Positions 1-64,000 of a DNA stretch of 64,000 nucleotides are shown piece by piece. Position numbers and translations under genes: made by a program. This DNA is from a virus (lineage: Duplodnaviria; Heunggongvirae; Uroviricota; Caudoviricetes), in the IMG/VR virus record IMGVR_UViG_3300033153_011579. One strand, 5' to 3'. Within the stretch, counting starts at the first letter, position 1, and every line of letters begins with the position of its first letter. The notes under the pieces were generated by a model. That model did not search any database and was not told where the DNA came from. It worked only from the letters and a program-made list of their open reading frames with translations.

Positions 1-2
1 TC

Positions 3-92
3 GCGGCGAGGGAGATGGAGCTCGAGCGCATCCGAGATCATTTATACAAGAACAGGGTCGAGGATTTCATCAGGGACGCCAATGGCGACTGA
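3..92 (+). CDS. 3' end of an upstream ORF (partial at window edge)
   Basis: Frame 3 reads AAREMELERIRDHLYKNRVEDFIRDANGD* with GC-rich third positions; TGA 90-92 overlaps integrase ATG by 11 nt. Confidence 0.35.
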   Translation, partial: AAREMELERIRDHLYKNRVEDFIRDANGD

Positions 93-969
93 GCAGCTAG
101 CTGCTTTTGAGCGGTTCCTCGAGCGCGGTGCGGCCAGTGGCCGCGCGCTGAGCGCGTCGTCGATCACGACGTACATGAAGGTCGCCAAGCTGATCGTCAA
201 GGCGAAGAAGCCGGAGAAGATTCTGGTCGCCGGGCTGAGCGTTTCTACCAAGACGAAGTACGTGTCTGTGCTGCGGCACTGGGCGGCGTTCACGAAAGAC
301 GCCGAGCTGGCGGAGATGGTGAGCGGCGGACCGCAGCTACAAAAGCTGCTGAAGAACCGTGAGTCGAAACTCCCGCAGAAGATCGAGGCGTTCACCGACG
401 CCGAGGTCGACCGGTTCCTCGAAATCCTGAAGGTGGTCAAGGGTGGCGAGCCGCCGTGGGTGTGGCCGTGTGTGTCGCTCCAGCTTCATCTCGCGCTGCG
501 GGTGAGCGCGGACCTGGCCGGCGTCCGACGGGACGCCGTGGAGAGCGCGCTCGTCACGAAGAAGCTCGCGCTGATGGGAAAGCGAGAGCGGATCGACTTC
601 ATGCCGGCGGGGTTCGTGGCCGAGGAGCTGCAGATGCTTGCCGAGCTCCCAAGCTGGGAGATCGTCGCGGACCTGATGTCGCCGACGACCAGGAAGCTGG
701 GCGAGTACGCCCACCGGCAGAAGGCGTACGAGATGTACGTCAGGGCGATGCAGGTCTTGGGTCCGAAGGCGGGGATCGTCGCGACGAAGACGCATCGGTT
801 TCGCCACTGGGGGATCACGAATTTTATCAAGAAGGTGGCCAAGGGCGACATCAAGCGAGCCCAGAGGTTCGCGCGCCACGCGAGTATCGAGACGACCCTC
901 CTCTACTACAGGACGGTCGACCTCGAGGAGGACGACGCGGCCCTGGCGGAGCTGAAAGGAAGACAATGA
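82..969 (+). CDS. int: Tyrosine recombinase / phage integrase
   Basis: 295 aa; LALRVSADL (Arg box), HRFRHWGITNF (HxxR), RFARHASIETTLLYY (His + catalytic Tyr); SAM-like N-terminal region. Confidence 0.85.
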   Translation: MATEQLAAFERFLERGAASGRALSASSITTYMKVAKLIVKAKKPEKILVAGLSVSTKTKYVSVLRHWAAFTKDAELAEMVSGGPQLQKLLKNRESKLPQKIEAFTDAEVDRFLEILKVVKGGEPPWVWPCVSLQLHLALRVSADLAGVRRDAVESALVTKKLALMGKRERIDFMPAGFVAEELQMLAELPSWEIVADLMSPTTRKLGEYAHRQKAYEMYVRAMQVLGPKAGIVATKTHRFRHWGITNFIKKVAKGDIKRAQRFARHASIETTLLYYRTVDLEEDDAALAELKGRQ

Positions 970-1139
970 GCGACAACCACATCTACGCCCCGGGGCGCTG
1001 CGTGAGCTGTGCACAGCGACGTTGGGACATCGAAGCCAAGAAGGCGGAGTGCGCGCTGGACCGTCCGGAATTCGATGCCGGTGACGACGGGAAGCGACGC
1101 GAGTGCTGGGAGTCGGGCAACGAGGACGAGGACCGGTAA
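966..1139 (+). CDS. Hypothetical small protein (57 aa, CxxC)
   Basis: MSDNHIYAPGRCVSCAQRRW...; ATGA overlap with integrase stop; its TAA is inside T1 copy 1. Confidence 0.5.
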   Translation: MSDNHIYAPGRCVSCAQRRWDIEAKKAECALDRPEFDAGDDGKRRECWESGNEDEDR

Positions 1140-1169
1140 GAGAGTGATGAATTCTCTGACACGGAGGGG
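1137..1169 (+). repeat. T1 element copy 1 (TAA / stem-loop / TGACACG / SD)
   Basis: TAAGAGAGTGATGAATTCTCTGACACGGAGGGG; TAA = stop of upstream ORF; ATG 1173. Confidence 0.9.
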
Positions 1170-1172
1170 ACG

Positions 1173-1730
1173 ATGAAGGTCGATATTCCAGACAACGTGA
1201 TCGAAAATCTCGTCGACGAAAAGGTCAAACAGAAAATGCGGGAGGTCGGATTCGATCTCGTAAAGTCTCTGAAAGGCTGGTTAGACCAGATCGACACTGT
1301 TGGTGAACTGTCTGCCTGGTCTACGGTGACTTACTATTTCATAGATACTTATCATCGGTTTTTCGAATTGCGGTGGGGGGAGTTTGAGCTGGATGGGCAA
1401 GCCGTCCCTCCTAAAACAGAAGTTGTCTTCGATGCTGGTTTAGACTCTGACGGTTTCGGCTTGGTCAAGCTATCGTCCGGTGAGTATGGATATTCTCAAT
1501 GTGAAAAACCGTGGATTCGTGTGAAGCCGACCGTTCACCGTTACGGCCCCGAAGAGAACCAGGTCGTCCTTGAGTATGACGAGCCGTGGTGTGATGGCAA
1601 GTGCCGGGTTCGCGTCGAAGACGGTGAACATATAACCCTCTGGCAGGAAGAAGAATTTAAAAAAGACTCAGAGGAGTTTGATGAGCTACGACAGGCCTGG
1701 GAGTCGATCATGAAACCGCCGGAAAAGTGA
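1173..1730 (+). CDS. Hypothetical protein (185 aa)
   Basis: ORF track; ATG 4 nt after T1 copy 1 SD; visibly lower GC than neighbours. Confidence 0.7.
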   Translation: MKVDIPDNVIENLVDEKVKQKMREVGFDLVKSLKGWLDQIDTVGELSAWSTVTYYFIDTYHRFFELRWGEFELDGQAVPPKTEVVFDAGLDSDGFGLVKLSSGEYGYSQCEKPWIRVKPTVHRYGPEENQVVLEYDEPWCDGKCRVRVEDGEHITLWQEEEFKKDSEEFDELRQAWESIMKPPEK

Positions 1731-1731
1731 C

Positions 1732-1766
1732 TGTAAGGGAATGCGCAATTCTCTGACACGGAGGAG
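1732..1766 (+). repeat. T1 element copy 2
   Basis: TGTAAGGGAATGCGCAATTCTCTGACACGGAGGAG; left arm AGGGAAT pairs with ATTCTCT only via G-U. Confidence 0.9.
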
Positions 1767-1769
1767 CGG

Positions 1770-2021
1770 ATGAGCTACGGAAGAACACCATACTACATCC
1801 TCAACATGATCAATTCGGACTGTGTTCACTTCTGGTGTGAGCTCGGAGAGGTTCTCGTGCCACAGCGCGCTGTCGACCAGTTTTGTGTCGTCCGCGTGCT
1901 GAACCCAGACGAGCTCATCCATGCTTTTCGCTGGTTCGAGGAACAGCGCCCGGACTGGGAGGACCTCCGCGAAGACTTTGTGGCAGCGCTCCGCAAAATA
2001 GCAGACGAGATAGAACGGTAA
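1770..2021 (+). CDS. Hypothetical protein (83 aa)
   Basis: ATG 4 nt after T1 copy 2 SD; TAA is inside T1 copy 3. Confidence 0.65.
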   Translation: MSYGRTPYYILNMINSDCVHFWCELGEVLVPQRAVDQFCVVRVLNPDELIHAFRWFEEQRPDWEDLREDFVAALRKIADEIER

Positions 2022-2050
2022 GGGAATGCGGAATTCTCTGACACGGAGGA
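2019..2050 (+). repeat. T1 element copy 3
   Basis: TAAGGGAATGCGGAATTCTCTGACACGGAGGA; TAA = stop of upstream ORF. Confidence 0.9.
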
Positions 2051-2054
2051 GACG

Positions 2055-2465
2055 ATGAACAAAGCAACCAAGGCACTCAAGACTCTCCGGGCTGTAAGTC
2101 GACCAGGTAGCCCGACGCGCCAGGCTGCCGTTCTAGGGTTGGCTGAAATTGAGAGGCTACGAAAGCAACGTGACGAAGCTCGACGTGACCACGCTGTTCC
2201 GGGGATGTACGCTCTCGGCTACGCGCTGTTCTACTTCCAGTTCAGTAACCGCGATCACGACTATGGAGATCAGGTCGGCCGCGTCCACGCTCTCTGTGAG
2301 CGCTGGGTGGATCTCCGGGCACGAGAGCACGCCGCGATGCTACAGGAGTTCGACCTCAACGAAGATCCAGACGACAAGAAGTGGGAAGCCTTCCTGCAGG
2401 GGTGGGCTCCAGAGTGGGACAAGCTCCTGGAAGACATCGACGACGAGTGCGAGAACCTGTGCTGA
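2055..2465 (+). CDS. Hypothetical protein (136 aa)
   Basis: ATG 5 nt after T1 copy 3; stop TGA 5 nt before T1 copy 4. Confidence 0.65.
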   Translation: MNKATKALKTLRAVSRPGSPTRQAAVLGLAEIERLRKQRDEARRDHAVPGMYALGYALFYFQFSNRDHDYGDQVGRVHALCERWVDLRAREHAAMLQEFDLNEDPDDKKWEAFLQGWAPEWDKLLEDIDDECENLC

Positions 2466-2470
2466 GGGGC

Positions 2471-2505
2471 TGTAAGAGAATGCGGATTTTTCTGACACGG
2501 AGGAG
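2471..2505 (+). repeat. T1 element copy 4
   Basis: TGTAAGAGAATGCGGATTTTTCTGACACGGAGGAG. Confidence 0.85.
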
Positions 2506-2508
2506 TTG

Positions 2509-2712
2509 ATGGAGTATTTCTCGACACTGTTTAACATCATGCTCGGCGCGCTCGGTATCTTGGGACTCCTTGTTGGAGGGGGGATCTTTATTGTGGGCAT
2601 CGCGGCGACTATAGTGGAGGAAAAGGCTAGATTCTTGTTGCTGTGCCCGATTGGATTTTTGGCCGGGTGCAGCGGATTAGCCTGGTTCGTCACGGTGGTG
2701 AAGTATCTGTAA
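2509..2712 (+). CDS. Small membrane protein (67 aa, 2 hydrophobic helices)
   Basis: MEYFSTLFNIMLGALGILGLLVGGGIFIVGIAATIV...; ATG 4 nt after SD; TAA inside T1 copy 5. Confidence 0.6.
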   Translation: MEYFSTLFNIMLGALGILGLLVGGGIFIVGIAATIVEEKARFLLLCPIGFLAGCSGLAWFVTVVKYL

Positions 2713-2739
2713 GAGAATGTAGAGTTCTCTGACGAGGAG
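2708..2739 (+). repeat. T1 element copy 5 (TGAC-GAGGAG variant)
   Basis: TGTAAGAGAATGTAGAGTTCTCTGACGAGGAG; TAA = stop of upstream ORF. Confidence 0.85.
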
Positions 2740-2745
2740 CGGATT

Positions 2746-3075
2746 ATGACTGTCGAAGAAACAAGCGAAGAGCTGGCGCTGGAGGGACGATCGGTGGTCA
2801 TCGAGGTGACCCGCTTTCCCAAGGGCACATCCCGCGGCCGGGTGACATCGCTCGCCGTCGGCATCGACCCCGAGGTGAAGGAGGGGGACGAGGCCGTCGA
2901 TGTGTCTCCCGCCCTCGTGGTCGACGCGCTGATCTACGCCCTGAAGCTGAACTACGACGCTGAGAGCCAGCACGGATCGGACGAGACCGCCGAGGAGTAC
3001 GTCGAGGACGTGGCGCGGATCCTGCTGTCGCAGATCGAGAACGATGAGCCGAGCTCGCTCAGGAGGGTCCACTGA
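2746..3075 (+). CDS. Hypothetical protein, paralogue A of 5953..6282 (109 aa)
   Basis: MTVEETSEELALEGRSVVIEVTRFPKGTSRGRVTSLAVGI...; near-identical second copy 3.2 kb downstream. Confidence 0.75.
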   Translation: MTVEETSEELALEGRSVVIEVTRFPKGTSRGRVTSLAVGIDPEVKEGDEAVDVSPALVVDALIYALKLNYDAESQHGSDETAEEYVEDVARILLSQIENDEPSSLRRVH

Positions 3076-3085
3076 CACGGAGAAG
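3073..3085 (+). repeat. Stemless T1 3' half (TGACACGGAGAAG)
   Basis: TGA of TGACACG is the stop of 2746..3075; GGAGAAG serves ATG 3089. Confidence 0.75.
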
Positions 3086-3088
3086 AAA

Positions 3089-3280
3089 ATGACTATGCTG
3101 ACCGCCTATATCGTTCTGGGGGTGCTCGTGCTGGGAGCTATCGGTACCGGTATCTGGGCCAAGCTCACTGGTGATCCGGTCCCTGTGATTCTTTGCGCCC
3201 TACTGATCGCGGCGGCGGCGGCGCTGTTGAACATCCCGTCGAGCAGGTTCGCCAAGTCCAAGAAGGAGCTCGACCGATGA
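3089..3280 (+). CDS. Small membrane protein (63 aa)
   Basis: MTMLTAYIVLGVLVLGAIGTGIWAKL...LCALLIAAAAALLNI; two hydrophobic helices. Confidence 0.6.
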   Translation: MTMLTAYIVLGVLVLGAIGTGIWAKLTGDPVPVILCALLIAAAAALLNIPSSRFAKSKKELDR

Positions 3281-3519
3281 AAAGATTCAAACTTCACCAG
3301 CGAGTCCGCGTGACCGAGGGCGAGCTCGTCGGCCGATTCGGAGCCGTCTGGCGGTGTCGTCGAGCCGATGATGCGGCATGGATCGCGATGGACGAAGACA
3401 TCCCGGAGTCGCTGCGACAGTTTCCAGCAAACGACGCACACGGCCGCGGTAACCACGTGATCCTCTGGCCGGACCAATGCGAGAGGATCACCAAAGCGCC
3501 GAAGCTGAAGGCTGTGTGA
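3277..3519 (+). CDS. Hypothetical protein (80 aa)
   Basis: MKRFKLHQRVRVTEGELVGRFGAVW...; ATGA overlap with upstream stop; GC-rich third positions. Confidence 0.55.
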   Translation: MKRFKLHQRVRVTEGELVGRFGAVWRCRRADDAAWIAMDEDIPESLRQFPANDAHGRGNHVILWPDQCERITKAPKLKAV

Positions 3520-3851
3520 TGATTCGAAACGGCGACAAACCAGGTGAGCGACGGTTAGCTCTTCCGATCCACTTCCGTGGGCCGACCAGGTGCCTCGGGG
3601 TGGAGGGGACCGTCGATGACGACTACAACGTGGTTCCAGTAGGTCGAGCTCGAGCTTGCGTGCTGAAGGACCTCTGCATCCGCTATCGGGACCGAGAAGA
3701 CTATGGACCGGCGACCCCCTGGTACTCCGAGTGTCCTTACGACTGGCAACGGATGATCTGTACGGAATATCAAACTTCGTGGAGAAATCGAGGGCCGGTG
3801 ATGGACCGTTTGGTAGACATCTACGCCGCGATGCCAGCGAGGGAGAAGTAG
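3519..3851 (+). CDS. Hypothetical Cys/Trp-rich protein (110 aa)
   Basis: TGATG coupling to upstream gene; MIRNGDKPGERRLALPIHF...; preferred over overlapping frame 3656-3853. Confidence 0.45.
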   Translation: MIRNGDKPGERRLALPIHFRGPTRCLGVEGTVDDDYNVVPVGRARACVLKDLCIRYRDREDYGPATPWYSECPYDWQRMICTEYQTSWRNRGPVMDRLVDIYAAMPAREK

Positions 3852-3853
3852 TC

Positions 3854-4339
3854 TTGGTTGAAATCACACACGACCGCCTCGTGAAAGCTGCAGCTATCTG
3901 GCTCGGCCAGAAGCATCGAGTGGTCTCCACCGAGCTCGTCTGCAGTACCGTCTCAGAGAACGCCGATGCTATCGGATGGGACGGTTACGGCAGGTGCATG
4001 GTCATCGAGTGCAAGGTCAGCCGCTCAGATTTTCTCGCCAACAAGCACAAACCACACGAGATCGTCGGTGACTCCATGGGGAACGAGCGCTGGTTCATGA
4101 CACCACCTGGTCTTGTCGAGCCAAAGGAGTTGCCGCGCAGCCACGGGCTCCTCGAGTACACGCCCAGTGGCCACGGGTCCGGCTACTTCATCCGCAAGGT
4201 CAAGAAAGCTCGGCCGCGGAAGAGGACGGTCGACCGGCTTTGGAACGAGAACCGAACACTGGTCGCCATCGCAGGCCGTGCTCTCGAGGCCGCTTCGAGG
4301 CTCAAGCCGCTCTGGCTCGGTGACGGCGAGGACGAGTAA
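3854..4339 (+). CDS. MmcB-like PD-(D/E)XK nuclease-fold protein (about 161 aa)
   Basis: ENADAIGWDGYGRCMVIECKVSRSDFLANKHK...RWFMTPPGLV motif pattern; TTG start 5 nt after GGGAGAAG; TAA in T1 copy 6. Confidence 0.55.
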   Translation: MVEITHDRLVKAAAIWLGQKHRVVSTELVCSTVSENADAIGWDGYGRCMVIECKVSRSDFLANKHKPHEIVGDSMGNERWFMTPPGLVEPKELPRSHGLLEYTPSGHGSGYFIRKVKKARPRKRTVDRLWNENRTLVAIAGRALEAASRLKPLWLGDGEDE

Positions 4340-4369
4340 GAGAATGCCGGATTCTATGACACGGAGGAG
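4337..4369 (+). repeat. T1 element copy 6
   Basis: TAAGAGAATGCCGGATTCTATGACACGGAGGAG; 28 nt upstream (CGGTGACGGCGAGGACGAG) also shared with copy 17. Confidence 0.9.
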
Positions 4370-4374
4370 TGAAG

Positions 4375-4581
4375 ATGGGCGTGCGAACAAAAAAGTTGGC
4401 TGAATGGAAACACGCTGCCATCGAGGCGTTCTACCGACTAGATAGCCTCGTCAATGACAGCGAGTGTGACAACGCAGAGGAACCATACTCCGATTGGCAG
4501 CCGTGCGAGGATGGGTGCAACTACTGTGACGATCGCGAGGCGAGGGACAGGATCGCCCAGCTCATGGCCAAGGACCAATAG
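4375..4581 (+). CDS. Hypothetical Cys-rich protein (68 aa)
   Basis: MGVRTKKLAEWKHAAIEAF...CEDGCNYCDD; ATG 5 nt after SD. Confidence 0.6.
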   Translation: MGVRTKKLAEWKHAAIEAFYRLDSLVNDSECDNAEEPYSDWQPCEDGCNYCDDREARDRIAQLMAKDQ

Positions 4582-4583
4582 GC

Positions 4584-4617
4584 TGTAAGAGAGTGATAGA
4601 TTCTCTGACACGGAGGA
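4584..4617 (+). repeat. T1 element copy 7
   Basis: TGTAAGAGAGTGATAGATTCTCTGACACGGAGGA. Confidence 0.9.
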
Positions 4618-4651
4618 TAAGTGGATCGACGGCAAGTACAAGGAATCCGGC

Positions 4652-4744
4652 ATGGACATCGATGGCAACCTCGACCGCGAAGTTGCGATCTTCCACCTGA
4701 CCGGTAAGGGGCGGGAGGCCGCGAAAAGCGATGAGGAAAAATGA
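4652..4744 (+). CDS. Tiny ORF, 5' end unresolved (30 aa from first ATG)
   Basis: High-GC3 frame KWIDGKYKESGMDIDGNLDREVAIFHLTGKGREAAKSDEEK* is open from 4589 but has no ATG/GTG/TTG before 4652. Confidence 0.3.
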   Translation: MDIDGNLDREVAIFHLTGKGREAAKSDEEK

Positions 4745-4845
4745 AAGAGACAATTGTCGAAATCATGTTTGGGTATCTGTATTTTGCGTTGGGTGGGGGT
4801 GCCGTCGCCTATGTGTGGTGGATGAGTAGCACTTTTGGAGGATGA
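4741..4845 (+). CDS. Small hydrophobic peptide (34 aa)
   Basis: MKETIVEIMFGYLYFALGGGAVAYVWWMSSTFGG*; ATGA overlap with upstream stop. Confidence 0.35.
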   Translation: MKETIVEIMFGYLYFALGGGAVAYVWWMSSTFGG

Positions 4846-4846
4846 G

Positions 4847-5050
4847 ATGGACAACCCCGACCTGTACTGCGTGAAGTGCTCGATCGGACTTGGCTTCGGT
4901 CCGCGCGCAACCATCGACAAGAAGGATTACTGCAACGGCTGCGCTGTCTACTTGCTACGCGCCCGCGTGGCCGAACTAGAATCTCAACCGGCGCAGACGA
5001 TGCCTGTCAAACGCACCGTGCGCGAGGCGGTGAACGATGATGTTGATTAG
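4847..5050 (+). CDS. Zinc-ribbon protein (67 aa)
   Basis: MDNPDLYCVKCS...DYCNGCAVYLLRARVAELE; GGAGGA 4 nt upstream; RARVAELE shared with 6829..7152. Confidence 0.55.
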   Translation: MDNPDLYCVKCSIGLGFGPRATIDKKDYCNGCAVYLLRARVAELESQPAQTMPVKRTVREAVNDDVD

Positions 5051-5339
5051 AGCAATCGGCAGCTCCCTGCTCGCAGTGGCGAGCATGACTATCCGTTGGA
5101 TTGCGGCCGACCTTCTAAGGAGTAAAGGAAAACACATGAGATCAACAACAATAGAAAAGATGTGTCAGGCAGCATCGGTACTCGACCGGGAGAAGTTTGA
5201 TGCTCTCGCCGAAGACCTTTTCGACGAACTGGCGGCTTCTACGACTCGGATGTCAGCAGCTATTCACAATTCGTACTGTCCGAAGTGCCTCGAAAAACAA
5301 CTCATAATCGACGACCTGCGGATCGTCGATCCTGACTGA
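5037..5339 (+). CDS. Hypothetical protein (100 aa; alternative start 5136)
   Basis: ORF track; hydrophobic N-terminus; internal ATG 5136 has AAGGAG/AAAGGAA upstream; AT-richer than neighbours. Confidence 0.4.
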   Translation: MMLIRAIGSSLLAVASMTIRWIAADLLRSKGKHMRSTTIEKMCQAASVLDREKFDALAEDLFDELAASTTRMSAAIHNSYCPKCLEKQLIIDDLRIVDPD

Positions 5340-5342
5340 TGA

Positions 5343-5357
5343 GGAATGACACGTTCC
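5343..5357 (+). repeat. T2 hairpin copy a (GGAA-TGACACG-TTCC)
   Basis: GGAATGACACGTTCC immediately after stop of 5037..5339 and 20 nt before T1 copy 8. Confidence 0.8.
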
Positions 5358-5376
5358 TTACGAAGAAAACGAATTT

Positions 5377-5412
5377 TGTAAGAGAACCCCAAGATTCTCT
5401 GACATGGAGGAG
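5377..5412 (+). repeat. T1 element copy 8 (TGACATG variant)
   Basis: TGTAAGAGAACCCCAAGATTCTCTGACATGGAGGAG. Confidence 0.85.
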
Positions 5413-5418
5413 ATAGTG

Positions 5419-5682
5419 ATGTTCGACGATTGGTCAACTTGGCAACTAGTACTGACCGGTGTCTTCTACTTTTTTCTGTGTATGCTGATCGGATTTCTTG
5501 CCACAGCCGTCCCAGCCTGGGTGCAGCTGTGGAGGGTCAAACAAGAATGTCGGAGTCGGGTAGCTCAAGCCAATCGAAGGTTTGATCTGTCTACTCGTGA
5601 TTTGTGTAAGAGAATGTCGGTTTCTCTGACACGGAGAAGAGAATGGGAACGGAAAAAGATCAAGACAACGTCAGGCACCTGA
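5419..5682 (+). CDS. Membrane protein (87 aa) reading through T1 copy 9
   Basis: MFDDWSTWQLVLTGVFYFFLCMLIGFLATAVPAWV...; TAA of copy 9 is out of frame so the ORF overlaps the next gene by 40 nt. Confidence 0.5.
   Translation: MFDDWSTWQLVLTGVFYFFLCMLIGFLATAVPAWVQLWRVKQECRSRVAQANRRFDLSTRDLCKRMSVSLTRRREWERKKIKTTSGT
5605..5639 (+). repeat. T1 element copy 9
   Basis: TGTAAGAGAATGTCGGTTTCTCTGACACGGAGAAG. Confidence 0.9.
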
Positions 5683-5945
5683 ACCAGGGTGAGCAGGCTT
5701 TTGCCGATCTGATCTCTGTCCTCTCCGACGGGAAGGTCTCCCGCGTCGTGGTGGCCTACTACTGCGAGGAGGACGAGGACGAGGAAGCTGGCTGGTCCTA
5801 CGTCCGGGCCTCGAGACCACCGAGCCCCATCGGTAGCGCCATCGTAGAGGATGTTGGAGCCGCGTCCTTGTTATCCTTGTACGTCAGAGACTGGTACGAC
5901 TCCGCCATGGCGACCGAGACAACCCACGAGGTGCCGCGGAAGTGA
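5643..5945 (+). CDS. Hypothetical acidic protein (100 aa)
   Basis: ATG 4 nt after T1 copy 9; MGTEKDQDNVRHLNQGEQAF...CEEDEDEEAGW. Confidence 0.55.
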   Translation: MGTEKDQDNVRHLNQGEQAFADLISVLSDGKVSRVVVAYYCEEDEDEEAGWSYVRASRPPSPIGSAIVEDVGAASLLSLYVRDWYDSAMATETTHEVPRK

Positions 5946-5952
5946 GGACAAG

Positions 5953-6282
5953 ATGGCTGTTGAGGAAACAACTGAAGAGCTGGCCCTGGAGGGACGCTCG
6001 GTGGTCATCGAGGTGACCCGCTTTCCCAAGGGCACATCCCGCGGCCGGGTGACATCGCTAGCCGTCGGCATCGAGCCCGACGTGAAGAATGGGGGCGACC
6101 CCGTCGATGTGTCTCCGGCCCTCGTGGTCGACGCGCTGATCTACGCCCTGAAGCTGAACTACGACGCCGAGAGCCAGCACGGGTCAAACGAGACGGCCGA
6201 GGACTACGTCGAGGACGTGGCGCGGATCCTGCTGTCGCAGATCGAGAACGACGAGCCGAGCTCGCTCATGCGGGTTCACTGA
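5953..6282 (+). CDS. Hypothetical protein, paralogue B of 2746..3075 (109 aa)
   Basis: MAVEETTEELALEGRSVVIEVTRFPKGTSRGRVTSLAVGI...; stop TGA lies in TGACACG. Confidence 0.75.
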   Translation: MAVEETTEELALEGRSVVIEVTRFPKGTSRGRVTSLAVGIEPDVKNGGDPVDVSPALVVDALIYALKLNYDAESQHGSNETAEDYVEDVARILLSQIENDEPSSLMRVH

Positions 6283-6292
6283 CACGGAGGGG
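6280..6292 (+). repeat. Stemless T1 3' half (TGACACGGAGGGG)
   Basis: TGA of TGACACG is the stop of 5953..6282; SD serves ATG 6296. Confidence 0.75.
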
Positions 6293-6295
6293 AAG

Positions 6296-6493
6296 ATGAG
6301 CCTGTTTTTTACGACGACAATTCGCGAGGATGTTGAGATCGAGGTCGATGTGGAGTGCTCGAGGTGTGGAGCCGCTCTCACGGCAACATCCAGAAGCGAA
6401 CACATCGGCTCCCACGATGAAAACCACCGGCTGGTGATCCACCCGTGCACCACCTGCTACCCGGTTGGCGCGACGGATACCGAGAGCTCGTAA
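6296..6493 (+). CDS. Zinc-ribbon protein (65 aa)
   Basis: ...VECSRCGAAL...HPCTTCYP; TAA inside T1 copy 10. Confidence 0.55.
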   Translation: MSLFFTTTIREDVEIEVDVECSRCGAALTATSRSEHIGSHDENHRLVIHPCTTCYPVGATDTESS

Positions 6494-6523
6494 GAGAATG
6501 TGCGTTTCTCTGACACGGAGGAG
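6491..6523 (+). repeat. T1 element copy 10
   Basis: TAAGAGAATGTGCGTTTCTCTGACACGGAGGAG; TAA = stop of upstream ORF. Confidence 0.9.
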
Positions 6524-6529
6524 TGGCAA

Positions 6530-6802
6530 ATGAATAAAGAGAAGAAACTCAAGAAGCTCGGGATCCCAGACAAGACCGTAACCTGGGAAGAGTTCAAGGA
6601 ACTCCCGCAAACGCGTGGTGAAGGGATCTCCTTTAAAGCGCAAGGTGTTGGGGACTGGAAGGGTGAGTGGTTCTGGTTTGAGTCGCTAGGGGTGGTTGAG
6701 GTCGACCGCGCCTTGGCCGATGGCGAGGTTATCAGAGGAATGAAGGTCAACGCTGGGAACTGGCACAGGCTTGTTGTCGTTCCTCATAATTTTCCTCGCT
6801 GA
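6530..6802 (+). CDS. Hypothetical protein (90 aa)
   Basis: MNKEKKLKKLGIPDKTVTWEEF...; ATG 6 nt after SD (track ORF start 6500 lies in the hairpin loop). Confidence 0.6.
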   Translation: MNKEKKLKKLGIPDKTVTWEEFKELPQTRGEGISFKAQGVGDWKGEWFWFESLGVVEVDRALADGEVIRGMKVNAGNWHRLVVVPHNFPR

Positions 6803-6807
6803 CGACC

Positions 6808-6843
6808 TGTAAGAGAATGGAGCGTTCTATGACAGAGAAAGAG
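6808..6843 (+). repeat. T1 element copy 11 (degenerate 3' half)
   Basis: TGTAAGAGAATGGAGCGTTCTATGACAGAGAAAGAG. Confidence 0.7.
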
Positions 6844-7152
6844 ATCAAGCCGAAGATGGTGGATGGCGAGGCGGTGTGTTCTAAAAACTGTCCGCGTTAT
6901 GGGATTGAGCCATGCATGGGGCTTGTTGATTTATCCTCATGCGCCCCCTACTACCGCGCCCGTGTCGCCGAGCTCGAGGCACAGATTTCAAGAATCAGCG
7001 ATACGATCTACCGGGGTGCTCCGCTGTCGTGGGCAAAGGCTGAATTTCACGAGGTCGTGAGCGCCTGGGAGCTGGATCTCTGTATCGCTCTGAACTTATG
7101 CGGCTTCCGCGACGCCCTTGAGCATATTAAGGCGAAGAAAGATTCAGAGTAA
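6829..7152 (+). CDS. Hypothetical protein (about 107 aa; start uncertain 6817/6829/6856)
   Basis: ...CSKNCPRYG...APYYRARVAELEAQISR; TAA inside T1 copy 12. Confidence 0.5.
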   Translation: MTEKEIKPKMVDGEAVCSKNCPRYGIEPCMGLVDLSSCAPYYRARVAELEAQISRISDTIYRGAPLSWAKAEFHEVVSAWELDLCIALNLCGFRDALEHIKAKKDSE

Positions 7153-7180
7153 GAGAATTTTACGTTCTCTGACACGGAGA
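7150..7180 (+). repeat. T1 element copy 12
   Basis: TAAGAGAATTTTACGTTCTCTGACACGGAGA; TAA = stop of upstream ORF. Confidence 0.9.
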
Positions 7181-7185
7181 AAAAG

Positions 7186-7674
7186 ATGAAGACACAAAAA
7201 GAGATTGCAGACCGAGTGAGCAAGTTAGGCAAATCAGACTTCTTCGGGTTCAGGGCAGAGGTACTGATCGGCTACTTGGGTATGGAACTGCTGGTGCCGT
7301 TCTTGAAGGAGGGTGCCCGCAAGCGGTTTGAAGAAGACAAGGAGAATCCCTGGACTGACCCGGTTTTCACAGAAGATGAGGTCAAGAAGGACATGCTCGA
7401 CTATCTCAAATTCGCTTTTGAGAAGTGTTTAGACCACCGTGGTATCTCCGCGAACCGGAGCATCGAGAAACTCGTTGAGTGGGCGTGGATTCTGGGGAGG
7501 GACGACCTGGTGGAGTTCGCAGGAGAGGCAGGCAACTTCCGAAATTACGGTGCGCCGGTTCTAAAGAAATTCGCTGAGGGGTTCGAGATAGAGCTGCCCG
7601 AGGACGAGCGGTTTCACCGAATGGCTCGTGGAGAGCGCTGCGGAGCGGACTACGCTTGCGGTTGTAACGAGTGA
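7186..7674 (+). CDS. Hypothetical protein (162 aa)
   Basis: ORF track; ATG after T1 copy 12 SD. Confidence 0.7.
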   Translation: MKTQKEIADRVSKLGKSDFFGFRAEVLIGYLGMELLVPFLKEGARKRFEEDKENPWTDPVFTEDEVKKDMLDYLKFAFEKCLDHRGISANRSIEKLVEWAWILGRDDLVEFAGEAGNFRNYGAPVLKKFAEGFEIELPEDERFHRMARGERCGADYACGCNE

Positions 7675-7677
7675 GCT

Positions 7678-7712
7678 TGTAAGAGAATTTTGCATTCTCT
7701 GACACGGAGAAG
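7678..7712 (+). repeat. T1 element copy 13
   Basis: TGTAAGAGAATTTTGCATTCTCTGACACGGAGAAG; preceded by shared TGAGCT. Confidence 0.9.
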
Positions 7713-8054
7713 ATGATGAATCAGGATAGAGTAATCGAAATAGTGAGGGGCTGGCGGTGTCCTCACTGCTTCATGGAGTACGAGAACATTAAGGAAGCCC
7801 AGGAGTGCGATCAGCAGTGCTCCGCCTTCCTCGACGATGCTCCCCCAACTTGTGACTGGTGTGATCAGCCGGGAGAACACGAGAGTCCAGTCGAGGGGCT
7901 ACACTTTCTCATCAACTGTGGGCACTACATGTACGGTATGCATGAGGACGATAGTGGGGACGCTGAGAACGACCGCTACGAGACCGTCCAGCGGTTACGC
8001 GGTGTCGAGGCCCTTCCATGGGAGTACCCAGACGTCGGAGTGAAAGATGAATAA
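7713..8054 (+). CDS. Cys-rich (zinc-binding-like) protein (113 aa)
   Basis: WRCPHCFMEY...ECDQQC...CDWCDQPGEH. Confidence 0.6.
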   Translation: MMNQDRVIEIVRGWRCPHCFMEYENIKEAQECDQQCSAFLDDAPPTCDWCDQPGEHESPVEGLHFLINCGHYMYGMHEDDSGDAENDRYETVQRLRGVEALPWEYPDVGVKDE

Positions 8055-8376
8055 GCCAGAAGAAGACTTTGGTCTCGTGGTCGAACTTCACGGCCCGCGC
8101 GTGATTCATCGGTGCCGAGACTGTGATCACAGGTTCGGGTCTCCGCCCAGGCATTGGCAATGTAAGGCGCACCCGCGTCACCTGGAAAACCCAGAATATG
8201 CTCTTCATTTGGTCGGAAGAGAGTTGGATGAAAGCGAGCTCACAGACGGATATGGGTTTTGTGACCTCATCCGTGTGGCGACACAGCCGACGTGTCCTGA
8301 GTTCGAGCCGCGTAGACCGGCGAGTGCTGGATTTGTGTCTTGGTGGAGAAGGCTGTTGGCGAAGTTCGGTCTGTAA
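8047..8376 (+). CDS. Cys-rich protein (109 aa)
   Basis: HRCRDCDHRFG...; 8-nt overlap with upstream gene, GGAG upstream; TAA in T1 copy 14. Confidence 0.55.
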   Translation: MNKPEEDFGLVVELHGPRVIHRCRDCDHRFGSPPRHWQCKAHPRHLENPEYALHLVGRELDESELTDGYGFCDLIRVATQPTCPEFEPRRPASAGFVSWWRRLLAKFGL

Positions 8377-8400
8377 GAGAATTTATGATTCTCTGACACG
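8372..8400 (+). repeat. T1 element copy 14 (no canonical GGAGG after TGACACG)
   Basis: TGTAAGAGAATTTATGATTCTCTGACACG then AGATGGGTAGATG. Confidence 0.85.
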
Positions 8401-8410
8401 AGATGGGTAG

Positions 8411-8650
8411 ATGAAGAAGCGAGCAAAACGAGTCGAAAGATTCCATGTGAGGTGTCCCTTTTGTGGCGATCTCGTGGACATCATGACGTCGCTCTCTTGG
8501 TGCTCTGGGTGTTTTGTCGAGTGGTACCGTACACGAGCTTGCAATTACATTTTTGATACCGAGAGGAAGACCGAGAGGTTCGTGTGGGCCAAGGCGGTGC
8601 AGAAGTCCGGAGGCATGCGGATCGCCTCAGCCAACGAGGACGATGAGTAA
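8411..8650 (+). CDS. Zinc-ribbon protein (79 aa)
   Basis: VRCPFCGDLVDIMTSLSWCSGCFVEWY; TAA in T1 copy 15. Confidence 0.6.
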   Translation: MKKRAKRVERFHVRCPFCGDLVDIMTSLSWCSGCFVEWYRTRACNYIFDTERKTERFVWAKAVQKSGGMRIASANEDDE

Positions 8651-8679
8651 GAGAATTCAGGATTCTCTGACACGGAGGA
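8648..8679 (+). repeat. T1 element copy 15
   Basis: TAAGAGAATTCAGGATTCTCTGACACGGAGGA; perfect 7-bp stem, 5-nt loop. Confidence 0.95.
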
Positions 8680-8683
8680 TGAG

Positions 8684-9052
8684 ATGTGGAACAGAGTAAT
8701 ATTCGCGGGCTGGATGGTAGTCGCGTTGCTGATCGGGGTCCTATTCGGCGCAGGCCTCTACCAAACCTGGCCGGCTAATCCCGACGTGATCGAGGACACC
8801 GAACCCTCAAGCGGTCGGCCCCTAGAGATCGAGATCTGCTCAGACGCGGCTGACCACTGCAACGATTCGGAGGACTGCGTAGAGGACGTATTCTCGCGGT
8901 GTCTTTACCACCTCGGGACGCCAACAATGTCCGACTGTCACGAAGAGTGCGCAGGGATCATGAAGGAGCTAAGCGACAAGAACGATGCGTGCTGGGATAG
9001 CTTCATGAACTGCCAAGACGTACTCGACGAGGTGTGGCGAGAAGCGCTGTAA
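8684..9052 (+). CDS. N-terminally anchored Cys-rich protein (122 aa), paralogue of 32459..32836
   Basis: TM VIFAGWMVVALLIGVLFGAGLY; TMSDCHEECAGIMKELSDKNDACWDSFMNC aligns with TIETCREECAEIVRDLSRANDDLWERWLAC. Confidence 0.65.
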   Translation: MWNRVIFAGWMVVALLIGVLFGAGLYQTWPANPDVIEDTEPSSGRPLEIEICSDAADHCNDSEDCVEDVFSRCLYHLGTPTMSDCHEECAGIMKELSDKNDACWDSFMNCQDVLDEVWREAL

Positions 9053-9086
9053 GAGAATTGAGAATTCTCTGACACGGAAAAGAGGA
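9048..9086 (+). repeat. T1 element copy 16
   Basis: TGTAAGAGAATTGAGAATTCTCTGACACGGAAAAGAGGA. Confidence 0.9.
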
Positions 9087-9091
9087 ACTCA

Positions 9092-9349
9092 GTGACTGAC
9101 GACATCATCCAGATTCGAACCGCGCCAGGATGCCGCAAGGAAAAGCCGATGCGGTATCTGGTGTTCCGCATCGAGTGCTACTACCCAGCGGGTGGGTGGG
9201 ACGACCTCGAAGCGACGACCAACGACAAGGAAACCGCAATCGAACTGGCCAAGAAAATTGAGGCTGAATTCAGCAGCGGCGAGGTGATTGACCTCGATAC
9301 TGGGACTCGCCTTTACCCGCCGTGGCGCGGTGACGACGAGGACGAGTAA
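9092..9349 (+). CDS. Hypothetical protein (85 aa, GTG start)
   Basis: GTG 5 nt after AAGAGGA; ends ...PWRGDDEDE*; TAA in T1 copy 17. Confidence 0.55.
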   Translation: MTDDIIQIRTAPGCRKEKPMRYLVFRIECYYPAGGWDDLEATTNDKETAIELAKKIEAEFSSGEVIDLDTGTRLYPPWRGDDEDE

Positions 9350-9380
9350 GAGAATTGGCGATTCTCTGACACGGAGAGGA
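9347..9380 (+). repeat. T1 element copy 17
   Basis: TAAGAGAATTGGCGATTCTCTGACACGGAGAGGA; upstream CGGTGACGACGAGGACGAG matches copy 6 flank. Confidence 0.95.
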
Positions 9381-9382
9381 AG

Positions 9383-9634
9383 ATGACCAGGCTCGAACAG
9401 TACCAAAAACTCCACGAGATCTTCCTCGTGAACAGGTTTTCGGACGTGTTGACCGAGGCTGAAGAAGACGACCTGCTCTACGCCCTGGACGCCGTTTGGT
9501 GGCAGATGACGAGTGCGGAGCACGCCGAAGCGGAGAAGGACACCTGGATGTGGAATCGGGTGCTGCGGGGATGGTTCGCGCACATCGATCCCGCTGGCGG
9601 AACGAACAACCCAGTGATGAAGTGGAGCTTGTAA
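9383..9634 (+). CDS. Hypothetical protein (83 aa)
   Basis: ORF track; TAA in T1 copy 18. Confidence 0.6.
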   Translation: MTRLEQYQKLHEIFLVNRFSDVLTEAEEDDLLYALDAVWWQMTSAEHAEAEKDTWMWNRVLRGWFAHIDPAGGTNNPVMKWSL

Positions 9635-9666
9635 GAGAACTGACAATTCCCTTACACGAGGAGGAG
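9630..9666 (+). repeat. T1 element copy 18 (divergent right arm, TTACACG)
   Basis: TGTAAGAGAACTGACAATTCCCTTACACGAGGAGGAG. Confidence 0.8.
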
Positions 9667-9669
9667 AGG

Positions 9670-9945
9670 ATGAGGCGGAATCGCAGAACAATGGTGGCCA
9701 CAAGCACGATAGGTTCGTGGATGAGCCGAGTGTATAGACTGGAAGCTGAGAACGAAAAGCTTCGTACTGATCTTCTCTTCGCCAAAGCAAAGATTAAGGC
9801 GATCCGGGTACGTATTGAGATGGTCGATGATGGGGAGAGCTGTTACCAGTCACACGACGCGGTACCAGACATTCTCAACATTCTGCGTGGGGGGACGCTT
9901 TGGACAGGAAGTCCACAGTACGCCGCCGTCAAAAAACGCCTGTAA
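9670..9945 (+). CDS. Hypothetical coiled-coil protein (91 aa)
   Basis: MRRNRRTMVATSTIGSWMSRVYRLEAENEKLRTDLLFAKAKIK...; TAA in T1 copy 19. Confidence 0.55.
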   Translation: MRRNRRTMVATSTIGSWMSRVYRLEAENEKLRTDLLFAKAKIKAIRVRIEMVDDGESCYQSHDAVPDILNILRGGTLWTGSPQYAAVKKRL

Positions 9946-9975
9946 GAGAACCGACTGACTCTATTACACGAGGAG
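9941..9975 (+). repeat. T1 element copy 19 (divergent)
   Basis: TGTAAGAGAACCGACTGACTCTATTACACGAGGAG. Confidence 0.75.
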
Positions 9976-9982
9976 ATAATAG

Positions 9983-10465
9983 ATGCACGGGCTAGGAAGA
10001 AGAGGAAACCGCCGGAAGAAACGCCTGAAGAAACATCGAGGCCGTACTCCTGCTAGAGTTTCGGCATCCAGCAAGGTCTACAACACTACCTCCAGGACCG
10101 TCGTCAAGACTGCTGCGCCCAGCACCGTCGTCACGTTCGACGACGTAGCTGATCTGGCCGAGGCGACCCTCGACGAGGAGAACGTGACCGCGCTGTTCAT
10201 GCGGTACGACAATAACATCAGGCCAACGCTCTTCTACACTGCCTACGCGGAAACTCCGTCTGGGCGCGTCTTCCTCCAGGCAGTCCATGTACTGTCGAAA
10301 GATGAGATCTACGAGAACCCAAAACACCCGCTGCCCTGTTACAGGGACGGCAAGGACATGAGGTGCCCCTATCCGCAGGAGCACATCATCGACAGGGCCG
10401 TTGAGTACTGGGAGTCCCGAGGGATTGACGTCTACGAGGGCACGGTGGAGATGAAGATTTTGTAA
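9983..10465 (+). CDS. Hypothetical protein with basic N-terminus (160 aa)
   Basis: MHGLGRRGNRRKKRLKKHRGRTPARV...; TAA in T1 copy 20. Confidence 0.6.
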   Translation: MHGLGRRGNRRKKRLKKHRGRTPARVSASSKVYNTTSRTVVKTAAPSTVVTFDDVADLAEATLDEENVTALFMRYDNNIRPTLFYTAYAETPSGRVFLQAVHVLSKDEIYENPKHPLPCYRDGKDMRCPYPQEHIIDRAVEYWESRGIDVYEGTVEMKIL

Positions 10466-10494
10466 GAGAACCTTCTATTCCCTGACATGGAGGA
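10461..10494 (+). repeat. T1 element copy 20
   Basis: TGTAAGAGAACCTTCTATTCCCTGACATGGAGGA. Confidence 0.8.
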
Positions 10495-10499
10495 TTGAG

Positions 10500-10733
10500 A
10501 TGAAAACGGGAGAACGCGAACTGTTCAAGGTAACCGGACGACCTGGTCGCCGTATCTGGCGCAAACAAGCCGGAGCGCGAGGGTACCGACCCATCTGGAC
10601 CTCCGACTACGTTGAGGAGGTTGACGGGAAGTTCTTCTGCACGATTCGGAGTGAGTCCGAGAACGACCTGCCGATGGAGCAGCACGATAACCTTCAAGAC
10701 GCGCTCGAGTGGTTGATGAGGGATCGGACGTAA
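10500..10733 (+). CDS. Hypothetical protein (77 aa)
   Basis: ORF track; TAA in T1 copy 21. Confidence 0.6.
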   Translation: MKTGERELFKVTGRPGRRIWRKQAGARGYRPIWTSDYVEEVDGKFFCTIRSESENDLPMEQHDNLQDALEWLMRDRT

Positions 10734-10762
10734 GAGAATCAACGATTCTCTGACATGGAGGA
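10731..10762 (+). repeat. T1 element copy 21
   Basis: TAAGAGAATCAACGATTCTCTGACATGGAGGA. Confidence 0.9.
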
Positions 10763-10766
10763 CAGG

Positions 10767-10961
10767 ATGAAACGCACGCTGTTGACCGAGATCGACTTTG
10801 ACCGTCAGAGCTGTCGGGTCATCGAGGCGGAGATCATCAAGTGCAACACCTGTAAGGGTAGCGGTTGGAAAGAGGTTTCGACGCACCGCGGAAACTACAG
10901 ACGCCGCTGTGCTCAGTGCCACGGCACAGGCAAGGTGCTGGTGGGACCGAAGGTTCGATGA
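10767..10961 (+). CDS. DnaJ-type zinc-finger-like protein (64 aa)
   Basis: Two CxxCxGxG motifs: CNTCKGSG and CAQCHGTG. Confidence 0.6.
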   Translation: MKRTLLTEIDFDRQSCRVIEAEIIKCNTCKGSGWKEVSTHRGNYRRRCAQCHGTGKVLVGPKVR

Positions 10962-10962
10962 C

Positions 10963-10996
10963 TGTAAGAGAACAGACGATTCTCTGACACGAGGAG
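10963..10996 (+). repeat. T1 element copy 22
   Basis: TGTAAGAGAACAGACGATTCTCTGACACGAGGAG. Confidence 0.9.
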
Positions 10997-11002
10997 AGAA
11001 GG

Positions 11003-11254
11003 ATGAATTTCAGTAACGAGCAAATGACAGAGTGGCTGTCGGAGGTTCCGGAAGCTACCAGCGTACGCTGCGTGGCTATCCCTCCGTACATCAGTAAAGA
11101 GATGAAGGAGCGGCCAGTGATTCCGTGGGATCTGCTTACCCGAGAAGTCAACAACAAGATAGGTGATGGTGACCGCGTACTCGGGATTCGTGCTGCGGGG
11201 GCCAACTCCTACGGCAATTACTGGATCATCATTTGGGTTGGCAACAAAGAGTGA
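11003..11254 (+). CDS. Hypothetical protein (83 aa)
   Basis: ORF track; ATG after T1 copy 22 SD. Confidence 0.6.
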   Translation: MNFSNEQMTEWLSEVPEATSVRCVAIPPYISKEMKERPVIPWDLLTREVNNKIGDGDRVLGIRAAGANSYGNYWIIIWVGNKE

Positions 11255-11257
11255 GCT

Positions 11258-11290
11258 TGTAAGAGAAACTAATATTCTCTGACGGAGGAG
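11258..11290 (+). repeat. T1 element copy 23
   Basis: TGTAAGAGAAACTAATATTCTCTGACGGAGGAG; preceded by shared TGAGCT. Confidence 0.85.
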
Positions 11291-11293
11291 AGC

Positions 11294-11527
11294 ATGGACA
11301 ACGATACCAAAAGACTGTGTGGCAACTGCTTCTGGTTTGATCAAGAGCTCTGTCGACGACTGCCACCGCGCATGATTGACCAGGTAGATCTTTATGAAAA
11401 AGATAGTGAGTTCAACACCTGGAATGCCAGTTACGCAGACGACTACACCTCTTGGCCAGTTGTAGAAGAGAAAGCCTGGTGCGGAGAATGGCGATCGAAG
11501 GAAGACGGCTGGCCCGTCGGTAAGTAA
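11294..11527 (+). CDS. Cys-rich hypothetical protein (77 aa)
   Basis: CGNCFWFDQELCRRLPP...WCGEW; TAA in T1 copy 24. Confidence 0.6.
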   Translation: MDNDTKRLCGNCFWFDQELCRRLPPRMIDQVDLYEKDSEFNTWNASYADDYTSWPVVEEKAWCGEWRSKEDGWPVGK

Positions 11528-11556
11528 GAGAATCAAACATTCTCTGACACGAGGAG
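11525..11556 (+). repeat. T1 element copy 24
   Basis: TAAGAGAATCAAACATTCTCTGACACGAGGAG. Confidence 0.9.
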
Positions 11557-11559
11557 AAG

Positions 11560-11673
11560 ATGATGGAAATTCTAATTTTTTGGCTGTGCTTTTGTGGACT
11601 CGGAGCCGTTGGTATATTGGTAGCGTCCTTGGTGATCCTCAGTGAGGAACGTCAACGAAACGGTCGCCAGTAA
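11560..11673 (+). CDS. Small hydrophobic peptide (37 aa; below ORF-track cutoff)
   Basis: MMEILIFWLCFCGLGAVGILVASLVILSEERQRNGRQ*; exactly bounded by T1 copies 24 and 25. Confidence 0.4.
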   Translation: MMEILIFWLCFCGLGAVGILVASLVILSEERQRNGRQ

Positions 11674-11701
11674 GAGAATCAGCACGTTCCCTGAAAGGAA
11701 G
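11671..11701 (+). repeat. T1/T2 hybrid element (copy 25)
   Basis: TAAGAGAATCAGCACGTTCCCTGAAAGGAAG: T1 left half joined to the ACGTTCCCTGAAAGGA tail seen in T2 copy e. Confidence 0.8.
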
Positions 11702-11714
11702 ATTGGAGAACAAA

Positions 11715-11927
11715 ATGTCGAAGAACACGGTCACGCAGCACGTTTTGGTTGATTCCCATGTTGAGTGCTTCCCTGAGGAATTCCTCGAAGCACTTCTCGC
11801 AGTTTGTCCGGCTCCCTTGGCACCGGACAGTCTTAAACAACTCCGTGACATAGGGAGAGTCCAGTTGAGCCTCTGGCTTTCCCCGGAGGACTTGAAGCGC
11901 TGGACAGGTAAAGCGCCAGGGGAATGA
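11715..11927 (+). CDS. Hypothetical protein (70 aa)
   Basis: MSKNTVTQHVLVDSHVECFPEEF...; stop TGA lies in T2 copy b. Confidence 0.5.
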   Translation: MSKNTVTQHVLVDSHVECFPEEFLEALLAVCPAPLAPDSLKQLRDIGRVQLSLWLSPEDLKRWTGKAPGE

Positions 11928-11938
11928 CACTTTCCCTG
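11919..11938 (+). repeat. T2 hairpin copy b
   Basis: GGGGAATGACACTTTCCCTG; TGA = stop of upstream ORF. Confidence 0.8.
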
Positions 11939-11976
11939 TGCCTACACAACAACCGCCTAGTGGGGCAAGGAGTAGG

Positions 11977-12330
11977 ATGATGACAGAGCATACATTGACC
12001 GTTGGTGGAAGCGAGGTCGTGGTTTCGAGTAACCCTGTTTCAAGGGACCTTGTCGGCTCGGACCGCAGCTTCGGAGATGAACGCGCGCACCCATGTCCGA
12101 ACTGTAGCAAAAATAGTCTGCGCTACCATTTCCTCGACTACAGGCCTGCGCTGTCGTGGGCCTGCGTCGAGTGTGGCTATGCTGAGCACCCGCCGATTGA
12201 AAAGTTGGTTGCCGATGGGTACTCCCCGCAGAAGGTAGAGGAGGATTGGTCGACCTGCATTTACCCAAAGGAGTGGATGCTTTACTCCCCGCTTGAGCGG
12301 TTAGCGTCACCACAAACACGAAAGGATTAG
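11977..12330 (+). CDS. Zinc-ribbon protein (117 aa; track start 11938 is GTG)
   Basis: HPCPNCSKNS...WACVECGYAEHP; AAGGAG 6 nt before ATGATG. Confidence 0.5.
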   Translation: MMTEHTLTVGGSEVVVSSNPVSRDLVGSDRSFGDERAHPCPNCSKNSLRYHFLDYRPALSWACVECGYAEHPPIEKLVADGYSPQKVEEDWSTCIYPKEWMLYSPLERLASPQTRKD

Positions 12331-12334
12331 AACG

Positions 12335-12685
12335 ATGGGTTTGTTTTCACCACCAGGCCAAGCTCCAGATCTCCGAGAGGCGAAAGATGTTAGAGTTATC
12401 GTCACCCTATGCAAGGACGAAGAACCAGGTGATGGATATGTCCGAACACAGATAACCGCTCTCGATGAACTCGAGGAGGGTGAAGAGGGTTTAAATATTA
12501 ACGGAGACAACGTCTTTGAGGCACTGGTTTACGCGCTGTACCACCACTTTGTAAACGAGCACGAGGTTGGGCATTCTTGTTGCCTTACTCATTTTATCGA
12601 AGAGATCACAGACCTACTGGAGCGTGTCAACGAGACTGACGGAAACGAAAAGGTCAGTCGGAGTTCTGAAGAACACACACATTAA
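12335..12685 (+). CDS. Hypothetical protein (116 aa), AT-richer
   Basis: ORF track; visibly lower GC than array average. Confidence 0.55.
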   Translation: MGLFSPPGQAPDLREAKDVRVIVTLCKDEEPGDGYVRTQITALDELEEGEEGLNINGDNVFEALVYALYHHFVNEHEVGHSCCLTHFIEEITDLLERVNETDGNEKVSRSSEEHTH

Positions 12686-12727
12686 TAAGGGTTATTGCAT
12701 CAGCTGCGGACCGTCGACCCTGTATGA

Positions 12728-12746
12728 GGAATGACACGTTCCCTGG
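12728..12746 (+). repeat. T2 hairpin copy c (in non-coding gap)
   Basis: GGAATGACACGTTCCCTGG. Confidence 0.8.
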
Positions 12747-12793
12747 TGGGAGAACGTCGAACTGGAGTGAGAGGAGTTTGAATGTTTAAAGCA

Positions 12794-12944
12794 CGTCGAG
12801 TTCTCCGAGCGCGCGGTGAGTGTGGACGGGGGCCTGCGTTGGGTTTTTGTGACGAATTCTCCTTAGCAGGCCTTCTACGTGGAGTGCTTCAACCATTCCA
12901 TCGACCTACTCGACCCACTCACCGCGCGCTCGGAGAACTCGACG
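12794..12944. repeat. 29-bp perfect inverted repeat flanking a 93-nt spacer
   Basis: 12794-12822 CGTCGAGTTCTCCGAGCGCGCGGTGAGTG is the exact reverse complement of 12916-12944; nested GGCCTGC/GCAGGCC pair in the spacer. Confidence 0.9.
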
Positions 12945-12971
12945 GCACGCAGTCGGGGGAAGGAGAAAAGA

Positions 12972-13181
12972 ATGCGAAAATATCGATTTCAGCACGATGA
13001 GGATGGTGACGTGCTGTGGGTCTACATCGCCGGTAACTCCGCGTACCCAGGGGAGCACCGCTTCGATCCACCAGAAGTTTTGGAGGCCTACATCGGTTAC
13101 CTTCGAGCATGTAAAGGTGATCAACTTGATTCTGATGTAGTTATCGCCTGGAAGGACAGTGCTTGGGGTCCGGATGTCTGA
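12972..13181 (+). CDS. Hypothetical protein (69 aa)
   Basis: MRKYRFQHDEDGDVLWVYIAG...; GGAAGGAGAAAAGA upstream; stop abuts T2 copy d. Confidence 0.5.
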   Translation: MRKYRFQHDEDGDVLWVYIAGNSAYPGEHRFDPPEVLEAYIGYLRACKGDQLDSDVVIAWKDSAWGPDV

Positions 13182-13196
13182 TGACACGTTCCCTGG
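13179..13196 (+). repeat. T2 copy d (left arm missing)
   Basis: TGATGACACGTTCCCTGG. Confidence 0.65.
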
Positions 13197-13232
13197 TACC
13201 CCTATGCCCAAACACTAGGCAGGAGGAATGAG

Positions 13233-13412
13233 ATGTCTGAAAAGAAAGCTGTGGTTCAACGTGTTGTCATCCACGAACTCTTGGATGCAGGTGTGGTGGC
13301 GATCGAAGGACGTGATCTTGTGTTCGAGTCCCCCTGGGACAAGGGCTCAGAGGCGATGATTGCTTTGATGAAGAAAGGCCTCGTCAAAGACGTGGTCCGG
13401 GACAGGGAATGA
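13233..13412 (+). CDS. Hypothetical protein (59 aa; below ORF-track cutoff)
   Basis: MSEKKAVVQRVVIHELLDAGVVAIEGRDLVFESPWDKGSEAMIALMKKGLVKDVVRDRE*; AGGAGGAATGAG upstream; TGA in T2 copy e. Confidence 0.45.
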   Translation: MSEKKAVVQRVVIHELLDAGVVAIEGRDLVFESPWDKGSEAMIALMKKGLVKDVVRDRE

Positions 13413-13423
13413 CACGTCCCCTG
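13405..13423 (+). repeat. T2 hairpin copy e
   Basis: GGGAATGACACGTCCCCTG followed by AAAGGAG SD and ATG 13438. Confidence 0.8.
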
Positions 13424-13437
13424 AAAGGAGAAGCCCG

Positions 13438-13713
13438 ATGGGTCAAACAACATCCGACAATCCAGGTGGAGTGAAGTCGCTCTTCGAAGATAACAACTCA
13501 CAAAAAGCTACTGCCTCCACGCTCGCCGGATACCTCGTCGAAGATGGTGCTTGGATGGTATTGCCAGATGGGGACCGCGAGATCACTATTGTGCGGCACA
13601 GAGACTATGGCACGATCATGTATCTCATTGATGGTCCAGGCGAGGATATAAGAAGCGGCGTAGTAAAAACGGTGCGAGAACTCGCTGACGCCATCGCCGT
13701 TGGTGGGGAATGA
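13438..13713 (+). CDS. Hypothetical protein (91 aa)
   Basis: ORF track; stop TGA in T2 copy f. Confidence 0.55.
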   Translation: MGQTTSDNPGGVKSLFEDNNSQKATASTLAGYLVEDGAWMVLPDGDREITIVRHRDYGTIMYLIDGPGEDIRSGVVKTVRELADAIAVGGE

Positions 13714-13726
13714 CACGTTCCCTAGG
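13705..13726 (+). repeat. T2 hairpin copy f
   Basis: GGGGAATGACACGTTCCCTAGG, 10 nt before T1 copy 26. Confidence 0.85.
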
Positions 13727-13736
13727 AACTTGAGCT

Positions 13737-13770
13737 TGTAAGAGAATCTCGCATTCTCTGACACGGAGGA
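13737..13770 (+). repeat. T1 element copy 26
   Basis: TGTAAGAGAATCTCGCATTCTCTGACACGGAGGA; preceded by shared TGAGCT. Confidence 0.95.
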
Positions 13771-13774
13771 AAAA

Positions 13775-13954
13775 ATGGACGAACACATGAGATATTTAGG
13801 CTGCCTGAAACTACTTGAGGATTGCTCACCTTACGTACCGGAAGAGATTCGTGAGGGTATCGAGATGGCTCACGACGATGCTGTAGAGGCCAGCAACGGG
13901 ACCTTGCGGGCTCGCAGTGTGCTCGATCGACGAGAGATCGAGGTGGTGACGTAA
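13775..13954 (+). CDS. Hypothetical protein (59 aa; below ORF-track cutoff)
   Basis: MDEHMRYLGCLKLLEDCSPYVPEEIREGIEMAHDDAVEASNGTLRARSVLDRREIEVVT*; bounded by T1 copies 26 and 27. Confidence 0.5.
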   Translation: MDEHMRYLGCLKLLEDCSPYVPEEIREGIEMAHDDAVEASNGTLRARSVLDRREIEVVT

Positions 13955-13984
13955 GAGAATCCGCACGTTCTCTTACACGGAGGA
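13952..13984 (+). repeat. T1 element copy 27
   Basis: TAAGAGAATCCGCACGTTCTCTTACACGGAGGA. Confidence 0.85.
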
Positions 13985-13985
13985 A

Positions 13986-14189
13986 ATGATGGGTAAAGAT
14001 GTGAGGACCAAGACATTCGCTATGATGTTTCGGGAGCGCTGCGTGATCATGCGGGATGCTTTCGACCGCCGTGACGTAGAGGGCTTTGCTACTGCTCTCA
14101 AGGACGTTGAGCGCCTGATGCGAGAGCACGCCGAGGGGTGCGGCTGCTCACAATGCCGAGAGACGCTGAAGATCATGAATGAGGTGTAA
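13986..14189 (+). CDS. Hypothetical protein (67 aa)
   Basis: ORF track; ...HAEGCGCSQCRETLK; TAA in T1 copy 28. Confidence 0.55.
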   Translation: MMGKDVRTKTFAMMFRERCVIMRDAFDRRDVEGFATALKDVERLMREHAEGCGCSQCRETLKIMNEV

Positions 14190-14219
14190 GAGAATACACA
14201 CGTCCTTTAACACGGAGGA
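14185..14219 (+). repeat. T1 element copy 28 (degenerate right arm)
   Basis: TGTAAGAGAATACACACGTCCTTTAACACGGAGGA. Confidence 0.75.
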
Positions 14220-14223
14220 AACG

Positions 14224-14460
14224 ATGAGTACTGTTCTGGATAATGACCAAAAATTGATGGTAATTCTGGCGGTTGTGGTGGCACTCTTCCTGTTAATTTT
14301 GGCTGGTGGGAAGCTTATTGGTGATGTTTTGTCACCCCCAACACCCCAAGAGGACTGTATGAACCAGGCCCAGCAGCTGGACAGCGAGGAGTCTGAGAAA
14401 GAAGCCTACTACAAGTGTCTTGAGTCTTTAGGGCTGGAAGATCCTAAAAAGGCTTTGTAA
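14224..14460 (+). CDS. N-terminally anchored small protein (78 aa)
   Basis: MSTVLDNDQKLMVILAVVVALFLLILAGGKLIG...; TAA in T1 copy 29. Confidence 0.55.
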   Translation: MSTVLDNDQKLMVILAVVVALFLLILAGGKLIGDVLSPPTPQEDCMNQAQQLDSEESEKEAYYKCLESLGLEDPKKAL

Positions 14461-14490
14461 GAGAATCTTCCGTTCTCTGACACGGAGAAG
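14456..14490 (+). repeat. T1 element copy 29 (last)
   Basis: TGTAAGAGAATCTTCCGTTCTCTGACACGGAGAAG. Confidence 0.9.
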
Positions 14491-14492
14491 AA

Positions 14493-15164
14493 GTGAAGCT
14501 GAGAAAACCACCAATCCTCTGCTCGATCTGCGGAGACCCAATCGTCACGAAGTGGCGAGACAAGCGAAGGCAGACCTGCGGGTCTCCCGAGTGCCGGGTG
14601 GCGATCCTGCTCGAGCCGCACCTGGGCGACCGGACTCGACCGTACGCCGGCGGAGCTCGCGGGAAGTGGAAAAAAAGCACCAAGCGCGGGTCGGTGGTGC
14701 GCGACCTCGCGAAGTGGGGTATTGGGCTTTCCGAGGAGATCTCCACGAACCTCGCCGACGCGGCCGACCAGGTCTTTAAGAGAACCAAAACCGCGAAGGC
14801 GGTCGGGACGAAGAAGGACGAGCGCGGTGCGGACCACCCGGAGGCCCAGGCTCAGATCTGGGGCTTCCTCGCTCGTAGGAGCGCGCTCATAAAAGTCGTC
14901 AGCAAGGACGACGGCGAGCCCGGGTTGCTCATTCTCAAAACCAAAAGCGAGAGTGTCCCGCACGCCATCCGCCGTCTCCTGAGCATCACCCCGGTCTCCG
15001 AGAACCTGTGCGATGTCTTCATGGCGTGGAGCTGTCCTTGCCCTCAGGACTCTCGAGTGATTTACGAAACGATCGACGACCTGCCCAAGACGGTAGGCTA
15101 TCACGACCCGTGCCCGCGTTGCGGTGCGGCACCACTGGAGGTGAAAAATGTTCCTAAAAAATAG
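14493..15164 (+). CDS. Hypothetical protein with terminal zinc-ribbon motifs (223 aa, GTG start)
   Basis: LCSICGDP...TCGSPECR at N-terminus; CPCPQ...HDPCPRCG at C-terminus. Confidence 0.6.
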   Translation: MKLRKPPILCSICGDPIVTKWRDKRRQTCGSPECRVAILLEPHLGDRTRPYAGGARGKWKKSTKRGSVVRDLAKWGIGLSEEISTNLADAADQVFKRTKTAKAVGTKKDERGADHPEAQAQIWGFLARRSALIKVVSKDDGEPGLLILKTKSESVPHAIRRLLSITPVSENLCDVFMAWSCPCPQDSRVIYETIDDLPKTVGYHDPCPRCGAAPLEVKNVPKK

Positions 15165-15528
15165 CGTGTTCCTTCCCGGGCGAGGCTGGCTACTCGTGAA
15201 GCCACCGGAGTCGGAAGCCGACACAGGAGAGGTCTACACTGTCGACGTGATCGAGCTCGCCGCCGAGGAGAAGTCCGCGTGCCCGCAGTTCCAGGAGGAG
15301 ACAGCGATACGCGGTGCTGGCGGCGCTCCGATGATGACCGTGGACATCGTGCTCCCGAAGCGCTGCTACGTCGGTGACCGGTGGAGCGTACTAAAGGACA
15401 GAGACGCAGTGCGCGAGGTACCCGACCTGGACGGTGCCCTGCTCAAGACCGAGGAGGTGATCGGCTGGGAGTGGGAGGACGACCGTCTCAAGCCGCCTCC
15501 TGGCGTCGTAGAGGACCTGGACTCCTGA
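15148..15528 (+). CDS. Hypothetical protein (126 aa)
   Basis: GGAGGTG upstream of ATG; 17-nt overlap with upstream gene. Confidence 0.55.
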   Translation: MFLKNSVFLPGRGWLLVKPPESEADTGEVYTVDVIELAAEEKSACPQFQEETAIRGAGGAPMMTVDIVLPKRCYVGDRWSVLKDRDAVREVPDLDGALLKTEEVIGWEWEDDRLKPPPGVVEDLDS

Positions 15529-16487
15529 TGCCGACCAGAGCACACATCCAGGCGTTGGCCAACGCGAGAGAGGCTCTCGAGCCGTTCAGCCGGTGGCTCG
15601 TCCGCGGGTGCGGGAAGACCGATGGAGAGGCCGACTTCATCATCAGCTTCGTGTGTCGCGCGCTGTGGACTTCCACCGCCGACGACGACGAGGATCCCGA
15701 CCCGCTCGATTGCCTCTCCGAGCCGATGATCACCCGGCCGACATTCAACAAGCTGAAATCGGCCATCCGGCAGTATTACACCTGGCACCTCGTCCGGCAG
15801 TCGTCGCCACCGAGTGAGAAAGAGCGGGCGAGGCGGCAGCTCAGGCGGCTCGAATCCATCTTGCCGTACGGCGGCGTCGGGAGACGAGCCAAACGGGTCG
15901 CGATCGATGCGCTGTCGCAGGCGGATTTAAAAAAGCTCATGGACGGACTGAAAAAATGGCACGCGGAACAAGGACGGCGATGGCCCTGGAGCTACCCGGT
16001 GATCAGCATGTGCCTGAAGATCTCGCCGGCGATCAGAAACTGTCTGGTCTACCTCTCTCGTGAGGAGCTCGTCCTCGCTCTCGCCGACGGGGTGAACAGC
16101 GGGTCGTTCAACCTGTGGGTCCGCCAGAAGAACGTGCCGGTCATGAGGTCGATCCCCATCGGGCTCGTCTGGAAAGAGGCGGACATGCTCGTCGGCTGGC
16201 CCTGGCAATGGGAGACGCTCCAGGACATTATCTCGTCGTCCAACGCGAGCACCCAGAACTCGGTGAACAAGATCAAAGAGATCTCTTTCAAGTACTATCG
16301 CCACGTCCTGGGAGACATCGGCGACCCGAAGACGTTCTTAGCTCGACTTCGGTATGCCACCTGGGTCTGGCTCTTGAAAAAGACGAAAGGCGACTGGCTC
16401 TCCGTCGCGCAGATCGTCGGGAAGTCGGTAAAGATCCTCAGAAGACGGCCGGAGCTGCTCGAGGTCGTGTCGAGGAGGCTGAACTAG
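15528..16487 (+). CDS. Recombinase-like protein with degenerate catalytic motifs (319 aa)
   Basis: TGATG coupling; ARLRYATWVWLLKKTKGDWLSVAQIVGKSVKIL resembles the HxLRH...GH box II but lacks His/His/Tyr. Confidence 0.4.
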   Translation: MPTRAHIQALANAREALEPFSRWLVRGCGKTDGEADFIISFVCRALWTSTADDDEDPDPLDCLSEPMITRPTFNKLKSAIRQYYTWHLVRQSSPPSEKERARRQLRRLESILPYGGVGRRAKRVAIDALSQADLKKLMDGLKKWHAEQGRRWPWSYPVISMCLKISPAIRNCLVYLSREELVLALADGVNSGSFNLWVRQKNVPVMRSIPIGLVWKEADMLVGWPWQWETLQDIISSSNASTQNSVNKIKEISFKYYRHVLGDIGDPKTFLARLRYATWVWLLKKTKGDWLSVAQIVGKSVKILRRRPELLEVVSRRLN

Positions 16488-17173
16488 TCCGATACGCAGC
16501 GAGTGTACTGAGACTCGGTCTTGAGAGACCCCCACACATAGGCCTCGGAGAACAGGACGCCCCAGGCGTACGCCGGGTTGTTCCCGGGCGAGCTCGACCA
16601 GTGGTACGACCAGCACGGACCGACAAGGTCATCCCCCCAGTAGCACCCGTCCGACCCGGGGCCTTCCAATTCGGCGCACGGATCGCAGTCGGGACCCTCC
16701 GCGCACGGATTCGTCAGGCAGTCGGGGTCGGTCACCCCGCAGTCTACCGACGCGCAGCCGACGATGATTCCCGACAGCTCCTGGATCAGCGGGAGTCGCC
16801 AGTCGTCGCCGAGGGCCTCGCAGTAGTCGACCGCGTCGACCCAGAGCATGAGCTCGGTGCTCGGCGGGTTCTCCCAGCAGAGGTCGCCGTCTAGCCAGCA
16901 GGTGGCCGTGTCGGTATCGGTGTCGGTATCGGTGTCGGTGTCGGTATCGATCACTGTTTCCGTATTGGTTTCGGTATCTTGCGTGTCTGTGTCGATCACG
17001 GTGTCCGTGTCGGTGTCCGTATCGGTCTCGGTGTCGGTGTCACCGTCGGTGTCCGTGTCCGTGTCGGTGTCCGAATCGACGTCCGTGTCGGTGTCGCCGG
17101 CGTCCGGCTCCATGAACGGAGCCTCGGTATCGCCGCAGGCCATCACAATTGCGAATATCCAAATATATCTCAT
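16484..17173 (-). CDS. Lipoprotein with (Thr-Asp)n repeats and DUF1566 (Lcl C-terminal-like) domain
   Basis: MRYIWIFAIVMACGD lipobox; DTDTDTD tracts; DDWRLPLIQELSGI...YHWSSSP...YAWGVLF...YTRCVSD. Confidence 0.7.
   Translation of the reverse strand: MRYIWIFAIVMACGDTEAPFMEPDAGDTDTDVDSDTDTDTDTDGDTDTETDTDTDTDTVIDTDTQDTETNTETVIDTDTDTDTDTDTDTATCWLDGDLCWENPPSTELMLWVDAVDYCEALGDDWRLPLIQELSGIIVGCASVDCGVTDPDCLTNPCAEGPDCDPCAELEGPGSDGCYWGDDLVGPCWSYHWSSSPGNNPAYAWGVLFSEAYVWGSLKTESQYTRCVSD
16908..17096 (-). repeat. Hexanucleotide-type tandem repeat (GTGTCG/GTATCG) encoding TD/TE/VD repeats
   Basis: gtgtcggtatcggtgtcggtatcggtgtcggtgtcggtatcg... inside 16484..17173. Confidence 0.9.
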
Positions 17174-17174
17174 C

Positions 17175-17420
17175 CTACATCTCCTCCCCATGCTGCAGAG
17201 CTCTCAGGGCCTCCCCGAGGTCCATGAACTCCTCGACCAGGCTGACGTCACCGTCCTCGCCGCCGGGTGCCCAAAGGTCGTACGTCCGGCTCGTCTTGTC
17301 GAATATCACGAAGTCGTCCGGCTCGACCGCCTCGAACACGCCGTCCTTGACGACCCCGGTCACCCGGTACTTCCGGCCTCTCTCGTGAGGATCGCTACTG
17401 AACCAAAATCCAATTTTCAT
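17175..17420 (-). CDS. Hypothetical protein (81 aa), co-transcribed with the lipoprotein
   Basis: ORF track; AGGAG upstream; stop 1 nt from the lipoprotein ATG. Confidence 0.6.
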   Translation of the reverse strand: MKIGFWFSSDPHERGRKYRVTGVVKDGVFEAVEPDDFVIFDKTSRTYDLWAPGGEDGDVSLVEEFMDLGEALRALQHGEEM

Positions 17421-17596
17421 CTCAAACTCCTATGCTCACGGGCTCGAGGGAGAGACAGGCCCCCCGGAGAACGACGACCGAGGCGAAGGCAGAAAGCCGC
17501 TGGTCAGACGGCAACCCCGACCGCTTTACAGGCGACCCGTCACTCCATCCAACCCGTGAGGTACTTCGTACATGTGTGATTTTGCGCTTCGGCATC

Positions 17597-18598
17597 CTAA
17601 AAAGGCGTCTTCCGCTCTGCTGCAGCCCTGATCATACCGTCTATCTCGCTCTTCAGCCACTCTCGCTCTCGCTCGGTCGGCTCCCGCCCCTTCACGCGGC
17701 CCGTGAACCACCCCAAATCGGCCTCCCAGTCGTACTCGTCGGCGAACACCCGGACCACCTGCAGCATCCGGTCTTTTACGTGCGCTCGAGTCAACCTCCC
17801 GCGGGAGATCGGCGCAGGCTTCTCCAGCGTCGCCATCAGCCCGCTAGCGGGTATGTATTCCTCGGACTCGTCCGGCTCGTCCTCTGAGGCCTCGTCGGGC
17901 TCGAGAGGCTCAGAATCGCCCTGAGGGGCGCTAGCGCCCTCTTTACATTGTTCACTAACACTGGAATCGGCGTTGACCGCGTTGATCAGGACAACGTGAT
18001 CGTCCAGCTTGTGCCAGAACGCTTGGACGAGTCCAGAGCACATCGCCTCGTCGAGCTTCTCGTCGTCCTCTTGCAGGCCGGACATCATGACCCGCCGAGT
18101 GTCAGGGTAGGTCGCCTCGATCTCACTCAGCAGACCGAGACCAGACATCCCAGGCATCTCGAAGTCGGTGATGACCACGTCGAACGTCCCGAGCTTGTTG
18201 ATGAGCATGATCGCCTGACTCGCCGAGCTCGCCTGGGTCGTCTCCCAGTCTTTGGGGAGAAGCCGGCAGACCGTCCGCCGCATGATGTCCTCGTCGTCGA
18301 CCACGAGGATGCGCAGGCGTCTCTTCGACGTCCTGGCTTCCGGAGGGTTGGTCCAGGCCCGGCACTCGCGAGCGAGGTTGACGTTCCCAACGCGCTCGGA
18401 GGTCGCGTAGACCGTCTCGATCACGGACTGCCAGAGGCCGCTGCAGGACTCGGGAGGTCCCCAGATCTCCTTCGGCCCAGCTCCCTCGATGGAGCTCAGC
18501 AGCCGGCCCTTGATCGTCGGGTCGAACAGCCCCTCTTTGAGAAACTGCATCGCGACCTCGCGAAGCTCGGGGTCCAGTGGTCGTCTAGATTTTGTCAT
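17597..18598 (-). CDS. Response-regulator receiver (REC) domain protein with unknown flanking domains (333 aa)
   Basis: RILVVDDEDIMRR...FDVVITDFEMPGMSGLGLL...RRVMMSG...FWHKL = DD / phospho-Asp / S / K of the CheY fold. Confidence 0.8.
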   Translation of the reverse strand: MTKSRRPLDPELREVAMQFLKEGLFDPTIKGRLLSSIEGAGPKEIWGPPESCSGLWQSVIETVYATSERVGNVNLARECRAWTNPPEARTSKRRLRILVVDDEDIMRRTVCRLLPKDWETTQASSASQAIMLINKLGTFDVVITDFEMPGMSGLGLLSEIEATYPDTRRVMMSGLQEDDEKLDEAMCSGLVQAFWHKLDDHVVLINAVNADSSVSEQCKEGASAPQGDSEPLEPDEASEDEPDESEEYIPASGLMATLEKPAPISRGRLTRAHVKDRMLQVVRVFADEYDWEADLGWFTGRVKGREPTEREREWLKSEIDGMIRAAAERKTPF

Positions 18599-18630
18599 TT
18601 CCGCTCTCTTTCTGCCGGAACCACCCGGCT
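18596..18630 (-). repeat. T3 leader copy a (hairpin + purine-rich SD)
   Basis: Minus strand AGCCGGGTGGTTCCGGCAGAAAGAGAGCGGAAATG ending at the response-regulator ATG. Confidence 0.85.
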
Positions 18631-18633
18631 GAT

Positions 18634-18861
18634 TTAGTCGCGCTCGACCGTGACGTCTTCCGCGTCGTAGGTGTGACCGAGGTCTTCCATCTCCATCCCG
18701 ACCTGCTTCTTGAGCTCCTCGTCGCTATCGCTTTGGGTCTGCGACAGGTTCTCGAACGACTCGAGGGCGAGCTGGCCGTCGTCGAGATCGTAACGGACTA
18801 CCCAGCCGCTGTAGTCGTCGGCTTCACCGTCCCAAAGTACTCTGATGTTGCTTGCGATCAT
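18634..18861 (-). CDS. Hypothetical acidic protein (75 aa)
   Basis: MIASNIRVLWDGEADDYSGWVV...; preceded by T3 copy b. Confidence 0.6.
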   Translation of the reverse strand: MIASNIRVLWDGEADDYSGWVVRYDLDDGQLALESFENLSQTQSDSDEELKKQVGMEMEDLGHTYDAEDVTVERD

Positions 18862-18894
18862 CTTCCGCTCTCTCTCTGCCGGCGACCAGCCGGC
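18859..18894 (-). repeat. T3 leader copy b (stem changed, structure kept)
   Basis: Minus strand GCCGGCTGGTCGCCGGCAGAGAGAGAGCGGAAGATG. Confidence 0.8.
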
Positions 18895-18903
18895 GGTTAT
18901 TCG

Positions 18904-19215
18904 TCAGCTTAAAACCGGCCAGAGCTGGACGTCGAAGATCTCCTCTTGCGTCCTCTGGATGTCTGTGAGGATCTGGTCCTGCTTCGCGAGCGCGGCGTAT
19001 GACTCCTCGTCGCCCTCGGCCTTGTCGGCATCTTCGAACCACGCGCGCCAGTTCTGGTTCGGGGCATCGCCCCACTCGCAGTCGATCGTGATGTCAGGAT
19101 ACAGTCGCGCGATCTCTTCGCCGACTGCCTTGCAGAACCTGTGCATCGACTTCTGGACGTCCATCCCGTCCATGTCGCCCATCGCGTGCTCGTCGATTCT
19201 GATGTGTGCGATCAT
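18904..19215 (-). CDS. Hypothetical protein (103 aa)
   Basis: MIAHIRIDEHAMGDMDGMD...; the track ORF extension to 19242 is the translated T3 leader. Confidence 0.6.
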   Translation of the reverse strand: MIAHIRIDEHAMGDMDGMDVQKSMHRFCKAVGEEIARLYPDITIDCEWGDAPNQNWRAWFEDADKAEGDEESYAALAKQDQILTDIQRTQEEIFDVQLWPVLS

Positions 19216-19248
19216 TTTCCGCTCTCTTTCTGCCGGAACCACCCGGCT
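19213..19248 (-). repeat. T3 leader copy c
   Basis: Minus strand AGCCGGGTGGTTCCGGCAGAAAGAGAGCGGAAAATG; upstream stop TAG overlaps the hairpin base. Confidence 0.85.
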
Positions 19249-19420
19249 AGTTGTCTTTAGATGCCTTGTTTATATGCGGGTACCACTTCTGCTGCCGAGT
19301 CCACATCTCTAAAACCTCGTCGGATGGTTCCCCGTATATGTCCAAGGAACAATCATTGCACTCGCCTTGCGGACCATATGGCTCTGTCAAACACCCACAC
19401 TCTGGACAACAGTTTTTCAT
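19247..19420 (-). CDS. Small Cys-rich protein (57 aa; below ORF-track cutoff)
   Basis: MKNCCPECGCLTEPYGPQGECNDCSLDIYGEPSDEVLEMWTRQQKWYPHINKASKDN*; preceded by T3 copy d. Confidence 0.45.
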   Translation of the reverse strand: MKNCCPECGCLTEPYGPQGECNDCSLDIYGEPSDEVLEMWTRQQKWYPHINKASKDN

Positions 19421-19455
19421 TTTTCCGCTCTCTTTCTGGCCGGAACCACCCGGCT
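19418..19455 (-). repeat. T3 leader copy d
   Basis: Minus strand AGCCGGGTGGTTCCGGCCAGAAAGAGAGCGGAAAAATG. Confidence 0.85.
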
Positions 19456-19524
19456 CACCAATTTAGACCCTGCACCCTGCTACATATTCACCACATTCGT
19501 AAGTGGTTGATTTTTCTCACCTTA

Positions 19525-19854
19525 TTAGCTCTTGGCCCGAGGATTCCGGACCTTGGGTTTCCGACCCTGCCGGACGGCTGTCATCCAGGCCTCGAGCTCG
19601 GCGACGAGGGCCTTGCTCTCGCGCAAGGTGTCTCGCTTCATCGGGTTCCCGCGGCTATCCTCTTCCGGGATCCACCGGCCGTACTTGTCCCTGCTGAACA
19701 CGAACCAGAGAGGCCCCCAGTTGAGCGACCTGGACTTCTTCTCGTCGGTCGCCGGCACGTACCCCGATTTTTCGATCTTCCAGTCTGCCGACGGGCAGCC
19801 GATGGACGTGTACTGACCGGCCGCCTTCCTCTTCCATTTGCATGAGTTTTCCAT
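19525..19854 (-). CDS. Hypothetical basic protein (109 aa)
   Basis: ORF track. Confidence 0.55.
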   Translation of the reverse strand: MENSCKWKRKAAGQYTSIGCPSADWKIEKSGYVPATDEKKSRSLNWGPLWFVFSRDKYGRWIPEEDSRGNPMKRDTLRESKALVAELEAWMTAVRQGRKPKVRNPRAKS

Positions 19855-19860
19855 GTCTCT

Positions 19861-20076
19861 TTATACCCTCACTGTGGGGTTGGGTTCCAGTCCAATCATC
19901 GACCGGACGTTCGCCGAAGACCCGAGACGGTCGGCCCAGATCTCCGCAGCGTGGTAGTCGCCGCTCGCGTAGGCAATCTGAAACTGTTTGACCGCTTCCT
20001 CGACCAGGGTGTTGGCCAGCTCGACCGCTTCCTCGTCGTTCTTGGGCTCTATCATCATCGCTTCTTCAAAGGTCAT
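19861..20076 (-). CDS. Hypothetical protein (71 aa)
   Basis: ORF track; AGGAGAA upstream. Confidence 0.5.
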   Translation of the reverse strand: MTFEEAMMIEPKNDEEAVELANTLVEEAVKQFQIAYASGDYHAAEIWADRLGSSANVRSMIGLEPNPTVRV

Positions 20077-20124
20077 CGTTTTCTCCTGGTTGCCGTGCCT
20101 ACCCTGCTGATGCTCTCGACCGCC

Positions 20125-20526
20125 CTAATGTGACAGCCACTCCAACATTTCATCGAATTTTTTTGCCTCGCCGACCCTTGCGACGCCGTCCATATCGTCG
20201 GTGAACAGCCCGTATTTTCCGGTCTTCGGCGACCACATCGCATACCTGTATCCCCCACCGCGGCTGTCGTAGGTCTCGGTCACCACGGACCAGTGGAACC
20301 GTCGGATGCTGTACTCGATCCGACCGTCATCGAAGTGCTTGGCCAAGATGGCTCTGCCGTGCGGGAGATCGACATCTGGTTTCGACTCTCGAGCCTGAAG
20401 GCGGGTCCTGGACGACCCGTCCTTCTTCTTCTTCCACGAGCTGATGCATCCGGCCATCCTCTCTCTATGGGTCTTTCTGGTCTTCCTGCGCTTCATGCCC
20501 CAGAGGCAATGCAAGCCCGGTGCCAA
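20125..20526 (-). CDS. Hypothetical protein (up to 133 aa; likely start MKRRK at 20496)
   Basis: ORF track. Confidence 0.5.
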   Translation of the reverse strand: MAPGLHCLWGMKRRKTRKTHRERMAGCISSWKKKKDGSSRTRLQARESKPDVDLPHGRAILAKHFDDGRIEYSIRRFHWSVVTETYDSRGGGYRYAMWSPKTGKYGLFTDDMDGVARVGEAKKFDEMLEWLSH

Positions 20527-20608
20527 CCAGAAAACTCAATGAAATTACGGGGCGGTCGGCCGGAGAGAGGGGCTGAGGTAAGATCTGTTACCGGGGAGGT
20601 GCGATCGG

Positions 20609-21295
20609 TTACATTCCGGCGATAAAAGCTGGCGGGCCAGCCCGCGCCACCAGGATCGGGCCGATCTTCGATCTCTCCCGCTTCACCTTCCGGGTCCTGA
20701 CCTTGGGGCCGAAGGCCGACGTCTTGCAATTCCCGGCCTGGTAGCAGGAGAGGGTCCCGACCAGGCTCCCGTCGCACTCTTCCTCCTGGCACCTCTTGAG
20801 CTCGTCGGTACCGGCCGAGAGCTGGCCCTCGGACGTCTTCATGTCGTAGCCCTTGGACAGAGCCTTTTTCAGAACCTGCCCGTGGACTTGCATCAGGCCT
20901 TGCTCTCCGTCTTTCCCATCTCGGATCTTTTCGTAAAAGCTCGATTCGTGGTCGACGACGACGGCCACCACGAGCGGGTCGACCCCGCGCTCGTCGGCAA
21001 TCCTGTCGATCATCGCCGCGAGCTTCGGAGCTCGCCGAGCTCTCTTCTGGTTGAGGGTGACCTCGATGCAGGCGTCTCGCCCTGGGCCTTCCTTCCGCTT
21101 CTTGCACGACGCGCTCAGAAAGCGCTTGATATAGTCCTCGACGTGGTCGGCTGTGACGAGTTTTTGGCCTCCCCAGACCGACGGCTCGTCACCAAGACCC
21201 TTCGACTCGGTCGGCCACGGGATCATCCAGATGACGATCACCACGAGGATGGCGATCAGTAAAAATAAAAAGAATCTGCCTCGCTTGTTCAGCAT
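20609..21295 (-). CDS. Lytic transglycosylase (SLT domain) with N-terminal signal-anchor
   Basis: FFLFLLIAILVVIVIWMIPW TM; VVDHESSFYEK...GEQGLMQVH = SLT ES...GLMQ motif. Confidence 0.8.
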   Translation of the reverse strand: MLNKRGRFFLFLLIAILVVIVIWMIPWPTESKGLGDEPSVWGGQKLVTADHVEDYIKRFLSASCKKRKEGPGRDACIEVTLNQKRARRAPKLAAMIDRIADERGVDPLVVAVVVDHESSFYEKIRDGKDGEQGLMQVHGQVLKKALSKGYDMKTSEGQLSAGTDELKRCQEEECDGSLVGTLSCYQAGNCKTSAFGPKVRTRKVKRERSKIGPILVARAGPPAFIAGM

Positions 21296-21319
21296 CCGGT
21301 CCTCCTGGGTTTGGGTTTA

Positions 21320-21333
21320 GGCCCCGCGGGGCC
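21320..21333 (-). other. GC palindrome / hairpin between two lysis-region genes
   Basis: GGCCCCGCGGGGCC is a perfect 14-bp palindrome; no U-tract. Confidence 0.3.
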
Positions 21334-21366
21334 CCGCTACAGATTGGATATTGGTAAGCTCGAGCA

Positions 21367-22041
21367 TCACTTTTTCTTCGGCTTGATCATGTTGGAATAA
21401 ACCCACTCGCCGACCTTGTATAGCACGTAGCCGAGGCTCAGGCCGAGAAGCAGATCGACCGGAGTGAGATCTCCGTCGAGGTCGACGTCCTTCAGACTCG
21501 GGTCGATGTCGACGACCACCTTCTTGTTAGTCCACCTGATCCCAGAATCCTGTTTGTCGGTCAGGAAGTAGTGCGTCTTGAAAAAATAGCCGGACTCCCT
21601 CGCGGTCTTGTTGGTGGCGAAGTTGACAAACTGCTGGCCGAGCTCCTGCTTGAGGCCGCCCTCGGCGAACATCGTCGCGTACATCCTCGCCGACATCGGT
21701 ATCTGGTCCCAGGTCCAGCCCTGGATCTCCTTGCGTCTCGCGATCCGGGCGGGGGTGCAGTGGTCCGGGTTGGCCTTGCACTTCGCTCCGTTCGGATTGA
21801 GCCAGGCCGGGTTCGTCGGCTGTGAGAATTTCCTGATCAGGCTCTTGAACGACCGCCACTTGTTGCCCCACCGGAAGAACCGCAGGAACATCGTCCACGC
21901 GAGCGCAGAGGCCTCAGCACGACCGAGGTGCTTGCCGTACCCGCCCTCGCCGGCCAGCGCCTTCGCAAGCCACAGGACGTCGTCGTCGGTCAGCGTGTAC
22001 GACTTCGAATTATCCTCGTACCGGTAGACTGCTCGAGCCAT
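21367..22041 (-). CDS. Possible cell-wall hydrolase-like protein with C-terminal TM (224 aa)
   Basis: DDDVLWLAKALAGEGGYGK...EASALAWTMFLRF loosely resembles the SleB/CwlJ (Hydrolase_2) N-terminal motif; C-terminal LLLGLSLGYVLYKVGEWVY. Confidence 0.4.
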   Translation of the reverse strand: MARAVYRYEDNSKSYTLTDDDVLWLAKALAGEGGYGKHLGRAEASALAWTMFLRFFRWGNKWRSFKSLIRKFSQPTNPAWLNPNGAKCKANPDHCTPARIARRKEIQGWTWDQIPMSARMYATMFAEGGLKQELGQQFVNFATNKTARESGYFFKTHYFLTDKQDSGIRWTNKKVVVDIDPSLKDVDLDGDLTPVDLLLGLSLGYVLYKVGEWVYSNMIKPKKK

Positions 22042-22192
22042 TTGCTACCTCAAATAGCGGACTGGTCCGCCCACCATGGTCTGAACCCTGGACATTCCAG
22101 GGACGGGTGCTCGTCTCGATGGAGCGCGCAGTTGCCACAAAGGTCTTTCACGATGAAGCTGAGGATCCGCGTGAGGTGGTGGTCGTCCACGA

Positions 22193-22555
22193 CTACTTCC
22201 CCCCGAGGATCCGCTCGATGAACTTCGAGTACGTGGCGGTCTCCTCGCCACCGACCTTCTTGCCGACCATCTTGCCGCCTTTGAAGGCCGCGACGAACGG
22301 AATCGACGTGACCTTGAGCTCGTCCGCCAGGGCGGAGTCCTGCTCGACGTCGACCTCGAGGAACTCCGCGTCATCACGATGCGGACACGCCGCCTTCTGC
22401 AGCTTCGGCCCGGCCTCGATGCAGCTCCCGCAGTTCGGACTGTGGAACTTCACGACCACGGGCTTCTTCGAAGATCGGATCTGCTCCCTTGCCGAGGCCG
22501 AGTTCGACCTCTTCAGAGGCATACAAAATCCCTGGAACTCTTGGTTTAGAGCCAT
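22193..22555 (-). CDS. Thioredoxin-fold protein
   Basis: VVVKFHSPNCGSCIEAGPKL (CxxC) and SIPFVAAFKGGK (cis-Pro loop region). Confidence 0.8.
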   Translation of the reverse strand: MALNQEFQGFCMPLKRSNSASAREQIRSSKKPVVVKFHSPNCGSCIEAGPKLQKAACPHRDDAEFLEVDVEQDSALADELKVTSIPFVAAFKGGKMVGKKVGGEETATYSKFIERILGGK

Positions 22556-22577
22556 GTATACTCCGCGTGCGACAAGG

Positions 22578-22826
22578 CTATCCTATTGATCTGAACTTGT
22601 CGAGGGCTTCGGTGAGGAGCTCGTCGTACCGATTCATCGCCTTGGCTCGCGCGTTGAACTCGAGCGACGTGAGCTCTGATAGGTCGACGTCTTGCTGCAG
22701 ACCGAGCTCGACCAGGATTCTGACCGCGCCACCGAAGCTCTCGCCGTTTGCCCCGGCGAACTCCATCACCTTGTTGTAGAGATCGCGCGATAGTCGGATG
22801 CCTGTTGGTGCCGTGTCGCTAGCCAT
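22578..22826 (-). CDS. Ribbon-helix-helix-like small protein (82 aa)
   Basis: MASDTAPTGIRLSRDLYNKVMEFAGANGESFGGAVRILVELGL. Confidence 0.45.
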   Translation of the reverse strand: MASDTAPTGIRLSRDLYNKVMEFAGANGESFGGAVRILVELGLQQDVDLSELTSLEFNARAKAMNRYDELLTEALDKFRSIG

Positions 22827-23472
22827 CTTCGTCCACCTTCGTGAAGGTTGTTGCCCAGACCCACGGGTTGACGGCCCAACCGAGCCCGCGGGAGAAGTTG
22901 ATCTGGTCCCACAGTATCGCAAACCAGGCGCGCGGGCTATCGTAACTCTTCTCCCAGTCTGGTGGACAGCCCTCGGCGAGGGCGTCCTCGTCGGTGATGA
23001 CGTCGACCCGCTCGAGCCGGATCTTCTTTATGTCGAGGTCGAGTCTCGAATAGATCCGCTTCATGAACAGCGAGGTGGTCCATGGCCCATCGAATTCCGG
23101 GTCGGTCGCGCGCCAGTAGACGCCAGCTCCACCACCGATACTCCAGTGATAAAAGCATTCTTTGACCCAGTAGTGGTCGCCCGAATCCATCCTCGAATAG
23201 ATCCGGTGGCTGGTCCCTTCGAGACCCCACTCATCGTCGGGGCCGATATACGGGAGGTGCAGGTACGGGCCGCCGTTCCCGGCTGGCGAAGGTCCGCCGT
23301 CGGCGTGTGCGTTGTCCCAATCCCAGAGCTCTCGAGGCTTGAGGTGTTTGTACCACGGGCCGCCATCGAAGTAGGAGTTGATGTTCGTGACGACTCGGCG
23401 CGTCTGCGTCTTCCTGCCGGCGATGATCTGCCTGACCATCTCGTCCTTGAAGAGTATCGGTCGCTCGATCAT
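22819..23472 (-). CDS. ASCH-like domain protein (217 aa)
   Basis: MIERPILFKDEMVRQIIAGRKTQTRRVV is an N-terminal motif common in phage ASCH-type proteins; ATGA overlap with upstream gene. Confidence 0.5.
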   Translation of the reverse strand: MIERPILFKDEMVRQIIAGRKTQTRRVVTNINSYFDGGPWYKHLKPRELWDWDNAHADGGPSPAGNGGPYLHLPYIGPDDEWGLEGTSHRIYSRMDSGDHYWVKECFYHWSIGGGAGVYWRATDPEFDGPWTTSLFMKRIYSRLDLDIKKIRLERVDVITDEDALAEGCPPDWEKSYDSPRAWFAILWDQINFSRGLGWAVNPWVWATTFTKVDEDG

Positions 23473-24215
23473 TTTGGAAAATCCTGAGGCCACGGATACT
23501 GCGGGGCCTGCTTGATGAGATTGTCCTTGACAAACACCGGAATATGATGGTCGAGGCACCAGAGACGGATATTCCAGGCCGTCTCTGCCGGGCATTCGAA
23601 CGCGTGCGGCCCAGTCATAGCACCGATTACTACCCAGCCGAGTCCGTCGAGGATCTTCGGGTTGAAGTTCTTCTCGACGAGCGGCTCGAGGCTGATCCAG
23701 TGGATGCCGGCCCTGGTCTCGGCGAGGTCATAGAGGCGATCGTCGGCCTCCCTGTCGTTCGTGGCGCTGACTCCCAGGTGGAGGTTATCGGGCCAGTCGC
23801 CGACGGCGAAGTTCAGCGGCCGCTTCGTCAGCATCAAAAACGTGTGCTGCGGCAGGGCGGTGATGGATTCGAGTATCTTTCGCTGGAGACCGGTCGTGTT
23901 GATCGCCACTTCCTTGGGATCGCCGGTCACTACCCAGCTCTGTGGAGACTCGACGCAGCAGAGGTCGGACATCGACCCGAGGAAGACGCGCTTCGTTTTT
24001 TTAGAACGCGAGAGTTTTGCGAATTCCCTCTCCCAGACGTCCAGGTGGACGGCGGGTGTGAAGGGGGCTAACCCCCTTTGTTTTAATCTCCAGTAAGCTG
24101 TTCCCTTCTTTCCTCCCAGTCTCGCCGCGAAGCGTCGCGCGTAGCAGTATTTACAACCGTTCGTGCAGCCGGTGAACGGGTTTATCGAAATATCGCACCA
24201 TTCGATCTTCGACAT
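23469..24215 (-). CDS. Phage Gp37/Gp68 family (DUF5131) protein
   Basis: MSKIEWCDISINPFTGCTNGCKYCYARRFA...; the track ORF N-terminal extension (Arg/Pro-rich) is rejected. Confidence 0.75.
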   Translation of the reverse strand: MSKIEWCDISINPFTGCTNGCKYCYARRFAARLGGKKGTAYWRLKQRGLAPFTPAVHLDVWEREFAKLSRSKKTKRVFLGSMSDLCCVESPQSWVVTGDPKEVAINTTGLQRKILESITALPQHTFLMLTKRPLNFAVGDWPDNLHLGVSATNDREADDRLYDLAETRAGIHWISLEPLVEKNFNPKILDGLGWVVIGAMTGPHAFECPAETAWNIRLWCLDHHIPVFVKDNLIKQAPQYPWPQDFPK

Positions 24216-24217
24216 CG

Positions 24218-24652
24218 CTACAGCCTTTCCACGACGGCCGCCATGAGGTCGATGACGGTGTCTCCGAGGTCGTCGATCTGAGTTTTGATCTTTTTGAATT
24301 TCTTTTTGAACGTGTTCGCCGAATCTTCGATGTAGCCGACCCGCGACTTGAGCCGATCGATTTTCTTCTCGATATTGCGGTCTCGCCTCTTGGAAGTCTC
24401 GTCGGCCCGCATGACCTGCTCTCGAAAATTCTGGTAGGCCGGACAGTCCGCCCAGCACTCCGGGCTCATTTTTTGCGATTGGGCCCGAGCTCTCGCTATG
24501 TCTTCGCCCGTCTTCTGTAGCGCCAGCTCGAGAGCGTGGTACCTCCCGAGCAGTACCGACTGCCACTGGAAGAGGAAGAACGACCGGTTCAGAGGCGGCA
24601 TTTTCTTCCACTCGTCGAGTTGGATCTCGGTCAGGTTGAGTTTGAAATCCAT
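24218..24652 (-). CDS. Hypothetical coiled-coil protein (144 aa)
   Basis: ORF track. Confidence 0.6.
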   Translation of the reverse strand: MDFKLNLTEIQLDEWKKMPPLNRSFFLFQWQSVLLGRYHALELALQKTGEDIARARAQSQKMSPECWADCPAYQNFREQVMRADETSKRRDRNIEKKIDRLKSRVGYIEDSANTFKKKFKKIKTQIDDLGDTVIDLMAAVVERL

Positions 24653-25119
24653 TACAACAACCTCCCTTGACCGTTCCGCTCTTCGTACTTCGCTATGGCC
24701 GCGGTCAGCCGCTGGTTCTCCTCCTCGAGCAGCTCGTTCCGCTCCTCGAGCTCGGCGACGTACGCGAGTAGTTTCTTGCGAGCCATCCTCGCCGGTTTTT
24801 CTGGAACCCTGATCGGTGGCCCGACGACCCAGACGACGGCCGTCCGCTTGGTGGTCGTTTTTCTGGTATTTCCGCTGTCCTTGATCTTCCCAAGGAGTTG
24901 GAGCTCGCGCCGGCGGGGGACCTCGGTGCTCACCGTGATGTCGAGCGCCAGCTGGATCTGCTCGTCGGTGGCCCCGACGTCGCCCATGTAGAGCAGGTGG
25001 CGAAATACCCGGTCGCGGATCGTCGGGGCCTTTTCCGACATCGACTCCGCGGCGTCCAGAGACGTCTCGCTATGAGCCTGGTGCGGGGGCGTCCCGCCGT
25101 ACGGCTGCTCGTGGGTCAT
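24652..25119 (-). CDS. Winged-helix DNA-binding protein (155 aa)
   Basis: MTHEQPYGG...IRDRVFRHLLYMGDVGATDEQIQLALDITVSTEVPRRRELQLLGKIKDSG...RTAVVWVV. Confidence 0.55.
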   Translation of the reverse strand: MTHEQPYGGTPPHQAHSETSLDAAESMSEKAPTIRDRVFRHLLYMGDVGATDEQIQLALDITVSTEVPRRRELQLLGKIKDSGNTRKTTTKRTAVVWVVGPPIRVPEKPARMARKKLLAYVAELEERNELLEEENQRLTAAIAKYEERNGQGRLL

Positions 25120-25433
25120 GAGGGCTCGCCCTCCTTTTTCTTGAGCACGTCGATCGCCTGGGAGACGTGGCGGAGCCCCTGGTTGCCGCCCTGGGTCAGC
25201 ATGTCGTAGTCGATGTCGCCGTAGTCTTCGAGGCACTTGTAGGCCTGCTCGAGCTCGGCCTTCACCGCGTCGAGCTGCTTGCGGAGAGCTGCTTGTTTGT
25301 CGAGCAACTCTTCGTGGTCATCGATCAGCTTGACGACTCTCTGTTTTGCGATCGGGTGCAGTAGCGCCGTACCGAAGTTGATACCCTTGAACGTGCTCCT
25401 GAGCATGGCGGCGGTGGCTTTGAAGTCAGACAT
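25116..25433 (-). CDS. Hypothetical protein (105 aa)
   Basis: ORF track; ATGA coupling downstream. Confidence 0.6.
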   Translation of the reverse strand: MSDFKATAAMLRSTFKGINFGTALLHPIAKQRVVKLIDDHEELLDKQAALRKQLDAVKAELEQAYKCLEDYGDIDYDMLTQGGNQGLRHVSQAIDVLKKKEGEPS

Positions 25434-26061
25434 CGCGCTTCCCCCACCTCTTCGGCCAGGTCTCGGGATCGTCGGTGCACTTCGGGCAGAGCGCGTAGCC
25501 GTTGTCGTGCAACTCGTCGACTTTGATCACCATGCTGTTGCACCGCGGGCAGACCATGCAGACGACCGTCTGCCCGCTCAACTCGGACGCTGCCTTGCCG
25601 ATGTAGTCGACATGAATAGGGCTCGCTACTTTCTCGGAGAGTTGGCCGAGACCGATGAGTACTTTCTCGTAGGCGTGGTTGTCCCTCTGGTGCTGGCTGG
25701 ACATCACCTGGAGCGTCTGAGCCCGATGCTTCCAGAGGGCGAGCTCGGCCTTGAGCTCTCTGGCTTCCTTTATTTTCACCTGGGACAGCCGGATCATCTC
25801 CTCGAGATCTGTCGCGTGGCTTTTTTCCTCATTGAGGATTCTGACGAGCTTCTTGATCGCTTCGGCCCGAGTCGACCCGGGCGGCCAGAGGGATTCGTCG
25901 GCACCGTTCCCGAGTGCGTCGTCGATCTCGGCGATGGCGGTCTTCTGGGTCTTGTGCTCATCGAAGATGCTCATCAGGTCGGCCTGTAGTTCCTCAAGAG
26001 TCTCCTTCCTGAGATTCTCGTCCTGTAGCCGCTTGATGATGTCTTCCTTGGCCATTACCAT
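25426..26061 (-). CDS. Coiled-coil protein with C-terminal zinc ribbon (211 aa)
   Basis: ...CMVCPRCNSMV...YALCPKCTDD. Confidence 0.6.
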   Translation of the reverse strand: MVMAKEDIIKRLQDENLRKETLEELQADLMSIFDEHKTQKTAIAEIDDALGNGADESLWPPGSTRAEAIKKLVRILNEEKSHATDLEEMIRLSQVKIKEARELKAELALWKHRAQTLQVMSSQHQRDNHAYEKVLIGLGQLSEKVASPIHVDYIGKAASELSGQTVVCMVCPRCNSMVIKVDELHDNGYALCPKCTDDPETWPKRWGKRDV

Positions 26062-26062
26062 C

Positions 26063-26266
26063 TCAATCCTCCCTCGTATATTTGTCTAAGAGCGCCTGCT
26101 GCTCCTTGGTGAGTTCTTCTCCGATCTGGGTCAGCATGACGACGTGCCAGAACTCGCACATCTCCCGCTGGGCGTCGTCGCACATTATTTGGAACTCGTC
26201 GGTGATCGTCTCGCCTTCTTCGAGCGGCGGCGCTTTGATCTCGACGGTCCAGGTGATCTCAGTCAC
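26063..26266 (-). CDS. Hypothetical protein (67 aa)
   Basis: ORF track. Confidence 0.5.
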   Translation of the reverse strand: MTEITWTVEIKAPPLEEGETITDEFQIMCDDAQREMCEFWHVVMLTQIGEELTKEQQALLDKYTRED

Positions 26267-27368
26267 GGATCACCTCGACGATCCCTTTGGCAGTTGGTGA
26301 CAAGCTCGCGAGGACCGCATCGGCTCCGGTGACCTCCCTGATGTGCGCCAGGAACTTTGCGTCGTCGTCCATCTTCAAGATCTCGCCGCCGTCGAAGAAC
26401 CGAAAGTCGTCGTTGATGAGGTCGAGGCACGTGACGGCCAGCTCCGGGGTTTTCGTCATGATGTAGTCGTCTTTGTAGATGGCGTAGCTGAGCAGGTCGA
26501 GATCCAGGAGGGTCTTCCTAAATGTTCCCTGGGGGCCGTCGTCCGGGTTCTGCTCGTGTGGATTGTCCTTGATGTTGCAGGGGACGATGTCGCTCATCGG
26601 ACCTTTCCCATGCCGCGTCTGGTAAGCGCGGGTGACGAGCACGATCTCCGGCTCGTATCCCATCTCGCAAATATTTTTCGACCCGGTGTTCGTCGGAGTG
26701 ACGTATGGAAAAAAACCAAAATTCTGGTCGAGCAGCAGGCCTTGCGACCCTTCCCAGATAACCGTTTCGAACGAATCGATGACCTGCTCGTTCGACATCC
26801 CGATGGCCGCGTTGTGTGTCACCTCGTCGCACGCGACGAAGAAATTTTGGATGATGTAGTCGTCCGGTCTGAAGCCGTAGTATTGATAAAACTGCTCCAT
26901 CTTCATCCGCATTATTCTCGGGTGGAACAGGTCTTCGAACAGCAGGTGATGACCCTCCCGCTCTCTTTTGACGGTCGCGAAGATTCCGACCTCACAGCTG
27001 CCGCCGAAATCGGAATTCCGCTTATTCCACTCGATTTCAAACGGCGTGGTGACCGGGCACCTGTGGTCGACGAGGAGTCGTGGGAAGACTTTTTTCACCA
27101 GCAAGACGTCGAGCTCGTTCATGAGGGCGACGGGGTTGACCGAGCAGTATTTCGACCAGAAGGTCGGGACGCCTCGGAACGACCCGCTACCGAAATGAGA
27201 AAATACGTGAGACCTACCGTCCTCGAGCACCACCTGATGCGCGGCCTGGTGGCCGCCCGAGAACCGCACCACGAGCTCGGCCTTGTTGACGTCACAGAGG
27301 TAGTCGACCAGATGTCCTTTCCCCTCGTCCCCAAAGCCGAGCCCGATGACAGCGATGTGCTTGGTCAC
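26259..27368 (-). CDS. Short adenylosuccinate-synthetase homologue (PurA family; PurZ candidate)
   Basis: IAVIGLGFGDEGKGHLVDYL, GGHQAAHQ, WEGSQGLLLD...PYVTPTNT, TRHGKGP, TCLDLI parallel the PurA motifs; 369 aa. Confidence 0.85.
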   Translation of the reverse strand: MTKHIAVIGLGFGDEGKGHLVDYLCDVNKAELVVRFSGGHQAAHQVVLEDGRSHVFSHFGSGSFRGVPTFWSKYCSVNPVALMNELDVLLVKKVFPRLLVDHRCPVTTPFEIEWNKRNSDFGGSCEVGIFATVKREREGHHLLFEDLFHPRIMRMKMEQFYQYYGFRPDDYIIQNFFVACDEVTHNAAIGMSNEQVIDSFETVIWEGSQGLLLDQNFGFFPYVTPTNTGSKNICEMGYEPEIVLVTRAYQTRHGKGPMSDIVPCNIKDNPHEQNPDDGPQGTFRKTLLDLDLLSYAIYKDDYIMTKTPELAVTCLDLINDDFRFFDGGEILKMDDDAKFLAHIREVTGADAVLASLSPTAKGIVEVIRD

Positions 27369-28234
27369 AGGATCTCCTCGCCGTCGGAGGGATCCGTCGC
27401 GCTGGACCGCCGCGTCGTTTTTCCGTAGTTGGCCAAGATCGTCGAGGCGATCGTCCCGGCGACATCCGTGTGGCGCTGGGCCGGCAGGAGGTCGTCACCG
27501 ATGAGCGCCTTCCACGAGTCGACCGTCTCGGGCTGGCTACCGCGGGCGGTCTCCGAGATGTTGATGTGAAAGACGTGGTACTTCTCACGCGCCGACTCGA
27601 GCAGCTCTCGGGACGTGACGTCCTGGTACTGGCCGGGGCCCATGATCTCCTGCAGGTCGCGGCTTGCTAAGCCGTTGAGGACCGGCTCGTCGCCGATGGT
27701 GAACAGGAAGCCGGGCTTGTTCCTATTTTTAAGGCAGTCGATCGCCGTGTGTCTCGCGGCGAAATACCAGGCGAGCATGTAGCTCTCGCCCTCGTTCCCC
27801 CCGCCGTGGCCTTCGAGGTAGACGTCGGTCAGCCAGCGGTCGAGCAGGTCGTCGCTCGATTCGAACTGCCCGACCTGGAGCGGGGCCTCGTCGCACGTGT
27901 GGTCGCCGATGGCCAGGAACAGGACTTGCGGGTCCTCGACGCCCTTGGCGATTATGGTCTCCATGATCTGCGGCAGCCCCTTCTTCACGAGCTCGTGCGG
28001 GACCGACCCCATCGACCCGGTGACGTCGAGCGCGATGATGATCGCGAGCGAGTTCGGGTGCTCTTCGGAATCGCACGACTCGCGTAGCGTGATCCCGTGG
28101 GGGCTCATGGCGTTGTGGATCGTCCGCTGCTTGAAGATCTGCTCGCGAGGGGCGTGTACGTAATTTAGCGACTCCGACCTCACAGCGCGGGCTGTGCTGT
28201 TGTATGTTCCGCCGCCCATCTCACTCACCTCCAA
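27365..28234 (-). CDS. von Willebrand factor A (vWA) domain protein
   Basis: LAIIIALDVTGSMGSVP MIDAS-type motif; stop overlaps the PurA-like ATG by 4 nt. Confidence 0.75.
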   Translation of the reverse strand: MEVSEMGGGTYNSTARAVRSESLNYVHAPREQIFKQRTIHNAMSPHGITLRESCDSEEHPNSLAIIIALDVTGSMGSVPHELVKKGLPQIMETIIAKGVEDPQVLFLAIGDHTCDEAPLQVGQFESSDDLLDRWLTDVYLEGHGGGNEGESYMLAWYFAARHTAIDCLKNRNKPGFLFTIGDEPVLNGLASRDLQEIMGPGQYQDVTSRELLESAREKYHVFHINISETARGSQPETVDSWKALIGDDLLPAQRHTDVAGTIASTILANYGKTTRRSSATDPSDGEEIL

Positions 28235-28562
28235 ACAGGTAGTCGTATCGCTTCTGGGCGATGTCCAGCTTGATCTCGGTGTTCCGGATCTTCACGCCGA
28301 GCTCGACGTCCTTGGCGACGTACTCGTCCGAGTTGAAGTCGCTGGCGAGCACCAGGCTGTCGGCCGAGGTGGGGGACAGGTCGAGCATGTTCTCCTGCTC
28401 CCTCGCCATCTTCCTTATCTGTAATTGCAGGTCTTCGATCCGCCGCTTGTAGATCAGCTCCGTGTCCTCGCCGATAGCCTCGGCTCGGTCGTTGCGGATC
28501 TTCTTGTTGTTGCGCTTCAGTGAAGACAGAAACGCGCCTTCTGTTTTCTCTTCTTCAGTCAT
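28221..28562 (-). CDS. Hypothetical coiled-coil protein (113 aa)
   Basis: ORF track. Confidence 0.55.
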   Translation of the reverse strand: MTEEEKTEGAFLSSLKRNNKKIRNDRAEAIGEDTELIYKRRIEDLQLQIRKMAREQENMLDLSPTSADSLVLASDFNSDEYVAKDVELGVKIRNTEIKLDIAQKRYDYLFGGE

Positions 28563-28620
28563 CTTTTCTCTCCCTTACTCGTGTGCCGTTGGCACCTTGG
28601 GGTTTGTTGACTTCTATCGC

Positions 28621-28977
28621 TCATAGCTCGAGCCCTCTCCACCAGTCCGACCTGGTCAGAGCAGGGATGCCTATTTCTTTCATCTTCTTGGTGAGCTGCT
28701 TGTTCATCTGGCCGTTGTTGAGGGGTCTGGAGGTCGAATATCGCTCGGCCGAATCGGCGTGGAAACCGAGAGACGACCGGCCTCTGCCGAGCCGCTCGAT
28801 CATCTTGACGGCGTCCATGTCCCAGCTCTTGTTGTGAACATCCTGGCACTCGAGCACCGCGCGCTGGGCGAGCTCGACGATGCATTTCTTACAAAAATCT
28901 CCCTCGTCGCGCCAGGGGATCATGTGCGAGGGGCGGATGTCGACACCGCAACGCGGGCAGTTTGCCTGCTCAGCCAT
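28621..28977 (-). CDS. Zinc-ribbon protein (118 aa)
   Basis: MAEQANCPRCGVDIRPSHMIPWRDEGDFCKKCIVELA. Confidence 0.5.
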   Translation of the reverse strand: MAEQANCPRCGVDIRPSHMIPWRDEGDFCKKCIVELAQRAVLECQDVHNKSWDMDAVKMIERLGRGRSSLGFHADSAERYSTSRPLNNGQMNKQLTKKMKEIGIPALTRSDWWRGLEL

Positions 28978-29164
28978 TTTTTTGTAACTCCTCGTGAGCA
29001 ATCTTCACTCCGCAGCAGACTTCGTAGTATCCGTCGTCGGTAGCGATCTCGGTCAGGCGGTATCCTAACTCTTCCTCTTCCTCGTGGCACGACCCGCAGC
29101 ATCTGGTCTCGAGACCGAATTTTTGTGCCGCTGCCGCACAGCCGCCGAGGTACTTATCAGCCAT
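28970..29164 (-). CDS. Small Cys-rich protein (64 aa)
   Basis: MADKYLGGCAAAAQKFGLETRCCGSCHEEEEELGYRL...YYEVCCGVK; 8-nt overlaps on both sides. Confidence 0.5.
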   Translation of the reverse strand: MADKYLGGCAAAAQKFGLETRCCGSCHEEEEELGYRLTEIATDDGYYEVCCGVKIAHEELQKNG

Positions 29165-29477
29165 CGGACTTCTCGGCGTCCGGCTCTGGGAAGTCGTGCT
29201 GAGTACCAACCATGGTGATGGCCACGAACTCGGCGGCTGGACGGTTGTGGAGGGCGCGTGAGGCTTGCACGAACTCCGGCACGATGCGGCCTTTGAAGTT
29301 GTTCAAAACGGTGGTGCAGAGCCCGTTGCCTTTTTCCTCTTGGTTTTCGAAGTTGAACGACGCGACCATGGGGAGCTGGTGCTCATTGCAGATCGCAATG
29401 ATCTTCGTCATCAGCGGGCTGATCTGCTCGTCGTGCACGGCTTCGAGGTCGAAGTGTTCTTGCTCTTCTTTACTCAT
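29157..29477 (-). CDS. Hypothetical protein (106 aa)
   Basis: ORF track. Confidence 0.55.
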   Translation of the reverse strand: MSKEEQEHFDLEAVHDEQISPLMTKIIAICNEHQLPMVASFNFENQEEKGNGLCTTVLNNFKGRIVPEFVQASRALHNRPAAEFVAITMVGTQHDFPEPDAEKSDG

Positions 29478-29478
29478 C

Positions 29479-30102
29479 TCAAAAGCTCTTCCTACCGGTC
29501 AGCTTCGTGACCAGTTTTCCAATTTCGTCTGGCGTGGGCGCGTCGGGATCCGCCTCGGTCGACCCGGGCAAGAGGTGGGCGTCCTGCGCCGGCCGCAGAC
29601 TCGGGCACAGCACCTGTGCTGCTCCTGCCGTGAGCCGCCCCTTGTCGACCGCGGCCTTGATGGTTGACTCGCGCGAGCTGACGTCGTGCCCCAGGCTGAC
29701 CAGCCACGCGGGCTTCTCGCTCGAGTCTCGCCGGCTCGCGATCTTCTTCCTGTAGATTTCCAAAAACGCAACGCGGGCCGCCACGCGGTCGGTCATCTGG
29801 CGCACCGCCTCGAACGCCTCGGCGATCTCCTGCGTCCAGACGGTCGTGTCGTGCTCGGAGTGCGGGCAGAGGGCCCAGGCCTCTTGTGGGTCCGGCCAGC
29901 CGGTGTCCACCCGCTCGAGGATCGCAGCGAGGGTGAGACGACGGCTCAACTCCCGCCGGCACCGACGAAGCGCGTGCAGCACGACGTCGTCCGGATACAA
30001 GGACAATTCCTCGACCATCTCGGCTGTCGCCGCCTCGGAGAGCTCGGTCGCGCAGATCTCGGCGGTGACCGCCAAGGCGATCACGAGATTACTCTTCTTC
30101 AT
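29479..30102 (-). CDS. Hypothetical replication-module protein (possible helicase-loader-like; 207 aa)
   Basis: MKKSNLVIALAVTAEICATELSEAATAEMVEELSLYPDDVVLHALRRC...; sits directly downstream of the initiator. Confidence 0.35.
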   Translation of the reverse strand: MKKSNLVIALAVTAEICATELSEAATAEMVEELSLYPDDVVLHALRRCRRELSRRLTLAAILERVDTGWPDPQEAWALCPHSEHDTTVWTQEIAEAFEAVRQMTDRVAARVAFLEIYRKKIASRRDSSEKPAWLVSLGHDVSSRESTIKAAVDKGRLTAGAAQVLCPSLRPAQDAHLLPGSTEADPDAPTPDEIGKLVTKLTGRKSF

Positions 30103-31111
30103 CTTCTTCAGCTTTGTATTTGTCGCGGAGTTTTCTCGCGACGTCCCCCGTGGTCGCCCGGCGGTCCGACGCACGCGCCGCGCCGTCGGTTATCTGTGAC
30201 CCGGTGGCCCACTCGGTCCTCACGGTCTCGGCGTCGACGAGCAGGGTGGGGAGGGCGTGGCCCTTCTTCACGTACCAGCCCTTGTTCATCGAGACGTAGT
30301 GCGCAACGACCTGCTCGGCGTCGGCGGCACCCAGGCGCTCGATGATGCGCCTTATGGCCGTGTTGGCCAGCGCGTTGCGCACAGGCGGAGTGCCGTACCG
30401 GAGCTTATAGGCGGCCGAATAGGCCTCCCAAACTCTCCCTGCTATCACCAGCCTCTCCTCCTTCGGCTTCGCCTTCGGTTTTTTCCTAGCTTCAGGTTTT
30501 TTCTCAACCGGGGTCACGGGCGCTTGCGCGCGTGAAGGATCCGGATCTCTCCCGTCGGGTTCCCCTCCGGGATCCCTTTCTGGATCTGGATCTGCCTCTG
30601 ATCTCTGCCTCTGCTTCTGCCTCTGCCTCTGCATGGCGTTACTATCGTTACTGGGCGTTACAGGGGGGTTACTAGGTGTTACATCAGCGTTACCAAGCGT
30701 TACATCAGCGTTACCATTACCTTTTTCATCCTCTTTTTTCCTCTCCCTGTACCTCCTTACCCTCTCAGCGGTTTTTTCTCGCCTATCGTCCGCCGAGCAC
30801 AGCTGCCGGTACTTCTCGCTGTTCAGCACCTTCCAGCCGCCGTCCACCGGGGCGATCCGCCGGCCCTCGTAATCCGGGGTCCTCGAGTGCTCGTCTGGAC
30901 TCATCAGCCGCTCGAGAGCTTCTTTGCAAAGGTCGAGGTCCACCCGCGCCTCGTGGGAGAGGCCGGGGACGCTCGCGCTCACGATCCCGTCTCTGTCCAT
31001 CAGCGCGAGCATCGTGATCCACACCAACCGGACGTGGTCCTCTTCGCAAACCCAGATCGACGACTGGAGAATCGAACTGTGCAACTTCGTAAAACCTCTG
31101 GTCATGGACAC
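30089..31111 (-). CDS. Phage replication initiator / replisome-organizer-like protein
   Basis: TKLHSSILQSSIWVCEEDHVRLVWITMLALMDRDGIV N-terminal motif; iteron array embedded mid-gene. Confidence 0.65.
   Translation of the reverse strand: MSMTRGFTKLHSSILQSSIWVCEEDHVRLVWITMLALMDRDGIVSASVPGLSHEARVDLDLCKEALERLMSPDEHSRTPDYEGRRIAPVDGGWKVLNSEKYRQLCSADDRREKTAERVRRYRERKKEDEKGNGNADVTLGNADVTPSNPPVTPSNDSNAMQRQRQKQRQRSEADPDPERDPGGEPDGRDPDPSRAQAPVTPVEKKPEARKKPKAKPKEERLVIAGRVWEAYSAAYKLRYGTPPVRNALANTAIRRIIERLGAADAEQVVAHYVSMNKGWYVKKGHALPTLLVDAETVRTEWATGSQITDGAARASDRRATTGDVARKLRDKYKAEEDEEE
30538..30603. repeat. Cluster of six GATC sites
   Basis: GATC at 30538, 30544, 30571, 30583, 30589 and 30600, within 66 bp next to the iterons. 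Confidence 0.8.
30636..30714. repeat. Eight phased GYGTTAC iterons (putative replication origin)
   Basis: GTTAC at 30638, 30647, 30657, 30668, 30678, 30689, 30699 and 30710 (spacing 9-11 bp); flanked by a CTGCCTCTG repeat tract and a pyrimidine-rich tract. Confidence 0.7.
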
Positions 31112-31130
31112 CAGTGTCCTTTCTTGAACT

Positions 31131-31382
31131 TCAGCTTTCAGATCCGTAGGTGTCTTTCATGTATTGACGAAGCAACGTCTCGAGCTTCCCGAGCTCCCGC
31201 TTCGACGTCGTTACCGCCGCCGGCCAGTTTGACCAGAACTCCTTTAGCTCCTCGAAGAGCAGCACACTCGCCGGCGACCCCCGGTTCACGATGCGCAGCA
31301 GCACGGTCAAAATTCGCAGGTTTGTTTTCGTCAGCATGGCCTTGAACGCCATCGCCGTATCGATCTTGTCCATGAACCCCAT
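31131..31382 (-). CDS. Hypothetical protein (83 aa)
   Basis: ORF track. Confidence 0.5.
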   Translation of the reverse strand: MGFMDKIDTAMAFKAMLTKTNLRILTVLLRIVNRGSPASVLLFEELKEFWSNWPAAVTTSKRELGKLETLLRQYMKDTYGSES

Positions 31383-31390
31383 GCGTCACC

Positions 31391-31651
31391 TCACCCTACC
31401 GGCCGCTTGGATCCGGTATCTCCGTAAATACTGATCGACGGCATGATGATCACCGACCAGTTCTGCCGGTAGTCGATCCCACCATCGCGCCACTTGTACT
31501 GAAAACCCCACGCCACATTCGGGCTGTTGAGCATCTCGGCCTGCATCGACTCGTTGTCGATCAGCGCGGCCATCGTCTGATGCGGCCCGAACCTCCCGAC
31601 CAGCTCGTCGACCAGCGGCTGGAGCTCAGCGTCCTTCGTTGCCAACCCCAT
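31391..31651 (-). CDS. Hypothetical protein (86 aa)
   Basis: ORF track. Confidence 0.5.
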   Translation of the reverse strand: MGLATKDAELQPLVDELVGRFGPHQTMAALIDNESMQAEMLNSPNVAWGFQYKWRDGGIDYRQNWSVIIMPSISIYGDTGSKRPVG

Positions 31652-31833
31652 CAGGAGACCTCCCCACCGAGGGTTTTGACCTTGCCCTCGATCAGGATGA
31701 TCCTCTTCGCCTGCTTCTCGTTGACCTTCTTGTACTCGCGGATCGCGGTGTCCCGCTGGTCGACCTGCTCCTTGAGGTTGGCGATCTTCTCGCGCTGGTT
31801 TTTTGCAAGCTTCTCTCTCGTGTTCATCGACAT
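31651..31833 (-). CDS. Hypothetical coiled-coil protein (60 aa)
   Basis: ORF track; start sits in the 19-nt junction also found at 32168-32186. Confidence 0.5.
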   Translation of the reverse strand: MSMNTREKLAKNQREKIANLKEQVDQRDTAIREYKKVNEKQAKRIILIEGKVKTLGGEVS

Positions 31834-31834
31834 C

Positions 31835-32173
31835 TCAGTCCTCCTCTGCGATCCGCTTGGCCACGCACAACTCCTCGGCCTGGCGCAGGGCCTTGGTCAT
31901 CGCCACGGAGTGGTCCAACTTGCCCATCTCCTTTAACGCCTGGATTAGTCCGTACTTCGATTGGGACACGCACACCGCCGCGTGCTTGCACGCCGACAAC
32001 TGGACGTCGAGGTCGTGCATCCCGGCTACCAGGGCCGCCACGTCGTCCTCGAGCGCGTCCACGTCGGCCTTGGCATTTTTTAAAACGTTCATGGTGACAC
32101 CAGCGTAGGTGGCCGAGGCAACCGCCAGCAAGACCATCACCGACAGCGCAACCTGTAAACTCGATCTCGACAT
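31835..32173 (-). CDS. Secreted coiled-coil protein (112 aa)
   Basis: MSRSSLQVALSVMVLLAVASATYA signal-like N-terminus. Confidence 0.5.
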   Translation of the reverse strand: MSRSSLQVALSVMVLLAVASATYAGVTMNVLKNAKADVDALEDDVAALVAGMHDLDVQLSACKHAAVCVSQSKYGLIQALKEMGKLDHSVAMTKALRQAEELCVAKRIAEED

Positions 32174-32174
32174 C

Positions 32175-32462
32175 TCAGTCCTCCTCGTTTCCTTTGCTGA
32201 CCGACGGACACCCAATCATGATGAGCTCCGCCCTGATCTCGGCCTTCAACTTGATCTTTCGGAGTAGCTCGCTGAGAGGATCACAGGCTAACCCAATCAA
32301 AAAGCTTTTTTCCGGGTGGTCGACGAGAATTATGGCGAGACCAGAGATCGACTTCAGCGCATGGTCGGCCAGCGGGCCCACCATCGGGTCGTCGGCGATC
32401 ATCGCTAACGCCTCCTCGGTCAACTCCGGTAGGTCCCGTCCCTTGATGTCGTCCAGACTCAT
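32175..32462 (-). CDS. Hypothetical protein (95 aa)
   Basis: ORF track. Confidence 0.5.
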   Translation of the reverse strand: MSLDDIKGRDLPELTEEALAMIADDPMVGPLADHALKSISGLAIILVDHPEKSFLIGLACDPLSELLRKIKLKAEIRAELIMIGCPSVSKGNEED

Positions 32463-32836
32463 AGTGAGGCCTCCTCACTTTCTGCGCAGGCCAGCCAGCG
32501 CTCCCACAGGTCGTCGTTCGCTCTCGACAGGTCGCGCACTATCTCCGCGCACTCCTCCCGACACGTCTCGATGGTCGGGGCGGCTGCCGCCTCGATGCAC
32601 AGCCGGAACTCTCGCGAGCGACACTCTTCGGACTGAGTCCTCGAGTAGTCGTGGGCCGAGCCGGGGCAGATCTCGTCGACCACCTCACCACACGTCTTCT
32701 CGATCGGCTCCGGGCAGTCGGTCTCGCACCGAGGAACGAAGAACGTTGCGATGACACAGCCGACCGCGATGCCGATGATCATGAACACGATGGCCAGCGC
32801 GATCATGCCGCCCTCTGTCAGTTTTCCGTCAGCCAT
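32459..32836 (-). CDS. N-terminally anchored Cys-rich protein, paralogue of 8684..9052
   Basis: TM MIALAIVFMIIGIAVGCVIATFFV; TIETCREECAEIVRDLSRANDDLWERWLAC. Confidence 0.6.
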   Translation of the reverse strand: MADGKLTEGGMIALAIVFMIIGIAVGCVIATFFVPRCETDCPEPIEKTCGEVVDEICPGSAHDYSRTQSEECRSREFRLCIEAAAAPTIETCREECAEIVRDLSRANDDLWERWLACAESEEASL

Positions 32837-32839
32837 GAC

Positions 32840-33718
32840 CTACCTCTTGGCCGGCGACACTACAGGAATCGAGCTCCCCTCGCCCGTGGCGATGACCTTG
32901 TCGCCGGGCCCGACGCGTTTATAAAGCGTCTTCTTGGCTTCGATCTCTCGCAGCGCAAGGTACTTGTCGGTGAGCGCGCCCCCCATGATCTTCACGTAGA
33001 CCGCCTCGGACTCCGCCTCGGCCGTCCTGACCGCCTTCATCTTCTCGGCGACCTTCAGCCGGTTGTCGGCCTGGAGCAGCTCCATCGCCTGCTTCGCCTT
33101 CTCCTCGTCGATCTCGATCTCTCGCCGGCGCTTCTTTTCGACGGCCTTGGTGATGACCTCCGGGTAGTCGAAGTTCGAGGTGACGACGCTCACGAGCTGC
33201 ATCGGCGTCCCCTTCAGCGAGGCGTGCAGCTGCTTGTGAATCTCTTTCTGGATCGCGTCCCGGTTTTCTCTGATCTGCGTCGTCGAGTATTTGCTCACGA
33301 TGCCACGCGCGATCGACCGAGCCTCGGGCTTCACGTACACGTTGTACAAGCTCTCGAACCCGAGTGCCGCCGCGTCGTACTCATCCCATCGCTCCATCTT
33401 CGACCCCTGGCGATTCAGGAGCTCCTTGATCGCAGATCCGTCTGCCGAGACCAGCCGCGTCCTCGTCACCAAATTGAACCTGAAGTTCAGGTCGTCCGAG
33501 CACAGGACGCTCATCTTCTCCTCGATGGCGTCCTCCTTCGTGTCGACCAGCTGCATCGAGTCGCGACCCCAGCACCCGTGGTGACCGGGTTGTAACACCT
33601 CGCCCGTCAGCCCTCCCGGGGTCTGTACCATCCCCACCCAGCCCGCAGGAACTACCTCGTTGCAACCGATGACCAAAAACGCCGCCAGGAACATTCCCAA
33701 AACACATGCTGATTTCAT
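32840..33718 (-). CDS. SPFH (band-7/prohibitin-like) domain lipoprotein
   Basis: MKSACVLGMFLAAFLVIGC lipobox; SPFH core followed by a coiled coil (EKKRRREIEIDEEKAKQAMELLQADNRLKVAEKMKAVRTAEAESEA). Confidence 0.75.
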   Translation of the reverse strand: MKSACVLGMFLAAFLVIGCNEVVPAGWVGMVQTPGGLTGEVLQPGHHGCWGRDSMQLVDTKEDAIEEKMSVLCSDDLNFRFNLVTRTRLVSADGSAIKELLNRQGSKMERWDEYDAAALGFESLYNVYVKPEARSIARGIVSKYSTTQIRENRDAIQKEIHKQLHASLKGTPMQLVSVVTSNFDYPEVITKAVEKKRRREIEIDEEKAKQAMELLQADNRLKVAEKMKAVRTAEAESEAVYVKIMGGALTDKYLALREIEAKKTLYKRVGPGDKVIATGEGSSIPVVSPAKR

Positions 33719-34077
33719 TGCCGAGCCTCTCTTTCTTCGGTGGTGAAGTCCACCTTGGAGCCACCGCGAACGCACGCGATGACTTGTTTGAGTTCTGCGA
33801 TCACAAACCGACCGAGACCGATCCTGTCGAGGTCGATGATGAGGGGCGGTGTCGTGTAGCCACGATCGTTGATCCTCACACGGAAGTTAACCCAGTCGCC
33901 GACCTTCACCCTGGTAAACCACCCGCGCACGGCGACCACCTCCCCGCGGAGGGTGTTTGTTTTCTCCGAGAATTTATCTCCGCAGTCGTCGGCGTGGATC
34001 CGCACGATCATCGACTTTCTCGGCATCGACGTGACGATGCCCTTGATGTCCTCCCTCTGAATTTCTCTATCGGCCAT
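33715..34077 (-). CDS. Hypothetical protein (120 aa), translationally coupled to the SPFH gene
   Basis: ATGA overlap with the SPFH start; GEVVAVRGWFTRVKVGDWVNFRV strand-rich segment. Confidence 0.5.
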   Translation of the reverse strand: MADREIQREDIKGIVTSMPRKSMIVRIHADDCGDKFSEKTNTLRGEVVAVRGWFTRVKVGDWVNFRVRINDRGYTTPPLIIDLDRIGLGRFVIAELKQVIACVRGGSKVDFTTEEREARQ

Positions 34078-34510
34078 CGTCCCGCTCCTTCGCCCGCTCG
34101 AGCGCGGCTTCGATGTACTCGTTCGCCTGCTGGCGCGCCTCGTCCGGTGGCTCGTCCTGCTGACGAAGATGCTCCGGTTTCTTCGCCTCGCGGTCGGCGG
34201 CGAGCTCCTCGGCCGTTGGCTCGTCTGGTTTTTCGAGGTTGAGCTCGGTGCGCCCCTCCTCGGAGGGAGGCGTGATGTCTGGCGCTATCCCCGCTCCGTG
34301 ACCGAACAGAAGGCCGTGCACGAACAAGCCCTCGATGGTCAGCAACAACGATGCTACGAACAACCACCGGAGCGTCTTCGCGTTCAACACCGGGTAGCCA
34401 GCCTTGATGCGACCCCTGATCCCGAGCGCCAGGAAGAAAGCCGTGATTCCAAACAGGATCGCCACGATGACGATCACCAGCACCTGCATCAGATAGTTCA
34501 GCGAAAGCAT
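34067..34510 (-). CDS. Multi-pass membrane protein (147 aa)
   Basis: LMQVLVIVIVAILFGITAFFLALGI, LRWLFVASLLLTIEGLFVHGLLFG. Confidence 0.55.
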   Translation of the reverse strand: MLSLNYLMQVLVIVIVAILFGITAFFLALGIRGRIKAGYPVLNAKTLRWLFVASLLLTIEGLFVHGLLFGHGAGIAPDITPPSEEGRTELNLEKPDEPTAEELAADREAKKPEHLRQQDEPPDEARQQANEYIEAALERAKERDDGR

Positions 34511-34520
34511 CAGTTACCTC

Positions 34521-34922
34521 CTATGCCTTGATGATTTTCGAGGTCGGTGCCGAGCCGGCCATCATCACCTGCTCGGCTGCAACCCGGAAGCCGATCTGGA
34601 ACATCTTGGCCGCCTCCACCGGGAAGACGTTGTCGTACGTCGCACCGGTGGCCAGGACGTGCCTCGCAAACTGGTCTCCGCAGATCCGACCGACCAGACC
34701 GATCATGACGTTCTGCTCGAGGCCGCCGCGACACTGGATCCGCATGGTGTCGAAGATCGCATCCTCGATCGCCGGCAGGACGTCTTTCTTGGTGCGGTCG
34801 ATCAGGTTGGGAGTGTCCTTGCCGAGGTAGGAGTTTCCCAGATGCAGGAGGAACACACCCCAGATTTTGGTGAACTCCGTCACCTGCTTTTTGAGGTCTG
34901 CCGGAAAGGTATTAAAAGTCAT
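34521..34922 (-). CDS. Hypothetical protein (133 aa)
   Basis: MTFNTFPADLKKQVTEFTKIWG...; the track N-terminal extension is rejected. Confidence 0.5.
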   Translation of the reverse strand: MTFNTFPADLKKQVTEFTKIWGVFLLHLGNSYLGKDTPNLIDRTKKDVLPAIEDAIFDTMRIQCRGGLEQNVMIGLVGRICGDQFARHVLATGATYDNVFPVEAAKMFQIGFRVAAEQVMMAGSAPTSKIIKA

Positions 34923-35146
34923 CGGGCGTCTCCTTGCCGTCGCGACCTGTCGCGACCCAGCTCCTGGCTGAAGGCGATCGTCCCAGGAATCCACTCCATA
35001 TTTTTGGCGTTCGTTTTTACGATGTTGAAGCAGTCCTGCACGATGCGCGACAGCGACACCTCGTACTTGTCGGCCTGCGCTCGCATCTCATCGAGCAACC
35101 CCTCTGGCAGATAGATCGACTGTTTTCTTTTGTCTAATACGGCCAT
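34919..35146 (-). CDS. Ribbon-helix-helix (CopG/Arc-like) DNA-binding protein (75 aa)
   Basis: MAVLDKRKQSIYLPEGLLDEMRAQADKYEVSLSRIVQDCF. Confidence 0.6.
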   Translation of the reverse strand: MAVLDKRKQSIYLPEGLLDEMRAQADKYEVSLSRIVQDCFNIVKTNAKNMEWIPGTIAFSQELGRDRSRRQGDAR

Positions 35147-35147
35147 G

Positions 35148-35513
35148 TCAGTCACCTCCAAGCTTGAAGAGTGCGTCCATGAACCGCACGCCGGTCGAGA
35201 CGCACTTGAGCACGACCTTCGCTCCGTCCGACGGCAGCGTGTCGACCAGCTCGTCGAGAGCCTTGTAGTTGACACGGCCGGTCGCTGGGTCGAACGCAAT
35301 CTTTACCAGGCGCTCCTGATCCGGGGTCATCCCGGTATGGGTGTTCTTCTCGATGAGCTCGTCGTCTCTGATCGAAAACTCTCGACGAATCTCGGCGAGC
35401 TTCTGGGCCATGCTCGCCACCTCGTTCTCGGCACCCGGAGTCTGACTGTCGACGTGAGCCTTCAGCTTCTGGCAGAGGGCGACCGCCTGCTCTCTATTCA
35501 TCTTCGTCGGCAT
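35148..35513 (-). CDS. Hypothetical protein (121 aa)
   Basis: ORF track. Confidence 0.55.
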   Translation of the reverse strand: MPTKMNREQAVALCQKLKAHVDSQTPGAENEVASMAQKLAEIRREFSIRDDELIEKNTHTGMTPDQERLVKIAFDPATGRVNYKALDELVDTLPSDGAKVVLKCVSTGVRFMDALFKLGGD

Positions 35514-35751
35514 CGGCCTCTTCTTCCTCGTCCTCCTCGTCCTTCTCGTCGTCGTCGGCCGGAGCGGAGTCCGAGCTCTCCTCGACGAGGAAGATCAGAG
35601 TCAGCGTGTCCGCCTCGGCGTCCATATGCGGACGCACCGAGCAGTTCTCAGGGATGTCCGAAAATTCTTTCTTCGCCGCGACGATCAGGATGTTGACCAT
35701 CTCTTCGGTGCTGAACTCGACCTCGTTTTGAGATGTTTTTCTACGAATCAT
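35494..35751 (-). CDS. Hypothetical protein with poly-acidic C-terminus (85 aa)
   Basis: ...ADDDEKDEEDEEEEADADEDE*. Confidence 0.5.
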   Translation of the reverse strand: MIRRKTSQNEVEFSTEEMVNILIVAAKKEFSDIPENCSVRPHMDAEADTLTLIFLVEESSDSAPADDDEKDEEDEEEEADADEDE

Positions 35752-35956
35752 TTTCTGTCTCCTCGGTGATGTCCTCACAGTTTTTCTCGGCCATCTGGCA
35801 GAGAGCACATCTTCTCGCCAACCCGTTTTCCTCGTTCAAGTGAAGCTCGAATAAAAAGCACGACCAGAAGGGAGCGTCGCCACCGCGCCACGGACATTTG
35901 GGGTCGCAGTGCTGCGCTGTCAAGGGGACGATCGGTAGAAGGATCCGCCCCATCAT
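35741..35956 (-). CDS. Cys-rich small protein (71 aa)
   Basis: MMGRILLPIVPLTAQHCDPKCPWRGG...RRCALCQMAEKNCED. Confidence 0.45.
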   Translation of the reverse strand: MMGRILLPIVPLTAQHCDPKCPWRGGDAPFWSCFLFELHLNEENGLARRCALCQMAEKNCEDITEETENDS

Positions 35957-36153
35957 CAATTGCCCTTGTCCCAGGCGTCCCAGATTTTCTGTGTTTTCTG
36001 AATCACCTCGCCGAGCTCGTCGATGGATTCGATCTCGTCGGGCTCGAGCTGGGACGGCCCGCTGATGAGTTGGAGTTGTGCCAAATGTGCAGCCATCAGG
36101 TTCACGCAGCCGTCGCGAATGAATTTGTTGATCATCGACCGCTTGCTGATCAT
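35956..36153 (-). CDS. First gene of the leftward operon, hypothetical (65 aa)
   Basis: MISKRSMINKFIRDGCVNLMAAHLAQLQ...; GAGAGGAAA SD upstream. Confidence 0.5.
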   Translation of the reverse strand: MISKRSMINKFIRDGCVNLMAAHLAQLQLISGPSQLEPDEIESIDELGEVIQKTQKIWDAWDKGN

Positions 36154-36230
36154 GGTGTTTCCTCTCGCCGCGGAGCCATCTAGCCACACCGTTACCTACA
36201 TGTCAACACAGTGGCAAAAAAACTTAGCAC

Positions 36231-36258
36231 TTGACAGGGTGGGAGAGATGGATACAGT
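36231..36258 (+). promoter_or_regulatory. Sigma-70-like promoter candidate for the rightward late block
   Basis: TTGACA (36231-36236) - 16 nt - TACAGT (36253-36258) in the AT-richer divergent gap. Confidence 0.4.
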
Positions 36259-36313
36259 GTGTGCAATGTATTCAGAGGTATCACACTGCACTCGCCACCA
36301 CCACGCAGTTGCT

Positions 36314-36343
36314 AATAGGTGCTCATATAAAGGATCACCTATT
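36314..36343. promoter_or_regulatory. Operator-like inverted repeat
   Basis: AATAGGTG - 14 nt - CACCTATT; second pair TGTAGCA (36346-52) / TGCTACA (36373-79). Confidence 0.4.
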
Positions 36344-36465
36344 GTTGTAGCACAGGTGTGTGTAGTACGGCATGCTACATGTCCCTACCCACCCCCCCCT
36401 AAAAAACGAAAAAAAACGAGTAGTTTAAAAAAAACGATCACCTCCGGTCACGTTCAAAGGATTTT

Positions 36466-37026
36466 ATGAAAATGCATGAGCACAATTTCACAGTCCAGTT
36501 GCGCGATAAAGAAGGCGGGGTCCTCGCCGAGGTCATCACCACAGCGACCGCCATGCGCGCTGGTGAGAAAAAACGCCTGCTCGAAGGCGTTCCCGAGCTC
36601 GAGATGAAGCCCCCCGGCAGCCTTTTCGTCGGCGACACCCTCCTGCGAGATCAGGAAGTAGTCGACCACGAGGAAAAATTCGACATCTGGCTCGATGTGA
36701 AAGAGGTGTTCGACAAGGTCGAGGACGACCCCGACCGGCTACCCGGGAAAGTCTGCCACAACTGCTACATCTGGGACCACGCCGAGGGCAAGCGTATTTT
36801 CACGATGCCGACCCACCGGTACGACAACGGGTCCTTTGCGATGTACGAGGAGATCACCAAGGCCGTTTCTGCGAAAAACCACGCGCGGACCTTGACCCCC
36901 GACAACGTCGGCTACTGCTCGAGCCACCTGAAGCTCTGCGCCGAGTCGGGGGTCGCCTGCAAGAACTACGACCCGAAGCCGTGGATCGCTCGATTTCGTA
37001 ACTGGTGGATCAGGGCGTTCAGATAA
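36466..37026 (+). CDS. Hypothetical protein (186 aa)
   Basis: ORF track; first gene of the rightward block. Confidence 0.65.
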   Translation: MKMHEHNFTVQLRDKEGGVLAEVITTATAMRAGEKKRLLEGVPELEMKPPGSLFVGDTLLRDQEVVDHEEKFDIWLDVKEVFDKVEDDPDRLPGKVCHNCYIWDHAEGKRIFTMPTHRYDNGSFAMYEEITKAVSAKNHARTLTPDNVGYCSSHLKLCAESGVACKNYDPKPWIARFRNWWIRAFR

Positions 37027-37586
37027 TGACGGACTTCAAAACACGCCGGGGCGACATCCCCGTACGCACCGAGCAGGAGCTGCTCGATGAACACTGGGTC
37101 TGCGCCTTCTGCCACGAAAAAACCCACGGGCCCGACTGCACCCACTGCGGGTCGCCTCGTCAGGACGCCCTGATCGTCGTGCCCGACGGCGAGGTCGGCG
37201 AGGAGCTGATCGAACGTCTTCGCACCAACCGCCGCTGTGGACACTGCGTCTATTTTTCGCACCGCAAAGGCCAGGAAGAGATGAACTCCCCCAGGGAGCA
37301 ACTCTTCCTCAAGCTCATCAAAGAGATGGAGATGCGGGAGGTCGCCGCCAACATGGACTGGAAGCTCGCCGGACTCTGCGAGCAGTGGTCCGGTGGTCAG
37401 GAAGACCTCTTCATCACCTGCGCCAACTCCCCGGCGCGCTGTGCCAAGAAACACCTCGGCGATGTGCCGTACGCCGAGAAAGATCAGAACGTCGAGTGCC
37501 CCGCGTACAAACCCCGCGGTGGCGACGGCAAGGAGATCCGGTCGTATCGCATGGTCAAGAACTCCAGAACGGTGGGGACCGACTGA
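37026..37586 (+). CDS. Zinc-ribbon-containing hypothetical protein (186 aa)
   Basis: MTDFKTRRG...WVCAFCHEKTHGPDCTHCGSPR; TAATG coupling. Confidence 0.6.
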   Translation: MTDFKTRRGDIPVRTEQELLDEHWVCAFCHEKTHGPDCTHCGSPRQDALIVVPDGEVGEELIERLRTNRRCGHCVYFSHRKGQEEMNSPREQLFLKLIKEMEMREVAANMDWKLAGLCEQWSGGQEDLFITCANSPARCAKKHLGDVPYAEKDQNVECPAYKPRGGDGKEIRSYRMVKNSRTVGTD

Positions 37587-37780
37587 TGCCACCCAAATCA
37601 AAGGTCGTGACGTATCCCTGGACGCCGCAAGACGAAGAGCGAATCTCGCGGATCACCCAGGGCCTCGAGAACCACCAGATGAACTTCTTCCCACCTGGAA
37701 AGCTCCCGAGGACGAAGCTCATCTACCTGCTGATCCATCGCGGTATGGAGGCGATCGAAAAGGAGCTCGGTCTTGATTAA
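37586..37780 (+). CDS. Hypothetical small protein (64 aa)
   Basis: MPPKSKVVTYPWTPQDEERISRITQGL...; TGATG coupling. Confidence 0.5.
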   Translation: MPPKSKVVTYPWTPQDEERISRITQGLENHQMNFFPPGKLPRTKLIYLLIHRGMEAIEKELGLD

Positions 37781-38246
37781 TTTGGCATCGCCGCGTCAGG
37801 GTGCTCTGGCCGATCTTCTCTCCACTGGAGAGTTACTCCCGATGGTCCTGGTCGCCCTCGGCCTGGCGATCGTCATCACGTGCACCAGGGCCGGCTACCC
37901 GCTCCGCTTCCTGTGGTGCATGCTCTTCAACTTCCGCTTCACCAGGTGGCTCTGGAACCTCGTGCTCTGCCCTCACTGCTGCTCGTTCTGGACCGGCTTC
38001 GCCGTTGGGTATGCGGTCACGGGTGACTGGATAAAAACCATACAGATCGCCGTCACGGCGTGCGGCGTCATGTACGTGCTCCAGAAGACTTTCTCACGAG
38101 ACCGCATTGTCGCCGCCGACCGTGTCCACGGCGACAGGTGGGTCTTGGATGTTCGCGGCGTAGCGTTTGAACCCCCTGAGGATTTCGAAGAGATCCTCGG
38201 TATAAAAAACGGTTTGAAGGAGACTCCAGATGACGAAGATGGGTAA
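37773..38246 (+). CDS. Membrane protein, DUF1360-like (157 aa, TTG start)
   Basis: Hydrophobic helices; LCPHCCSFWTGFAVGY resembles the DUF1360 CxxC-W motif. Confidence 0.5.
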   Translation: MINLASPRQGALADLLSTGELLPMVLVALGLAIVITCTRAGYPLRFLWCMLFNFRFTRWLWNLVLCPHCCSFWTGFAVGYAVTGDWIKTIQIAVTACGVMYVLQKTFSRDRIVAADRVHGDRWVLDVRGVAFEPPEDFEEILGIKNGLKETPDDEDG

Positions 38247-40275
38247 ACAACTCGGGGAAGCACTCGAAAAGAGCTTCGACAGAACCATCAGGGATTTCAG
38301 AACCGAGAGCCGGTCCACCGGCACCACGGGCCTCGATGCGCTCGAGCAGCTCGGGAGGGAGTTCGAAACCGTCAGCGTCAACATACATAGGAAAAACGAG
38401 CACGGTAAGTACACCCTGTTCTCTCCACTCGAGGGCGTGGCCGTCGCCGACCTCCTGCAGCAGGGGTACGACGTCTTTTGCAAGAACGAGGGCGGCGAGG
38501 GCGACTACAAGGTGGAGGTTGTCATCCCGGCGAAGGAGCCGGGGAAGCCACCCGTCCGTCGCTGGGAGGGGCCGTTCATCGTGAGCGGCACGCCGCGGCT
38601 CGAGGTCTCCAAGACCGAGATGTCCAAGCAACAGAACAGTTTCGGATTTCCGTTCAACATGATGAGCGGCCTCCCCGCGAACACCGCCGCCGCCGGCAAC
38701 CAGGGAGGAGCTCCCTACGTCCGCGACCTGCTCCAGCAGATGAACAAGTCCTCCGAGAGCCAGAACAACATGGTGCAGCAGATGATGGGCCTCATGATGA
38801 TGAAGGACATGATGCCCGGCGCGGACCAGAAGAAGAACGGCGAGACCGACGCCAATAACCCGGCCGTGCTCGCGCTCCAGACCCAGGTCAGCGAGGTGAC
38901 CCGACGGCTCGACGACGAGCGCCGACGGTCGGAGGACGACCGCCGATCTCGAGATCAGGAAAAGCGTATCGAGGCCGCCGAGCGACGCGCCGAGGAGAAC
39001 CACCGAGAGGTACTCCGCCTGCTCGACAACAACAAGACCACCGAGACCATCGAGCTCATGAAGCTCCAGCGCGACGGCCAGGGCTCCAAGGACGACTCGT
39101 TCCTCAAGCTGATGGCCATGAACCGTGAGGATTCCAACCAGTCCCAGGCGCGGTTCGACGGGCTCATGATGAAGCTGTTCGACAAGCCAGACGGCGTCGA
39201 CCAGAGCTCGAAGGTCATGGGCATGATGATGGAGTCGTCCGTCGCCCAGCTCAACATGATGACCCAGATCGCCGCGAGCGGTCTCGCCGGAGGTTCCGAA
39301 AACCCGTGGATCGACCTCGTCCGCGAAGGGGTCGGCACGGTCAAGGAAGGTTTCAAGGGCGTCCTCGCCATGAAGTACGGCATCGACATGGACGGCGACG
39401 ACGAGGACGGCGAAGATGGCGAAGAGGCCCCGGCCCCCCTCACCCAGCACGTCCCGCCGGCGAAGATCGAAGCGCGGACCGACCCGGAGACCGGAGAGGC
39501 GGTACCGGAAGAAGCACAGACCACCGTCGACCAGCCGGCTCCAGAAGAAGACACCGAGGACGAAATCCCGCAGAGCGCGCTCGACGACGCCGACGAGCTC
39601 AAAAAATACATCCTCACCGACGACGAGCTCACGGGGCTCGCGCAAAACCGGCAGACGCAAAAAATCCTCAAGGCCGTCGAGGAGAAGGACTATCCGCAGG
39701 CCACCGCCCGGATCTTCGAGCGCGTCCGTGGCAAGTCGCCCGTCCACAAGCGCTGGCTCAAAGCCCCCGGCCCGCTCACCGCGCAGATCCTCACGCACTT
39801 CGGGCTCACGCACCACATGTTCGCGATGACCCAGAACCTGATCGACTTCATCGGCCATATGAACGGCGGTGGAAATCCGAACGACTGGTCCGAGAACTAC
39901 AAGCCGGTCAAGGAAAAGAAGGAGAGCAAGATGAAACCCGACAACCCCGCAGCCACCGAGCTGGGCGTGACCATGGGCGAGCGCAAGGAAGGCGAGGACT
40001 ACGACGCGTCGAAGGTTCCCGACGATCCCAAGCTGGCCGAGCTGGCCGAGCAGCAGCGAGCTCTGCGCGAAGAGAAGAACGTGCTCGACCAGATGGAGCA
40101 GATCGAAGAGAACATCGGGTTGCTCAAGGAAGGGAAGATCGACCCGCAGCGCGCGGCGTTCCTGCGCACGGAGAAGAAGCTCCCGGCGTCCGGAGAAGAG
40201 GACGAGGCGCTCAAGGAGATCGCAAAGCTGCGGCACGACATAAAGAAGCAGCAGGCCGAGGAGGGGAGGGCTTAA
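38230..40275 (+). CDS. Large Met-rich / coiled-coil / acidic protein (681 aa), possible scaffold-like virion assembly protein
   Basis: MVQQMMGLMMMKDMMPG, RRLDDERRRSEDDRRSRDQEKRIEAAERRAEE, DMDGDDEDGEDGEE; function unassigned. Confidence 0.6.
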   Translation: MTKMGKQLGEALEKSFDRTIRDFRTESRSTGTTGLDALEQLGREFETVSVNIHRKNEHGKYTLFSPLEGVAVADLLQQGYDVFCKNEGGEGDYKVEVVIPAKEPGKPPVRRWEGPFIVSGTPRLEVSKTEMSKQQNSFGFPFNMMSGLPANTAAAGNQGGAPYVRDLLQQMNKSSESQNNMVQQMMGLMMMKDMMPGADQKKNGETDANNPAVLALQTQVSEVTRRLDDERRRSEDDRRSRDQEKRIEAAERRAEENHREVLRLLDNNKTTETIELMKLQRDGQGSKDDSFLKLMAMNREDSNQSQARFDGLMMKLFDKPDGVDQSSKVMGMMMESSVAQLNMMTQIAASGLAGGSENPWIDLVREGVGTVKEGFKGVLAMKYGIDMDGDDEDGEDGEEAPAPLTQHVPPAKIEARTDPETGEAVPEEAQTTVDQPAPEEDTEDEIPQSALDDADELKKYILTDDELTGLAQNRQTQKILKAVEEKDYPQATARIFERVRGKSPVHKRWLKAPGPLTAQILTHFGLTHHMFAMTQNLIDFIGHMNGGGNPNDWSENYKPVKEKKESKMKPDNPAATELGVTMGERKEGEDYDASKVPDDPKLAELAEQQRALREEKNVLDQMEQIEENIGLLKEGKIDPQRAAFLRTEKKLPASGEEDEALKEIAKLRHDIKKQQAEEGRA

Positions 40276-40511
40276 TGGTCAACCACCAGGACCTGATGAA
40301 GCAGGCCGAGGCCATCTTCATCTTCTTCGAGCGAGAGGTGGAAAAATACGAGCGCGACCAGGGCGCACAGATGCTGACCGACAAGCCCACCAGAGAGGTG
40401 TGTCGGAAGACGCTGGTCGCCGCCGGGAACTACATCGCGAGAGCTATCGACGACCTCACCAAGATCGACGAGCACGAAGAGCTGCAGAAGAAGCAGCATC
40501 AGGAAGGGTAA
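40275..40511 (+). CDS. Hypothetical protein (78 aa)
   Basis: MVNHQDLMKQAEAIFIFFEREVEKYE...; TAATG coupling. Confidence 0.5.
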   Translation: MVNHQDLMKQAEAIFIFFEREVEKYERDQGAQMLTDKPTREVCRKTLVAAGNYIARAIDDLTKIDEHEELQKKQHQEG

Positions 40512-40512
40512 A

Positions 40513-40872
40513 ATGAAAGTCATCATCCACCCGCTTGGCGAGCGCGTACTCGTCGAGCCGTTCGACCTCGAAGGGGCGACCGCCGCCGGCGTCATCATCC
40601 CGCTCTCCAAGGGCTCCCACAAGCTCGGGAAGATAGTCGCCGTCGGCGACGACCTCGAGCCGTTGTGTGAAGAGACCGAAGCGGAGAGCGAGCTCGACGA
40701 CGACGAGGAGCTCGACCCCGTGAGCTCTTGGGGCCCCCCCCCTGTCGCGGTCGGCGACAGCATCATCTACAACCGCTTCCTCCCGCTCATCCTCCCCACC
40801 GATGATTCGAAAATCGAGAAGCACATGGTTGCGCTCGAGGACATCCAGGGCCGGGTCGAGATCGAAAAGTGA
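40513..40872 (+). CDS. GroES/Hsp10-like co-chaperonin with acidic insertion
   Basis: MKVIIHPLGERVLVEPFDLEGATAAGVIIPLS...GKIVAVGDD...VAVGDSIIY. Confidence 0.65.
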   Translation: MKVIIHPLGERVLVEPFDLEGATAAGVIIPLSKGSHKLGKIVAVGDDLEPLCEETEAESELDDDEELDPVSSWGPPPVAVGDSIIYNRFLPLILPTDDSKIEKHMVALEDIQGRVEIEK

Positions 40873-41207
40873 ACATGTTCGAAAAACCGGTGGTCGTCGG
40901 GCCGCTGAGAGAGGAAGAGAAAATGTCAGCAGATAGAACCATCGACGCGGGGAAGGCGCGAGAGGCTGCCAAGGAGATCGGGGGACTCTTCTACGAGACC
41001 AAGGTGCAGACCAAGAAGCAGGCACGTGAGGTCGCACTCAGGATGGCCGATATGCCGATCGACTGGCACGGTATCATCGAGATCGTCGAGGACGGCCTCT
41101 TCGTGCACCACGGCTCACTCGAGACGGTAAAGTTGCTCCAGATTGCCGAGGGTGCCTGGACCGACCAGACGCTGGCCCTCACGTTTGTCGGCAAGCTGTT
41201 CGACTGA
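40869..41207 (+). CDS. Hypothetical protein (112 aa; ATG alternative at 40875)
   Basis: ORF track. Confidence 0.5.
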   Translation: MNMFEKPVVVGPLREEEKMSADRTIDAGKAREAAKEIGGLFYETKVQTKKQAREVALRMADMPIDWHGIIEIVEDGLFVHHGSLETVKLLQIAEGAWTDQTLALTFVGKLFD

Positions 41208-41311
41208 TCCTCAGCGAAAAACACCAATTCACGAAAAAAAAGAAGTCGTCCCAACACCCTGATAATCATGGGCAAACTCCTTAACAAGCCCATGTGTGCA
41301 AAAAAACACAC

Positions 41312-41339
41312 TTGACTACAATGTGAGATATAGATTACA
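41312..41339 (+). promoter_or_regulatory. Weak promoter candidate (possibly near-leaderless transcript)
   Basis: CACTTGACT - 16 nt - ATTACA, 9 nt before ATG 41349, which has no SD; the CACTTGAC context is shared with 36228. Confidence 0.25.
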
Positions 41340-41348
41340 CCAACACAC

Positions 41349-41951
41349 ATGAACCCAGAGGTGCATCGTGGGGTCACGAGCATCAAGCAACGACTCGACC
41401 TGATAGCACAAAGGATCGATGTCAGCGTTCGTAGACCCCAGAAATCCTTAGACGGACGGCAGTTCATGCTCAAGGATTTCACTCACTTCATCGTTCGCGG
41501 TACCCCACAACACGGCCCAGCATCAGAAGAAGAGCCCATCAACGCGGTGTTCAGCTACGTGAAAAACAACATCGAGTACCGCCAGGATCCGACGGGCTAC
41601 GACTACTACATGGGTGCCGGGCGCATCATCAACTCCAAGGCCGGCGACTGCGACGACCTCACCATCATCATCTGCGCGATGCTCGACAGCATCGGCTACC
41701 GCACTGGAGCTCGGGTGATCTCTCCCGACGGGCACCAGTGGCACATCTACTCGCTCGCCGGGGTCGACCCTGCGTTCAACGGGGAGCCCTCGAGAGTCGT
41801 ACCGCTCGACGCTGCCTACGGTGACGAGCCCGGCTGGGAGCCGTCGAACAGATTTCGAAAGTACGAGCAGCAATGCACCTTCTTTAAGGGCAAGGTCGTT
41901 GGCTACAAGGTCGTCCGGGACGGCGGGTCCTGGTTCAATTTTTTCAGGTAG
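41349..41951 (+). CDS. Transglutaminase-like cysteine peptidase domain protein
   Basis: SKAGDCDDLTIIICAMLDSIGYRTGARVISPDGHQWHIYS...VPLDA (Cys-His-Asp arrangement). Confidence 0.7.
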   Translation: MNPEVHRGVTSIKQRLDLIAQRIDVSVRRPQKSLDGRQFMLKDFTHFIVRGTPQHGPASEEEPINAVFSYVKNNIEYRQDPTGYDYYMGAGRIINSKAGDCDDLTIIICAMLDSIGYRTGARVISPDGHQWHIYSLAGVDPAFNGEPSRVVPLDAAYGDEPGWEPSNRFRKYEQQCTFFKGKVVGYKVVRDGGSWFNFFR

Positions 41952-41961
41952 GAGGGTACCA

Positions 41962-42927
41962 ATGGCCGTCAGGAATCCCAGTCTCGCCGCGCAGAACATG
42001 CCGCCCGAGTTTCGTTTCAAACCGACCAAAATCTATTACGACAAGCCGCCACGGAACACCGTCTACGAGGACGCCCTGGGGTCCGGTGGGAAAGCCCCGA
42101 TCGACCCGCGCCTCCAGCGGCTGCTCGACCCGATCACCTGGAAGTCCGACCGCTCGCCGGTCGCCAACATGCAGCAGAGCGCGCACGGCGTGATCTCGAA
42201 ACTCATCCACGAACACAAGCACTCGCAGACCCCCCGCACCATCATCCGCAAGAACGTCCCGAAGATAACGATCAACACGAGGCACGAAGAGCAGCCCGGA
42301 GCTCGCCAGCCGCTCATGCGCGGCAACCGCACCCCGCAGCAGGTGGCGCGCGGTGTGAAGACCACGCACAGGCCCGTCAGGCCGGGTCCGGACATCAACA
42401 AGATCAACGCCATCCTCGACCCACGGCGTGGCTTCAAGCCCGGGTCGGCCGAGGCGTACCGCAACCTCCTGATGCAGGCCACCCCGGAGTCGGTCGAGCA
42501 GATCGCCGCGAAGGCGGAGCGCGCTGCAGAAAAGCGCGAGGAGCCCACGACGTCCATCGGCAGTCACCAGTTCACCGACGCGGAGCTCCAGGCGGCCCCC
42601 CCCGGTCTGATCAAGGTGATGGTCGACCGCGAACTTCAACGACGCACCAAGAAGAACAAGCCGCGCGTGATGTTCGACCCGAGAGAATCTCGCGGTCTGT
42701 CGACACACGGGCAGTACACCACCATCCCGCGACCTGGTCTCGTCGAGTTCGAGCCCGGGAAGTTCATGCGGCCCGAGCAGCTCGGCATGACGGCAAACGA
42801 AGCGGTGGTCGCGATGGATTCCAACGGTCAGCCGAAGCCGAAGGTCGGCGGCGGGTCGATCCTCCTCGGCCTCGGTGCCGCGGCTCTCGCGATCCTCGGC
42901 CTCTCGATGGTAGTGGGTGGGAGATAG
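41962..42927 (+). CDS. Hypothetical virion-block protein with C-terminal TM (321 aa)
   Basis: GGAGGG SD; ends GGGSILLGLGAAALAILGLSMVVGGR*. Confidence 0.6.
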   Translation: MAVRNPSLAAQNMPPEFRFKPTKIYYDKPPRNTVYEDALGSGGKAPIDPRLQRLLDPITWKSDRSPVANMQQSAHGVISKLIHEHKHSQTPRTIIRKNVPKITINTRHEEQPGARQPLMRGNRTPQQVARGVKTTHRPVRPGPDINKINAILDPRRGFKPGSAEAYRNLLMQATPESVEQIAAKAERAAEKREEPTTSIGSHQFTDAELQAAPPGLIKVMVDRELQRRTKKNKPRVMFDPRESRGLSTHGQYTTIPRPGLVEFEPGKFMRPEQLGMTANEAVVAMDSNGQPKPKVGGGSILLGLGAAALAILGLSMVVGGR

Positions 42928-43279
42928 CGTGGGCGACGTCATCACACTGGACGGCCTCGACTCCACGACACTCTCCGGCACGAAGTGCGGGAAGCTCGTG
43001 TCGATCAACGCTCCGATGCTCGGGCAGAGCGTCCAGGTGTGCGAAACTGACGTCAGCCGCATGGCAGGCCTCGCGGGCGTCAAGCGCCGTCCTGGCCGCC
43101 CCAAGAACACCACCGTCAAGAACGGAGCGCGCAAGCCCCGGTTCAAGGGCTGCGGCTCTACCAAGGTAGTGAAGACCAAAAAAGGGAAGAAGATCTGTAA
43201 GTGTGCAGATCGTGGAAACGGGCAGATCCTGCCCCATAAATCCTGTGGGTTGGGAAAGCCCACGAAAAGGAGTCGATGA
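42917..43279 (+). CDS. Lys-rich basic protein (120 aa, GTG start)
   Basis: ...RPGRPKNTTVKNGARKPRFKGCGSTKVVKTKKGKKICKCADRGNG. Confidence 0.5.
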   Translation: MGDSVGDVITLDGLDSTTLSGTKCGKLVSINAPMLGQSVQVCETDVSRMAGLAGVKRRPGRPKNTTVKNGARKPRFKGCGSTKVVKTKKGKKICKCADRGNGQILPHKSCGLGKPTKRSR

Positions 43280-43398
43280 TGGCCAGACGGAAGAAGAAGA
43301 AGGGTATCCGCACTGCTTCGGGTCGCTGCCGGTTCGGCAAGGTCAAGAAGGGCCGCCGGAAGGGCGCTTGCCTCAAGTCCAAGCGCGCCCGCAAGTAG
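43276..43398 (+). CDS. Very basic mini-protein (40 aa; below ORF-track cutoff)
   Basis: MMARRKKKKGIRTASGRCRFGKVKKGRRKGACLKSKRARK*; ATGA coupling. Confidence 0.45.
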   Translation: MMARRKKKKGIRTASGRCRFGKVKKGRRKGACLKSKRARK

Positions 43399-43471
43399 CC
43401 TTCGCCTGCTCTTTTAGCGGGCGGAACACACCGCAGCAGGCGAGTGATCCGCCCTGCGGAAGGAGGAGAAC

Positions 43472-43582
43472 ATGAAGAAGGGTACGTGCAAGCAGAACAA
43501 GAACAAACGCGGAGCCAAATGGGTCTGCCGGTCGAAGAAAACCGGCAGGGTCAAATTCTCCAAAACAAAGCTCTACAAGTGA
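43472..43582 (+). CDS. Very basic mini-protein (36 aa; below ORF-track cutoff)
   Basis: MKKGTCKQNKNKRGAKWVCRSKKTGRVKFSKTKLYK*; GGAGGAG 4 nt upstream. Confidence 0.45.
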   Translation: MKKGTCKQNKNKRGAKWVCRSKKTGRVKFSKTKLYK

Positions 43583-43590
43583 GCTCAACG

Positions 43591-44154
43591 ATGACGGGGT
43601 TTCCCGTCGAGGAGGACCAGAAGATGCGAAAGCGCAGCGATGACGCGGTCTCCGGCAGGGGACCACAGGACGACCAGTTCGTGGAAAAAAACGACGACAC
43701 CGACGTTGGTGCCTACACCATCGAGCCTCTGGCGGGAGTAATGGGCCTCGGGGCCAAAGACTTCCTTCCGCCCGCGGCCGGTGGCCTCGGCTACTTCGTC
43801 GCAACGTGGCTGGTGAACCGCTTCGGCGGGAACATCTCCGGCTACCTGACCCGGTTCGCTCCTCTCGTGGGCGGAGTGCTCGGGGCCTTGCTCAACGGCG
43901 TGGCCTTGCCCTTCGTCGCCAAGGGAAACGGGAAGAAGATGGTGGCGCAAGCCGCCGCCACTTCGCTGACCATGGGGATCATGTCCCAGATCCTCCGCGA
44001 GACCTCTGGCCTCGGAGCAGTCGTCATCGACCGGATCGCAGGAGCCGGTCCGATGGGTGCGCTCCCCGGCCCGACAGTCCACGGCGCAGGGACGATGCCC
44101 AGGCAGATCCGACAGACACTCGACAAGAGCGTCTATGGAAACTCGTGGGGCTAG
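43591..44154 (+). CDS. Gly-rich multi-pass membrane protein (187 aa)
   Basis: AAGGLGYFVATWLVNRFGG, FAPLVGGVLGALLNGVALPFVA, AAATSLTMGIMSQIL. Confidence 0.55.
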   Translation: MTGFPVEEDQKMRKRSDDAVSGRGPQDDQFVEKNDDTDVGAYTIEPLAGVMGLGAKDFLPPAAGGLGYFVATWLVNRFGGNISGYLTRFAPLVGGVLGALLNGVALPFVAKGNGKKMVAQAAATSLTMGIMSQILRETSGLGAVVIDRIAGAGPMGALPGPTVHGAGTMPRQIRQTLDKSVYGNSWG

Positions 44155-44218
44155 GCCCCGCAAAACCCGTTAGGTCGATCGCTGAAAAGCACGCCTGACA
44201 CAGAGGAGAAAACAAGCC

Positions 44219-44929
44219 ATGGCCGTCAACACAATCGAATTGCCTTCGGGCGAGATCTTCACCATCGCCGATTGGGGCGATTTCCCGCTGTACTCGCGCG
44301 CCCAGATCGCTCCCGGCAACGCGCAGGACGTGATTGTTTTCAATTACGTCGAAGCCCAGCCGATCCCGGGCGGCGGTGTCGCCGCGGCGCTGTCAACGCT
44401 GATTGACAGCAATCTCGAGCAGGACTCCGCACTGCCCATCGACGAGCAGATGATCGTCTTCTCCGTCCAGATCCGTTTCGACGAAGCGGACTCGGATGCA
44501 GCCGGCCTGGTGACGCAGGCGGACAGCGGTGCAGAGGGCATGATCAAGTGGCTCAACATCACGCACAACACGTATTTCGAGCTGACGGTGACGAGCCAGA
44601 AGCCTCGGGTACAGGGCGTGATCACCGAGTTCCCGATCGGTGGTGGGTTGTACTGGCAGCAGTCCCGTGACACCGGCGCGACCGTGGCCGGCTACACGCC
44701 GACGCCGATGCCGTACGACAACAACGTGGCCTACGAGGTCATCAACGGGTTCCCGACCGCCGAAGCGGCTCGCCGCCTCGCGCTGCCGGTCCACATCCCG
44801 ACGATGCAGACCTTCAAGGGCCGCTTCCGGTGGCCGCGTGGTGCGCTGCCCGCCGGCGGTATCAGCCCGGTGACGGACTTCGGTCTGACCGTGTTCCTCT
44901 ACGGACCGCGTCAGCGCCAGGTCGACTAG
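44219..44929 (+). CDS. Putative major structural (capsid-candidate) protein (236 aa)
   Basis: Strong SD-like CTGACACAGAGGAGAAAAC upstream; followed by a very stable hairpin; beta-strand-rich sequence. Confidence 0.5.
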   Translation: MAVNTIELPSGEIFTIADWGDFPLYSRAQIAPGNAQDVIVFNYVEAQPIPGGGVAAALSTLIDSNLEQDSALPIDEQMIVFSVQIRFDEADSDAAGLVTQADSGAEGMIKWLNITHNTYFELTVTSQKPRVQGVITEFPIGGGLYWQQSRDTGATVAGYTPTPMPYDNNVAYEVINGFPTAEAARRLALPVHIPTMQTFKGRFRWPRGALPAGGISPVTDFGLTVFLYGPRQRQVD

Positions 44930-44935
44930 CCGAGC

Positions 44936-44997
44936 GATCCTACCTATTCACCACTCCCCGAGCCGACCGGCTCGGGGAGTTCCGAGGTGGTAGGATC
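44936..44997 (+). terminator. Strong nested stem-loop after the capsid-candidate gene (attenuator/terminator-like)
   Basis: Inner CTCCCCGAGCCG-AC-CGGCTCGGGGAG (44954-44979); outer GATCCTACC / GGTAGGATC; only TT follows. Confidence 0.45.
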
Positions 44998-45008
44998 AGG
45001 AGGCTGGT

Positions 45009-45911
45009 ATGACGGAAAAATTCTTCTCCCCGCGCTGGTTGCACCAGTCCGTAGAGATCGGTGCCACCAGCCACCGGCCAGTTCCCTCGGCGTTCTTCGC
45101 GAACAACGAGGTTTGGAATTGGCATCTGGTGTATCTCGCGATCGTCGGCACTGCCGCGCTCGACGAGGCGGGGAACTACTCGCACGCGCTGGGCGGCGTG
45201 GCCAGGCGCTTGCGCCTGAATATCGGCATGTCGCAGATGGGCGACATCAACGTCGTGCCGTCCAACGGTCACGCGATGTTCGGTCCTAACGAGTCGTACC
45301 TCGTGCACTCGAACGACTTGAACATCGGCGCGGCCCTGCGGTTCGACCCGAAGTATCCTTACCAGCTTCCTCCCGACACGGGCATCGCCGCGCGCGTCAG
45401 GAACGACAACCTGACCTACAACATCGACAACCTCGGCTGTTTGTTCATGGGGTTCGACGAGCCGGCAGGGTTCGGCGAAGGCCCGCGCAACCCGGTCCAC
45501 ATCGGAGCTCGCGCGATCGAGGAGCTGCAGCCCGGCGGCGACTTCACGTTCGACGACGCCGATTTGTTCAACGACGGAGAGCACCCGGCGACCTTGACCG
45601 ACATGGTTTTACAAGGGTTCGCTCTCAATGAGCAGAATGTTTCGAACAACACATGGGACCAGGTCTCCTGGCTCCTGAACCCGAGCACCGGGCCCGAGTG
45701 GATGCCGAACGACCAGCCGATCCCGGTCGGCTGCCTCTGCCCGTTCAACCGCGGCATCCTCGACGCTAACGACGTCGGACCTCGAGCGTACGTCTTCCCG
45801 GAAGAGACGATCATGAAGCCGCGCCAGCGGATCTCGATCGAAGCGTTCAACTACTCGGCGTCGGAGCAGATCTTCGAAGTCTGCCTGTTCGGATATTTGG
45901 AGGTGGCATGA
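45009..45911 (+). CDS. Structural-block protein, beta-sandwich-like (300 aa)
   Basis: AGGAGG SD; C-terminal ETIMKPRQRISIEAFNYSASEQIFEVCLFGYLEV motif shared with neighbours. Confidence 0.6.
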   Translation: MTEKFFSPRWLHQSVEIGATSHRPVPSAFFANNEVWNWHLVYLAIVGTAALDEAGNYSHALGGVARRLRLNIGMSQMGDINVVPSNGHAMFGPNESYLVHSNDLNIGAALRFDPKYPYQLPPDTGIAARVRNDNLTYNIDNLGCLFMGFDEPAGFGEGPRNPVHIGARAIEELQPGGDFTFDDADLFNDGEHPATLTDMVLQGFALNEQNVSNNTWDQVSWLLNPSTGPEWMPNDQPIPVGCLCPFNRGILDANDVGPRAYVFPEETIMKPRQRISIEAFNYSASEQIFEVCLFGYLEVA

Positions 45912-46738
45912 TGAAGAACTACCTCCCGTTCGCAGTGCGCGAAATCCGGACGTCCGCAGGGGTCAACTGGGCCGGCGGCATCCCGCCGACGCAGAGCGCG
46001 GTCCAGGTCGTCTCGCTCGACGTGGGTTTTGGCGAGAAGGTGATCTTGCAAGACCTGAACGTCTACGCCTACACCGGCGGCGAGGCCGAGCCGTCGACCC
46101 AGCTGCTGATGCGCGTCGGCTACCTCGGCAAGGGATACCTCACCGAGCGCCGGCTGCCCGCCGGACTGTTCATCAACAAGTCCCGCCCGGCGGTACCGGT
46201 CTGGGAGTTCATCAGGCCGTACATCCTCTACCCGAACCAGCAGCTGCGAGCTCGGGTGGCGACGGCCCGGAACGTCTTCGGGAGCCAGGGCCTGATGTTC
46301 AGCGGCGTGAGGCTCAAGGACAACCGTCCTTGCATGCTGTACGACACGACGGAGAACGTGATCGCCGCCGGCGGTGGCGCGGGGTTCGTCGATACCAGCT
46401 TGCGCTGCCCGGGAGACTCCCCGGTCGCGTTGCACTCGGTGTCGATCGCCGACTGGGACTTCACGAAGACCGCCAACACCTCGGTGGTGCAGATCTGGAG
46501 CCCGCACGGTAGGGAGTGGTTCCAGGTGTCGCCGTTCGCCGGGCCGCCCCCGGCAGCCGACCAGAAGTGGATCGACCCCCCCGTCGACATGCTGTCGCTC
46601 GAGGAGTTCCGCGGCTGGAGCATCGGATCAGGCCAGACGTTCCTGGTCGAGTTCGAAAACACCGGACCCGACAACTTCAACGTCATGGTGACCTTACGGG
46701 GCTCCGTGGAGGTCGATGAGGAGGACCGTCATGGTTGA
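45908..46738 (+). CDS. Structural-block protein with internally duplicated strand motif (276 aa)
   Basis: ATGA coupling; YILYPNQQLRARVA...GLMFSGVRL and GSGQTFLVEFEN...VMVTLRGSVEV. Confidence 0.6.
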   Translation: MMKNYLPFAVREIRTSAGVNWAGGIPPTQSAVQVVSLDVGFGEKVILQDLNVYAYTGGEAEPSTQLLMRVGYLGKGYLTERRLPAGLFINKSRPAVPVWEFIRPYILYPNQQLRARVATARNVFGSQGLMFSGVRLKDNRPCMLYDTTENVIAAGGGAGFVDTSLRCPGDSPVALHSVSIADWDFTKTANTSVVQIWSPHGREWFQVSPFAGPPPAADQKWIDPPVDMLSLEEFRGWSIGSGQTFLVEFENTGPDNFNVMVTLRGSVEVDEEDRHG

Positions 46739-47660
46739 TCTCGCACAGAGTGAGATGTACAAGACCATCCCCCTCGGCGACGACGTCGCGCGGGAGTTCC
46801 CCTGGTGGCGCGAGGGTCAGACCACCTTCGCGACCGGCGTCGCGTACCGCGAGCAGCGGTTTGTGTTCGGGCCGAACAGCGCGCCCTTGCGCTCCGACCG
46901 CGAGATCCCGATCGACATCACCGAGATCCGGATGATCCTCGATACGACCACCGAGCGCGAGCAGGCGGGAGAGCAGAACACGACGGTTCAGATTTTTCAC
47001 TCGAAGTACGACATCATCAACAGATGGCAGCCGGTGCTGAGCGTCAACACCCTGTGTAACCGGGGGTTCGGTGGCGATACCGCGTCCGCCATGTTCAAGC
47101 TGCCCGCTCCGTACTTCCTGCAGCGCGGCCAGGCGTTCAAGATGGAGCTCGTCCCGCTGACGGCGACCATGGCGAACAGGACGATCGACGTCTGCCTACG
47201 AGGCTGGGACCCGTTCAACAAGTTCCCATGCGTCATGTCCAAGCAGATCGCCCTGGGCGCGGCCAACGCCAAGGTCGACCTCGTGTTCGACGAGAACCGT
47301 GACGCCGCCATGCGCAGCATGTGGATCCGGGACATCACGTTCGGGTTCAGCGAGGTGAACGCCGCGGCAGCGCCGAGGTCGATCACCGACCATATCCGCG
47401 TGCGGTTCCATCCGGGGATGGGCCCGAAGTGGACCGACGATATGACGATTGGCACGAGGTTGTCAGGCCTCGTGCACGACGACAGCTACGTCTCGGCGGT
47501 CGGAGCATATCGGCCGACCACGAGGTTCGTTCCCAAAGCTCCAATCGTCCTGCGGCCCCGAGAGGTGTTGACGATCAAGGTGAGGAACGAGGTGGCCATC
47601 GCCTCCGGGCCTCACACCTGGTACTGCTGGGTGATCGGTACGCAGAAGGGAAGGTACTAG
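46731..47660 (+). CDS. Structural-block protein with internally duplicated strand motif (309 aa)
   Basis: GGAGGA 5 nt before ATG 46731; YFLQRGQAFKMELVP...IDVCLRGW and IVLRPREVLTIKVRN... Confidence 0.6.
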   Translation: MVDLAQSEMYKTIPLGDDVAREFPWWREGQTTFATGVAYREQRFVFGPNSAPLRSDREIPIDITEIRMILDTTTEREQAGEQNTTVQIFHSKYDIINRWQPVLSVNTLCNRGFGGDTASAMFKLPAPYFLQRGQAFKMELVPLTATMANRTIDVCLRGWDPFNKFPCVMSKQIALGAANAKVDLVFDENRDAAMRSMWIRDITFGFSEVNAAAAPRSITDHIRVRFHPGMGPKWTDDMTIGTRLSGLVHDDSYVSAVGAYRPTTRFVPKAPIVLRPREVLTIKVRNEVAIASGPHTWYCWVIGTQKGRY

Positions 47661-47945
47661 ATGCTGAAGGGCATTCCGCTGCGCGCCATCGCCACCGTCA
47701 TCGCCGGGCCGTTCCCCTCCGCGACCACAGTCGAGGTGGTGTCGACCACGATGTACGACGACCACCGGGAGGGGTCGATGTGCTGGGTCAGCGACGAGGG
47801 GGCAGCCAACTGCCGTGTTGGGCACGGCTTCCCGCTCGAGCCGGGCACCAAGGTCGAGGTCGAGCTCGCCTCCGGCCAGGAGTTGTACGCGATCACGCAG
47901 TCGATCGCTCGGCTCGGAGTTTCGGTAAAGGGAACGCGATGGTGA
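47661..47945 (+). CDS. Small structural-block protein (94 aa)
   Basis: ORF track; TAGATG junction. Confidence 0.55.
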   Translation: MLKGIPLRAIATVIAGPFPSATTVEVVSTTMYDDHREGSMCWVSDEGAANCRVGHGFPLEPGTKVEVELASGQELYAITQSIARLGVSVKGTRW

Positions 47946-48112
47946 GAAAAAAGAAACTGTCGGCCGCGCAGAAGATGAAGCTCGCCATGCTCAACAAGGT
48001 GTTCGACATGGCGGACGCGTTCGTCAAGGGCGCGGGAGCTCCGCGCAAGAAGGCCACTAGTGGCCACCTCGCCGGCGGCGTGGCCCCAGCCCCGTGCGGG
48101 AAGTGCGACTGA
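47939..48112 (+). CDS. Small basic protein (57 aa)
   Basis: MVRKKKLSAAQKMKLAMLNKVFDMADAFVKGAGAPRKKATSGHLAGGVAPAPCGKCD*. Confidence 0.45.
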   Translation: MVRKKKLSAAQKMKLAMLNKVFDMADAFVKGAGAPRKKATSGHLAGGVAPAPCGKCD

Positions 48113-49047
48113 TGGAAGAAACGCCACAATTCCTCGACTGGAACAAGCCGATCCCGGTGGGGGTCTGGCGCGTGGCGATGTTCGTGTTCAACGACCGGGT
48201 GATGCAGGGCTATGGCGACGAGTATGTCGCCAACTACATCACGTACTGGGGGGCGAGGGTCGGTCTCGACGTCTCGAAAAACCATATCGTCAAGGGCGCG
48301 TACAAGGTTCAACTCGGCGCGGACCCAGCAACCCCGTGGTTCGTGTACGTGAGGAACACCGTGAAGGGCCTCACGTCGGTGGAAGTCTTCAAGACGACGA
48401 AGATGCTGGTGTGGTTCTTCGAGCAAGCCACCGAGGGCTGGATGGCCAACTACCTCGAGACGGCCCAGGGGCATCTCGGTGCGGGCATCAGGCAAGCCAA
48501 CCCACCGCAGTGGGCGACCTCCGATTCGTTTCTGCTCGCCGAGCGCTGGTACGGCGTGGCCACCATCTGGAAAGACGTCGCGCCCAACCCGAACTTGATA
48601 GAGGACAAGCTCCAAAAAATGGGGCTCGACATCTGGAGCGGTCCGGGGGGCGTCGTCTACAAGGACGACAATCCACGGGTCATGATCCTGTCGCTCTACA
48701 CGGGCGATAAGCCCCGGCGGGTGGGGGACATCCAAAAGGCGATTGGTGCCAAGGCTCTCGTCGTCGACCTCAACCATTTTGAAAAGAACTACACGAAGGA
48801 CAAGTCGGACAAGATCTACGAGGCGTCCGGGGCGATGCTCGAGACGATTGGCGATATGGCGGTTGGGATCTCCGAAGGTCTCGAGAACGCCACCGACCTC
48901 GTACCCACGGTGTTCGACATCCTCGGCTGGATCGCGAAGTGGGGACCGTTCATCGCGGTCGGCGCGGTCGCGCTCTACTTCGGCCCTCGGGTGCTGACGG
49001 CAGCCAAGAAGAGCCGAGGCGAGTGGAAGAAGGCGAGGGCGGCATGA
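48112..49047 (+). CDS. Hypothetical protein with C-terminal TM + basic tail (311 aa)
   Basis: TGATG coupling; ends WGPFIAVGAVALYFGPRVLTAAKKSRGEWKKARAA*. Confidence 0.6.
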   Translation: MEETPQFLDWNKPIPVGVWRVAMFVFNDRVMQGYGDEYVANYITYWGARVGLDVSKNHIVKGAYKVQLGADPATPWFVYVRNTVKGLTSVEVFKTTKMLVWFFEQATEGWMANYLETAQGHLGAGIRQANPPQWATSDSFLLAERWYGVATIWKDVAPNPNLIEDKLQKMGLDIWSGPGGVVYKDDNPRVMILSLYTGDKPRRVGDIQKAIGAKALVVDLNHFEKNYTKDKSDKIYEASGAMLETIGDMAVGISEGLENATDLVPTVFDILGWIAKWGPFIAVGAVALYFGPRVLTAAKKSRGEWKKARAA

Positions 49048-49364
49048 CGAGCAAGCAAAAGATCATCGCGGGAGTCGCCGCGGGAGCCGCCGCCGCCCTG
49101 ATCACCGGTCTCGTCATCTGGCGCTCCCGGAAGAGGCTCGCGCTCGCCGCTCTTAAATACGAAGTCGATCCTTTATATAAGGCCCCCGCCGGCCTCAAGA
49201 CGCTGAAGCTCAGGAGCGTGCCGAAAGCCGCGGTGGTGGCCGTTAGAAAAATACACGGCAAGTTCAAGCTGCACCAGGCGTTCAGGGACACCGACGCCAT
49301 GTACTTGGTAGAAATCCACGAGGGGTTCGACCCGCTCGTGTTTCGAGTGAGGAGAAAGACATGA
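49044..49364 (+). CDS. N-terminally anchored small protein (106 aa)
   Basis: MTSKQKIIAGVAAGAAAALITGLVIWRSRKR. Confidence 0.55.
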   Translation: MTSKQKIIAGVAAGAAAALITGLVIWRSRKRLALAALKYEVDPLYKAPAGLKTLKLRSVPKAAVVAVRKIHGKFKLHQAFRDTDAMYLVEIHEGFDPLVFRVRRKT

Positions 49365-50419
49365 GAGGCAATCCCTACGATTGGATCAACCAGACTCGCG
49401 AGCACAAGGTGTTCGGAACTCGGCACTACCCGCTGATCGCCGGGCTCGCTGGGAAGTCCAACGGCTACCCGGCGTTCGCCATGCAGGTCCAGAGCCTGCC
49501 TGGTCTGCAGCGCAACCAGTACATCCGCGAGTGGCGGCAGTGGTTCGGGCGGCACGGCAAGAGCTGGGAGAAGATGGGCTGCCTCAAGGAAAACCGTCTC
49601 GGCCAGTACACCGACCGCTACAGGTGGACCGAGTGGAAGCCGGGCCTCGGTGCCTTCGGGTCGTTCGATACGAGCGTCGGGATGGGCTGGACCGCGATGG
49701 GGAACCCCGGCGCGAACTTCATCCCCAAGACGAACGTCATCCCGATCCCGGGGTACCCCGGCTGGGTACGCCAGATCGGCATGCTGAAGTACGACAAGGT
49801 CGGCGACGCGTGGCCCTGGTGTCTCGTGTACGCCAAGACCGACGGCTCGCAGTACGTCTGGTACTACAAGTACTCGGCGTCTCAGCCTCCGTTCCCCGGA
49901 GTCCCGCAGCCGACCGGCGGTGGCGACGACATCGGCACCGCGATCCCGAGCTCGACGAAGGCCGCGGTCACCGCGCTCCAGAAGGCGCTCAACCTCGCCG
50001 ACGCCAGGGACTCGCACAACAGGAAGCTGAACGAGGACGGCAACATCGGGCCCGACACGTGCTACGCGGCGTACCAGTTCAAGTCGGAGATGGGGCTCGG
50101 TACCGGAGCTGGGCTGCCCGCGGAGTTCTGGCTCTACCTCGGCCTGCCCGAGTCGTACGTCAAGTACAAGAACATCTGCTCGGCCTACTCGAGTGGAACG
50201 GAACCGAAAAAAACGACCAAACAACCGGGGCCGCTACCGGAGGAAGAGACTCCCGACCCGACGGTCAAGGCGGGCGACGCACCGCTCTCGATCTCGAAGG
50301 CGGGCCTCGGTGGCAAGAAGATGCTCCTGCTCGGCGGGGCCCTCCTGTTCGGGGGGCTCGTCGTGCTCGGTCGTAAGAAGAAGAAGCGCGGAAAACGCTC
50401 CAAGAAGAGGAGAAAATAA
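49361..50419 (+). CDS. Peptidoglycan-binding-domain protein with C-terminal TM and poly-basic tail (352 aa)
   Basis: TKAAVTALQKALNL...LNEDGNIGPDTCYAAYQFKSEMGL (PG_binding_1-like); ends LLLGGALLFGGLVVLGRKKKKRGKRSKKRRK*. Confidence 0.6.
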   Translation: MRGNPYDWINQTREHKVFGTRHYPLIAGLAGKSNGYPAFAMQVQSLPGLQRNQYIREWRQWFGRHGKSWEKMGCLKENRLGQYTDRYRWTEWKPGLGAFGSFDTSVGMGWTAMGNPGANFIPKTNVIPIPGYPGWVRQIGMLKYDKVGDAWPWCLVYAKTDGSQYVWYYKYSASQPPFPGVPQPTGGGDDIGTAIPSSTKAAVTALQKALNLADARDSHNRKLNEDGNIGPDTCYAAYQFKSEMGLGTGAGLPAEFWLYLGLPESYVKYKNICSAYSSGTEPKKTTKQPGPLPEEETPDPTVKAGDAPLSISKAGLGGKKMLLLGGALLFGGLVVLGRKKKKRGKRSKKRRK

Positions 50420-50988
50420 TGCCGTCCAAGAAGAGCAAGAAGAAGCGCGGGAAGAAAAAAGGGAGTCCGCTCCCACTCGTGATCGCCGCGGCGGCCATCG
50501 GTCTCGCCCTCTTCTTCGTGAGCAAGAAGGGGTCCGCCGGAGTGCCCAAGGACATCCCCAAGGGGAAGGGTCCCGGGAAGGCACCTCCCGCAGGAGCGCC
50601 GGCCAGCGCGCGCCCAGCTCCCGAGCTCACCGCGGCTCCGGACCCCGTGCCGACGGGAGAAGCGATCGACGACGCGCCGGCACCGACCAGTTCCGGCGAC
50701 ACCGGGCCGAGCGACCCGCTGAAGGCGGCCGGCTGGAAATGGGGCTTCATGGGATCTGTCGACCCCGACGAGGCATGGTCCGTCGGCGAGGTCATCAGCC
50801 CTTCACAGCTGCCGTTTGGTGCGGACAACCTGATCCAGGTGAGCCCGCTCGACACGGTCGAGGTGGCCTACTACCTCGCGTCGCAGGAGATGCTGACGCC
50901 TGGCTACTACGTGGTCGGGCAGATCAACTCGGAGGGCTTCTCCTTCGAGCCGCCCTTCTGGGGCATCATCCACGTCTGGCAGGAGTAG
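50419..50988 (+). CDS. N-terminally anchored protein with poly-basic head (189 aa)
   Basis: MPSKKSKKKRGKKKGSPLPLVIAAAAIGLALFFVSKKG. Confidence 0.6.
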   Translation: MPSKKSKKKRGKKKGSPLPLVIAAAAIGLALFFVSKKGSAGVPKDIPKGKGPGKAPPAGAPASARPAPELTAAPDPVPTGEAIDDAPAPTSSGDTGPSDPLKAAGWKWGFMGSVDPDEAWSVGEVISPSQLPFGADNLIQVSPLDTVEVAYYLASQEMLTPGYYVVGQINSEGFSFEPPFWGIIHVWQE

Positions 50989-50994
50989 GGAAAG

Positions 50995-51648
50995 ATGCCG
51001 TCGCCGCACAGCTATTACAGCTACCTGAAGATCTACAACGGGTCTGTGGGAGAATCGCCGCGCAAGGGGGCTTTTTACATCCCCAAGCATGGCGAGGCAC
51101 TCACGAGGATCGCCAAGCAGGCGTACGGGTTCGTGACCAGTACGCTCGCCGGCGTCCAGATGATCAACAGATCAGCATGGAATCGCAATGCGGCGAAGCA
51201 GGGTGCGTTCAAGTATCGCGTGACGTCGACTTCTTGCAAGTCGAAGATGGCCAACCCGGACAACGCGCTCACTACCCAGGGCTACAACAAGGGGGCCTGG
51301 CTCGCGCTGTGCCCGCCTTACCCGCTGTTCTGGATCCCGGCGAAGGCGGGCCAGATGCCGGAAGACCTCGCGCCTCCGGACGCCCCCCCCGGTCCCCCCG
51401 GAGCGACCTTCAAGGCACCGCCGAAGTCGCGTGGTGGAAGAGTGACGACGAAGAAGAGAGCCGGGGTCAAGACCACCAGGCAATCGCCCGGTCCGGGGAC
51501 GCAGTCGCCCTACTACCAGGGCCAGGGGACGTCGGGCTCGAGGAAGACGGCTCTCGCCGGCGTCGGGTCGCCGTGGATGCTGCTCGCCCTCGCGTTGCTC
51601 GCAGCCGGAGGATACGTATGGTACAGGCGGCGGAACAAGAAGAAGTAG
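50995..51648 (+). CDS. LysM-like protein with C-terminal TM + basic tail (217 aa)
   Basis: FYIPKHGEALTRIAKQAYG (weak LysM-like); ends PWMLLALALLAAGGYVWYRRRNKKK*. Confidence 0.5.
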   Translation: MPSPHSYYSYLKIYNGSVGESPRKGAFYIPKHGEALTRIAKQAYGFVTSTLAGVQMINRSAWNRNAAKQGAFKYRVTSTSCKSKMANPDNALTTQGYNKGAWLALCPPYPLFWIPAKAGQMPEDLAPPDAPPGPPGATFKAPPKSRGGRVTTKKRAGVKTTRQSPGPGTQSPYYQGQGTSGSRKTALAGVGSPWMLLALALLAAGGYVWYRRRNKKK

Positions 51649-51753
51649 AGACCAAGCGGTGCTCGATCTTCAAACCCTTCTCTGACCCTGTTTTTTCAAA
51701 GACAGTAACAGTCGTCCTTTGCCCTCGATGCGGGGCGACACCAGAGGTGATGC

Positions 51754-53571
51754 ATGGGTAACGAAAAGGGGCAGGAGCCCAAAACCCCTTCGAAGAGGAA
51801 GATGAACGACCGGAGGGTGACGCAGGCCCAGGTCGGCGTCGAGCAGCCGACCGACCGCGACGAGGGTTGGGACGTCTCGAAATTCCGGCAGATCATCTTT
51901 TCGATGCACCCGGTCGACCCGGACATCGACGACGTGGGTGCCGTCGGCTGGATCGCGTACGTCAAGGTCTGGCGCTTCAAGCTCGCCAACCGCTGGGGTA
52001 CCGGCAGCTCGGGAGGACAGTGGTACGCCGAGGACGAGCTCATCATCTCGATGGACGGCGATGTCGCGAACGGCGGCCCGATGGAGTACCAGCTGCCGAC
52101 GTGGAACGCCGAGAAGATGTTCTTCCAAGTGGTGCTCTCCGAGGGCGGTCCCGATACGTGGCAAGCCGCGCAGACCATCTCCGGGCTCGTCCCGCAGTCG
52201 TGCGAGTGCGAAGCGGACGTCGGCAGTATCGGTGGCGGCGGTGGGTCCGGTGGAATCGTCGTCTCGAACCTGTTCGATCTGATGGCCCACAACGACTACA
52301 CGTACAGCTCGCTTCGTGGCGATTTCGTCGCCACCAGGATTGCCGCGAACTCCATCCTGGTCAGCGGGCTCGACTTCGCGGTCGAAGAGCGGCAGATCCT
52401 GGCGATCGGCCTCAAGCGCTCGGGGACAACGTCCAGAACGCGCATGTGGTATCGCGACGACACCCTGCGTGTCGACTACACGCCAGGAACCTCGCTCATC
52501 GTGCACGCTGGCTTCACCAGCGACGCCCTGGACGAGGTGATCGTCTTCCTCGAGGGACCGTCCAAGGTGGACGACCCCACGAACCGAGCTCGACGCAACA
52601 AGACCGTCAACCCCGACCCGAAGCATGTCGCGACCGACGGGATTTTTCTCGACATCACGAAAGCCGAGCAGGCCGACGACGATTATTTCCCGTTCATGAT
52701 GAACCAGGACGGCTACCACTGGCTGTCGACGATGATCACCCTGACCGAGGACACCGTCGTGACGCTCGAGGCGACAAACGACCTCGCAGCGGACGGTGCC
52801 GAGGAATGGTACGACGTCACCGAGGAGGTGCTCGGCGTCGCCTCGGTCACCACGGCGAACGACGACCAGGCCTTCCCACCGCAGTGCTGGGTCGGCTGGC
52901 GACGGATGCGCTGGGTGGTCGGTGAGACCGGCTCTGGCGGTACCTGCAAGCTCTACATGCTGAGATCGGCCTATGGCAACCACTGGGTGCCCGTCGCCCG
53001 TGAGGGCCTCCCAGCGCTCCATGGCGGCCTCCCGGTGATGGGCGAAGCTCGAGCTGTCCAGGCCCCGGCCATCGCCGCGCTGTCCGCTGGGAAGTTCGTC
53101 ACGAACCTCTTCAAGGAGCTCGTCGGAGCAGCCTTCGACTGGGCCGTCGGAGCAGACCGCGGAGAAGAGGTCGACCCCGTCGACACGCGGGACTACACGA
53201 ACGTCATGGCCGAAGTCACCGGCCAAGGGGATGGTGATTTTTACTACTACCTCGACATGGCCCACTTCACAAAAGTGGGCATCCAGATCGAGAACGTCGA
53301 TGGAATAGCCGGCGACAACACCTACACGATCCATGGCTCGGAGCAGGACGACGGTACTGCACCGAACGCCGTTATCTACCAGGACATCACGCAGTTCGGG
53401 TGTGACAACATGAGAGCAGCCAACGCCGCGAACTACACGGCGGACGTCCTGTTGCAACTGAACGCCGCCGGGCTCTCGTACAAGTGGATCATGGTTCATG
53501 TCGAGCGCGCCAATGATGGCGCAAACACCGACGGCGAGTGGACCATCCTCGCCCGTCCGCTCTACCACTAG
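51754..53571 (+). CDS. Large multi-module beta-rich structural protein (605 aa; fibre/spike candidate)
   Basis: GGGGGSGG linker; repeated beta-sandwich-like modules ending ...EWTILARPLYH. Confidence 0.6.
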   Translation: MGNEKGQEPKTPSKRKMNDRRVTQAQVGVEQPTDRDEGWDVSKFRQIIFSMHPVDPDIDDVGAVGWIAYVKVWRFKLANRWGTGSSGGQWYAEDELIISMDGDVANGGPMEYQLPTWNAEKMFFQVVLSEGGPDTWQAAQTISGLVPQSCECEADVGSIGGGGGSGGIVVSNLFDLMAHNDYTYSSLRGDFVATRIAANSILVSGLDFAVEERQILAIGLKRSGTTSRTRMWYRDDTLRVDYTPGTSLIVHAGFTSDALDEVIVFLEGPSKVDDPTNRARRNKTVNPDPKHVATDGIFLDITKAEQADDDYFPFMMNQDGYHWLSTMITLTEDTVVTLEATNDLAADGAEEWYDVTEEVLGVASVTTANDDQAFPPQCWVGWRRMRWVVGETGSGGTCKLYMLRSAYGNHWVPVAREGLPALHGGLPVMGEARAVQAPAIAALSAGKFVTNLFKELVGAAFDWAVGADRGEEVDPVDTRDYTNVMAEVTGQGDGDFYYYLDMAHFTKVGIQIENVDGIAGDNTYTIHGSEQDDGTAPNAVIYQDITQFGCDNMRAANAANYTADVLLQLNAAGLSYKWIMVHVERANDGANTDGEWTILARPLYH

Positions 53572-53582
53572 GAGATTTTCAC

Positions 53583-53858
53583 GTGGGAATAGACATCAAA
53601 GCAGAACTCAGCAAGCTGGCGCTCGCCAACCTGGTCGATATTCCGCAATCTTCCGGAAAACCCCCAGGGGTGCCGGACATCACCAAAGCCAAGGCGCTCG
53701 CCGTTCTCAACAAGCTCCGCGAGATCGCCAAGCACAACGGCTACCGTGGGATCGCCAAGGCCGAAAAAATCCCCGAAAAATGGGTCAGGAAGCTCGACCT
53801 GCTGCGCAAGGAAGTCATCGCCGAGAAGCAACCCAAAGAGATCGAGGATCTCGAATAG
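53583..53858 (+). CDS. Hypothetical protein (91 aa, GTG start)
   Basis: GGAG 8 nt upstream; VGIDIKAELSKLALANLVDIP... Confidence 0.45.
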   Translation: MGIDIKAELSKLALANLVDIPQSSGKPPGVPDITKAKALAVLNKLREIAKHNGYRGIAKAEKIPEKWVRKLDLLRKEVIAEKQPKEIEDLE

Positions 53859-54467
53859 ATGCCCGCGTACTTCCACATCATCGACCCTAACGGCCACATC
53901 GTACGGATCGATGCGTCGACCCACGCCCAAACCACGATCGAGTACGAGCACCACGAAATCCATGGCTCCAGCTCGTTCACCTGCTGGTACGAGCAAGAGG
54001 TCTCGGACGATGGCGACCAATCGATCATCGCCTTCAAGACTCCCGCTGGAGCCAAGTGGGGCCACCTCACGTTTGCCGCCTCAGCCTCGCAGCCGGCGGA
54101 GGCCTGGATCCTCGAAGCCCCCGACGTCGTCGACAACACAGGAGCGCCGCTCGCAATCTGGAACAGAAACCGGGCCATCATCCTACCCAGCATAATGATC
54201 GACACCTCCCAGAACCCGGACGTCGTCGACCAGGCCACCTTCTTCACCGAGGTGACGATGGGTAACGTCACGGCTGGCGACGAGATCGACCACCAGCACC
54301 TCGAAGCGGGTCGGGGACCCCGTGCGATCGGCGGAGTATCCCGAGGCTCTCAGGAGTGGATACTCAAGCCCGAGGTCCACTATGCATTCATCGTCGAGTC
54401 CCTGAACGACGACACCAACGTCCACAACCTCCAGGTCAACTGGTACGAGCATACGGATAGAAACTGA
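53859..54467 (+). CDS. Beta-sandwich-like structural protein (202 aa)
   Basis: TIEYEHHEIHGSSSFTCWY...NLQVNWYEHTDRN; TAGATG junction. Confidence 0.55.
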   Translation: MPAYFHIIDPNGHIVRIDASTHAQTTIEYEHHEIHGSSSFTCWYEQEVSDDGDQSIIAFKTPAGAKWGHLTFAASASQPAEAWILEAPDVVDNTGAPLAIWNRNRAIILPSIMIDTSQNPDVVDQATFFTEVTMGNVTAGDEIDHQHLEAGRGPRAIGGVSRGSQEWILKPEVHYAFIVESLNDDTNVHNLQVNWYEHTDRN

Positions 54468-55105
54468 TGAGCCGCCTTCTCCCACACGACGTTACCGCCG
54501 AAGACAGAATGCGCCGCTGTTTTTTTGGTACGCGGTTCCGTCGGCCGGGAGATGAAGTCGAGAAACAGGGTGTGATCAGCGGTGCGCCTGTTATCAATCG
54601 AGGTGCGACGTTCGATGGCGTGAACGACTACATCACCTACGGGTTGTGGGGGCAGTTCACCGATAAGGACCCCGTCTCGTTTCACTGCTTGTTCTACCCC
54701 AATATAGTCCCATCCGGCGCAATGACTGAGTTTCCGTTTTTTGATACGCCCGATGCTTCGTTGAACTACGCTTGCAGGTTGACAACGACTGGCACATTCC
54801 AGTTTCGTGTCGGCAACGTATCACTCATCAACATAGCTGTCGGGGTGTACTCCGCGCTGTGGAATAATGGCGGCCGAAACTTGGTGACACTGTCCTCAAC
54901 TAGCGGGGCGAGTGACATCATGTTCAACGGAACCGTGCTCGCTGCGGCTGTTGATACAGCTTGGACCCCGACGGTTGTCACTTCATTGGCCATTGGTCGG
55001 AGATCGGGTGCGCGATTCAACGGACGTATGGAGTCTCTCCACCTCTTCAACAGTCTCCTCAGCGAAGAAGACCACCAGGCGATCTGGGCTGGGGGAGGTG
55101 CCTGA
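54467..55105 (+). CDS. LamG / concanavalin-A-like lectin domain protein 1
   Basis: GATFDGVNDYITYG...; ATGA coupling. Confidence 0.6.
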   Translation: MSRLLPHDVTAEDRMRRCFFGTRFRRPGDEVEKQGVISGAPVINRGATFDGVNDYITYGLWGQFTDKDPVSFHCLFYPNIVPSGAMTEFPFFDTPDASLNYACRLTTTGTFQFRVGNVSLINIAVGVYSALWNNGGRNLVTLSSTSGASDIMFNGTVLAAAVDTAWTPTVVTSLAIGRRSGARFNGRMESLHLFNSLLSEEDHQAIWAGGGA

Positions 55106-55794
55106 TGGGCCTCTATAACTGGCGCAACAAGCTCCTCCTGGACCTGCCGATGTTGATGCGGGACCACGACCCCGGCAACACCCTGTCGGTCAACAGAGGG
55201 CGTGCGGGAGCGGCCCTCGATGCAACATGGACCGCTGGAGTCACTGCACCGACGAAGCTCGGATACCGGAGGGGGTACTCGTTCGATGGTGCCGACATTA
55301 TGTTGGTTGCGGATGATGCGTCAATCCGATTCGGTACTGGTGATTTCACTGTATTATCAACTTTTGGCACTACGCAGAGTGCGAATCCTGCCAGGACTAT
55401 CGTAGCGAAAGGCACTGTCGGCGTTGATGAGTGGTTGTTTTATCGCTTTGCCGCTGGAGGTATTCAAAGTATTAGATTTTACGGTGACGGTGGTGCACTC
55501 AACGTAACAGCTGTTTGGACTGGGCGGCATCAGGGCGTCAACACAGGCGTGTTTGTGCGTAGCGGTGATGACGGGTTTCTCTACATCGGAGGGCAGCAAG
55601 TAGCGACACAAGCAGGCATCGCAGCGGTTGATCTGAGCACGACAAAAGATGCTTCAATTGGATCTGCTAATGAGGGTGGTGAACGTTACTGGGTCGACGA
55701 CATCTACCACGTCGGCATGGCCAACTTCGCGCTGAGCCCCCATCAGGTCGCCCAGTACCACAGCACGATGATGCGGAGGCTCCATGCGCTTTGA
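55105..55794 (+). CDS. LamG / ConA-like domain protein 2
   Basis: MGLYNWRNK...YSFDGADIMLVADDASIRFGTGDFTVLSTF; TGATG coupling. Confidence 0.6.
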   Translation: MGLYNWRNKLLLDLPMLMRDHDPGNTLSVNRGRAGAALDATWTAGVTAPTKLGYRRGYSFDGADIMLVADDASIRFGTGDFTVLSTFGTTQSANPARTIVAKGTVGVDEWLFYRFAAGGIQSIRFYGDGGALNVTAVWTGRHQGVNTGVFVRSGDDGFLYIGGQQVATQAGIAAVDLSTTKDASIGSANEGGERYWVDDIYHVGMANFALSPHQVAQYHSTMMRRLHAL

Positions 55795-55831
55795 CTTGCA
55801 AAGTAGTAGCGACATGAGGAGCTACCGGTCA

Positions 55832-55846
55832 GTCCCCGCAGGGGAC
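55832..55846 (+). other. Short GC hairpin between LamG genes
   Basis: GTCCCC-GCA-GGGGAC. Confidence 0.25.
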
Positions 55847-55875
55847 AAGACTATCGGAACACCCGAGGTGTTACG

Positions 55876-56532
55876 ATGAGCTTCCTCCAGCAGTCGATCC
55901 GGGACCAGTCACTCGTCGAGTGGGTCGACCTGCGTCGTTGGAACGCCAACTTCAACGACCTCTCCGGTCAAGGGGCCGTCGGGACGCCCTCCGACGTCTG
56001 GTACGGTGGTGGTGGAGTGCAGTTCGCCAACGACGACGGCTACATCAGCGTGCCTGACGTCGCCGCACACCGAAACGACGCCCTGTCGATCGTAGTCGTC
56101 GGTGAGTTCGACAGGCTCGAGCGTCCCGCCGCCAACCCAGGATTCCTGCTCACCAGGATGGACGGCGGTGGAAACATCGAGTGGCAGTTCGGGATCGACG
56201 ACACTCCGCAACTGTTCTTCGTCGATACCAACGCGTCGGCGACAGTCACAAGAGCAGTCGACTACCGCGGCATGCGCTCGCTTGGGCTGACCACCACGAA
56301 TGGCGGTACGCCGATTGGTTACGGTCAAGGGCTCTCGCTCGGTAATTTCTCCGGTGCGGCAGACGTCGATGCAAACGTCGATATGCTGCTGTACCTCGGG
56401 AACAACGACGACTTCGACCGGTCGATGCTCAACCCCATGCACGCCGCCCTGCTCTTCAATCGACCTCTCGACGAAGAAGAGATGGCCGTCCTCCACGGCG
56501 AGCTCATGGCGCTCCCCGGAGGTGAGCACTGA
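55876..56532 (+). CDS. LamG / ConA-like domain protein 3
   Basis: GGGVQFANDDGYISVPDVAAHRNDALSIVVVGEFDR. Confidence 0.6.
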   Translation: MSFLQQSIRDQSLVEWVDLRRWNANFNDLSGQGAVGTPSDVWYGGGGVQFANDDGYISVPDVAAHRNDALSIVVVGEFDRLERPAANPGFLLTRMDGGGNIEWQFGIDDTPQLFFVDTNASATVTRAVDYRGMRSLGLTTTNGGTPIGYGQGLSLGNFSGAADVDANVDMLLYLGNNDDFDRSMLNPMHAALLFNRPLDEEEMAVLHGELMALPGGEH

Positions 56533-57872
56533 TGCCGCGTGCATACGCCACACGACGAGTTCTCCTCGTGCCCGACCTCGCCGACCCCGCCCTCTACGGA
56601 GCGTGGACCATGGTGCCACGAGGTGGCCTCCTTGTTGACCACACTCCCCAAGGGAACGACGGCGTCCCAGGCGCGTCTTCCGGAGTCGAGCACACAATCC
56701 TCGGCCCGATGCGGAGGTATTGGCCGAATAGCGGAGCTGGCGGGTCCGTGATCGGTGCTCCTGGAGACTTCGCTCTGGGCGATCTGACATGCTGCTTTTG
56801 GACGCGGATGGATATTGGAGCTGCGCCTGATGCCTATGGGTTTGGCTACCGATTGAACAACAACGATCAGTGGTGGCTTCGCGTTCGTGCTGGGTTGGTC
56901 TCTATTTTCGACGACATCGATAATGCTGGAGCAAATCTGTACCAGACACTGGTTCAGGCGGGCAGGCTGGTTCACGTTGTTGGTGTGATGGATAATCTTG
57001 AAAATCTTCTGTACCTTGACAACGTCTTGGTGGGCTCGGGCACCTTTGCCTCTGACAACTGGGCGAGTTTTGCTGGGCAGTTGTATCACGGTGCGAGGAC
57101 CACTGGCGCTGATCCAGTTCAAGGCATCGTCTCACCCGCTCTCGTCCACAACGCAGCCAAGGACCAGGCCTGGGTCACCAAGGACTACATGAAGGGCGCT
57201 TCGGCCGTCCAGTTCAAAACCGACTGGGGCGTCAAACAGAGCGTCGGGAACGAAGTCGCCAACGCTCGCGTCGGCCACAATAGCTCGCCCTTCGAGATCG
57301 TCAGCGGTACCTGGCAGATGACCATGGACACCATCGACGGTGTCGACGTCAAGGTGATGGAGTGTATCGCTGCTGGAGTGGTCGGGATGCCGACCTCGCT
57401 GTTCGAGGCGACCCCAACCGAGGCGGCATTTGGGACGTGGGAGTGGTGGTTGACCAAGGTCGACGGCAGTTCACCTTATGTGATGTTCGCTGGATCTGAC
57501 CTTGCTGCTATAGCCGGTGGGACACAGAGCGGATACGACATTATTATCAACTCTGCCGAGCGTGTCTTTTTTCAAGAGTGTGCTGCTGGTGCTCCGGTAA
57601 GCTCTTGGTGGACTGACATCGATTATGTGACACCCGGATCATGGAACAAGTTCAGAGTCACTAGGAGATATGACGGCCAGTTCACCGTATACATGGATGA
57701 CGTTTTAATCAACGCGACTGGCGGTGTGGAGTCTAACCCCTTCACCGATCTGACCACCACGACAGCCAACTACGTCGTGCTCGAATTCGACGCCGGAGAT
57801 AAATTTGGGTATGCCGACCGTCGCGGCTCACACAGTTTCGTAAAATACCTCGGGGTCATCCCCCCAGGGTAG
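56532..57872 (+). CDS. Tandem LamG/ConA-like (second half DUF1080-like) protein 4 (446 aa)
   Basis: GDFALGDLTCCFWTRMD...; FEIVSGTWQMTMDTIDG...WNKFRVTRRYDGQFTVYMDDVLI. Confidence 0.6.
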   Translation: MPRAYATRRVLLVPDLADPALYGAWTMVPRGGLLVDHTPQGNDGVPGASSGVEHTILGPMRRYWPNSGAGGSVIGAPGDFALGDLTCCFWTRMDIGAAPDAYGFGYRLNNNDQWWLRVRAGLVSIFDDIDNAGANLYQTLVQAGRLVHVVGVMDNLENLLYLDNVLVGSGTFASDNWASFAGQLYHGARTTGADPVQGIVSPALVHNAAKDQAWVTKDYMKGASAVQFKTDWGVKQSVGNEVANARVGHNSSPFEIVSGTWQMTMDTIDGVDVKVMECIAAGVVGMPTSLFEATPTEAAFGTWEWWLTKVDGSSPYVMFAGSDLAAIAGGTQSGYDIIINSAERVFFQECAAGAPVSSWWTDIDYVTPGSWNKFRVTRRYDGQFTVYMDDVLINATGGVESNPFTDLTTTTANYVVLEFDAGDKFGYADRRGSHSFVKYLGVIPPG

Positions 57873-57884
57873 GAGGATAGAAGG

Positions 57885-58640
57885 ATGGGCAACCAGTATT
57901 ACGGACGATCGTGGAACGAGCTGATGGAGCTCTGCACGGCCGAGTATCGGTTCTACCGAAACTCGCAGCGGAACTTCCGCCCGGCGAACATCGGTGCGGG
58001 AACCGGTGTCGCCGACATGGGCGAGTACCTGATCGACGCCGACAACGTGCCCAAGCAGTCGGTGTGTCTCGGGATGCCGGCCTTCTGTGTCGACTACCCC
58101 ACGGCCCACTTCAACTTCCCCCAGAACTTCGACGATACGATGGGGGCCGAGGACGCCTTTACCCTGGAGTACCTCGGTGTCGTCCAGGACCGCCTGATAC
58201 CAGATAGGTACATGGCCCTGGTCGGCGAAGATGGCGCGGCGACTCCCTACGTCGGGATCCGCGATGACAACCTGGTCGAGATGGATTTCGGCACGCAGCA
58301 GGTCTCGAACGGTCTCTGCGAGTGGTGGAAAGACGGTCTGATCCACTTCGTCGTCTCTCGGGCGGCTGGTGCAGCGCCCGAAACGGAAATTTACATCAAC
58401 GGAGTGCGGATCGACTTCGTCAGTCGTCTGGCTGGCGCGGGGGCCTTCACCGACGCCGCCGGCCAGATCTTCAACCACGCCGACAACAACGGAGACCAGC
58501 ACCCGTGGTGGGGTCACCACTTCATGCTCCGGCAATATTCGGCGGCGTTGAGGAAGTCCGAGGTCATCGAGATGTTCCAGGACGCGCAGCGCCTGATCCC
58601 GCATCACCTGATGCACATCCCGGTCGACTCGGCGGAGTAA
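57885..58640 (+). CDS. LamG/ConA-like domain protein 5 (251 aa)
   Basis: ...WWKDGLIHFVVSRAAGAAPETEIYINGVRIDF...; AGGAGGA SD. Confidence 0.5.
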   Translation: MGNQYYGRSWNELMELCTAEYRFYRNSQRNFRPANIGAGTGVADMGEYLIDADNVPKQSVCLGMPAFCVDYPTAHFNFPQNFDDTMGAEDAFTLEYLGVVQDRLIPDRYMALVGEDGAATPYVGIRDDNLVEMDFGTQQVSNGLCEWWKDGLIHFVVSRAAGAAPETEIYINGVRIDFVSRLAGAGAFTDAAGQIFNHADNNGDQHPWWGHHFMLRQYSAALRKSEVIEMFQDAQRLIPHHLMHIPVDSAE

Positions 58641-58663
58641 GAACGAAGCGGTAGGAGGATAAC

Positions 58664-59158
58664 GTGGGAGACAGCGACACACTGATCGAGATCGCCAAGA
58701 GCCTGGGAGAGGTCAATGGCTCGATGGCCGGCGTCCATCGCGAGATGAAAGGTGTTCGTGGAGAGGTTCGAGAGCTGCGGGACGAGGTCAAGGAGATGCC
58801 CGACCAGTGGAGGGCGGAAGCTGCGGACATCGTCGAAAACTGCAGAGAGCGACGGGACGAGCTCGCCGAGGCGAAAGAGCGTGGGGAGTCCACCGCGGTC
58901 ACAAACCTCGCCAAGGAACAGGCAAGATCTCGGAGGCCGTCCACGCCTCCCCGGAAGCGCGACAGTTGGATCGACAGCGTCGTCAAGACGGCGATGAAGC
59001 CGGTCATCACTACGCTGGTGGTGGTCTGCATGGCCGCCGGCGCGGGGTTCGCCGTGTCCCACTGTAGCAACGGCAAAACGGTCGAGCCGGCTGATCTGAA
59101 GGCGCTCGAGGATAATTTGCTCGAGCGGTTCAAGAAGGTGAACGGAGGCGAGCGATGA
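58664..59158 (+). CDS. Coiled-coil membrane protein (164 aa, GTG start)
   Basis: AGGAGG SD; TM KPVITTLVVVCMAAGAGFAV. Confidence 0.55.
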   Translation: MGDSDTLIEIAKSLGEVNGSMAGVHREMKGVRGEVRELRDEVKEMPDQWRAEAADIVENCRERRDELAEAKERGESTAVTNLAKEQARSRRPSTPPRKRDSWIDSVVKTAMKPVITTLVVVCMAAGAGFAVSHCSNGKTVEPADLKALEDNLLERFKKVNGGER

Positions 59159-59682
59159 GTAACCTCGACCCAGCTCTGTGCAAGTGGGAGCTGGTCAAGA
59201 AGTGGGACTATCAAGACGTCACCATGGAGCGGGCCTTTGCAGAAGGCGGCGGCCTGGTGGTCGGTGGCAAGCTCCGGGGCCACGCTGCTTCGGGATTCGT
59301 CCTGAGCGACCTCGGCGTCCCCTCTGAGCTGATCGACGAGATGGCCGATAAGTTCGGGAAGACGTGGGAGGTCCTCCTGTTCGTGACGTCTCCCCATCCG
59401 GTGGGTGCCGGGAACTTCACGCTTGCCGAAGAGGTGTATGCCCTGTGGGCCTACAAGGCGACCTGGCCGCCGCCGATGCACTCGTCGCTGGACTACGTCC
59501 CCGACGCGGTGCTGAGGAACGCGCGGCTGTTCAAGCTGCAGTGCCCGACGGAGGCCGCGCCCTGGCTCCAGAAGAAGAAAGAGCATTCGATGAAGCCCCG
59601 GAGCTCTATCTGGGTTCCCGTAATTGGCGGTTTTTGCCTGGTGGGAACCTGGTTGCTCGCGCGAAAAAGGAAGAAGCGGTGA
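59155..59682 (+). CDS. Protein with C-terminal TM + basic tail (175 aa)
   Basis: ends IWVPVIGGFCLVGTWLLARKRKKR*. Confidence 0.55.
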   Translation: MSNLDPALCKWELVKKWDYQDVTMERAFAEGGGLVVGGKLRGHAASGFVLSDLGVPSELIDEMADKFGKTWEVLLFVTSPHPVGAGNFTLAEEVYALWAYKATWPPPMHSSLDYVPDAVLRNARLFKLQCPTEAAPWLQKKKEHSMKPRSSIWVPVIGGFCLVGTWLLARKRKKR

Positions 59683-59704
59683 GCCACCGCTGGCAATATA
59701 GGAG

Positions 59705-59718
59705 GCCCACTGGTGGGT
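59705..59718. repeat. Imperfect copy of the GCCCACTAGTGGGC palindrome
   Basis: GCCCACTGGTGGGT, contains GTG start 59713 and follows GGAG. Confidence 0.6.
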
Positions 59719-61014
59719 GACTGGGACAAAAAGTGCCGCGATCCTAAAACTGCAAAACTGGCTAGCCAGTGTGCGCGGCGTGGGTACCTGTCCGATAACA
59801 TAGGCGGCCTAGGCCGCTTCGGGACGGTGAAGACGTACGCCGCGCCAGAGCGAGGGCCTCTGGAGCGCGTGAAGTCCGCTGAGAACATGGGGCCGACCCG
59901 GTCTCAGCTGTTCACATGGACGACGAAGGTCCACGCGCCGAGCTGGAGCTTGCCCGCGGTTGGCACCTGTCCGGGGGCGTGTGGAGTCGACAAGAAGTCC
60001 ATCAGAGACACGAAGAAAATACCGAAAAAATGCCTCGGGTGCTACGCGTACAACGCGGGGAAGTACGGGACCGAAGAGGTGAAGAACGCTCAGCACCGGC
60101 GGTGGGCGTGGTTCGATTCTCAGCCCAAGAAGGAAGTCGTCAAGGGGTTGGTCGAGGCGATCAAGGTCTCCGGGCGAGACGATTGCACGACCAGCCGCGC
60201 GAAGAAGTCCGACCCGTGGACGTGCAAGAAGGACGAGGGCGGCCGGAAGGTATGCGCTCGCGAGGATCCGGTGACGTGCAAGACGACGGTGAGCGGGCTG
60301 CCGACACACTTCCGACTATTCGACTCGGGAGATTTCCACGACGCGAGAGCGGTATGGATCTGGCGGAGCGTCGCGAGAAAACTCCCGGACATCAAGTTCT
60401 GGGCTCCGACGACCGCGTGGATCGACCACAAGTACGAGCATCCCGAGGACAAGCAGAAGGAGGTCGACCTCCACCTCGAGCTCGGCCGGCTCGCGAAGAT
60501 GAAGAACGTTACTCTGCGGCCGAGCGCGTTGAGTCTCGACCGCGCAGCTCCCGACGTCGAGATCGGCGGCCGGAAGGTCGCGGGGAGCGGGATCGTCTCG
60601 TGGGAGGCGATGAAGACGACGGCCAAATGTCCGTGGGAGGACAAGCCGACGAAAAACAAGTGCAAGCGCACGTACCGGCACCTGCCGCAGGCGAAGACGC
60701 TGTCGGGCAAACCGGTCATTTACGACCCGGACGACGATTCGACCAGGCCGGAGAAGGTAAAGGTCAACGGGAAGGTCCACCGGCTCTGTCCGGGTGACTG
60801 TGCGAAGTGCATGGCGTGCTGGAACAAGCGAGAGCGGGTGGTGTACGTGCAGCACGGTCCTGACGCGAAGGCGAAGGAAAGGATGCTCGAGCGGGGCGAG
60901 GACATGCTCGAGTACATGGAATTGCTGTTCCCGCAATACGCGGACCTCGGGCCGGACAGTGCGGACCACCCGGCGCAACGGTTTTTGGCGGCACAGCGAA
61001 AGAAGGCCCACTAG
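59713..61014 (+). CDS. Cys-rich protein (433 aa) with CxxxC...CxxCYA N-terminal cluster
   Basis: SLPAVGTCPGACGVDKK...KKCLGCYAYNAGKYG, reminiscent of the Gp37/Gp68-type TGCxxGCxYCYA cluster at 23469..24215. Confidence 0.5.
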   Translation: MGDWDKKCRDPKTAKLASQCARRGYLSDNIGGLGRFGTVKTYAAPERGPLERVKSAENMGPTRSQLFTWTTKVHAPSWSLPAVGTCPGACGVDKKSIRDTKKIPKKCLGCYAYNAGKYGTEEVKNAQHRRWAWFDSQPKKEVVKGLVEAIKVSGRDDCTTSRAKKSDPWTCKKDEGGRKVCAREDPVTCKTTVSGLPTHFRLFDSGDFHDARAVWIWRSVARKLPDIKFWAPTTAWIDHKYEHPEDKQKEVDLHLELGRLAKMKNVTLRPSALSLDRAAPDVEIGGRKVAGSGIVSWEAMKTTAKCPWEDKPTKNKCKRTYRHLPQAKTLSGKPVIYDPDDDSTRPEKVKVNGKVHRLCPGDCAKCMACWNKRERVVYVQHGPDAKAKERMLERGEDMLEYMELLFPQYADLGPDSADHPAQRFLAAQRKKAH

Positions 61015-61027
61015 TGGGCTATTTTAA
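61006..61027 (+). terminator. Perfect 14-bp palindrome GCCCACTAGTGGGC + TATTTTAA (terminator-like)
   Basis: Contains the TAG stop of 59713..61014 at 61012-61014; T-rich tail follows. Confidence 0.35.
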
Positions 61028-61031
61028 AGGA

Positions 61032-61045
61032 GGGCACTAGTGGCC
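61032..61045. repeat. Imperfect palindrome copy GGGCACTAGTGGCC
   Basis: Contains GTG start 61040 and follows AAGGAG. Confidence 0.55.
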
Positions 61046-61303
61046 AAACGAAGACCATGCAAAGGAGTAAGCGTCCGGCACGAGTTCAGCGGGCCGGTCG
61101 TCAGCAAAGGATATTCCACGGCGGAGGTAAGGTTCAAGAATGTAGGAAGGGACTTCCGAAACGAATTCGAGATCAAGTGCAAATATACCGACCCCAAGTC
61201 AAAAGTGAAAAAGTTAGTTGAGCGCATCAAGGTAGATGCGCAGCAAGAGGCAACCGACCGCGCCTGTGCACTGGTCAAGAGTCGTTGTAAGCGGAAGAAA
61301 TAA
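61040..61303 (+). CDS. Small basic protein (87 aa, GTG start)
   Basis: ORF track; VAKRRPCKGVSVRHEF... Confidence 0.5.
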   Translation: MAKRRPCKGVSVRHEFSGPVVSKGYSTAEVRFKNVGRDFRNEFEIKCKYTDPKSKVKKLVERIKVDAQQEATDRACALVKSRCKRKK

Positions 61304-61304
61304 G

Positions 61305-61946
61305 ATGCCCAAGAGTCCAGGACCAGCGACGTTGTTCATGCTGCTGACGGGTGGAGCTTTGCTCCTGGCCGGCGCGGTCCGCGCATTCTCCGGTGAGCAA
61401 AAAAGCCCACTAGTGGGCCCGAGGTATGTGGTGGCGGTGGGCGACTCTCTGACGGCGAACGGGTCGTATTGTCGGACGCTCGAGCGGATGCTTCCTGTCG
61501 GGTCGAGGGTGGACTGCGTCGGGTACGTTGGCGAGGGGGCGCAGGCGATCTCCACGAAGGTAGGGAAGGCGATCCTCGCCGGAGCAGACGACGTGATCGT
61601 GTTGGCCGGCGTGAACGACCTGGCGTCGGGTCGCGGGGTGCAGGGGACGGTCTCCGGGCTCGACAAGATTTACCAGAAGGGGAGGGCATCGGGCGCGCGG
61701 GTGATCGCAGTCCACCTGACTCCGTGGGCGGGGCATTCGAAAGGGTCGCAGCTACAGACCGAGACGTGGAAGGTGAACGCGTGGATGGCGAAATACCCAT
61801 CGGTCGAGATGGTGGTCGAGACGCAGGAGCTCGGTGATGCCGGCGTCCTCTACCCGGAGTACGGAGCTGGCGACGGGTTACATCTGAGCGAGGCGGGCCA
61901 GGACAAGCTGGCGGAGATCATCTTTAGCCAGGTGTACGGAGGATAG
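61305..61946 (+). CDS. SGNH/GDSL hydrolase with N-terminal signal-anchor
   Basis: VVAVGDSLTANG (block I), VIVLAGVNDL (block III), GDGLHLSEAG (DxxH block V). Confidence 0.75.
   Translation: MPKSPGPATLFMLLTGGALLLAGAVRAFSGEQKSPLVGPRYVVAVGDSLTANGSYCRTLERMLPVGSRVDCVGYVGEGAQAISTKVGKAILAGADDVIVLAGVNDLASGRGVQGTVSGLDKIYQKGRASGARVIAVHLTPWAGHSKGSQLQTETWKVNAWMAKYPSVEMVVETQELGDAGVLYPEYGAGDGLHLSEAGQDKLAEIIFSQVYGG
61404..61417. repeat. Second perfect copy of the palindrome GCCCACTAGTGGGC (inside the SGNH gene)
   Basis: Identical 14-mer 398 bp after the first copy. Confidence 0.8.
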
Positions 61947-61948
61947 GG

Positions 61949-62260
61949 ATGAAGAAGGGCACGAAGAAGGTTCTCATCGGCGGCGCGATCCTCGGCGGCC
62001 TCGTGCTGGCGGCGTTGTTCATCCGAGATCGGTTGCTCACGGCCGGGCCGGGGAAGTCATTTAAGGAAGAGCTCAAGCTGGCCTGGATCAAGGGATACAA
62101 CAAGGGTTGGAAGGAATACGGCAAGGGGGTGGAAAGCTACCCTCCTTACGATTACGGCGAGGATGATTTGCACACCGCGTGGTCGCTTGGTTACAGTCTC
62201 GGTCGTATGGACAAGGGAACAGATAAGGATCACAGTTATAAGAAAAACCCGTATGCGTGA
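61949..62260 (+). CDS. N-terminally anchored protein, MKKGTKK family (103 aa)
   Basis: MKKGTKKVLIGGAILGGLVLAALFIRDR. Confidence 0.55.
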   Translation: MKKGTKKVLIGGAILGGLVLAALFIRDRLLTAGPGKSFKEELKLAWIKGYNKGWKEYGKGVESYPPYDYGEDDLHTAWSLGYSLGRMDKGTDKDHSYKKNPYA

Positions 62261-62330
62261 CAGAAAAAGCTCTTAAATTACAGGGGCAGCACTTTGCTGC
62301 TCTTGACAAGACAAAGGATCGTCTAATAAG

Positions 62331-62347
62331 CTCGCCCTCAGGGCGAG
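62331..62347 (+). other. Hairpin in the 62261-62380 gap
   Basis: CTCGCCC-TCA-GGGCGAG followed by TTCTAG; TTGACA at 62303 lies upstream. Confidence 0.3.
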
Positions 62348-62380
62348 TTCTAGAGTGGGATAGCTCACAAGGAGGAGACG

Positions 62381-62725
62381 GTGTTCAACCCAGGTGTTTA
62401 CGGAAGTTCTTCGGTACCCGGTCTCGGCGTTCTCGGGATGTCTGGGTTCGACTACGAAAAGTTGATCGGCGAGGGCAAGAAGGCGCTCGACAACATCAAC
62501 AAGGGGAACGTGAAGATTCCGACCGAGAAAGAGCTCCAGGAGATGGTGTCGAAGCCGACGAAAGACCTCGCCGAGGAGATCGGCGGCCAGCTGGCGAAGG
62601 AGCATGGCACGGCGACGGGAAAAGCCGCCGCCGGCGAGCTCTGGACCAAGGCGAAACCGTTTGCGATCGGGGCACTTGTTCTCGTCGGCGGCATCCTGGT
62701 CGTGATGGCCGCGAGGAAAAAGTAG
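62381..62725 (+). CDS. Protein with C-terminal TM + basic tail (114 aa, GTG start)
   Basis: GGAGGAG SD; ends KPFAIGALVLVGGILVVMAARKK*. Confidence 0.55.
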   Translation: MFNPGVYGSSSVPGLGVLGMSGFDYEKLIGEGKKALDNINKGNVKIPTEKELQEMVSKPTKDLAEEIGGQLAKEHGTATGKAAAGELWTKAKPFAIGALVLVGGILVVMAARKK

Positions 62726-62726
62726 C

Positions 62727-62999
62727 ATGGCCCGCAAGCCCAAATACGGTCTACGGAAATCGCTCGAGTCGAAGCGCAGCACGTACGACCACGAGTTTCG
62801 AGCTCGGCAGTCGTGCGAGAATCCATGCCGCACGTATTTCAACAAGCTCGAGGCGGCGGTCGACCGCGGGAACACCAAAGTGGCCGAGTTTCACGCGAGC
62901 CGGTACTGGAGCTGCGTGTGGAGTTGCATGGATACGAGAGTCCCCAAGAAACTGAAGCGAACGCGTATCGCCGCGAAGATCAAGAAGCGGAGGAGATAG
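62727..62999 (+). CDS. Basic Cys-containing protein (90 aa)
   Basis: ORF track; ends KKLKRTRIAAKIKKRRR*. Confidence 0.5.
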   Translation: MARKPKYGLRKSLESKRSTYDHEFRARQSCENPCRTYFNKLEAAVDRGNTKVAEFHASRYWSCVWSCMDTRVPKKLKRTRIAAKIKKRRR

Positions 63000-63446
63000 A
63001 TGGGCTACACGCACTACTGGGAGATCAAACAAAATCTCACAGCCTCGGAGTGGATGAAGATCCAGCAGAAGGCGCGCGCGTTGATCAAAAAAGCGCGAGC
63101 CAAGGGGATCTGTGTGGCCGGTGGCGCGGGGGAAGGTTCTCCTGAGGTGAGCTCCAAGGAGATCTGGCTCAACGGCTGCGCGAAGAAGAAGTGGAAGCAC
63201 AAGTACGCGTACCCGGGAGCTGACCAGGCCCACGAGACGTTCAGCTTCAAGCCGAAAAAGCGGGAGTTCGATTTCTGCAAGACGGCGGAAAAACCCTACG
63301 ATGCGCTCGTGGTGTCCATCCTGAACGAGGCGAGGAAGATCGCCCCAAAGAAGATCCGAGTCAGCTCCGACGGTGGCGACGAGGCTATCAAAACCGTGCT
63401 CAAGGGACTCGGACTTCTACCGGCCAAGAAGCGGAGGAGAAGGTAA
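63000..63446 (+). CDS. Hypothetical basic protein (148 aa)
   Basis: ORF track; ends LLPAKKRRRR*. Confidence 0.55.
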   Translation: MGYTHYWEIKQNLTASEWMKIQQKARALIKKARAKGICVAGGAGEGSPEVSSKEIWLNGCAKKKWKHKYAYPGADQAHETFSFKPKKREFDFCKTAEKPYDALVVSILNEARKIAPKKIRVSSDGGDEAIKTVLKGLGLLPAKKRRRR

Positions 63447-63802
63447 TGAAGAAGGGTACCAAGAAGACACTCGGAGCCGGCCTCCTGCTCACCTCGGTCA
63501 TCCTGGGCGTCGTCCTCTACAAGAGGTCGAAGCAGCCGAGCACGTCTGGTCTCGCGGCGCTCTCGCCGAACCAGGCGAAGCAAGCGCGGCTCGTCCGCCA
63601 GTTCGCAAAGCGGATGGGACGCGACCTGACGCCGAAGCCGGTGGTCGTCGAGAAAGTTCTGCCAAACGGCATGACGCAGTCGTTCGCCAGAAAATACGTC
63701 GGCTGGTTGAACGACCGGAGCGCGCAACGCGGGACGAAGTATACCCACAAACACATCAGCCCGAGCAGCCTGGCGCTGCCCGTCGACCAGGCAGTGAGGT
63801 AA
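63446..63802 (+). CDS. N-terminally anchored protein, MKKGTKK family (118 aa)
   Basis: MKKGTKKTLGAGLLLTSVILGVVLYKRSKQ; TAATG coupling. Confidence 0.55.
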   Translation: MKKGTKKTLGAGLLLTSVILGVVLYKRSKQPSTSGLAALSPNQAKQARLVRQFAKRMGRDLTPKPVVVEKVLPNGMTQSFARKYVGWLNDRSAQRGTKYTHKHISPSSLALPVDQAVR

Positions 63803-63806
63803 ACAG

Positions 63807-64000
63807 ATGCTCAACTTTTCACTCGGCGCAGGGTTCTCTCCTCGAGGTGCGGTAGCGGTGATCGACAAGTGGATCCAGGGAGTCGGAGTTCAGGCGAACG
63901 CGCGGATCGACGGGACGCCGGTACCGCACATCCTCATCCGGAGGCTGTCGCATCGGTTCGGTGCCGGCGCGTTCCGGATCCACCAGGGCCACCTCTGGGT
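63807..64000 (+). CDS. 5' part of an ORF running off the window
   Basis: MLNFSLGAGFSPRGAVAVIDKWIQGVGVQANARIDGTPVPH...; open to the window end. Confidence 0.4.
   Translation, partial: MLNFSLGAGFSPRGAVAVIDKWIQGVGVQANARIDGTPVPHILIRRLSHRFGAGAFRIHQGHLW

Follow-up and report, generated by a model that had tools for sequence, protein, structure and literature searches.

Related hairpin linkers with an invariant ACA core at the gene junctions of a one-strand phage operon

Intergenic repeats of phages are known as SAS/ESAS, PeSL and REP elements and as stoperators, of which the T1 and T2 linkers reported here can be regarded as a variant, and the MS2 coat-protein operator and T4 RegA follow the same logic as the translational shut-off proposed below for T1. 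The linkers lie in a 64,000-nt stretch of DNA of an uncultured phage (the window), in an array of about 45 small unrelated ORFs which forms a 14-kb operon on one strand. A good predicted promoter is found upstream of the array (contig L017, 4232-4266), and neither sigma-70 promoter-like nor terminator-like sites are in excess inside it. Our tentative reading, at a probability of about 0.4, is that T1 and T2 are intercistronic linkers acting on the long early mRNA, with the ACA tip as a recognition or switch module, and that they are recombination joints as well. No Rfam family matches the repeats, which counts against this reading.

T1 is present at 28 junctions (Table 1) and consists, in this order, of a stop codon (usually TAA in GTAAGAG), hairpin A, ACACG, the Shine-Dalgarno sequence GGAGGA and ATG, the gap from stop to start being usually exactly 33 nt. 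Hairpin A has 7-10 bp, with the 5' arm GTAAGAGAAT, a loop of 5-6 nt and the 3' arm ATTCTCTKAC. For T2, the pattern GGAATGACACGTTCCCTG with at most three mismatches matches exactly six times (5343, 11921, 12728, 13178, 13406 and 13707), always on the + strand, against 0.12 matches expected by chance (mean over dinucleotide shuffles). The six copies announced by the initial annotation thus exist where it placed them, but not all fit its description of TGACACG in the loop of a GG(G)AA/TTCC(C)TG stem: the loop of copy 11919 is TGACACT, copy 13178 starts with CTGA instead of GGAA, hence has no stem, and the 3' arm of copy 13406 is GTCCCC. T2 copies are located at ORF ends, and the heptamer TGA is indeed the ORF stop in the copies at 11925, 13410 and 13711. 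The T2/T1 tandems at 5343/5378 and 13705/13738 were likewise confirmed, and at both the following T1 does not adjoin the stop codon.

Table 1. Linkers, joints and bordering genes of the array (window coordinates; energies in kcal/mol)
Feature	Position	Strand	Details
rec1	82..969	+	tyrosine-recombinase-like gene, left border of linker array; homologues carry PF00589
T1	1136..1169	+	loop GATGA
T1	1733..1766	+	loop GCGCA, 5' arm GGGAAT
T1	2018..2051	+	loop GCGGA, 5' arm GGGAAT
T1	2472..2505	+	loop GCGGA, 3' arm TTTTTCT
T1	2709..2742	+	shortened tail TGACGAGGAG
Stemless joint	3073..3088	+	TGACACGGAGAAGAAA, before ATG 3089; TGA is stop of ORF 2746-3075
T1	4336..4369	+	3' arm ATTCTAT
T1	4585..4618	+	loop GATAG
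T2	5343..5360	+	subtype a; GAGGAAUG-ACA-CGUUCCUU hairpin; -8.7 vs -3.2 in shuffles; starts 4 nt past stop of ORF 5037-5339, heptamer TGA out of frame; T1 5378 begins 18 nt downstream
T1	5378..5412	+	6-nt loop, tail TGACATG; next after T2 5343
T1	5606..5639	+	
Stemless joint	6280..6295	+	TGACACGGAGGGGAAG, before ATG 6296; ends ORF 5953-6282
T1	6490..6523	+	
T1	6809..6842	+	loop contains Shine-Dalgarno (GGAG), 3' arm contains next gene's ATG (6829)
T1	7149..7182	+	minimum-energy fold is alternative hairpin B'
T1	7679..7712	+	minimum-energy fold is alternative hairpin B'
T1	8373..8406	+	
T1	8647..8680	+	exact consensus
T1	9049..9082	+	
T1	9346..9379	+	
T1	9631..9664	+	TTACACG; loop TGACA same as relative's copy L023 11055
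T1	9942..9975	+	degenerate (TTACACGAGGAG)
T1	10462..10495	+	ATTCCCTGACATGG
T1	10730..10763	+	loop CAACG same as relative's copy L023 10411
T1	10964..10997	+	
T1	11259..11292	+	shortened tail TGACGGAGGAG
T1	11524..11557	+	
Hybrid linker	11670..11704	+	T1 5' arm GTAAGAGAAT, loop CAGCAC, T2-type 3' arm and tail GTTCCCTGAAAGGAAG
T2	11919..11938	+	loop TGACACT; -13.7; TGA 11925-11927 is stop of ORF 11703-11927
T2	12722..12745	+	subtype a; preceding GTATGAG in register with T1 GTAAGAG; upstream ORF 12335-12685 stops 37 nt before copy (12728)
T2	13178..13195	+	no 5' arm, CTGA-TGACACG-TTCCCTG; no hairpin, energy same as shuffles; stop of ORF 12972-13181 is TGA one codon ahead of heptamer
T2	13405..13423	+	GGGAATGACACGTCCCCTG; TGA is stop of ORF 13233-13412; AAAGGAG (Shine-Dalgarno) abuts 3' side, then ATG at 13438
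T2	13705..13724	+	-12.6; TGA is stop of ORF 13438-13713; T1 13738 begins 13 nt downstream
T1	13738..13771	+	exact consensus; next after T2 13705
T1	13951..13985	+	6-nt loop CCGCAC, 3' arm GTTC, TTACACG; T1/T2 intermediate, loop same as relative's copy L023 12288
T1	14186..14220	+	6-nt loop ACACAC, 3' arm GTCC, TAACACG
T1	14457..14490	+	last copy, before conserved 223-aa gene
rec2	15471..16487	+	rec1 paralogue, right border, after conserved 223-aa and 126-aa genes

The window contains 27 exact copies of TGACACG, where 11.2 are expected. Of these, 25 fall on the + strand from 1157 to 14478, every one at a gene junction (18 in T1 tails, five in T2 and two in stemless joints). The remaining two are at 12623 (-) and 35270 (+), and none is found in a further 5.4 kb to the left (L017) or 9.4 kb to the right (L031) of the same phage. 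Across the approximately 79 kb examined the heptamer is thus nearly absent outside the one-strand operon, rather than similarly dense outside junctions and on both strands. Its ACA core does not vary in any of the 38 T1, T2 and joint copies from two phages, and arms and tail are conserved too, whereas the T1 loops are close to random; the rec1 proteins of the two phages being only 58% identical, selection therefore acts on the tail. The TGA, by contrast, is not conserved, and its role as a stop codon is incidental: three of the six copies in the only T1-bearing relative read TTACACG, and the L022 orthologue of the stemless-joint gene ends with CAC TAA CTTAGGAGG. That the heptamer and not the stem is the common denominator, as initially proposed, is partly supported by the junction confinement and the invariant ACA, but the structural contexts in which it is displayed need not differ, as T1 can form a T2-like 7-bp stem with an ACA triloop.

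The T1 heptamer lies between the complementary UUCUC and GAGGA, which allows an alternative hairpin that masks the Shine-Dalgarno sequence. Besides pairing within hairpin A, the 3' arm of A can pair with CGGAGGA, and the resulting hairpin B' (UUCUCUG-ACA-CGGAGRA) is mutually exclusive with A. The heptamer forms its tip with a U.G pair, a G-C pair and the ACA triloop, so that the same tip on a 7-bp stem is seen in B' (UUCUCUG-ACA-CGGAGGA) and T2 (GGGAAUG-ACA-CGUUCCC). Predicted energies are -6 to -7 kcal/mol for A and -5.2 to -5.7 for B', which is some 1-2 kcal/mol weaker than A and averages -1.9 (sd 1.7) when the tail is shuffled; T2, at -8.7 to -13.7 kcal/mol, has no competing fold. The Shine-Dalgarno sequences of T1-linked genes are only about 41% accessible in the predicted ensemble, which fits partial occlusion. 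In a joint 17-nt alignment of T1 and T2, 85.7% of cells pair (64.5% in shuffles), and the covariation score of 0.545, against 0.183, is reached in none of 500 shuffles. However, this covariation is essentially a single contrast of T1 versus T2, and the T2 stem is already accounted for by descent from hairpin A. In T1 alone neither A nor B' shows more covariation than shuffles, which counts against our reading, as does the only T1-bearing relative, where TTACA(C/T) at the motif start in four of six copies breaks the tip G-C pair, leaving B' at about -3 kcal/mol and lengthening A.

The descent of T2 is indicated by MAFFT, which does not set T2 apart as a different stem family, as had been assumed, but places it in register with the T1 hairpin, namely with the 6-nt-loop copies (approximately 67% identity over 24 nt; 16/24, hand count), and the T2 heptamer therefore occupies the T1 loop position. 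Relatives of this loop already end in GCACG. On this alignment, T2 is a young offshoot of T1 within one superfamily, whose loop became the B' tip. The constancy of the T2 loop could then simply reflect youth, which counts against our reading: T2 is seen in this one phage only, mostly within a 2-kb block, and has changed at 1 of 42 loop sites and 4 of 55 arm sites, with no significant difference between the two.

The T2 tip carries the best-conserved bases of the linker and is a candidate binding site for an RNA-binding factor. According to the proposed mechanism, a trans-acting RNA-binding factor, protein or nuclease, would bind the ACA tip, and its binding to T1 would lock B', bury the Shine-Dalgarno sequence and switch off translation of all the linked early genes at once. 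At ORF ends, T2 would offer sites for constitutive binding, and the hairpin at each stop may also stabilise the upstream cistron. The array proteins are all ORFans, and none was recognised as an RNA-binding protein or nuclease; this counts against our reading, as does the fact that one T2 copy (13178) is stemless and another has a loop change.

Jointly with this mRNA-linker reading, and with the same reserve, the linkers may double as recombination joints, because they are the only DNA common to otherwise unrelated genes; through them, the hypervariable region enclosed by the two recombinase paralogues would gain, lose and duplicate cassettes. Three observations point to this role. The hybrid T1/T2 copy, claimed at 11671 and present at 11670, borders the T2 block on its left side and by its sequence looks like a crossover within the hairpin. 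Loops are common to both phages, while the flanking genes are non-homologous. The third is a gene duplicated together with its tail: at the stemless joints 3073 and 6280 the TGA is the stop codon, as described before, but these are not two cases, as they are the 3' ends of paralogues (90% amino-acid identity; 91.6% DNA identity over 347 nt) and thus go back to one duplication event. A dimeric duplex-DNA site or recombinase core site is ruled against by the variation in loop length from 4 to 6 nt, which a hairpin tolerates. A contig of a relative has been binned as Planctomycetota.

The T1 linker, the 33-base intercistronic element made of a stop codon, a hairpin (hairpin A), ACACG and a Shine-Dalgarno sequence, occupies twenty-eight junctions of the gene array and occurs once more as a hybrid. 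Its parts follow each other in the order GTAAGAGAAT, 5 (sometimes 6) nucleotides, ATTCTCTGACACGGAGGA, 3-6 nucleotides and ATG; the upstream stop codon is in most copies the TAA within GTAAGAG and lies elsewhere at most 6 nucleotides before GTAAGAG, and the gap between stop and start measures exactly 33 nucleotides in ten cases and 31-41 nucleotides in the remainder. The palindrome comprises 10 base pairs (GTAAGAGAAT and ATTCTCTKAC) around a loop of 4, 5 or 6 nucleotides. In 28 of 34 copies the G of TGAC faces the middle A of TAA in an A.G mismatch, which a T at this position restores to a pair, and from this opposition it follows that the first four bases of the heptamer TGACACG form part of the foot of hairpin A, with ACG separating it from the Shine-Dalgarno sequence. 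Along the array, loops open with G between 1.1 and 6.8 kb, with T between 7.1 and 9.6 kb and with C between 9.9 and 14.5 kb, a block-wise pattern (broken at 5378, 10964 and 14186) which indicates that linkers are copied locally; adjacent loops are often near-identical, such as GCGGA found twice or TTTAC beside TTTGC. When the arms were examined for wobble pairs and strand asymmetry, about five wobble-keeping changes stood against about seven pair-breaking ones, with a single compensatory change. In the copy at 6809-6842 the Shine-Dalgarno sequence (GGAG) is derived from the variable loop and the ATG of the next gene (6829) from the 3' arm. ACACG as an extension of Shine-Dalgarno pairing with 16S rRNA was discarded, as it is not complementary to the usual tail.

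The heptamer is bound to junctions, as the initial annotation had supposed: all 25 plus-strand copies within 1157-14478 belong to T1 tails (18), to the second hairpin family T2, which carries it in the loop (5), or to the stemless joints (2). The only others in the window are one minus-strand copy at 12623 and one copy at 35270, and with none in 14.8 kb of additional genome of the same phage, a single copy is found outside the array in about 65 kb. Counted against expectation on both strands of 15.2-64 kb, the one observed copy compares with 3.5-6.4 in Markov models, an at best weak depletion that is marginal and model-dependent; avoidance of the heptamer elsewhere in the genome was dropped as an explanation, with the signal marginal and TGA barred from coding frames anyway. 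The TGA had also been read, correctly, as the stop codon of the upstream gene at 11925, 13410, 13711, 3073 and 6280. The last two, however, the stemless joints, are the ends of two 90%-identical paralogues and therefore one event rather than the two cases for which they had been taken; the orthologue of this gene in the relative L022 ends CAC TAA CTTAGGAGG. The minus-strand copy, the sole reverse complement of the heptamer (CGTGTCA on the plus strand, 12623-12629), lies within the ORF 12335-12685 about 100 nucleotides upstream of the T2 copy at 12728; it could pair with a T2 loop, but its occurrence is probably due to chance.

The six copies of T2 (5343, 11919, 12728, 13178, 13405 and 13705) are real as a family (6 against 0.12 expected), although two do not conform to their first description, the copy at 11919 carrying TGACACT and that at 13178 lacking the 5' arm and any fold. 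T2 had been considered a different stem, but a MAFFT alignment sets it in the same register as the T1 hairpin, above all as those copies with a 6-nucleotide loop, and it is a homolog of T1. GTATGAGGAATGACACGTTCCCTG and GTAAGAGAATCCGCACGTTCTCTT are identical at 16 of 24 positions by a hand count on this alignment, the T2 arms GGGAA/TTCCC differ from the T1 arms GAGAA/TTCTC by a single compensated pair, and uncompensated TTCCC arms are present in several T1 copies, including those of the T1-bearing relative L023. Together with the register, graded intermediates (13951, 14186, the hybrid at 11670, which unites a T1 arm with a T2 arm and tail, and L023 12288) place the T2 heptamer at the position of the T1 loop, and those T1 loops that are related to the T2 loop already end in GCACG. 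The T2 block at 11.7-13.7 kb, bordered by the T1/T2 hybrid on the left and by T2 followed by T1 on the right, looks like a module that has been recombined into the array through the hairpin.

This history raises the alternative that recombination between members of the family put the heptamer into the T2 loop incidentally, without its being recognised. A T1 5' arm would have been joined to the tail GACACG and then, via the common CACG, to the 3' arm of a copy with a 6-nucleotide loop (loops ...GCAC followed by GTTC), with subsequent local spread and as yet no divergence. The register with T1 copies whose loops end in GCACG, the intermediates and the hybrid agree with this descent, as do the absence of T2 from the relative, its clustering inside 2 kb, the similarity expected of young copies, which neighbouring T1 loops display as well, and a conservation of the T2 loop not significantly above that of the arms. 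Nevertheless, the match extends beyond CACG by TGA in the same order and length as in the tail, for which we estimate a chance of about 1-5%, the ACA is invariant in 38 of 38 copies while T1 loops are randomised, and the T2 copies adjoin unrelated genes and already differ in their arms, so that they are not simple recent segmental duplicates. Descent alone is thus considered rather unlikely to account for the tip.

Comparison with related phages narrows the conserved part. Among the relatives, T1 is found only in L023 (the same phage as L024 and L027), in six copies and without T2, with the motif TTACACG in three copies and TGACACG, TGACATG and TTACATA in one each. As the L023 motif is mostly of the TTACACG type, the TGA is not conserved; the ACA, invariant as it is, belongs to a conserved core ACACGGAGGA. 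L022, which has no T1 hairpin, possesses one isolated exact TGACACGGAGGAG (8691-8703), which lies within the 3'-terminal part of a gene and is the ribosome-binding site for the gene that follows.

Besides the 5' arm, CGGAGGA too is complementary to the 3' arm of hairpin A (AUUCUCUG). Folded alone, the canonical 3' arm and tail give a structure, UUCUCUG-ACA-CGGAGRA (fold B'), of -5.2 to -5.7 kcal/mol, compared with -6 to -7 kcal/mol for hairpin A and -1.9 kcal/mol (sd 1.7) for B' with a shuffled tail, and for the copies at 7149 and 7679 B' is the minimum-energy structure. B' includes the Shine-Dalgarno sequence, and its top, a U.G pair, a G-C pair and an ACA triloop, is together the heptamer. 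T2 folds as GGGAAUG-ACA-CGUUCCC with -8.7 to -13.7 kcal/mol, that is, as the top of B' over a flipped lower stem. In a joint 17-nucleotide alignment of 38 copies, 85.7% of cells pair versus 64.5% in shuffles, and the covariation score of 0.545 (0.183 in shuffles) is attained by none of 500 shuffles; this covariation signal is essentially a single contrast of T1 versus T2. Within T1 alone, the pairing of hairpin A (85.9%) and of B' (87.0%) does not exceed that of shuffles.

Building on the observed anatomy, fold energies, conservation pattern and T2-T1 homology, we favour, at a probability of about 0.4, T1 and T2 as intercistronic RNA linkers whose ACA tip is a recognition or switch module. T2 would display the tip constitutively and T1 only in B', which would hide the Shine-Dalgarno sequence, provided that B' forms in vivo; a putative factor that binds the tip might then cause joint repression of all linked genes, and the hairpin at each stop codon may also stabilise the upstream cistron. 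A hairpin adjoins almost every stop codon, and where T1 is not beside the stop (5339, 13713), the T2 hairpin takes that place. With these hairpins at stops and the replacement of T1 by T2, a linker composed of translation signals and the variation in loop length favour a role at the RNA level; a loop of 4-6 nucleotides is compatible with a hairpin and speaks against both a recombinase core and a duplex-DNA site for a dimer. In T1-linked genes the Shine-Dalgarno sequence has a predicted accessibility of 0.41, compared with 0.49 in the other genes of the array, so that T1 is not simply a device which opens the ribosome-binding site, and a role of T1 as an insulator holding this sequence open was rejected because accessibility is not higher. 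Against the switch, the pair at the tip is disrupted in most L023 copies, T1 is without internal covariation, T2 is young and Pfam gave no candidate for the factor among the array proteins. Should the tip be a binding site, translation of a 14-kb operon of host-takeover genes could be turned on or off by one factor, which would amount to a compact natural analogue of synthetic operon insulators.

The hairpins might instead serve RNA processing, with an endoribonuclease of host or phage cutting at or beside the ACA of the single-stranded heptamer. In T1 this would leave the upstream cistron with hairpin A as a protective 3' end and the Shine-Dalgarno sequence near the new 5' end, and in T2 the cut would fall in the loop. 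Processing of early polycistronic RNA is established for phage T7 (by RNase III) and for T4 (by RegB at GGAG), and here the distance of not more than 6 nucleotides between stop and hairpin at T1 junctions, the heptamer left single-stranded in the hairpin A fold and a long operon without internal promoters would agree with it. Yet a nuclease gene was not recognised among the array proteins with Pfam, and cleavage of the T2 loop would remove the very hairpin supposed to protect the upstream gene, which makes processing improbable.

The window was treated as most of an uncultured phage genome. Its sequence is also present on four JGI metagenome contigs (L016, L017, L028 and L031), the longest recorded contig measuring 82 kb, but a near match was not found among the deposited phages (megablast, 50,697 phage records), 16-mer scans of IMG/VR for DNA relatives gave single chance matches only and protein searches of IMG/VR nothing usable. 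Metagenome, genome and viral collections, scanned for the T1 pattern, returned solely L027. The large proteins of the window are mostly without Pfam or PHROG matches, recognised genes including those for a PurA-like adenylosuccinate synthetase, a DUF5131 protein, a GP88-like protein and a response-regulator protein. From about 80 to 16,500, approximately 48 ORFs are encoded on the plus strand; the first and the last are the recombinase-like paralogues rec1 and rec2, the latter of which may lack the catalytic tyrosine motif, and the approximately 45 small genes in between are all ORFans in Pfam. Save for one paralogous pair, the 48 compared ORFs are mutually unrelated, by which gene duplication as the origin of the repeats was rejected, and a Pfam search of the array proteins for a candidate binding protein or nuclease found none.

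Coordinates of the recombinase-like genes and of the upstream control region; positions refer to the window unless L017, the left extension of the same phage, is named
Feature	Coordinates	Strand	Description
rec1	82-969	+	First array ORF; tyrosine-recombinase-like, HRFRHW...LLYY motifs; weak PF00589 match, homologues carry PF00589
rec2	15471-16487	+	Last array ORF; paralogue of rec1
Sigma-70-family protein, regions r2 and r4 only, ECF-like	L017 3433-4107		First gene of the array-bearing strand
Cluster of 4-6 direct and inverted GTTTCCCGTG repeats	L017 4114-4190		About 1.3 kb left of the window, just upstream of the early-operon promoter
Sigma-70-like promoter (TTGACC, 17 nucleotides, TATGAT)	L017 ~4232-4266		Heads the early operon; followed by three small genes and rec1

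The GTTTCCCGTG cluster is kept in all relatives (L023 7149-7217, L020 12-62, L029 4665, L025 113) and is probably an operator or iteron set. A link of these repeats with the T2 3' arm TTCCCTG was dropped, as the resemblance requires a one-base deletion. Directly upstream of the -35 element of the promoter, a tail-less T1-like hairpin (CAGGGAAT-CCCCT-ATTCTCT) is located at L017 4217-4238. A promoter scan of 1-16500 gave 4 sites versus 5.2 expected, all outside the T1 and T2 copies, with a weak match that begins at the stemless joint (3072); terminator-like sites in the array number 19 versus 14.1 expected, with none being a plus-strand T1 or T2 hairpin. In line with this lack of an excess of internal promoter-like or terminator-like sites, the array is most simply one long polycistronic early transcript.

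Readings that place the linkers in transcription have to be weighed against this control region. A duplex-DNA repressor site with TGACACG as its core could block transcription elongation in the lysogen, in the way of stoperators, the 13-bp asymmetric sites of cluster A mycobacteriophages with which the motif shares its asymmetry, its orientation with transcription, its location in short intergenic spaces and its frequent position over stop codons (PMC9283540); the recombinase genes and the operator-like repeats at the early promoter also suggest a temperate lifestyle. Stoperators, however, are spread genome-wide and match the operator of the early promoter (PMC9283540), whereas the motif here is confined to one operon and the promoter repeat is a different one, without a heptamer in the promoter region (L017 4090-4310); as the hairpin arms are moreover left unexplained, such a site is very unlikely. 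Each T1 might alternatively be a promoter for the phage sigma factor, with GAAT, a 16-nucleotide spacer and CGG as -35 and -10 elements. The sigma-70-family gene heads the operon and the spacing GAGAAT-N16-CGG resembles that of ECF promoters, but this geometry is loose and restricted to T1, with transcripts that would begin at or after the Shine-Dalgarno sequence, a 6-nucleotide loop that alters the spacing, an unexplained palindrome and a T2 that is without a matching -10 element, and we rejected this scarcely credible candidate.

As a further RNA-level candidate, the T1 tail could be the site of a CsrA/RsmA-type regulator, by which the early RNA would be repressed by host CsrA or act as its sponge. 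The tail ACA-C-GGA-GGA, conserved as ACA(C/T)GGAGGA in at least 30 copies, fits the CsrA SELEX consensus RUACARGGAUGU (PMC7652899), in which the GGA core stands in the context ACA-R-GGA, often in a loop. On the other hand, T2 retains ACACG without a GGA after it and GGAGGA is the ordinary Shine-Dalgarno sequence of this phage anyway; a CsrA site is considered highly improbable.

At the DNA level, homologs of rec1 with 58-62% identity occur on five contig sets, plus one in an 81-kb contig of a relative deposited as a Planctomycetota MAG. In all of them rec1 is followed by a variable stretch, a 220-aa gene, a 125-aa gene (uncalled in L029/L030) and rec2, with 0 (L029), 0 (L020), 2 (L022), about 6 (L025), about 9 (L023) and about 45 (window) genes in the variable stretch. 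In these six related phages the 220-aa and 125-aa genes adjoining rec2 are conserved, unlike the hypervariable stretch. Three of the six L023 loops are identical to loops of the window and two more are one edit away (p <= 0.003), although the genes which flank the shared-loop linkers are not homologous between the two phages. In L023, a ribosomal protein S12-like protein (PF00164) is encoded at 9849-10232, two genes after rec1 and just before the first T1.

The linkers are sites of DNA exchange as well, as shown by the crossover of the hybrid at 11670 within the loop, a duplication bounded by linker tails, the loops common to both phages and the location in a hypervariable region flanked by recombinase paralogues. 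That they exist for this purpose, so that cassettes can recombine either by homologous exchange between copies, as with the PeSLs of T4-type phages, or at sites for rec1/rec2 with 10-bp inverted arms and a 5-6 bp spacer that sets partner compatibility, would further agree with the different numbers of genes bracketed by rec1 and rec2 and with homologous cassettes at differing positions in different relatives. But relatives with variable gene content at the same place are entirely without T1, recombinase core sites do not tolerate a spacer that varies from 4 to 6 nucleotides, conservation does not end with the palindrome but covers ACACG and the Shine-Dalgarno sequence, expression signals like the stop codon of the linker, and between-sample structural variants were looked for with none seen. 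As a main function DNA joints therefore seem unlikely; if they are, the linkers illustrate the growth of a hypervariable region from 0 to 45 genes. A phage-borne, integron-like cassette platform, in which rec1/rec2 use the T1/T2 palindromes as recombination sites, is quite improbable. Spacer identity would here decide which sites pair, explaining why spacers differ within the genome, are identical between diverged phages despite differing flanks and contain the hybrid crossover, and each insertion would supply the preceding gene with a stop codon and the cassette itself with a ribosome-binding site.

Integrons share with the array promoterless small ORFs in one orientation beside a tyrosine recombinase gene, and attC sites share with T1 the imperfect palindrome with variable centre that separates ORFs. 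However, attC sites measure 57-141 bp, with R''/L''/L'/R' boxes, the inverse core RYYYAAC and the core GTTRRRY, whereas T1 is a 25-bp element plus a tail with translation signals; in its palindrome of 25-26 bp attC boxes were not found, GTAAGAG and CTCTGAC resembling them only partly. The integron integrase gene is divergent, carries an IntI-specific insertion and is accompanied by attI and Pc; rec1 is co-directional and gives only a weak PF00589 match, and, unlike the integron arrangement, the rec1/rec2 pair is also present in relatives free of linkers.

Returning to the preferred reading of RNA linkers, these were classed as phage intergenic regulatory or recombination repeats outside every named family, because the defining features of such families, namely promoter and terminator, SAS sequence, attC boxes, RAYT, genome-wide spread or an Rfam match, are absent. 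Closest in form are the SAS/ESAS repeats and, in genomic setting, the PeSL cassettes of T4-type phages. SAS, the start-associated sequences of cluster K mycobacteriophages, and their extended form ESAS resemble T1 in several ways: the motif is short and asymmetric, includes the Shine-Dalgarno sequence and lies a few bases upstream of a start codon; its 10-20 or more copies have one orientation and are restricted to the non-structural half of the genome; an imperfect inverted repeat with variable spacer precedes about half or more of them; and the upstream stop codon sometimes overlaps the motif (PMC3203893). The inverted repeat here has 10-bp arms and a 4-6 nucleotide spacer, with all copies on the plus strand and within 1.1-14.5 kb only, a likeness that implies no homology. 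The 13-bp SAS motif GGGATAGGAGCCC, 3-7 bp before starts and with 17-bp repeats, was not found, (T)GACACGGAGGA at a similar position and ACACGGAGGA with its 10-bp arms being unrelated in sequence; in contrast to the fixed 33-nucleotide gap of T1, which includes the stop codon, SAS reside in unusually long intergenic gaps (>50 bp), and a second family with the motif in the loop is not described for them (PMC3203893). Hosts and phage lineages are also unrelated.

PeSLs are likewise short conserved stem-loop repeats between ORFans of a hypervariable early region, whose copies are recombination joints for gene gain, loss and replacement, but consist of a strong sigma-70 promoter and a terminator stem-loop (PMC2839356, PMC4122927), whereas T1 and T2 are devoid of a promoter consensus and a U-tract. 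The scan of 1-16500 found no PeSL-type sigma-70 promoter inside T1 or T2, and the hairpins precede GACACGG rather than the T run of a PeSL-type terminator. The hyperplastic setting of PeSLs is nevertheless matched by the varying number of genes that separate rec1 from the 220-aa gene (0 to about 45), the hybrid and the tail-bounded duplication. Carrying a stop codon and a Shine-Dalgarno sequence, T1 and T2 are translational punctuation, where PeSLs are transcriptional.

REP/BIME elements, too, are imperfect palindromes of 20-40 nucleotides just after stops inside operons, in numerous copies whose 5' foot is conserved (GTAG in REPs, GTAAG here), and REPs protect upstream mRNA against 3' exonucleases. 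They are, however, chromosomal, in both orientations and RAYT-linked, whereas the present linkers belong to a phage, have a single orientation and are fused to a ribosome-binding site; a RAYT (HUH Y1) domain was not found among the window proteins scanned, and the T1 pattern is absent from 185,579 reference genomes. The logic proposed here, by which a protein on RNA close to the ribosome-binding site shuts translation, is that of the MS2/Qbeta coat-protein operators and the T4 RegA targets, but MS2 has a single site and RegA loosely conserved ones, compared with about 30 near-identical sites under proposed joint control. How dozens of tiny ORFan early genes are expressed and exchanged as a set is poorly understood, and this phage is an unusually clean case, in which about 30 near-identical linkers each unite a stop codon, a hairpin and a ribosome-binding site and the sister element T2 shows the best-conserved bases at the tip of a hairpin.

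Rfam gave no match at the gathering threshold in the 64 kb, including hammerheads, although the T2 copy at 13178 holds CUGAUGA; the only sub-threshold match, a Fluoride riboswitch at 11920-11984 (20.1 bits vs 34, E = 0.11) that overlaps the T2 copy at 11919, is taken as chance. Beyond the array, the PurA-like gene (26259-27368, minus strand) has 33-35% identity to phage PurA-like/2-aminooxy adenylosuccinate synthetase homologues, and with the nearby DUF5131 radical-SAM-like gene (23469-24611, minus strand) it may point to modified DNA bases. Between the window and L028, which stems from another sample, only 8 differences were found in 13.7 kb, all within 125 nucleotides of rec2 (16026-16150) and seven of them changes to G, which represents either an artefact of two-colour-chemistry sequencing or a local hypervariable patch.

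Follow-up and report, generated by a model that had tools for sequence, protein, structure and literature searches.

Why does an inverted repeat of 29 bp without a single mismatch lie between two early genes of a phage, and what would it do there? The question is raised by a 64-kb window (64,000 nucleotides, the whole stretch of DNA that was analysed), which looks like an uncultivated phage. The window encodes GP88-like, DUF5131, and PurZ/PurA-like adenylosuccinate synthetase (phrog_1211) proteins as well as lipase, transglycosylase, and Laminin_G_3 proteins. No DNA match to the window was obtained in INPHARED in either near or distant mode, and a tRNA search of the window returned none.

Setting of the inverted repeat in the early-gene array

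Positions 1-16487 of the window hold approximately 45 small genes, all of which are located on the + strand. The span of this array has also been given as 14 kb with about 45 small + strand genes. Most junctions in the array carry a cassette of approximately 33 nt (T1, TAA-GAGAAT-N5-ATTCTC-TGACAC-GGAGG-N3-6-ATG), which between 11.7 and 13.8 kb is replaced by a second motif (T2, ATGACACGTTCCCTGGT) with exact copies at 12731 and 13181. Nearly all junctions elsewhere in the array measure 13-85 nt, and a junction of 286 nt (12686-12971) occurs only at the inverted repeat. The extent of this gap and the ATG at 12972 that follows it, both given in the earlier note, were confirmed, and the ATG is preceded by a perfect ribosome-binding site (AAGGAG-N6-ATG). 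The gap had furthermore been described as the only large non-coding one of the array, which is essentially right: small ORFs directly after a T1 cassette fill the apparent gaps at 2022-2204, 5340-5642, 8055-8482, 11528-11714, and 14190-14492, which leaves 12686-12971 as the only junction that is clearly non-coding. The gap at 4582-4846, however, is ambiguous, as it holds tiny ORFs of 28-34 aa.

The genes on both sides of the junction are ORFans (Table 1). The product of the 12972 gene has no homologue, with or without a hypothetical N-terminal extension, a 319-aa protein encoded 2.5 kb downstream matches only itself, and neither the T1 junction motif nor the flanking proteins are present in IMG/VR. 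Beyond two identical assemblies, no contigs spanning the site of the element were found. An empty site in a relative was likewise not seen, the flanking genes being without any homologue in the collections searched.

The two arms of the inverted repeat had been reported as exact reverse complements of each other, and they are indeed complementary at 29 of 29 positions. Together with the 93 nt between them, they form an element of 151 bp. When up to three mismatches were allowed, the arm matched only its own two sites in the 64-kb window, and the 29-nt arm occurred in none of 100 dinucleotide-preserving shuffles. Among the inverted repeats in the window that are at least 16 nt long and at most 400 nt apart, this pair is the only one with 100% complementarity, the five others being 73-95% complementary. 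The 29-bp repeat is far beyond chance expectation. An independently assembled contig (Ga0366832_1008060, 18.8 kb, from the JGI metagenome 3300033148) is identical over positions 12600-13300, which excludes that the repeat arose through an error in a single assembly.

The composition of the element sets it apart, with a GC content of 60% (69% in the arms) as compared with 51% in the flanks. A nested pair in the 93-nt core, GGCCTGC (12831-12837) and GCAGGCC (12866-12872), had been pointed out before and is present; in the + strand RNA, two G.U pairs lengthen it to 10 bp. The local recurrence of CGTCGA near the element is not significant, as this hexamer is about fivefold over-represented throughout the window. 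A T1-like half-site on the - strand of the core (TAAGGAGAATTC) is too short to be trusted.

Table 1. Features of the junction that carries the inverted repeat, in window coordinates
Feature	Position	Strand	Remarks
Upstream early gene, 116 aa	12335..12685	+	ORFan; matches only itself among 5.8 billion protein clusters
T2 junction motif upstream of the element	12731..12747	+	ATGACACGTTCCCTGGT; identical copy at 13181-13197
AGGAG-N5-ATG start module	12772..12784	+	Opens a 72-codon non-coding-like ORF that enters the stem 12 nt later
GCA, left copy of the 3-bp direct repeat	12791..12793		Abuts the element; candidate target-site duplication
Left arm of the inverted repeat	12794..12822	+	CGTCGAGTTCTCCGAGCGCGCGGTGAGTG; terminal inverted repeat, 5' strand of the predicted RNA stem
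Core, 93 nt	12823..12915	+	Hairpins A and B and a 3-bp hairpin in the predicted + strand RNA fold
Hairpin A of the core	12828-12837 / 12866-12875	+	10 bp, 2 G.U (predicted)
Hairpin B of the core	12879-12886 / 12894-12901	+	8 bp, 2 G.U (predicted)
3-bp hairpin of the core	12902-12904 / 12910-12912	+	RNA fold (predicted)
Right arm of the inverted repeat	12916..12944	+	Exact reverse complement of the left arm; 3' strand of the predicted RNA stem
GCA, right copy of the 3-bp direct repeat	12945..12947		Abuts the element; read from the sequence
AAGGAG-N6-ATG, RBS and start of the 12972 gene	12960..12974	+	16 nt 3' of the stem, predicted single-stranded
Downstream early gene, 69 aa	12972..13181	+	ORFan; codon score 0.26, like the array median; no homologue

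Junction anatomy, coding capacity, and predicted folding

Read along the + strand, the junction consists of T2, a 24-nt spacer, AGGAG-N5-ATG, the triplets TTT AAA GCA, the left arm, the core, the right arm, a second GCA, and finally CGCAGTCGGGGG-AAGGAG-N6-ATG (12972). When the ends of the element were inspected for a target-site duplication, as the earlier note had advised, the 3-bp GCA was found to abut both of them. A GCA/GCA match at this exact position has a chance probability of 1/64, which is why the direct repeat is weak evidence of insertion. The spacing between T2 and the next start is alike at this and the following junction, with 51 nt to ATG 12782 as compared with 52 nt from the T2 at 13181 to ATG 13233. 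Moreover, removal of 12794-12947 (the element and one GCA) joins ATG 12782 in frame to the 12972 gene, an in-frame and stop-free outcome that has a chance probability of about 0.2. The spacing and the in-frame rejoining suggest, without being compelling, that the element was inserted at the very beginning of a gene or directly before it. It is not required to see ATG 12782 as the orphaned start of the 12972 gene because that gene has a perfect SD of its own. A longer upstream version of the 12972 gene was rejected, as the frame holds TGA and TAG stops and offers no start further upstream. The same applies to read-through of the TAG into this gene, since TAG is an ordinary stop here that ends 34 predicted genes.

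The only ORF across the element (12782-13000) had been dismissed as implausible in content. A codon model was trained on the genes of the array, under which this ORF receives -0.217 bits per codon and thereby falls below all array genes (0.064 to 0.543, median 0.278; 0.26 for the 12972 gene) and into the range of the off-frames (-0.839 to -0.119). Its 72-aa translation has no homologue among 1.84 billion representative proteins. From the codon score and the lack of a protein match, it follows that the element is non-coding.

The fold of positions 12780-12960 that the earlier note had called for was computed for both strands and for DNA. The + strand RNA folds at -103.8 kcal/mol (z = -10.2) with the arms paired, the - strand RNA at -92.7 kcal/mol (z = -8.8), and the ssDNA at -57.2 kcal/mol (z = -8.7). 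For the 93-nt core alone, the values are -32.6 kcal/mol (z = -2.29; 5/200 shuffles folded as well) for the + strand RNA versus -23.2 kcal/mol (z = -0.17) for the - strand RNA. This strand asymmetry of the core is modest evidence that the sense RNA rather than the DNA would be the structured species. In a 325-nt context, the probability of being unpaired is predicted to be 0.0 for the arms and 0.21 for AUG 12782; at the start of the 12972 gene, it amounts to 0.66 (SD) and 0.59 (AUG).

A consensus scan of both strands of the element as sequenced revealed neither a promoter-like nor an intrinsic terminator-like site. In Rfam, no match reached the gathering threshold anywhere in the window, which rules out a known RNA family; the best sub-threshold match (mir-2576, 29.2 bits versus 83) is a generic match to a long hairpin. 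The earlier proposal of an RNase III site or a structured RNA is thus upheld in silico with respect to the 29-bp helix, the fully paired arms, and the sense-structured core, but no Rfam family can be attached to it. The predicted 29-bp perfect helix has the geometry of an RNase III substrate, i.e., a dsRNA helix of at least about two turns.

Origin and role of the element

A MITE-like insertion had been among the roles proposed for the repeat, and further copies of the 151-bp unit were therefore looked for in the window, the phage flanks, IMG/VR, GTDB, JGI, PLSDB, and INPHARED. None was found. The scans of the large collections relied on exact 20-22-mers or on gapped exact two-arm patterns. 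In the window, blastn-short gave no second copy; the best other match (22/25 at 28855-28879, E = 0.11) falls inside a coding sequence and was rejected as a solo arm. Approximately 15 kb more of the same phage, provided by contigs that add 5.4 kb upstream and 10 kb downstream, contain no copy either, and IMG/VR yielded none with the exact 22-mer, the 20-mer, or the gapped two-arm patterns. The species genomes of GTDB gave one match, in which only one arm is present, within a coding sequence from Myxococcota. Among the JGI metagenome contigs, 30 matches were obtained, all of them single arms inside conserved bacterial coding sequences (e.g., ClpB-like), in which the arm 20-mer encodes LTARSE(N/K). 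With blastn against PLSDB and INPHARED, only matches at chance level were seen (E of at least 0.04), and the Nonomuraea match with E = 0.04 lies in a coding sequence and has no partner arm.

Genes for transposition were not found either. In approximately 79 kb of the phage, searches for a transposase, a reverse transcriptase, and a serine invertase came back empty; the transposase search took in about 126 predicted proteins of the window and the flanking contigs. PLSDB contains no IS-like match, and a parent IS with matching ends was not found. A retron msr-msd was considered and rejected, as inverted repeats are present but a reverse transcriptase domain is encoded neither in the window nor in the flanking contigs. 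A CRISPR mini-array and a protelomerase site were set aside as well, the repeats being inverted rather than direct and the spacer long. The proposal of a MITE-like insertion thus fits in terms of length (151 bp), 29-bp terminal repeats, GCA repeat, GC jump, and lack of coding content, but no further copies were found in the collections searched, whereas a MITE is defined by multiple copies.

The explanation that we prefer, tentatively and with somewhat less than even confidence, is that of a young MITE-like foldback insertion that acts as a long mRNA hairpin and as a generic RNase III substrate. Arms without mismatches, a direct repeat at both ends, a composition unlike that of the flanks, and a junction that departs from the array's pattern would together be explained most economically by a recent insertion. 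In particular, perfect arms would favour a recent origin at the DNA level over slow selection at the RNA level. The departure of this junction from the regular junction pattern of the array speaks for an insertion, whereas a GC-rich composition where MITEs are typically AT-rich, the lack of a transposase, and the lack of a second copy speak against it. The element would have entered the early-gene array at a point that follows closely on a T2-SD-ATG start module. As all array genes lie on the + strand, it should be transcribed in an early polycistronic RNA, in which the arms are predicted to pair as a 29-bp perfect helix closing a two-hairpin domain of 93 nt. For bacterial RNase III, a helix of about two turns suffices for cleavage and its sequence matters little, and the host enzyme would probably cut this helix. 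Cleavage would separate the 12335-12685 and 12972-13181 cistrons in the transcript, free a stem-loop RNA of roughly 100-120 nt, and uncouple the stability of the upstream message from that of the downstream message. Since the helix begins 12 nt after AUG 12782, it should block productive translation from that start, and the AAGGAG-AUG of the 12972 gene, 16 nt past the helix, is expected to stay accessible.

The hairpin may also have been born locally, by inverted duplication or a template switch, without ever belonging to a mobile family. It would then set a boundary in the early transcript, for RNase III or for stability, or yield, upon excision, a structured RNA of approximately 110 nt. We consider this unlikely, albeit the most probable of the rivals. 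It agrees with an element that is single-copy in all collections searched and located within a tightly organised polycistronic array, with a downstream RBS left open in the predicted fold, and with a core whose structure is specific to the sense strand and relies on four G.U pairs (z = -2.29 vs -0.17). However, 29 of 29 Watson-Crick pairs are not expected unless such a structure is very young, because selection at the RNA level tolerates G.U pairs and mismatches, and the GC jump and the flanking GCA suit an insertion better. Furthermore, no Rfam family matches, and the flanking genes have no relatives in the collections searched, hence no conservation was seen. A role that was absent from the list in the earlier note is that of a DNA inversion switch, which could be a live but minor rival. 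Here, the 29-bp arms would be crossover sites at which a site-specific recombinase inverts the 93 bp between them, within the leader of the 12972 gene, altering the leader RNA and hence the expression of the downstream early gene. We rate such a switch as improbable. A segment of 93 bp is close to the lower size limit for recombinase synapsis, the arms lack the clear internal dyad typical of recombinase core sites upon inspection of the sequence, and both assemblies show the same orientation. The element as sequenced contains no promoter- or terminator-like site (the flipped form was inspected by eye only), and the 29-bp RNA stem forms whichever way the core points. On the other hand, a conserved junction motif and a gene start do enclose a short segment with perfect inverted repeats at its ends, and the core folds well in the present orientation only. 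A tyrosine-recombinase-like protein is encoded by the ORF at 82-969, which matches Pfam Phage_integrase weakly (E = 3.6e-4, 20.8 bits vs a cut-off of 27.1) and XerA (5hxy) at E = 0.06 and contains the HxxR, H, and Y motifs. Its match is, however, under the Pfam gathering score, and the protein is encoded 12 kb away and may simply be an integrase. That the phage's own tyrosine recombinase flips the core is a more specific and slightly more improbable version; as a structured leader RNA is predicted for the present orientation only, phage subpopulations would then differ in the expression of the downstream early genes. Switches that are located in leaders and act after transcription initiation have precedent (PMC5386303), and candidate viral invertons have been reported (PMC13501310).

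A function of the repeat as a DNA-level site, whether as cruciform, paired protein-binding site, origin, partition signal, or packaging signal, appears very improbable. The arms are perfect at the DNA level and the stability of the ssDNA fold given above is in line with such a site. With 93 bp at its centre, however, the repeat is kinetically very unlikely to extrude from duplex DNA as a cruciform, so that the cruciform-forming site suggested earlier is disfavoured by established knowledge. In addition, the surroundings contain neither iterons nor an AT-rich tract, nor genes for replication or packaging, and the extra structure of the core is of the RNA type (G.U pairs) and strand-specific. 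Hardly credible, finally, is that ORF 12782-13000 is a real gene of 72 aa or that ribosomes skip the 151 nt by hopping from one GCA to the other. There is a good SD-ATG at 12772-12784, whose distance from T2 matches that at the next gene, and matched GCA codons flank the element with the frame restored across it. Against coding stand the codon score outside that of all array genes, the lack of a homologue among the 1.84 billion representatives, a basic product unlike that of most neighbours, and a mostly paired AUG 12782 with the stem starting at +13. In the case of bypass, the codon after take-off is CGU instead of a stop, the nascent peptide would comprise only 4 residues, and the downstream gene has its own SD-ATG. 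As compared with the bypass in T4 gene 60, the gap here is three times as long, and matched GCA/GCA codons are present without a take-off stop.

The feature is real and clean, yet explicable by known mechanisms. If the preferred reading of a foldback insertion in the mRNA is true, a MITE-like foldback element has been caught inside a phage early operon. This would be a modest addition, namely that such elements also shape phage transcripts. If the element is instead an inversion switch, or if a structured RNA is cut out of its transcript, a phage lineage without cultured relatives would have a new regulatory device of compact size. With its 29-bp perfect helix and accessible downstream RBS, the element offers a clean and testable substrate.

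Comparison with known systems

Hairpins that are processed by RNase III are known from phage transcripts, including T7 R0.3-R1.3 and the N leader and sib sites of lambda, and intervening sequences of 23S rRNA are excised by RNase III. Like the T7 and lambda sites, the element is predicted to form an intercistronic hairpin in a polycistronic early RNA. Those sites, however, are shorter, imperfect helices with internal loops that are conserved among relatives, whereas the helix described here is perfect, measures 29 bp, closes a branched domain of 93 nt, and is a putative cleavage site. The likeness to the 23S rRNA intervening sequences lies in an insert of approximately 100-150 nt that is closed by a long stem and would be removable by RNase III.

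In terms of layout, the Cdi4 and cwpV switches are similar as well, as they consist of a short segment between inverted repeats of approximately 20-30 bp in a 5' leader. The flagellar switch Cdi4 of C. difficile comprises 154 bp with 21-bp repeats in the 5' UTR, and its recombinase RecV is encoded elsewhere (PMC5386303). A tyrosine recombinase encoded elsewhere in the genome is a further point of likeness with both switches, although this assignment is weak for the phage of the element. The 154 bp of Cdi4 contrast with a core of 93 bp, and the element has been seen in one orientation and has perfect, GC-rich repeats.

Prokaryotic MITEs are shorter than 500 bp, have terminal inverted repeats of 4-30 bp and direct repeats, give rise to a stable stem-loop transcript, and are typically AT-rich (PMC10969869). 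The element resembles them in its size, terminal repeats, flanking direct repeat (a candidate target-site duplication), lack of coding capacity, and predicted stem-loop. It differs from them in that neither further copies nor a parent IS sharing its ends was found and in that it is GC-rich in a GC-moderate region. The element is best filed among the foldback or MITE-like hairpin elements embedded in mRNAs, where it is an orphan.

The closest points of comparison are found in the Correia elements (CREE, also called nemis), which are 153-157 bp long, have 26-bp repeats, and generate a target duplication (PMC2649163; PMC10969869). They are frequently inserted between promoter and gene and are thus co-transcribed. 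Transcribed copies are bound or cleaved by RNase III, and some copies are located in a prophage region (PMC2649163; PMC10969869). At 151 bp with 29-bp repeats, the element is of nearly the same dimensions, and it is likewise non-coding and flanked by a short (candidate) duplication. In sequence, there is no similarity, the arms being GC-rich and unrelated to the Correia repeat. Correia elements occur in at least 100 copies per genome and are known only from Neisseria, whereas the element is single-copy in all collections searched and located in an uncultivated phage. They duplicate TA (sometimes CA) and are AT-rich with an IHF site, as compared with the flanking GCA and the 60% GC of the element. 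Should the reading as a foldback insertion in the mRNA be right, the processing of the early mRNA is expected to be rewired in the way that Correia elements do in Neisseria. By analogy, the element would work like a Correia element while standing outside that family.

Palindromes and arm-like sequence elsewhere in the window

The window contains other palindromes besides the 151-bp foldback element (12794-12944). Palindromes of the form GGCC(C)ACTAGTGG(G)CC are repeated at 61005-61025 and 61399-61419 as well as at 48045-48072, and the pair near 61 kb, which lies 373 nt apart in opposite orientations, carries T or A runs and thus resembles terminator sites. A 41-nt imperfect palindrome (44925-45008; 73% complementary, 2-nt centre) is located at the junction of the genes 44219-44929 and 45009-45911. 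The inner part of the element's repeat arm is matched at 22 of 25 positions by 28855-28879, which lies within a 118-aa coding sequence and encodes ...VELAQRAV... there; this match (E = 0.11) was judged to be due to chance.

Phage proteins with possible roles in recombination, regulation, and metabolism

At the head of the early gene array, 82-969 (+) encodes a 295-aa tyrosine-recombinase-like protein with the motifs HxxR...H...Y, a sub-threshold match to Pfam Phage_integrase, and a weak match to XerA. It may be an integrase, which would make the phage temperate, or an invertase. On contig L034, which extends the same phage, a sigma-70 family factor is encoded at 3433-4107, roughly 2 kb upstream of the first position of the window; it comprises regions 2 and 4 only and is ECF-like. 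The presence of such a factor implies phage-specific promoters that are invisible to a scan for the sigma-70 consensus. Another phage protein (17597-18598, -) contains a response-regulator receiver domain (E = 3.5e-15).

The adenylosuccinate-synthetase homologue encoded at 26259-27368 (-) matches phrog_1211, '2-aminooxy adenylosuccinate synthetase' (PurZ-like), and is 33-35% identical to proteins of Rhizobium and Mycobacterium phages. Because this PurZ-like homologue is encoded, the phage DNA might contain 2-aminoadenine. Downstream of the window, contig L037 of the same phage (8172-11409) holds two sulfotransferase-domain genes and, about 1 kb further on, a methyltransferase-domain gene.

Junction motifs of the early array

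At 11.7-13.8 kb, the T1 cassette described below gives way to, or is joined by, the T2 motif, ATGACACGTTCCCTGGT. In three of the degenerate copies (11924, 13409, 13710) the upstream gene ends at the TGA of T2, and in the copy at 12731 it ends an overlapping 55-codon ORF. The two exact copies form 17-bp direct repeats, 450 bp apart, that enclose both the element and the gene directly downstream of it (12972-13181).

Positions of junction motifs and associated small ORFs in the window
Feature	Positions	Strand	Setting
T1, examples	8651-8683, 9350-9382, 10734-10766	+	array junctions
T2, exact copies	12731-12747, 13181-13197		
T2, degenerate copies	11924, 13409, 13710		
T2, further position	about 5345		
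Small hydrophobic ORFs	11560-11673, 4741-4845, 14224-14460		3' of T1 cassettes

T1 is a cassette of about 33 nt found at nearly every junction of the array (1140-14490, + strand), with the layout TAA-GAGAAT-N5-ATTCTC-TGACAC-GGAGG-N3-6-ATG, in which stop codon and SD are joined into one unit with a 6-bp palindrome or hairpin and the conserved TGACAC between them. A strict regular expression gave 16 matches, all on the + strand, and further copies are visible by eye in the intergenic listing. After T1 cassettes lie very small hydrophobic ORFs (34-78 aa) resembling single transmembrane helices; only the last of the three tabulated was predicted by the JGI gene caller. A search of IMG/VR for T1 returned no copy. 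In mycobacteriophages, similar motifs are the start-associated sequences of Cluster K and the stoperators of Cluster A.
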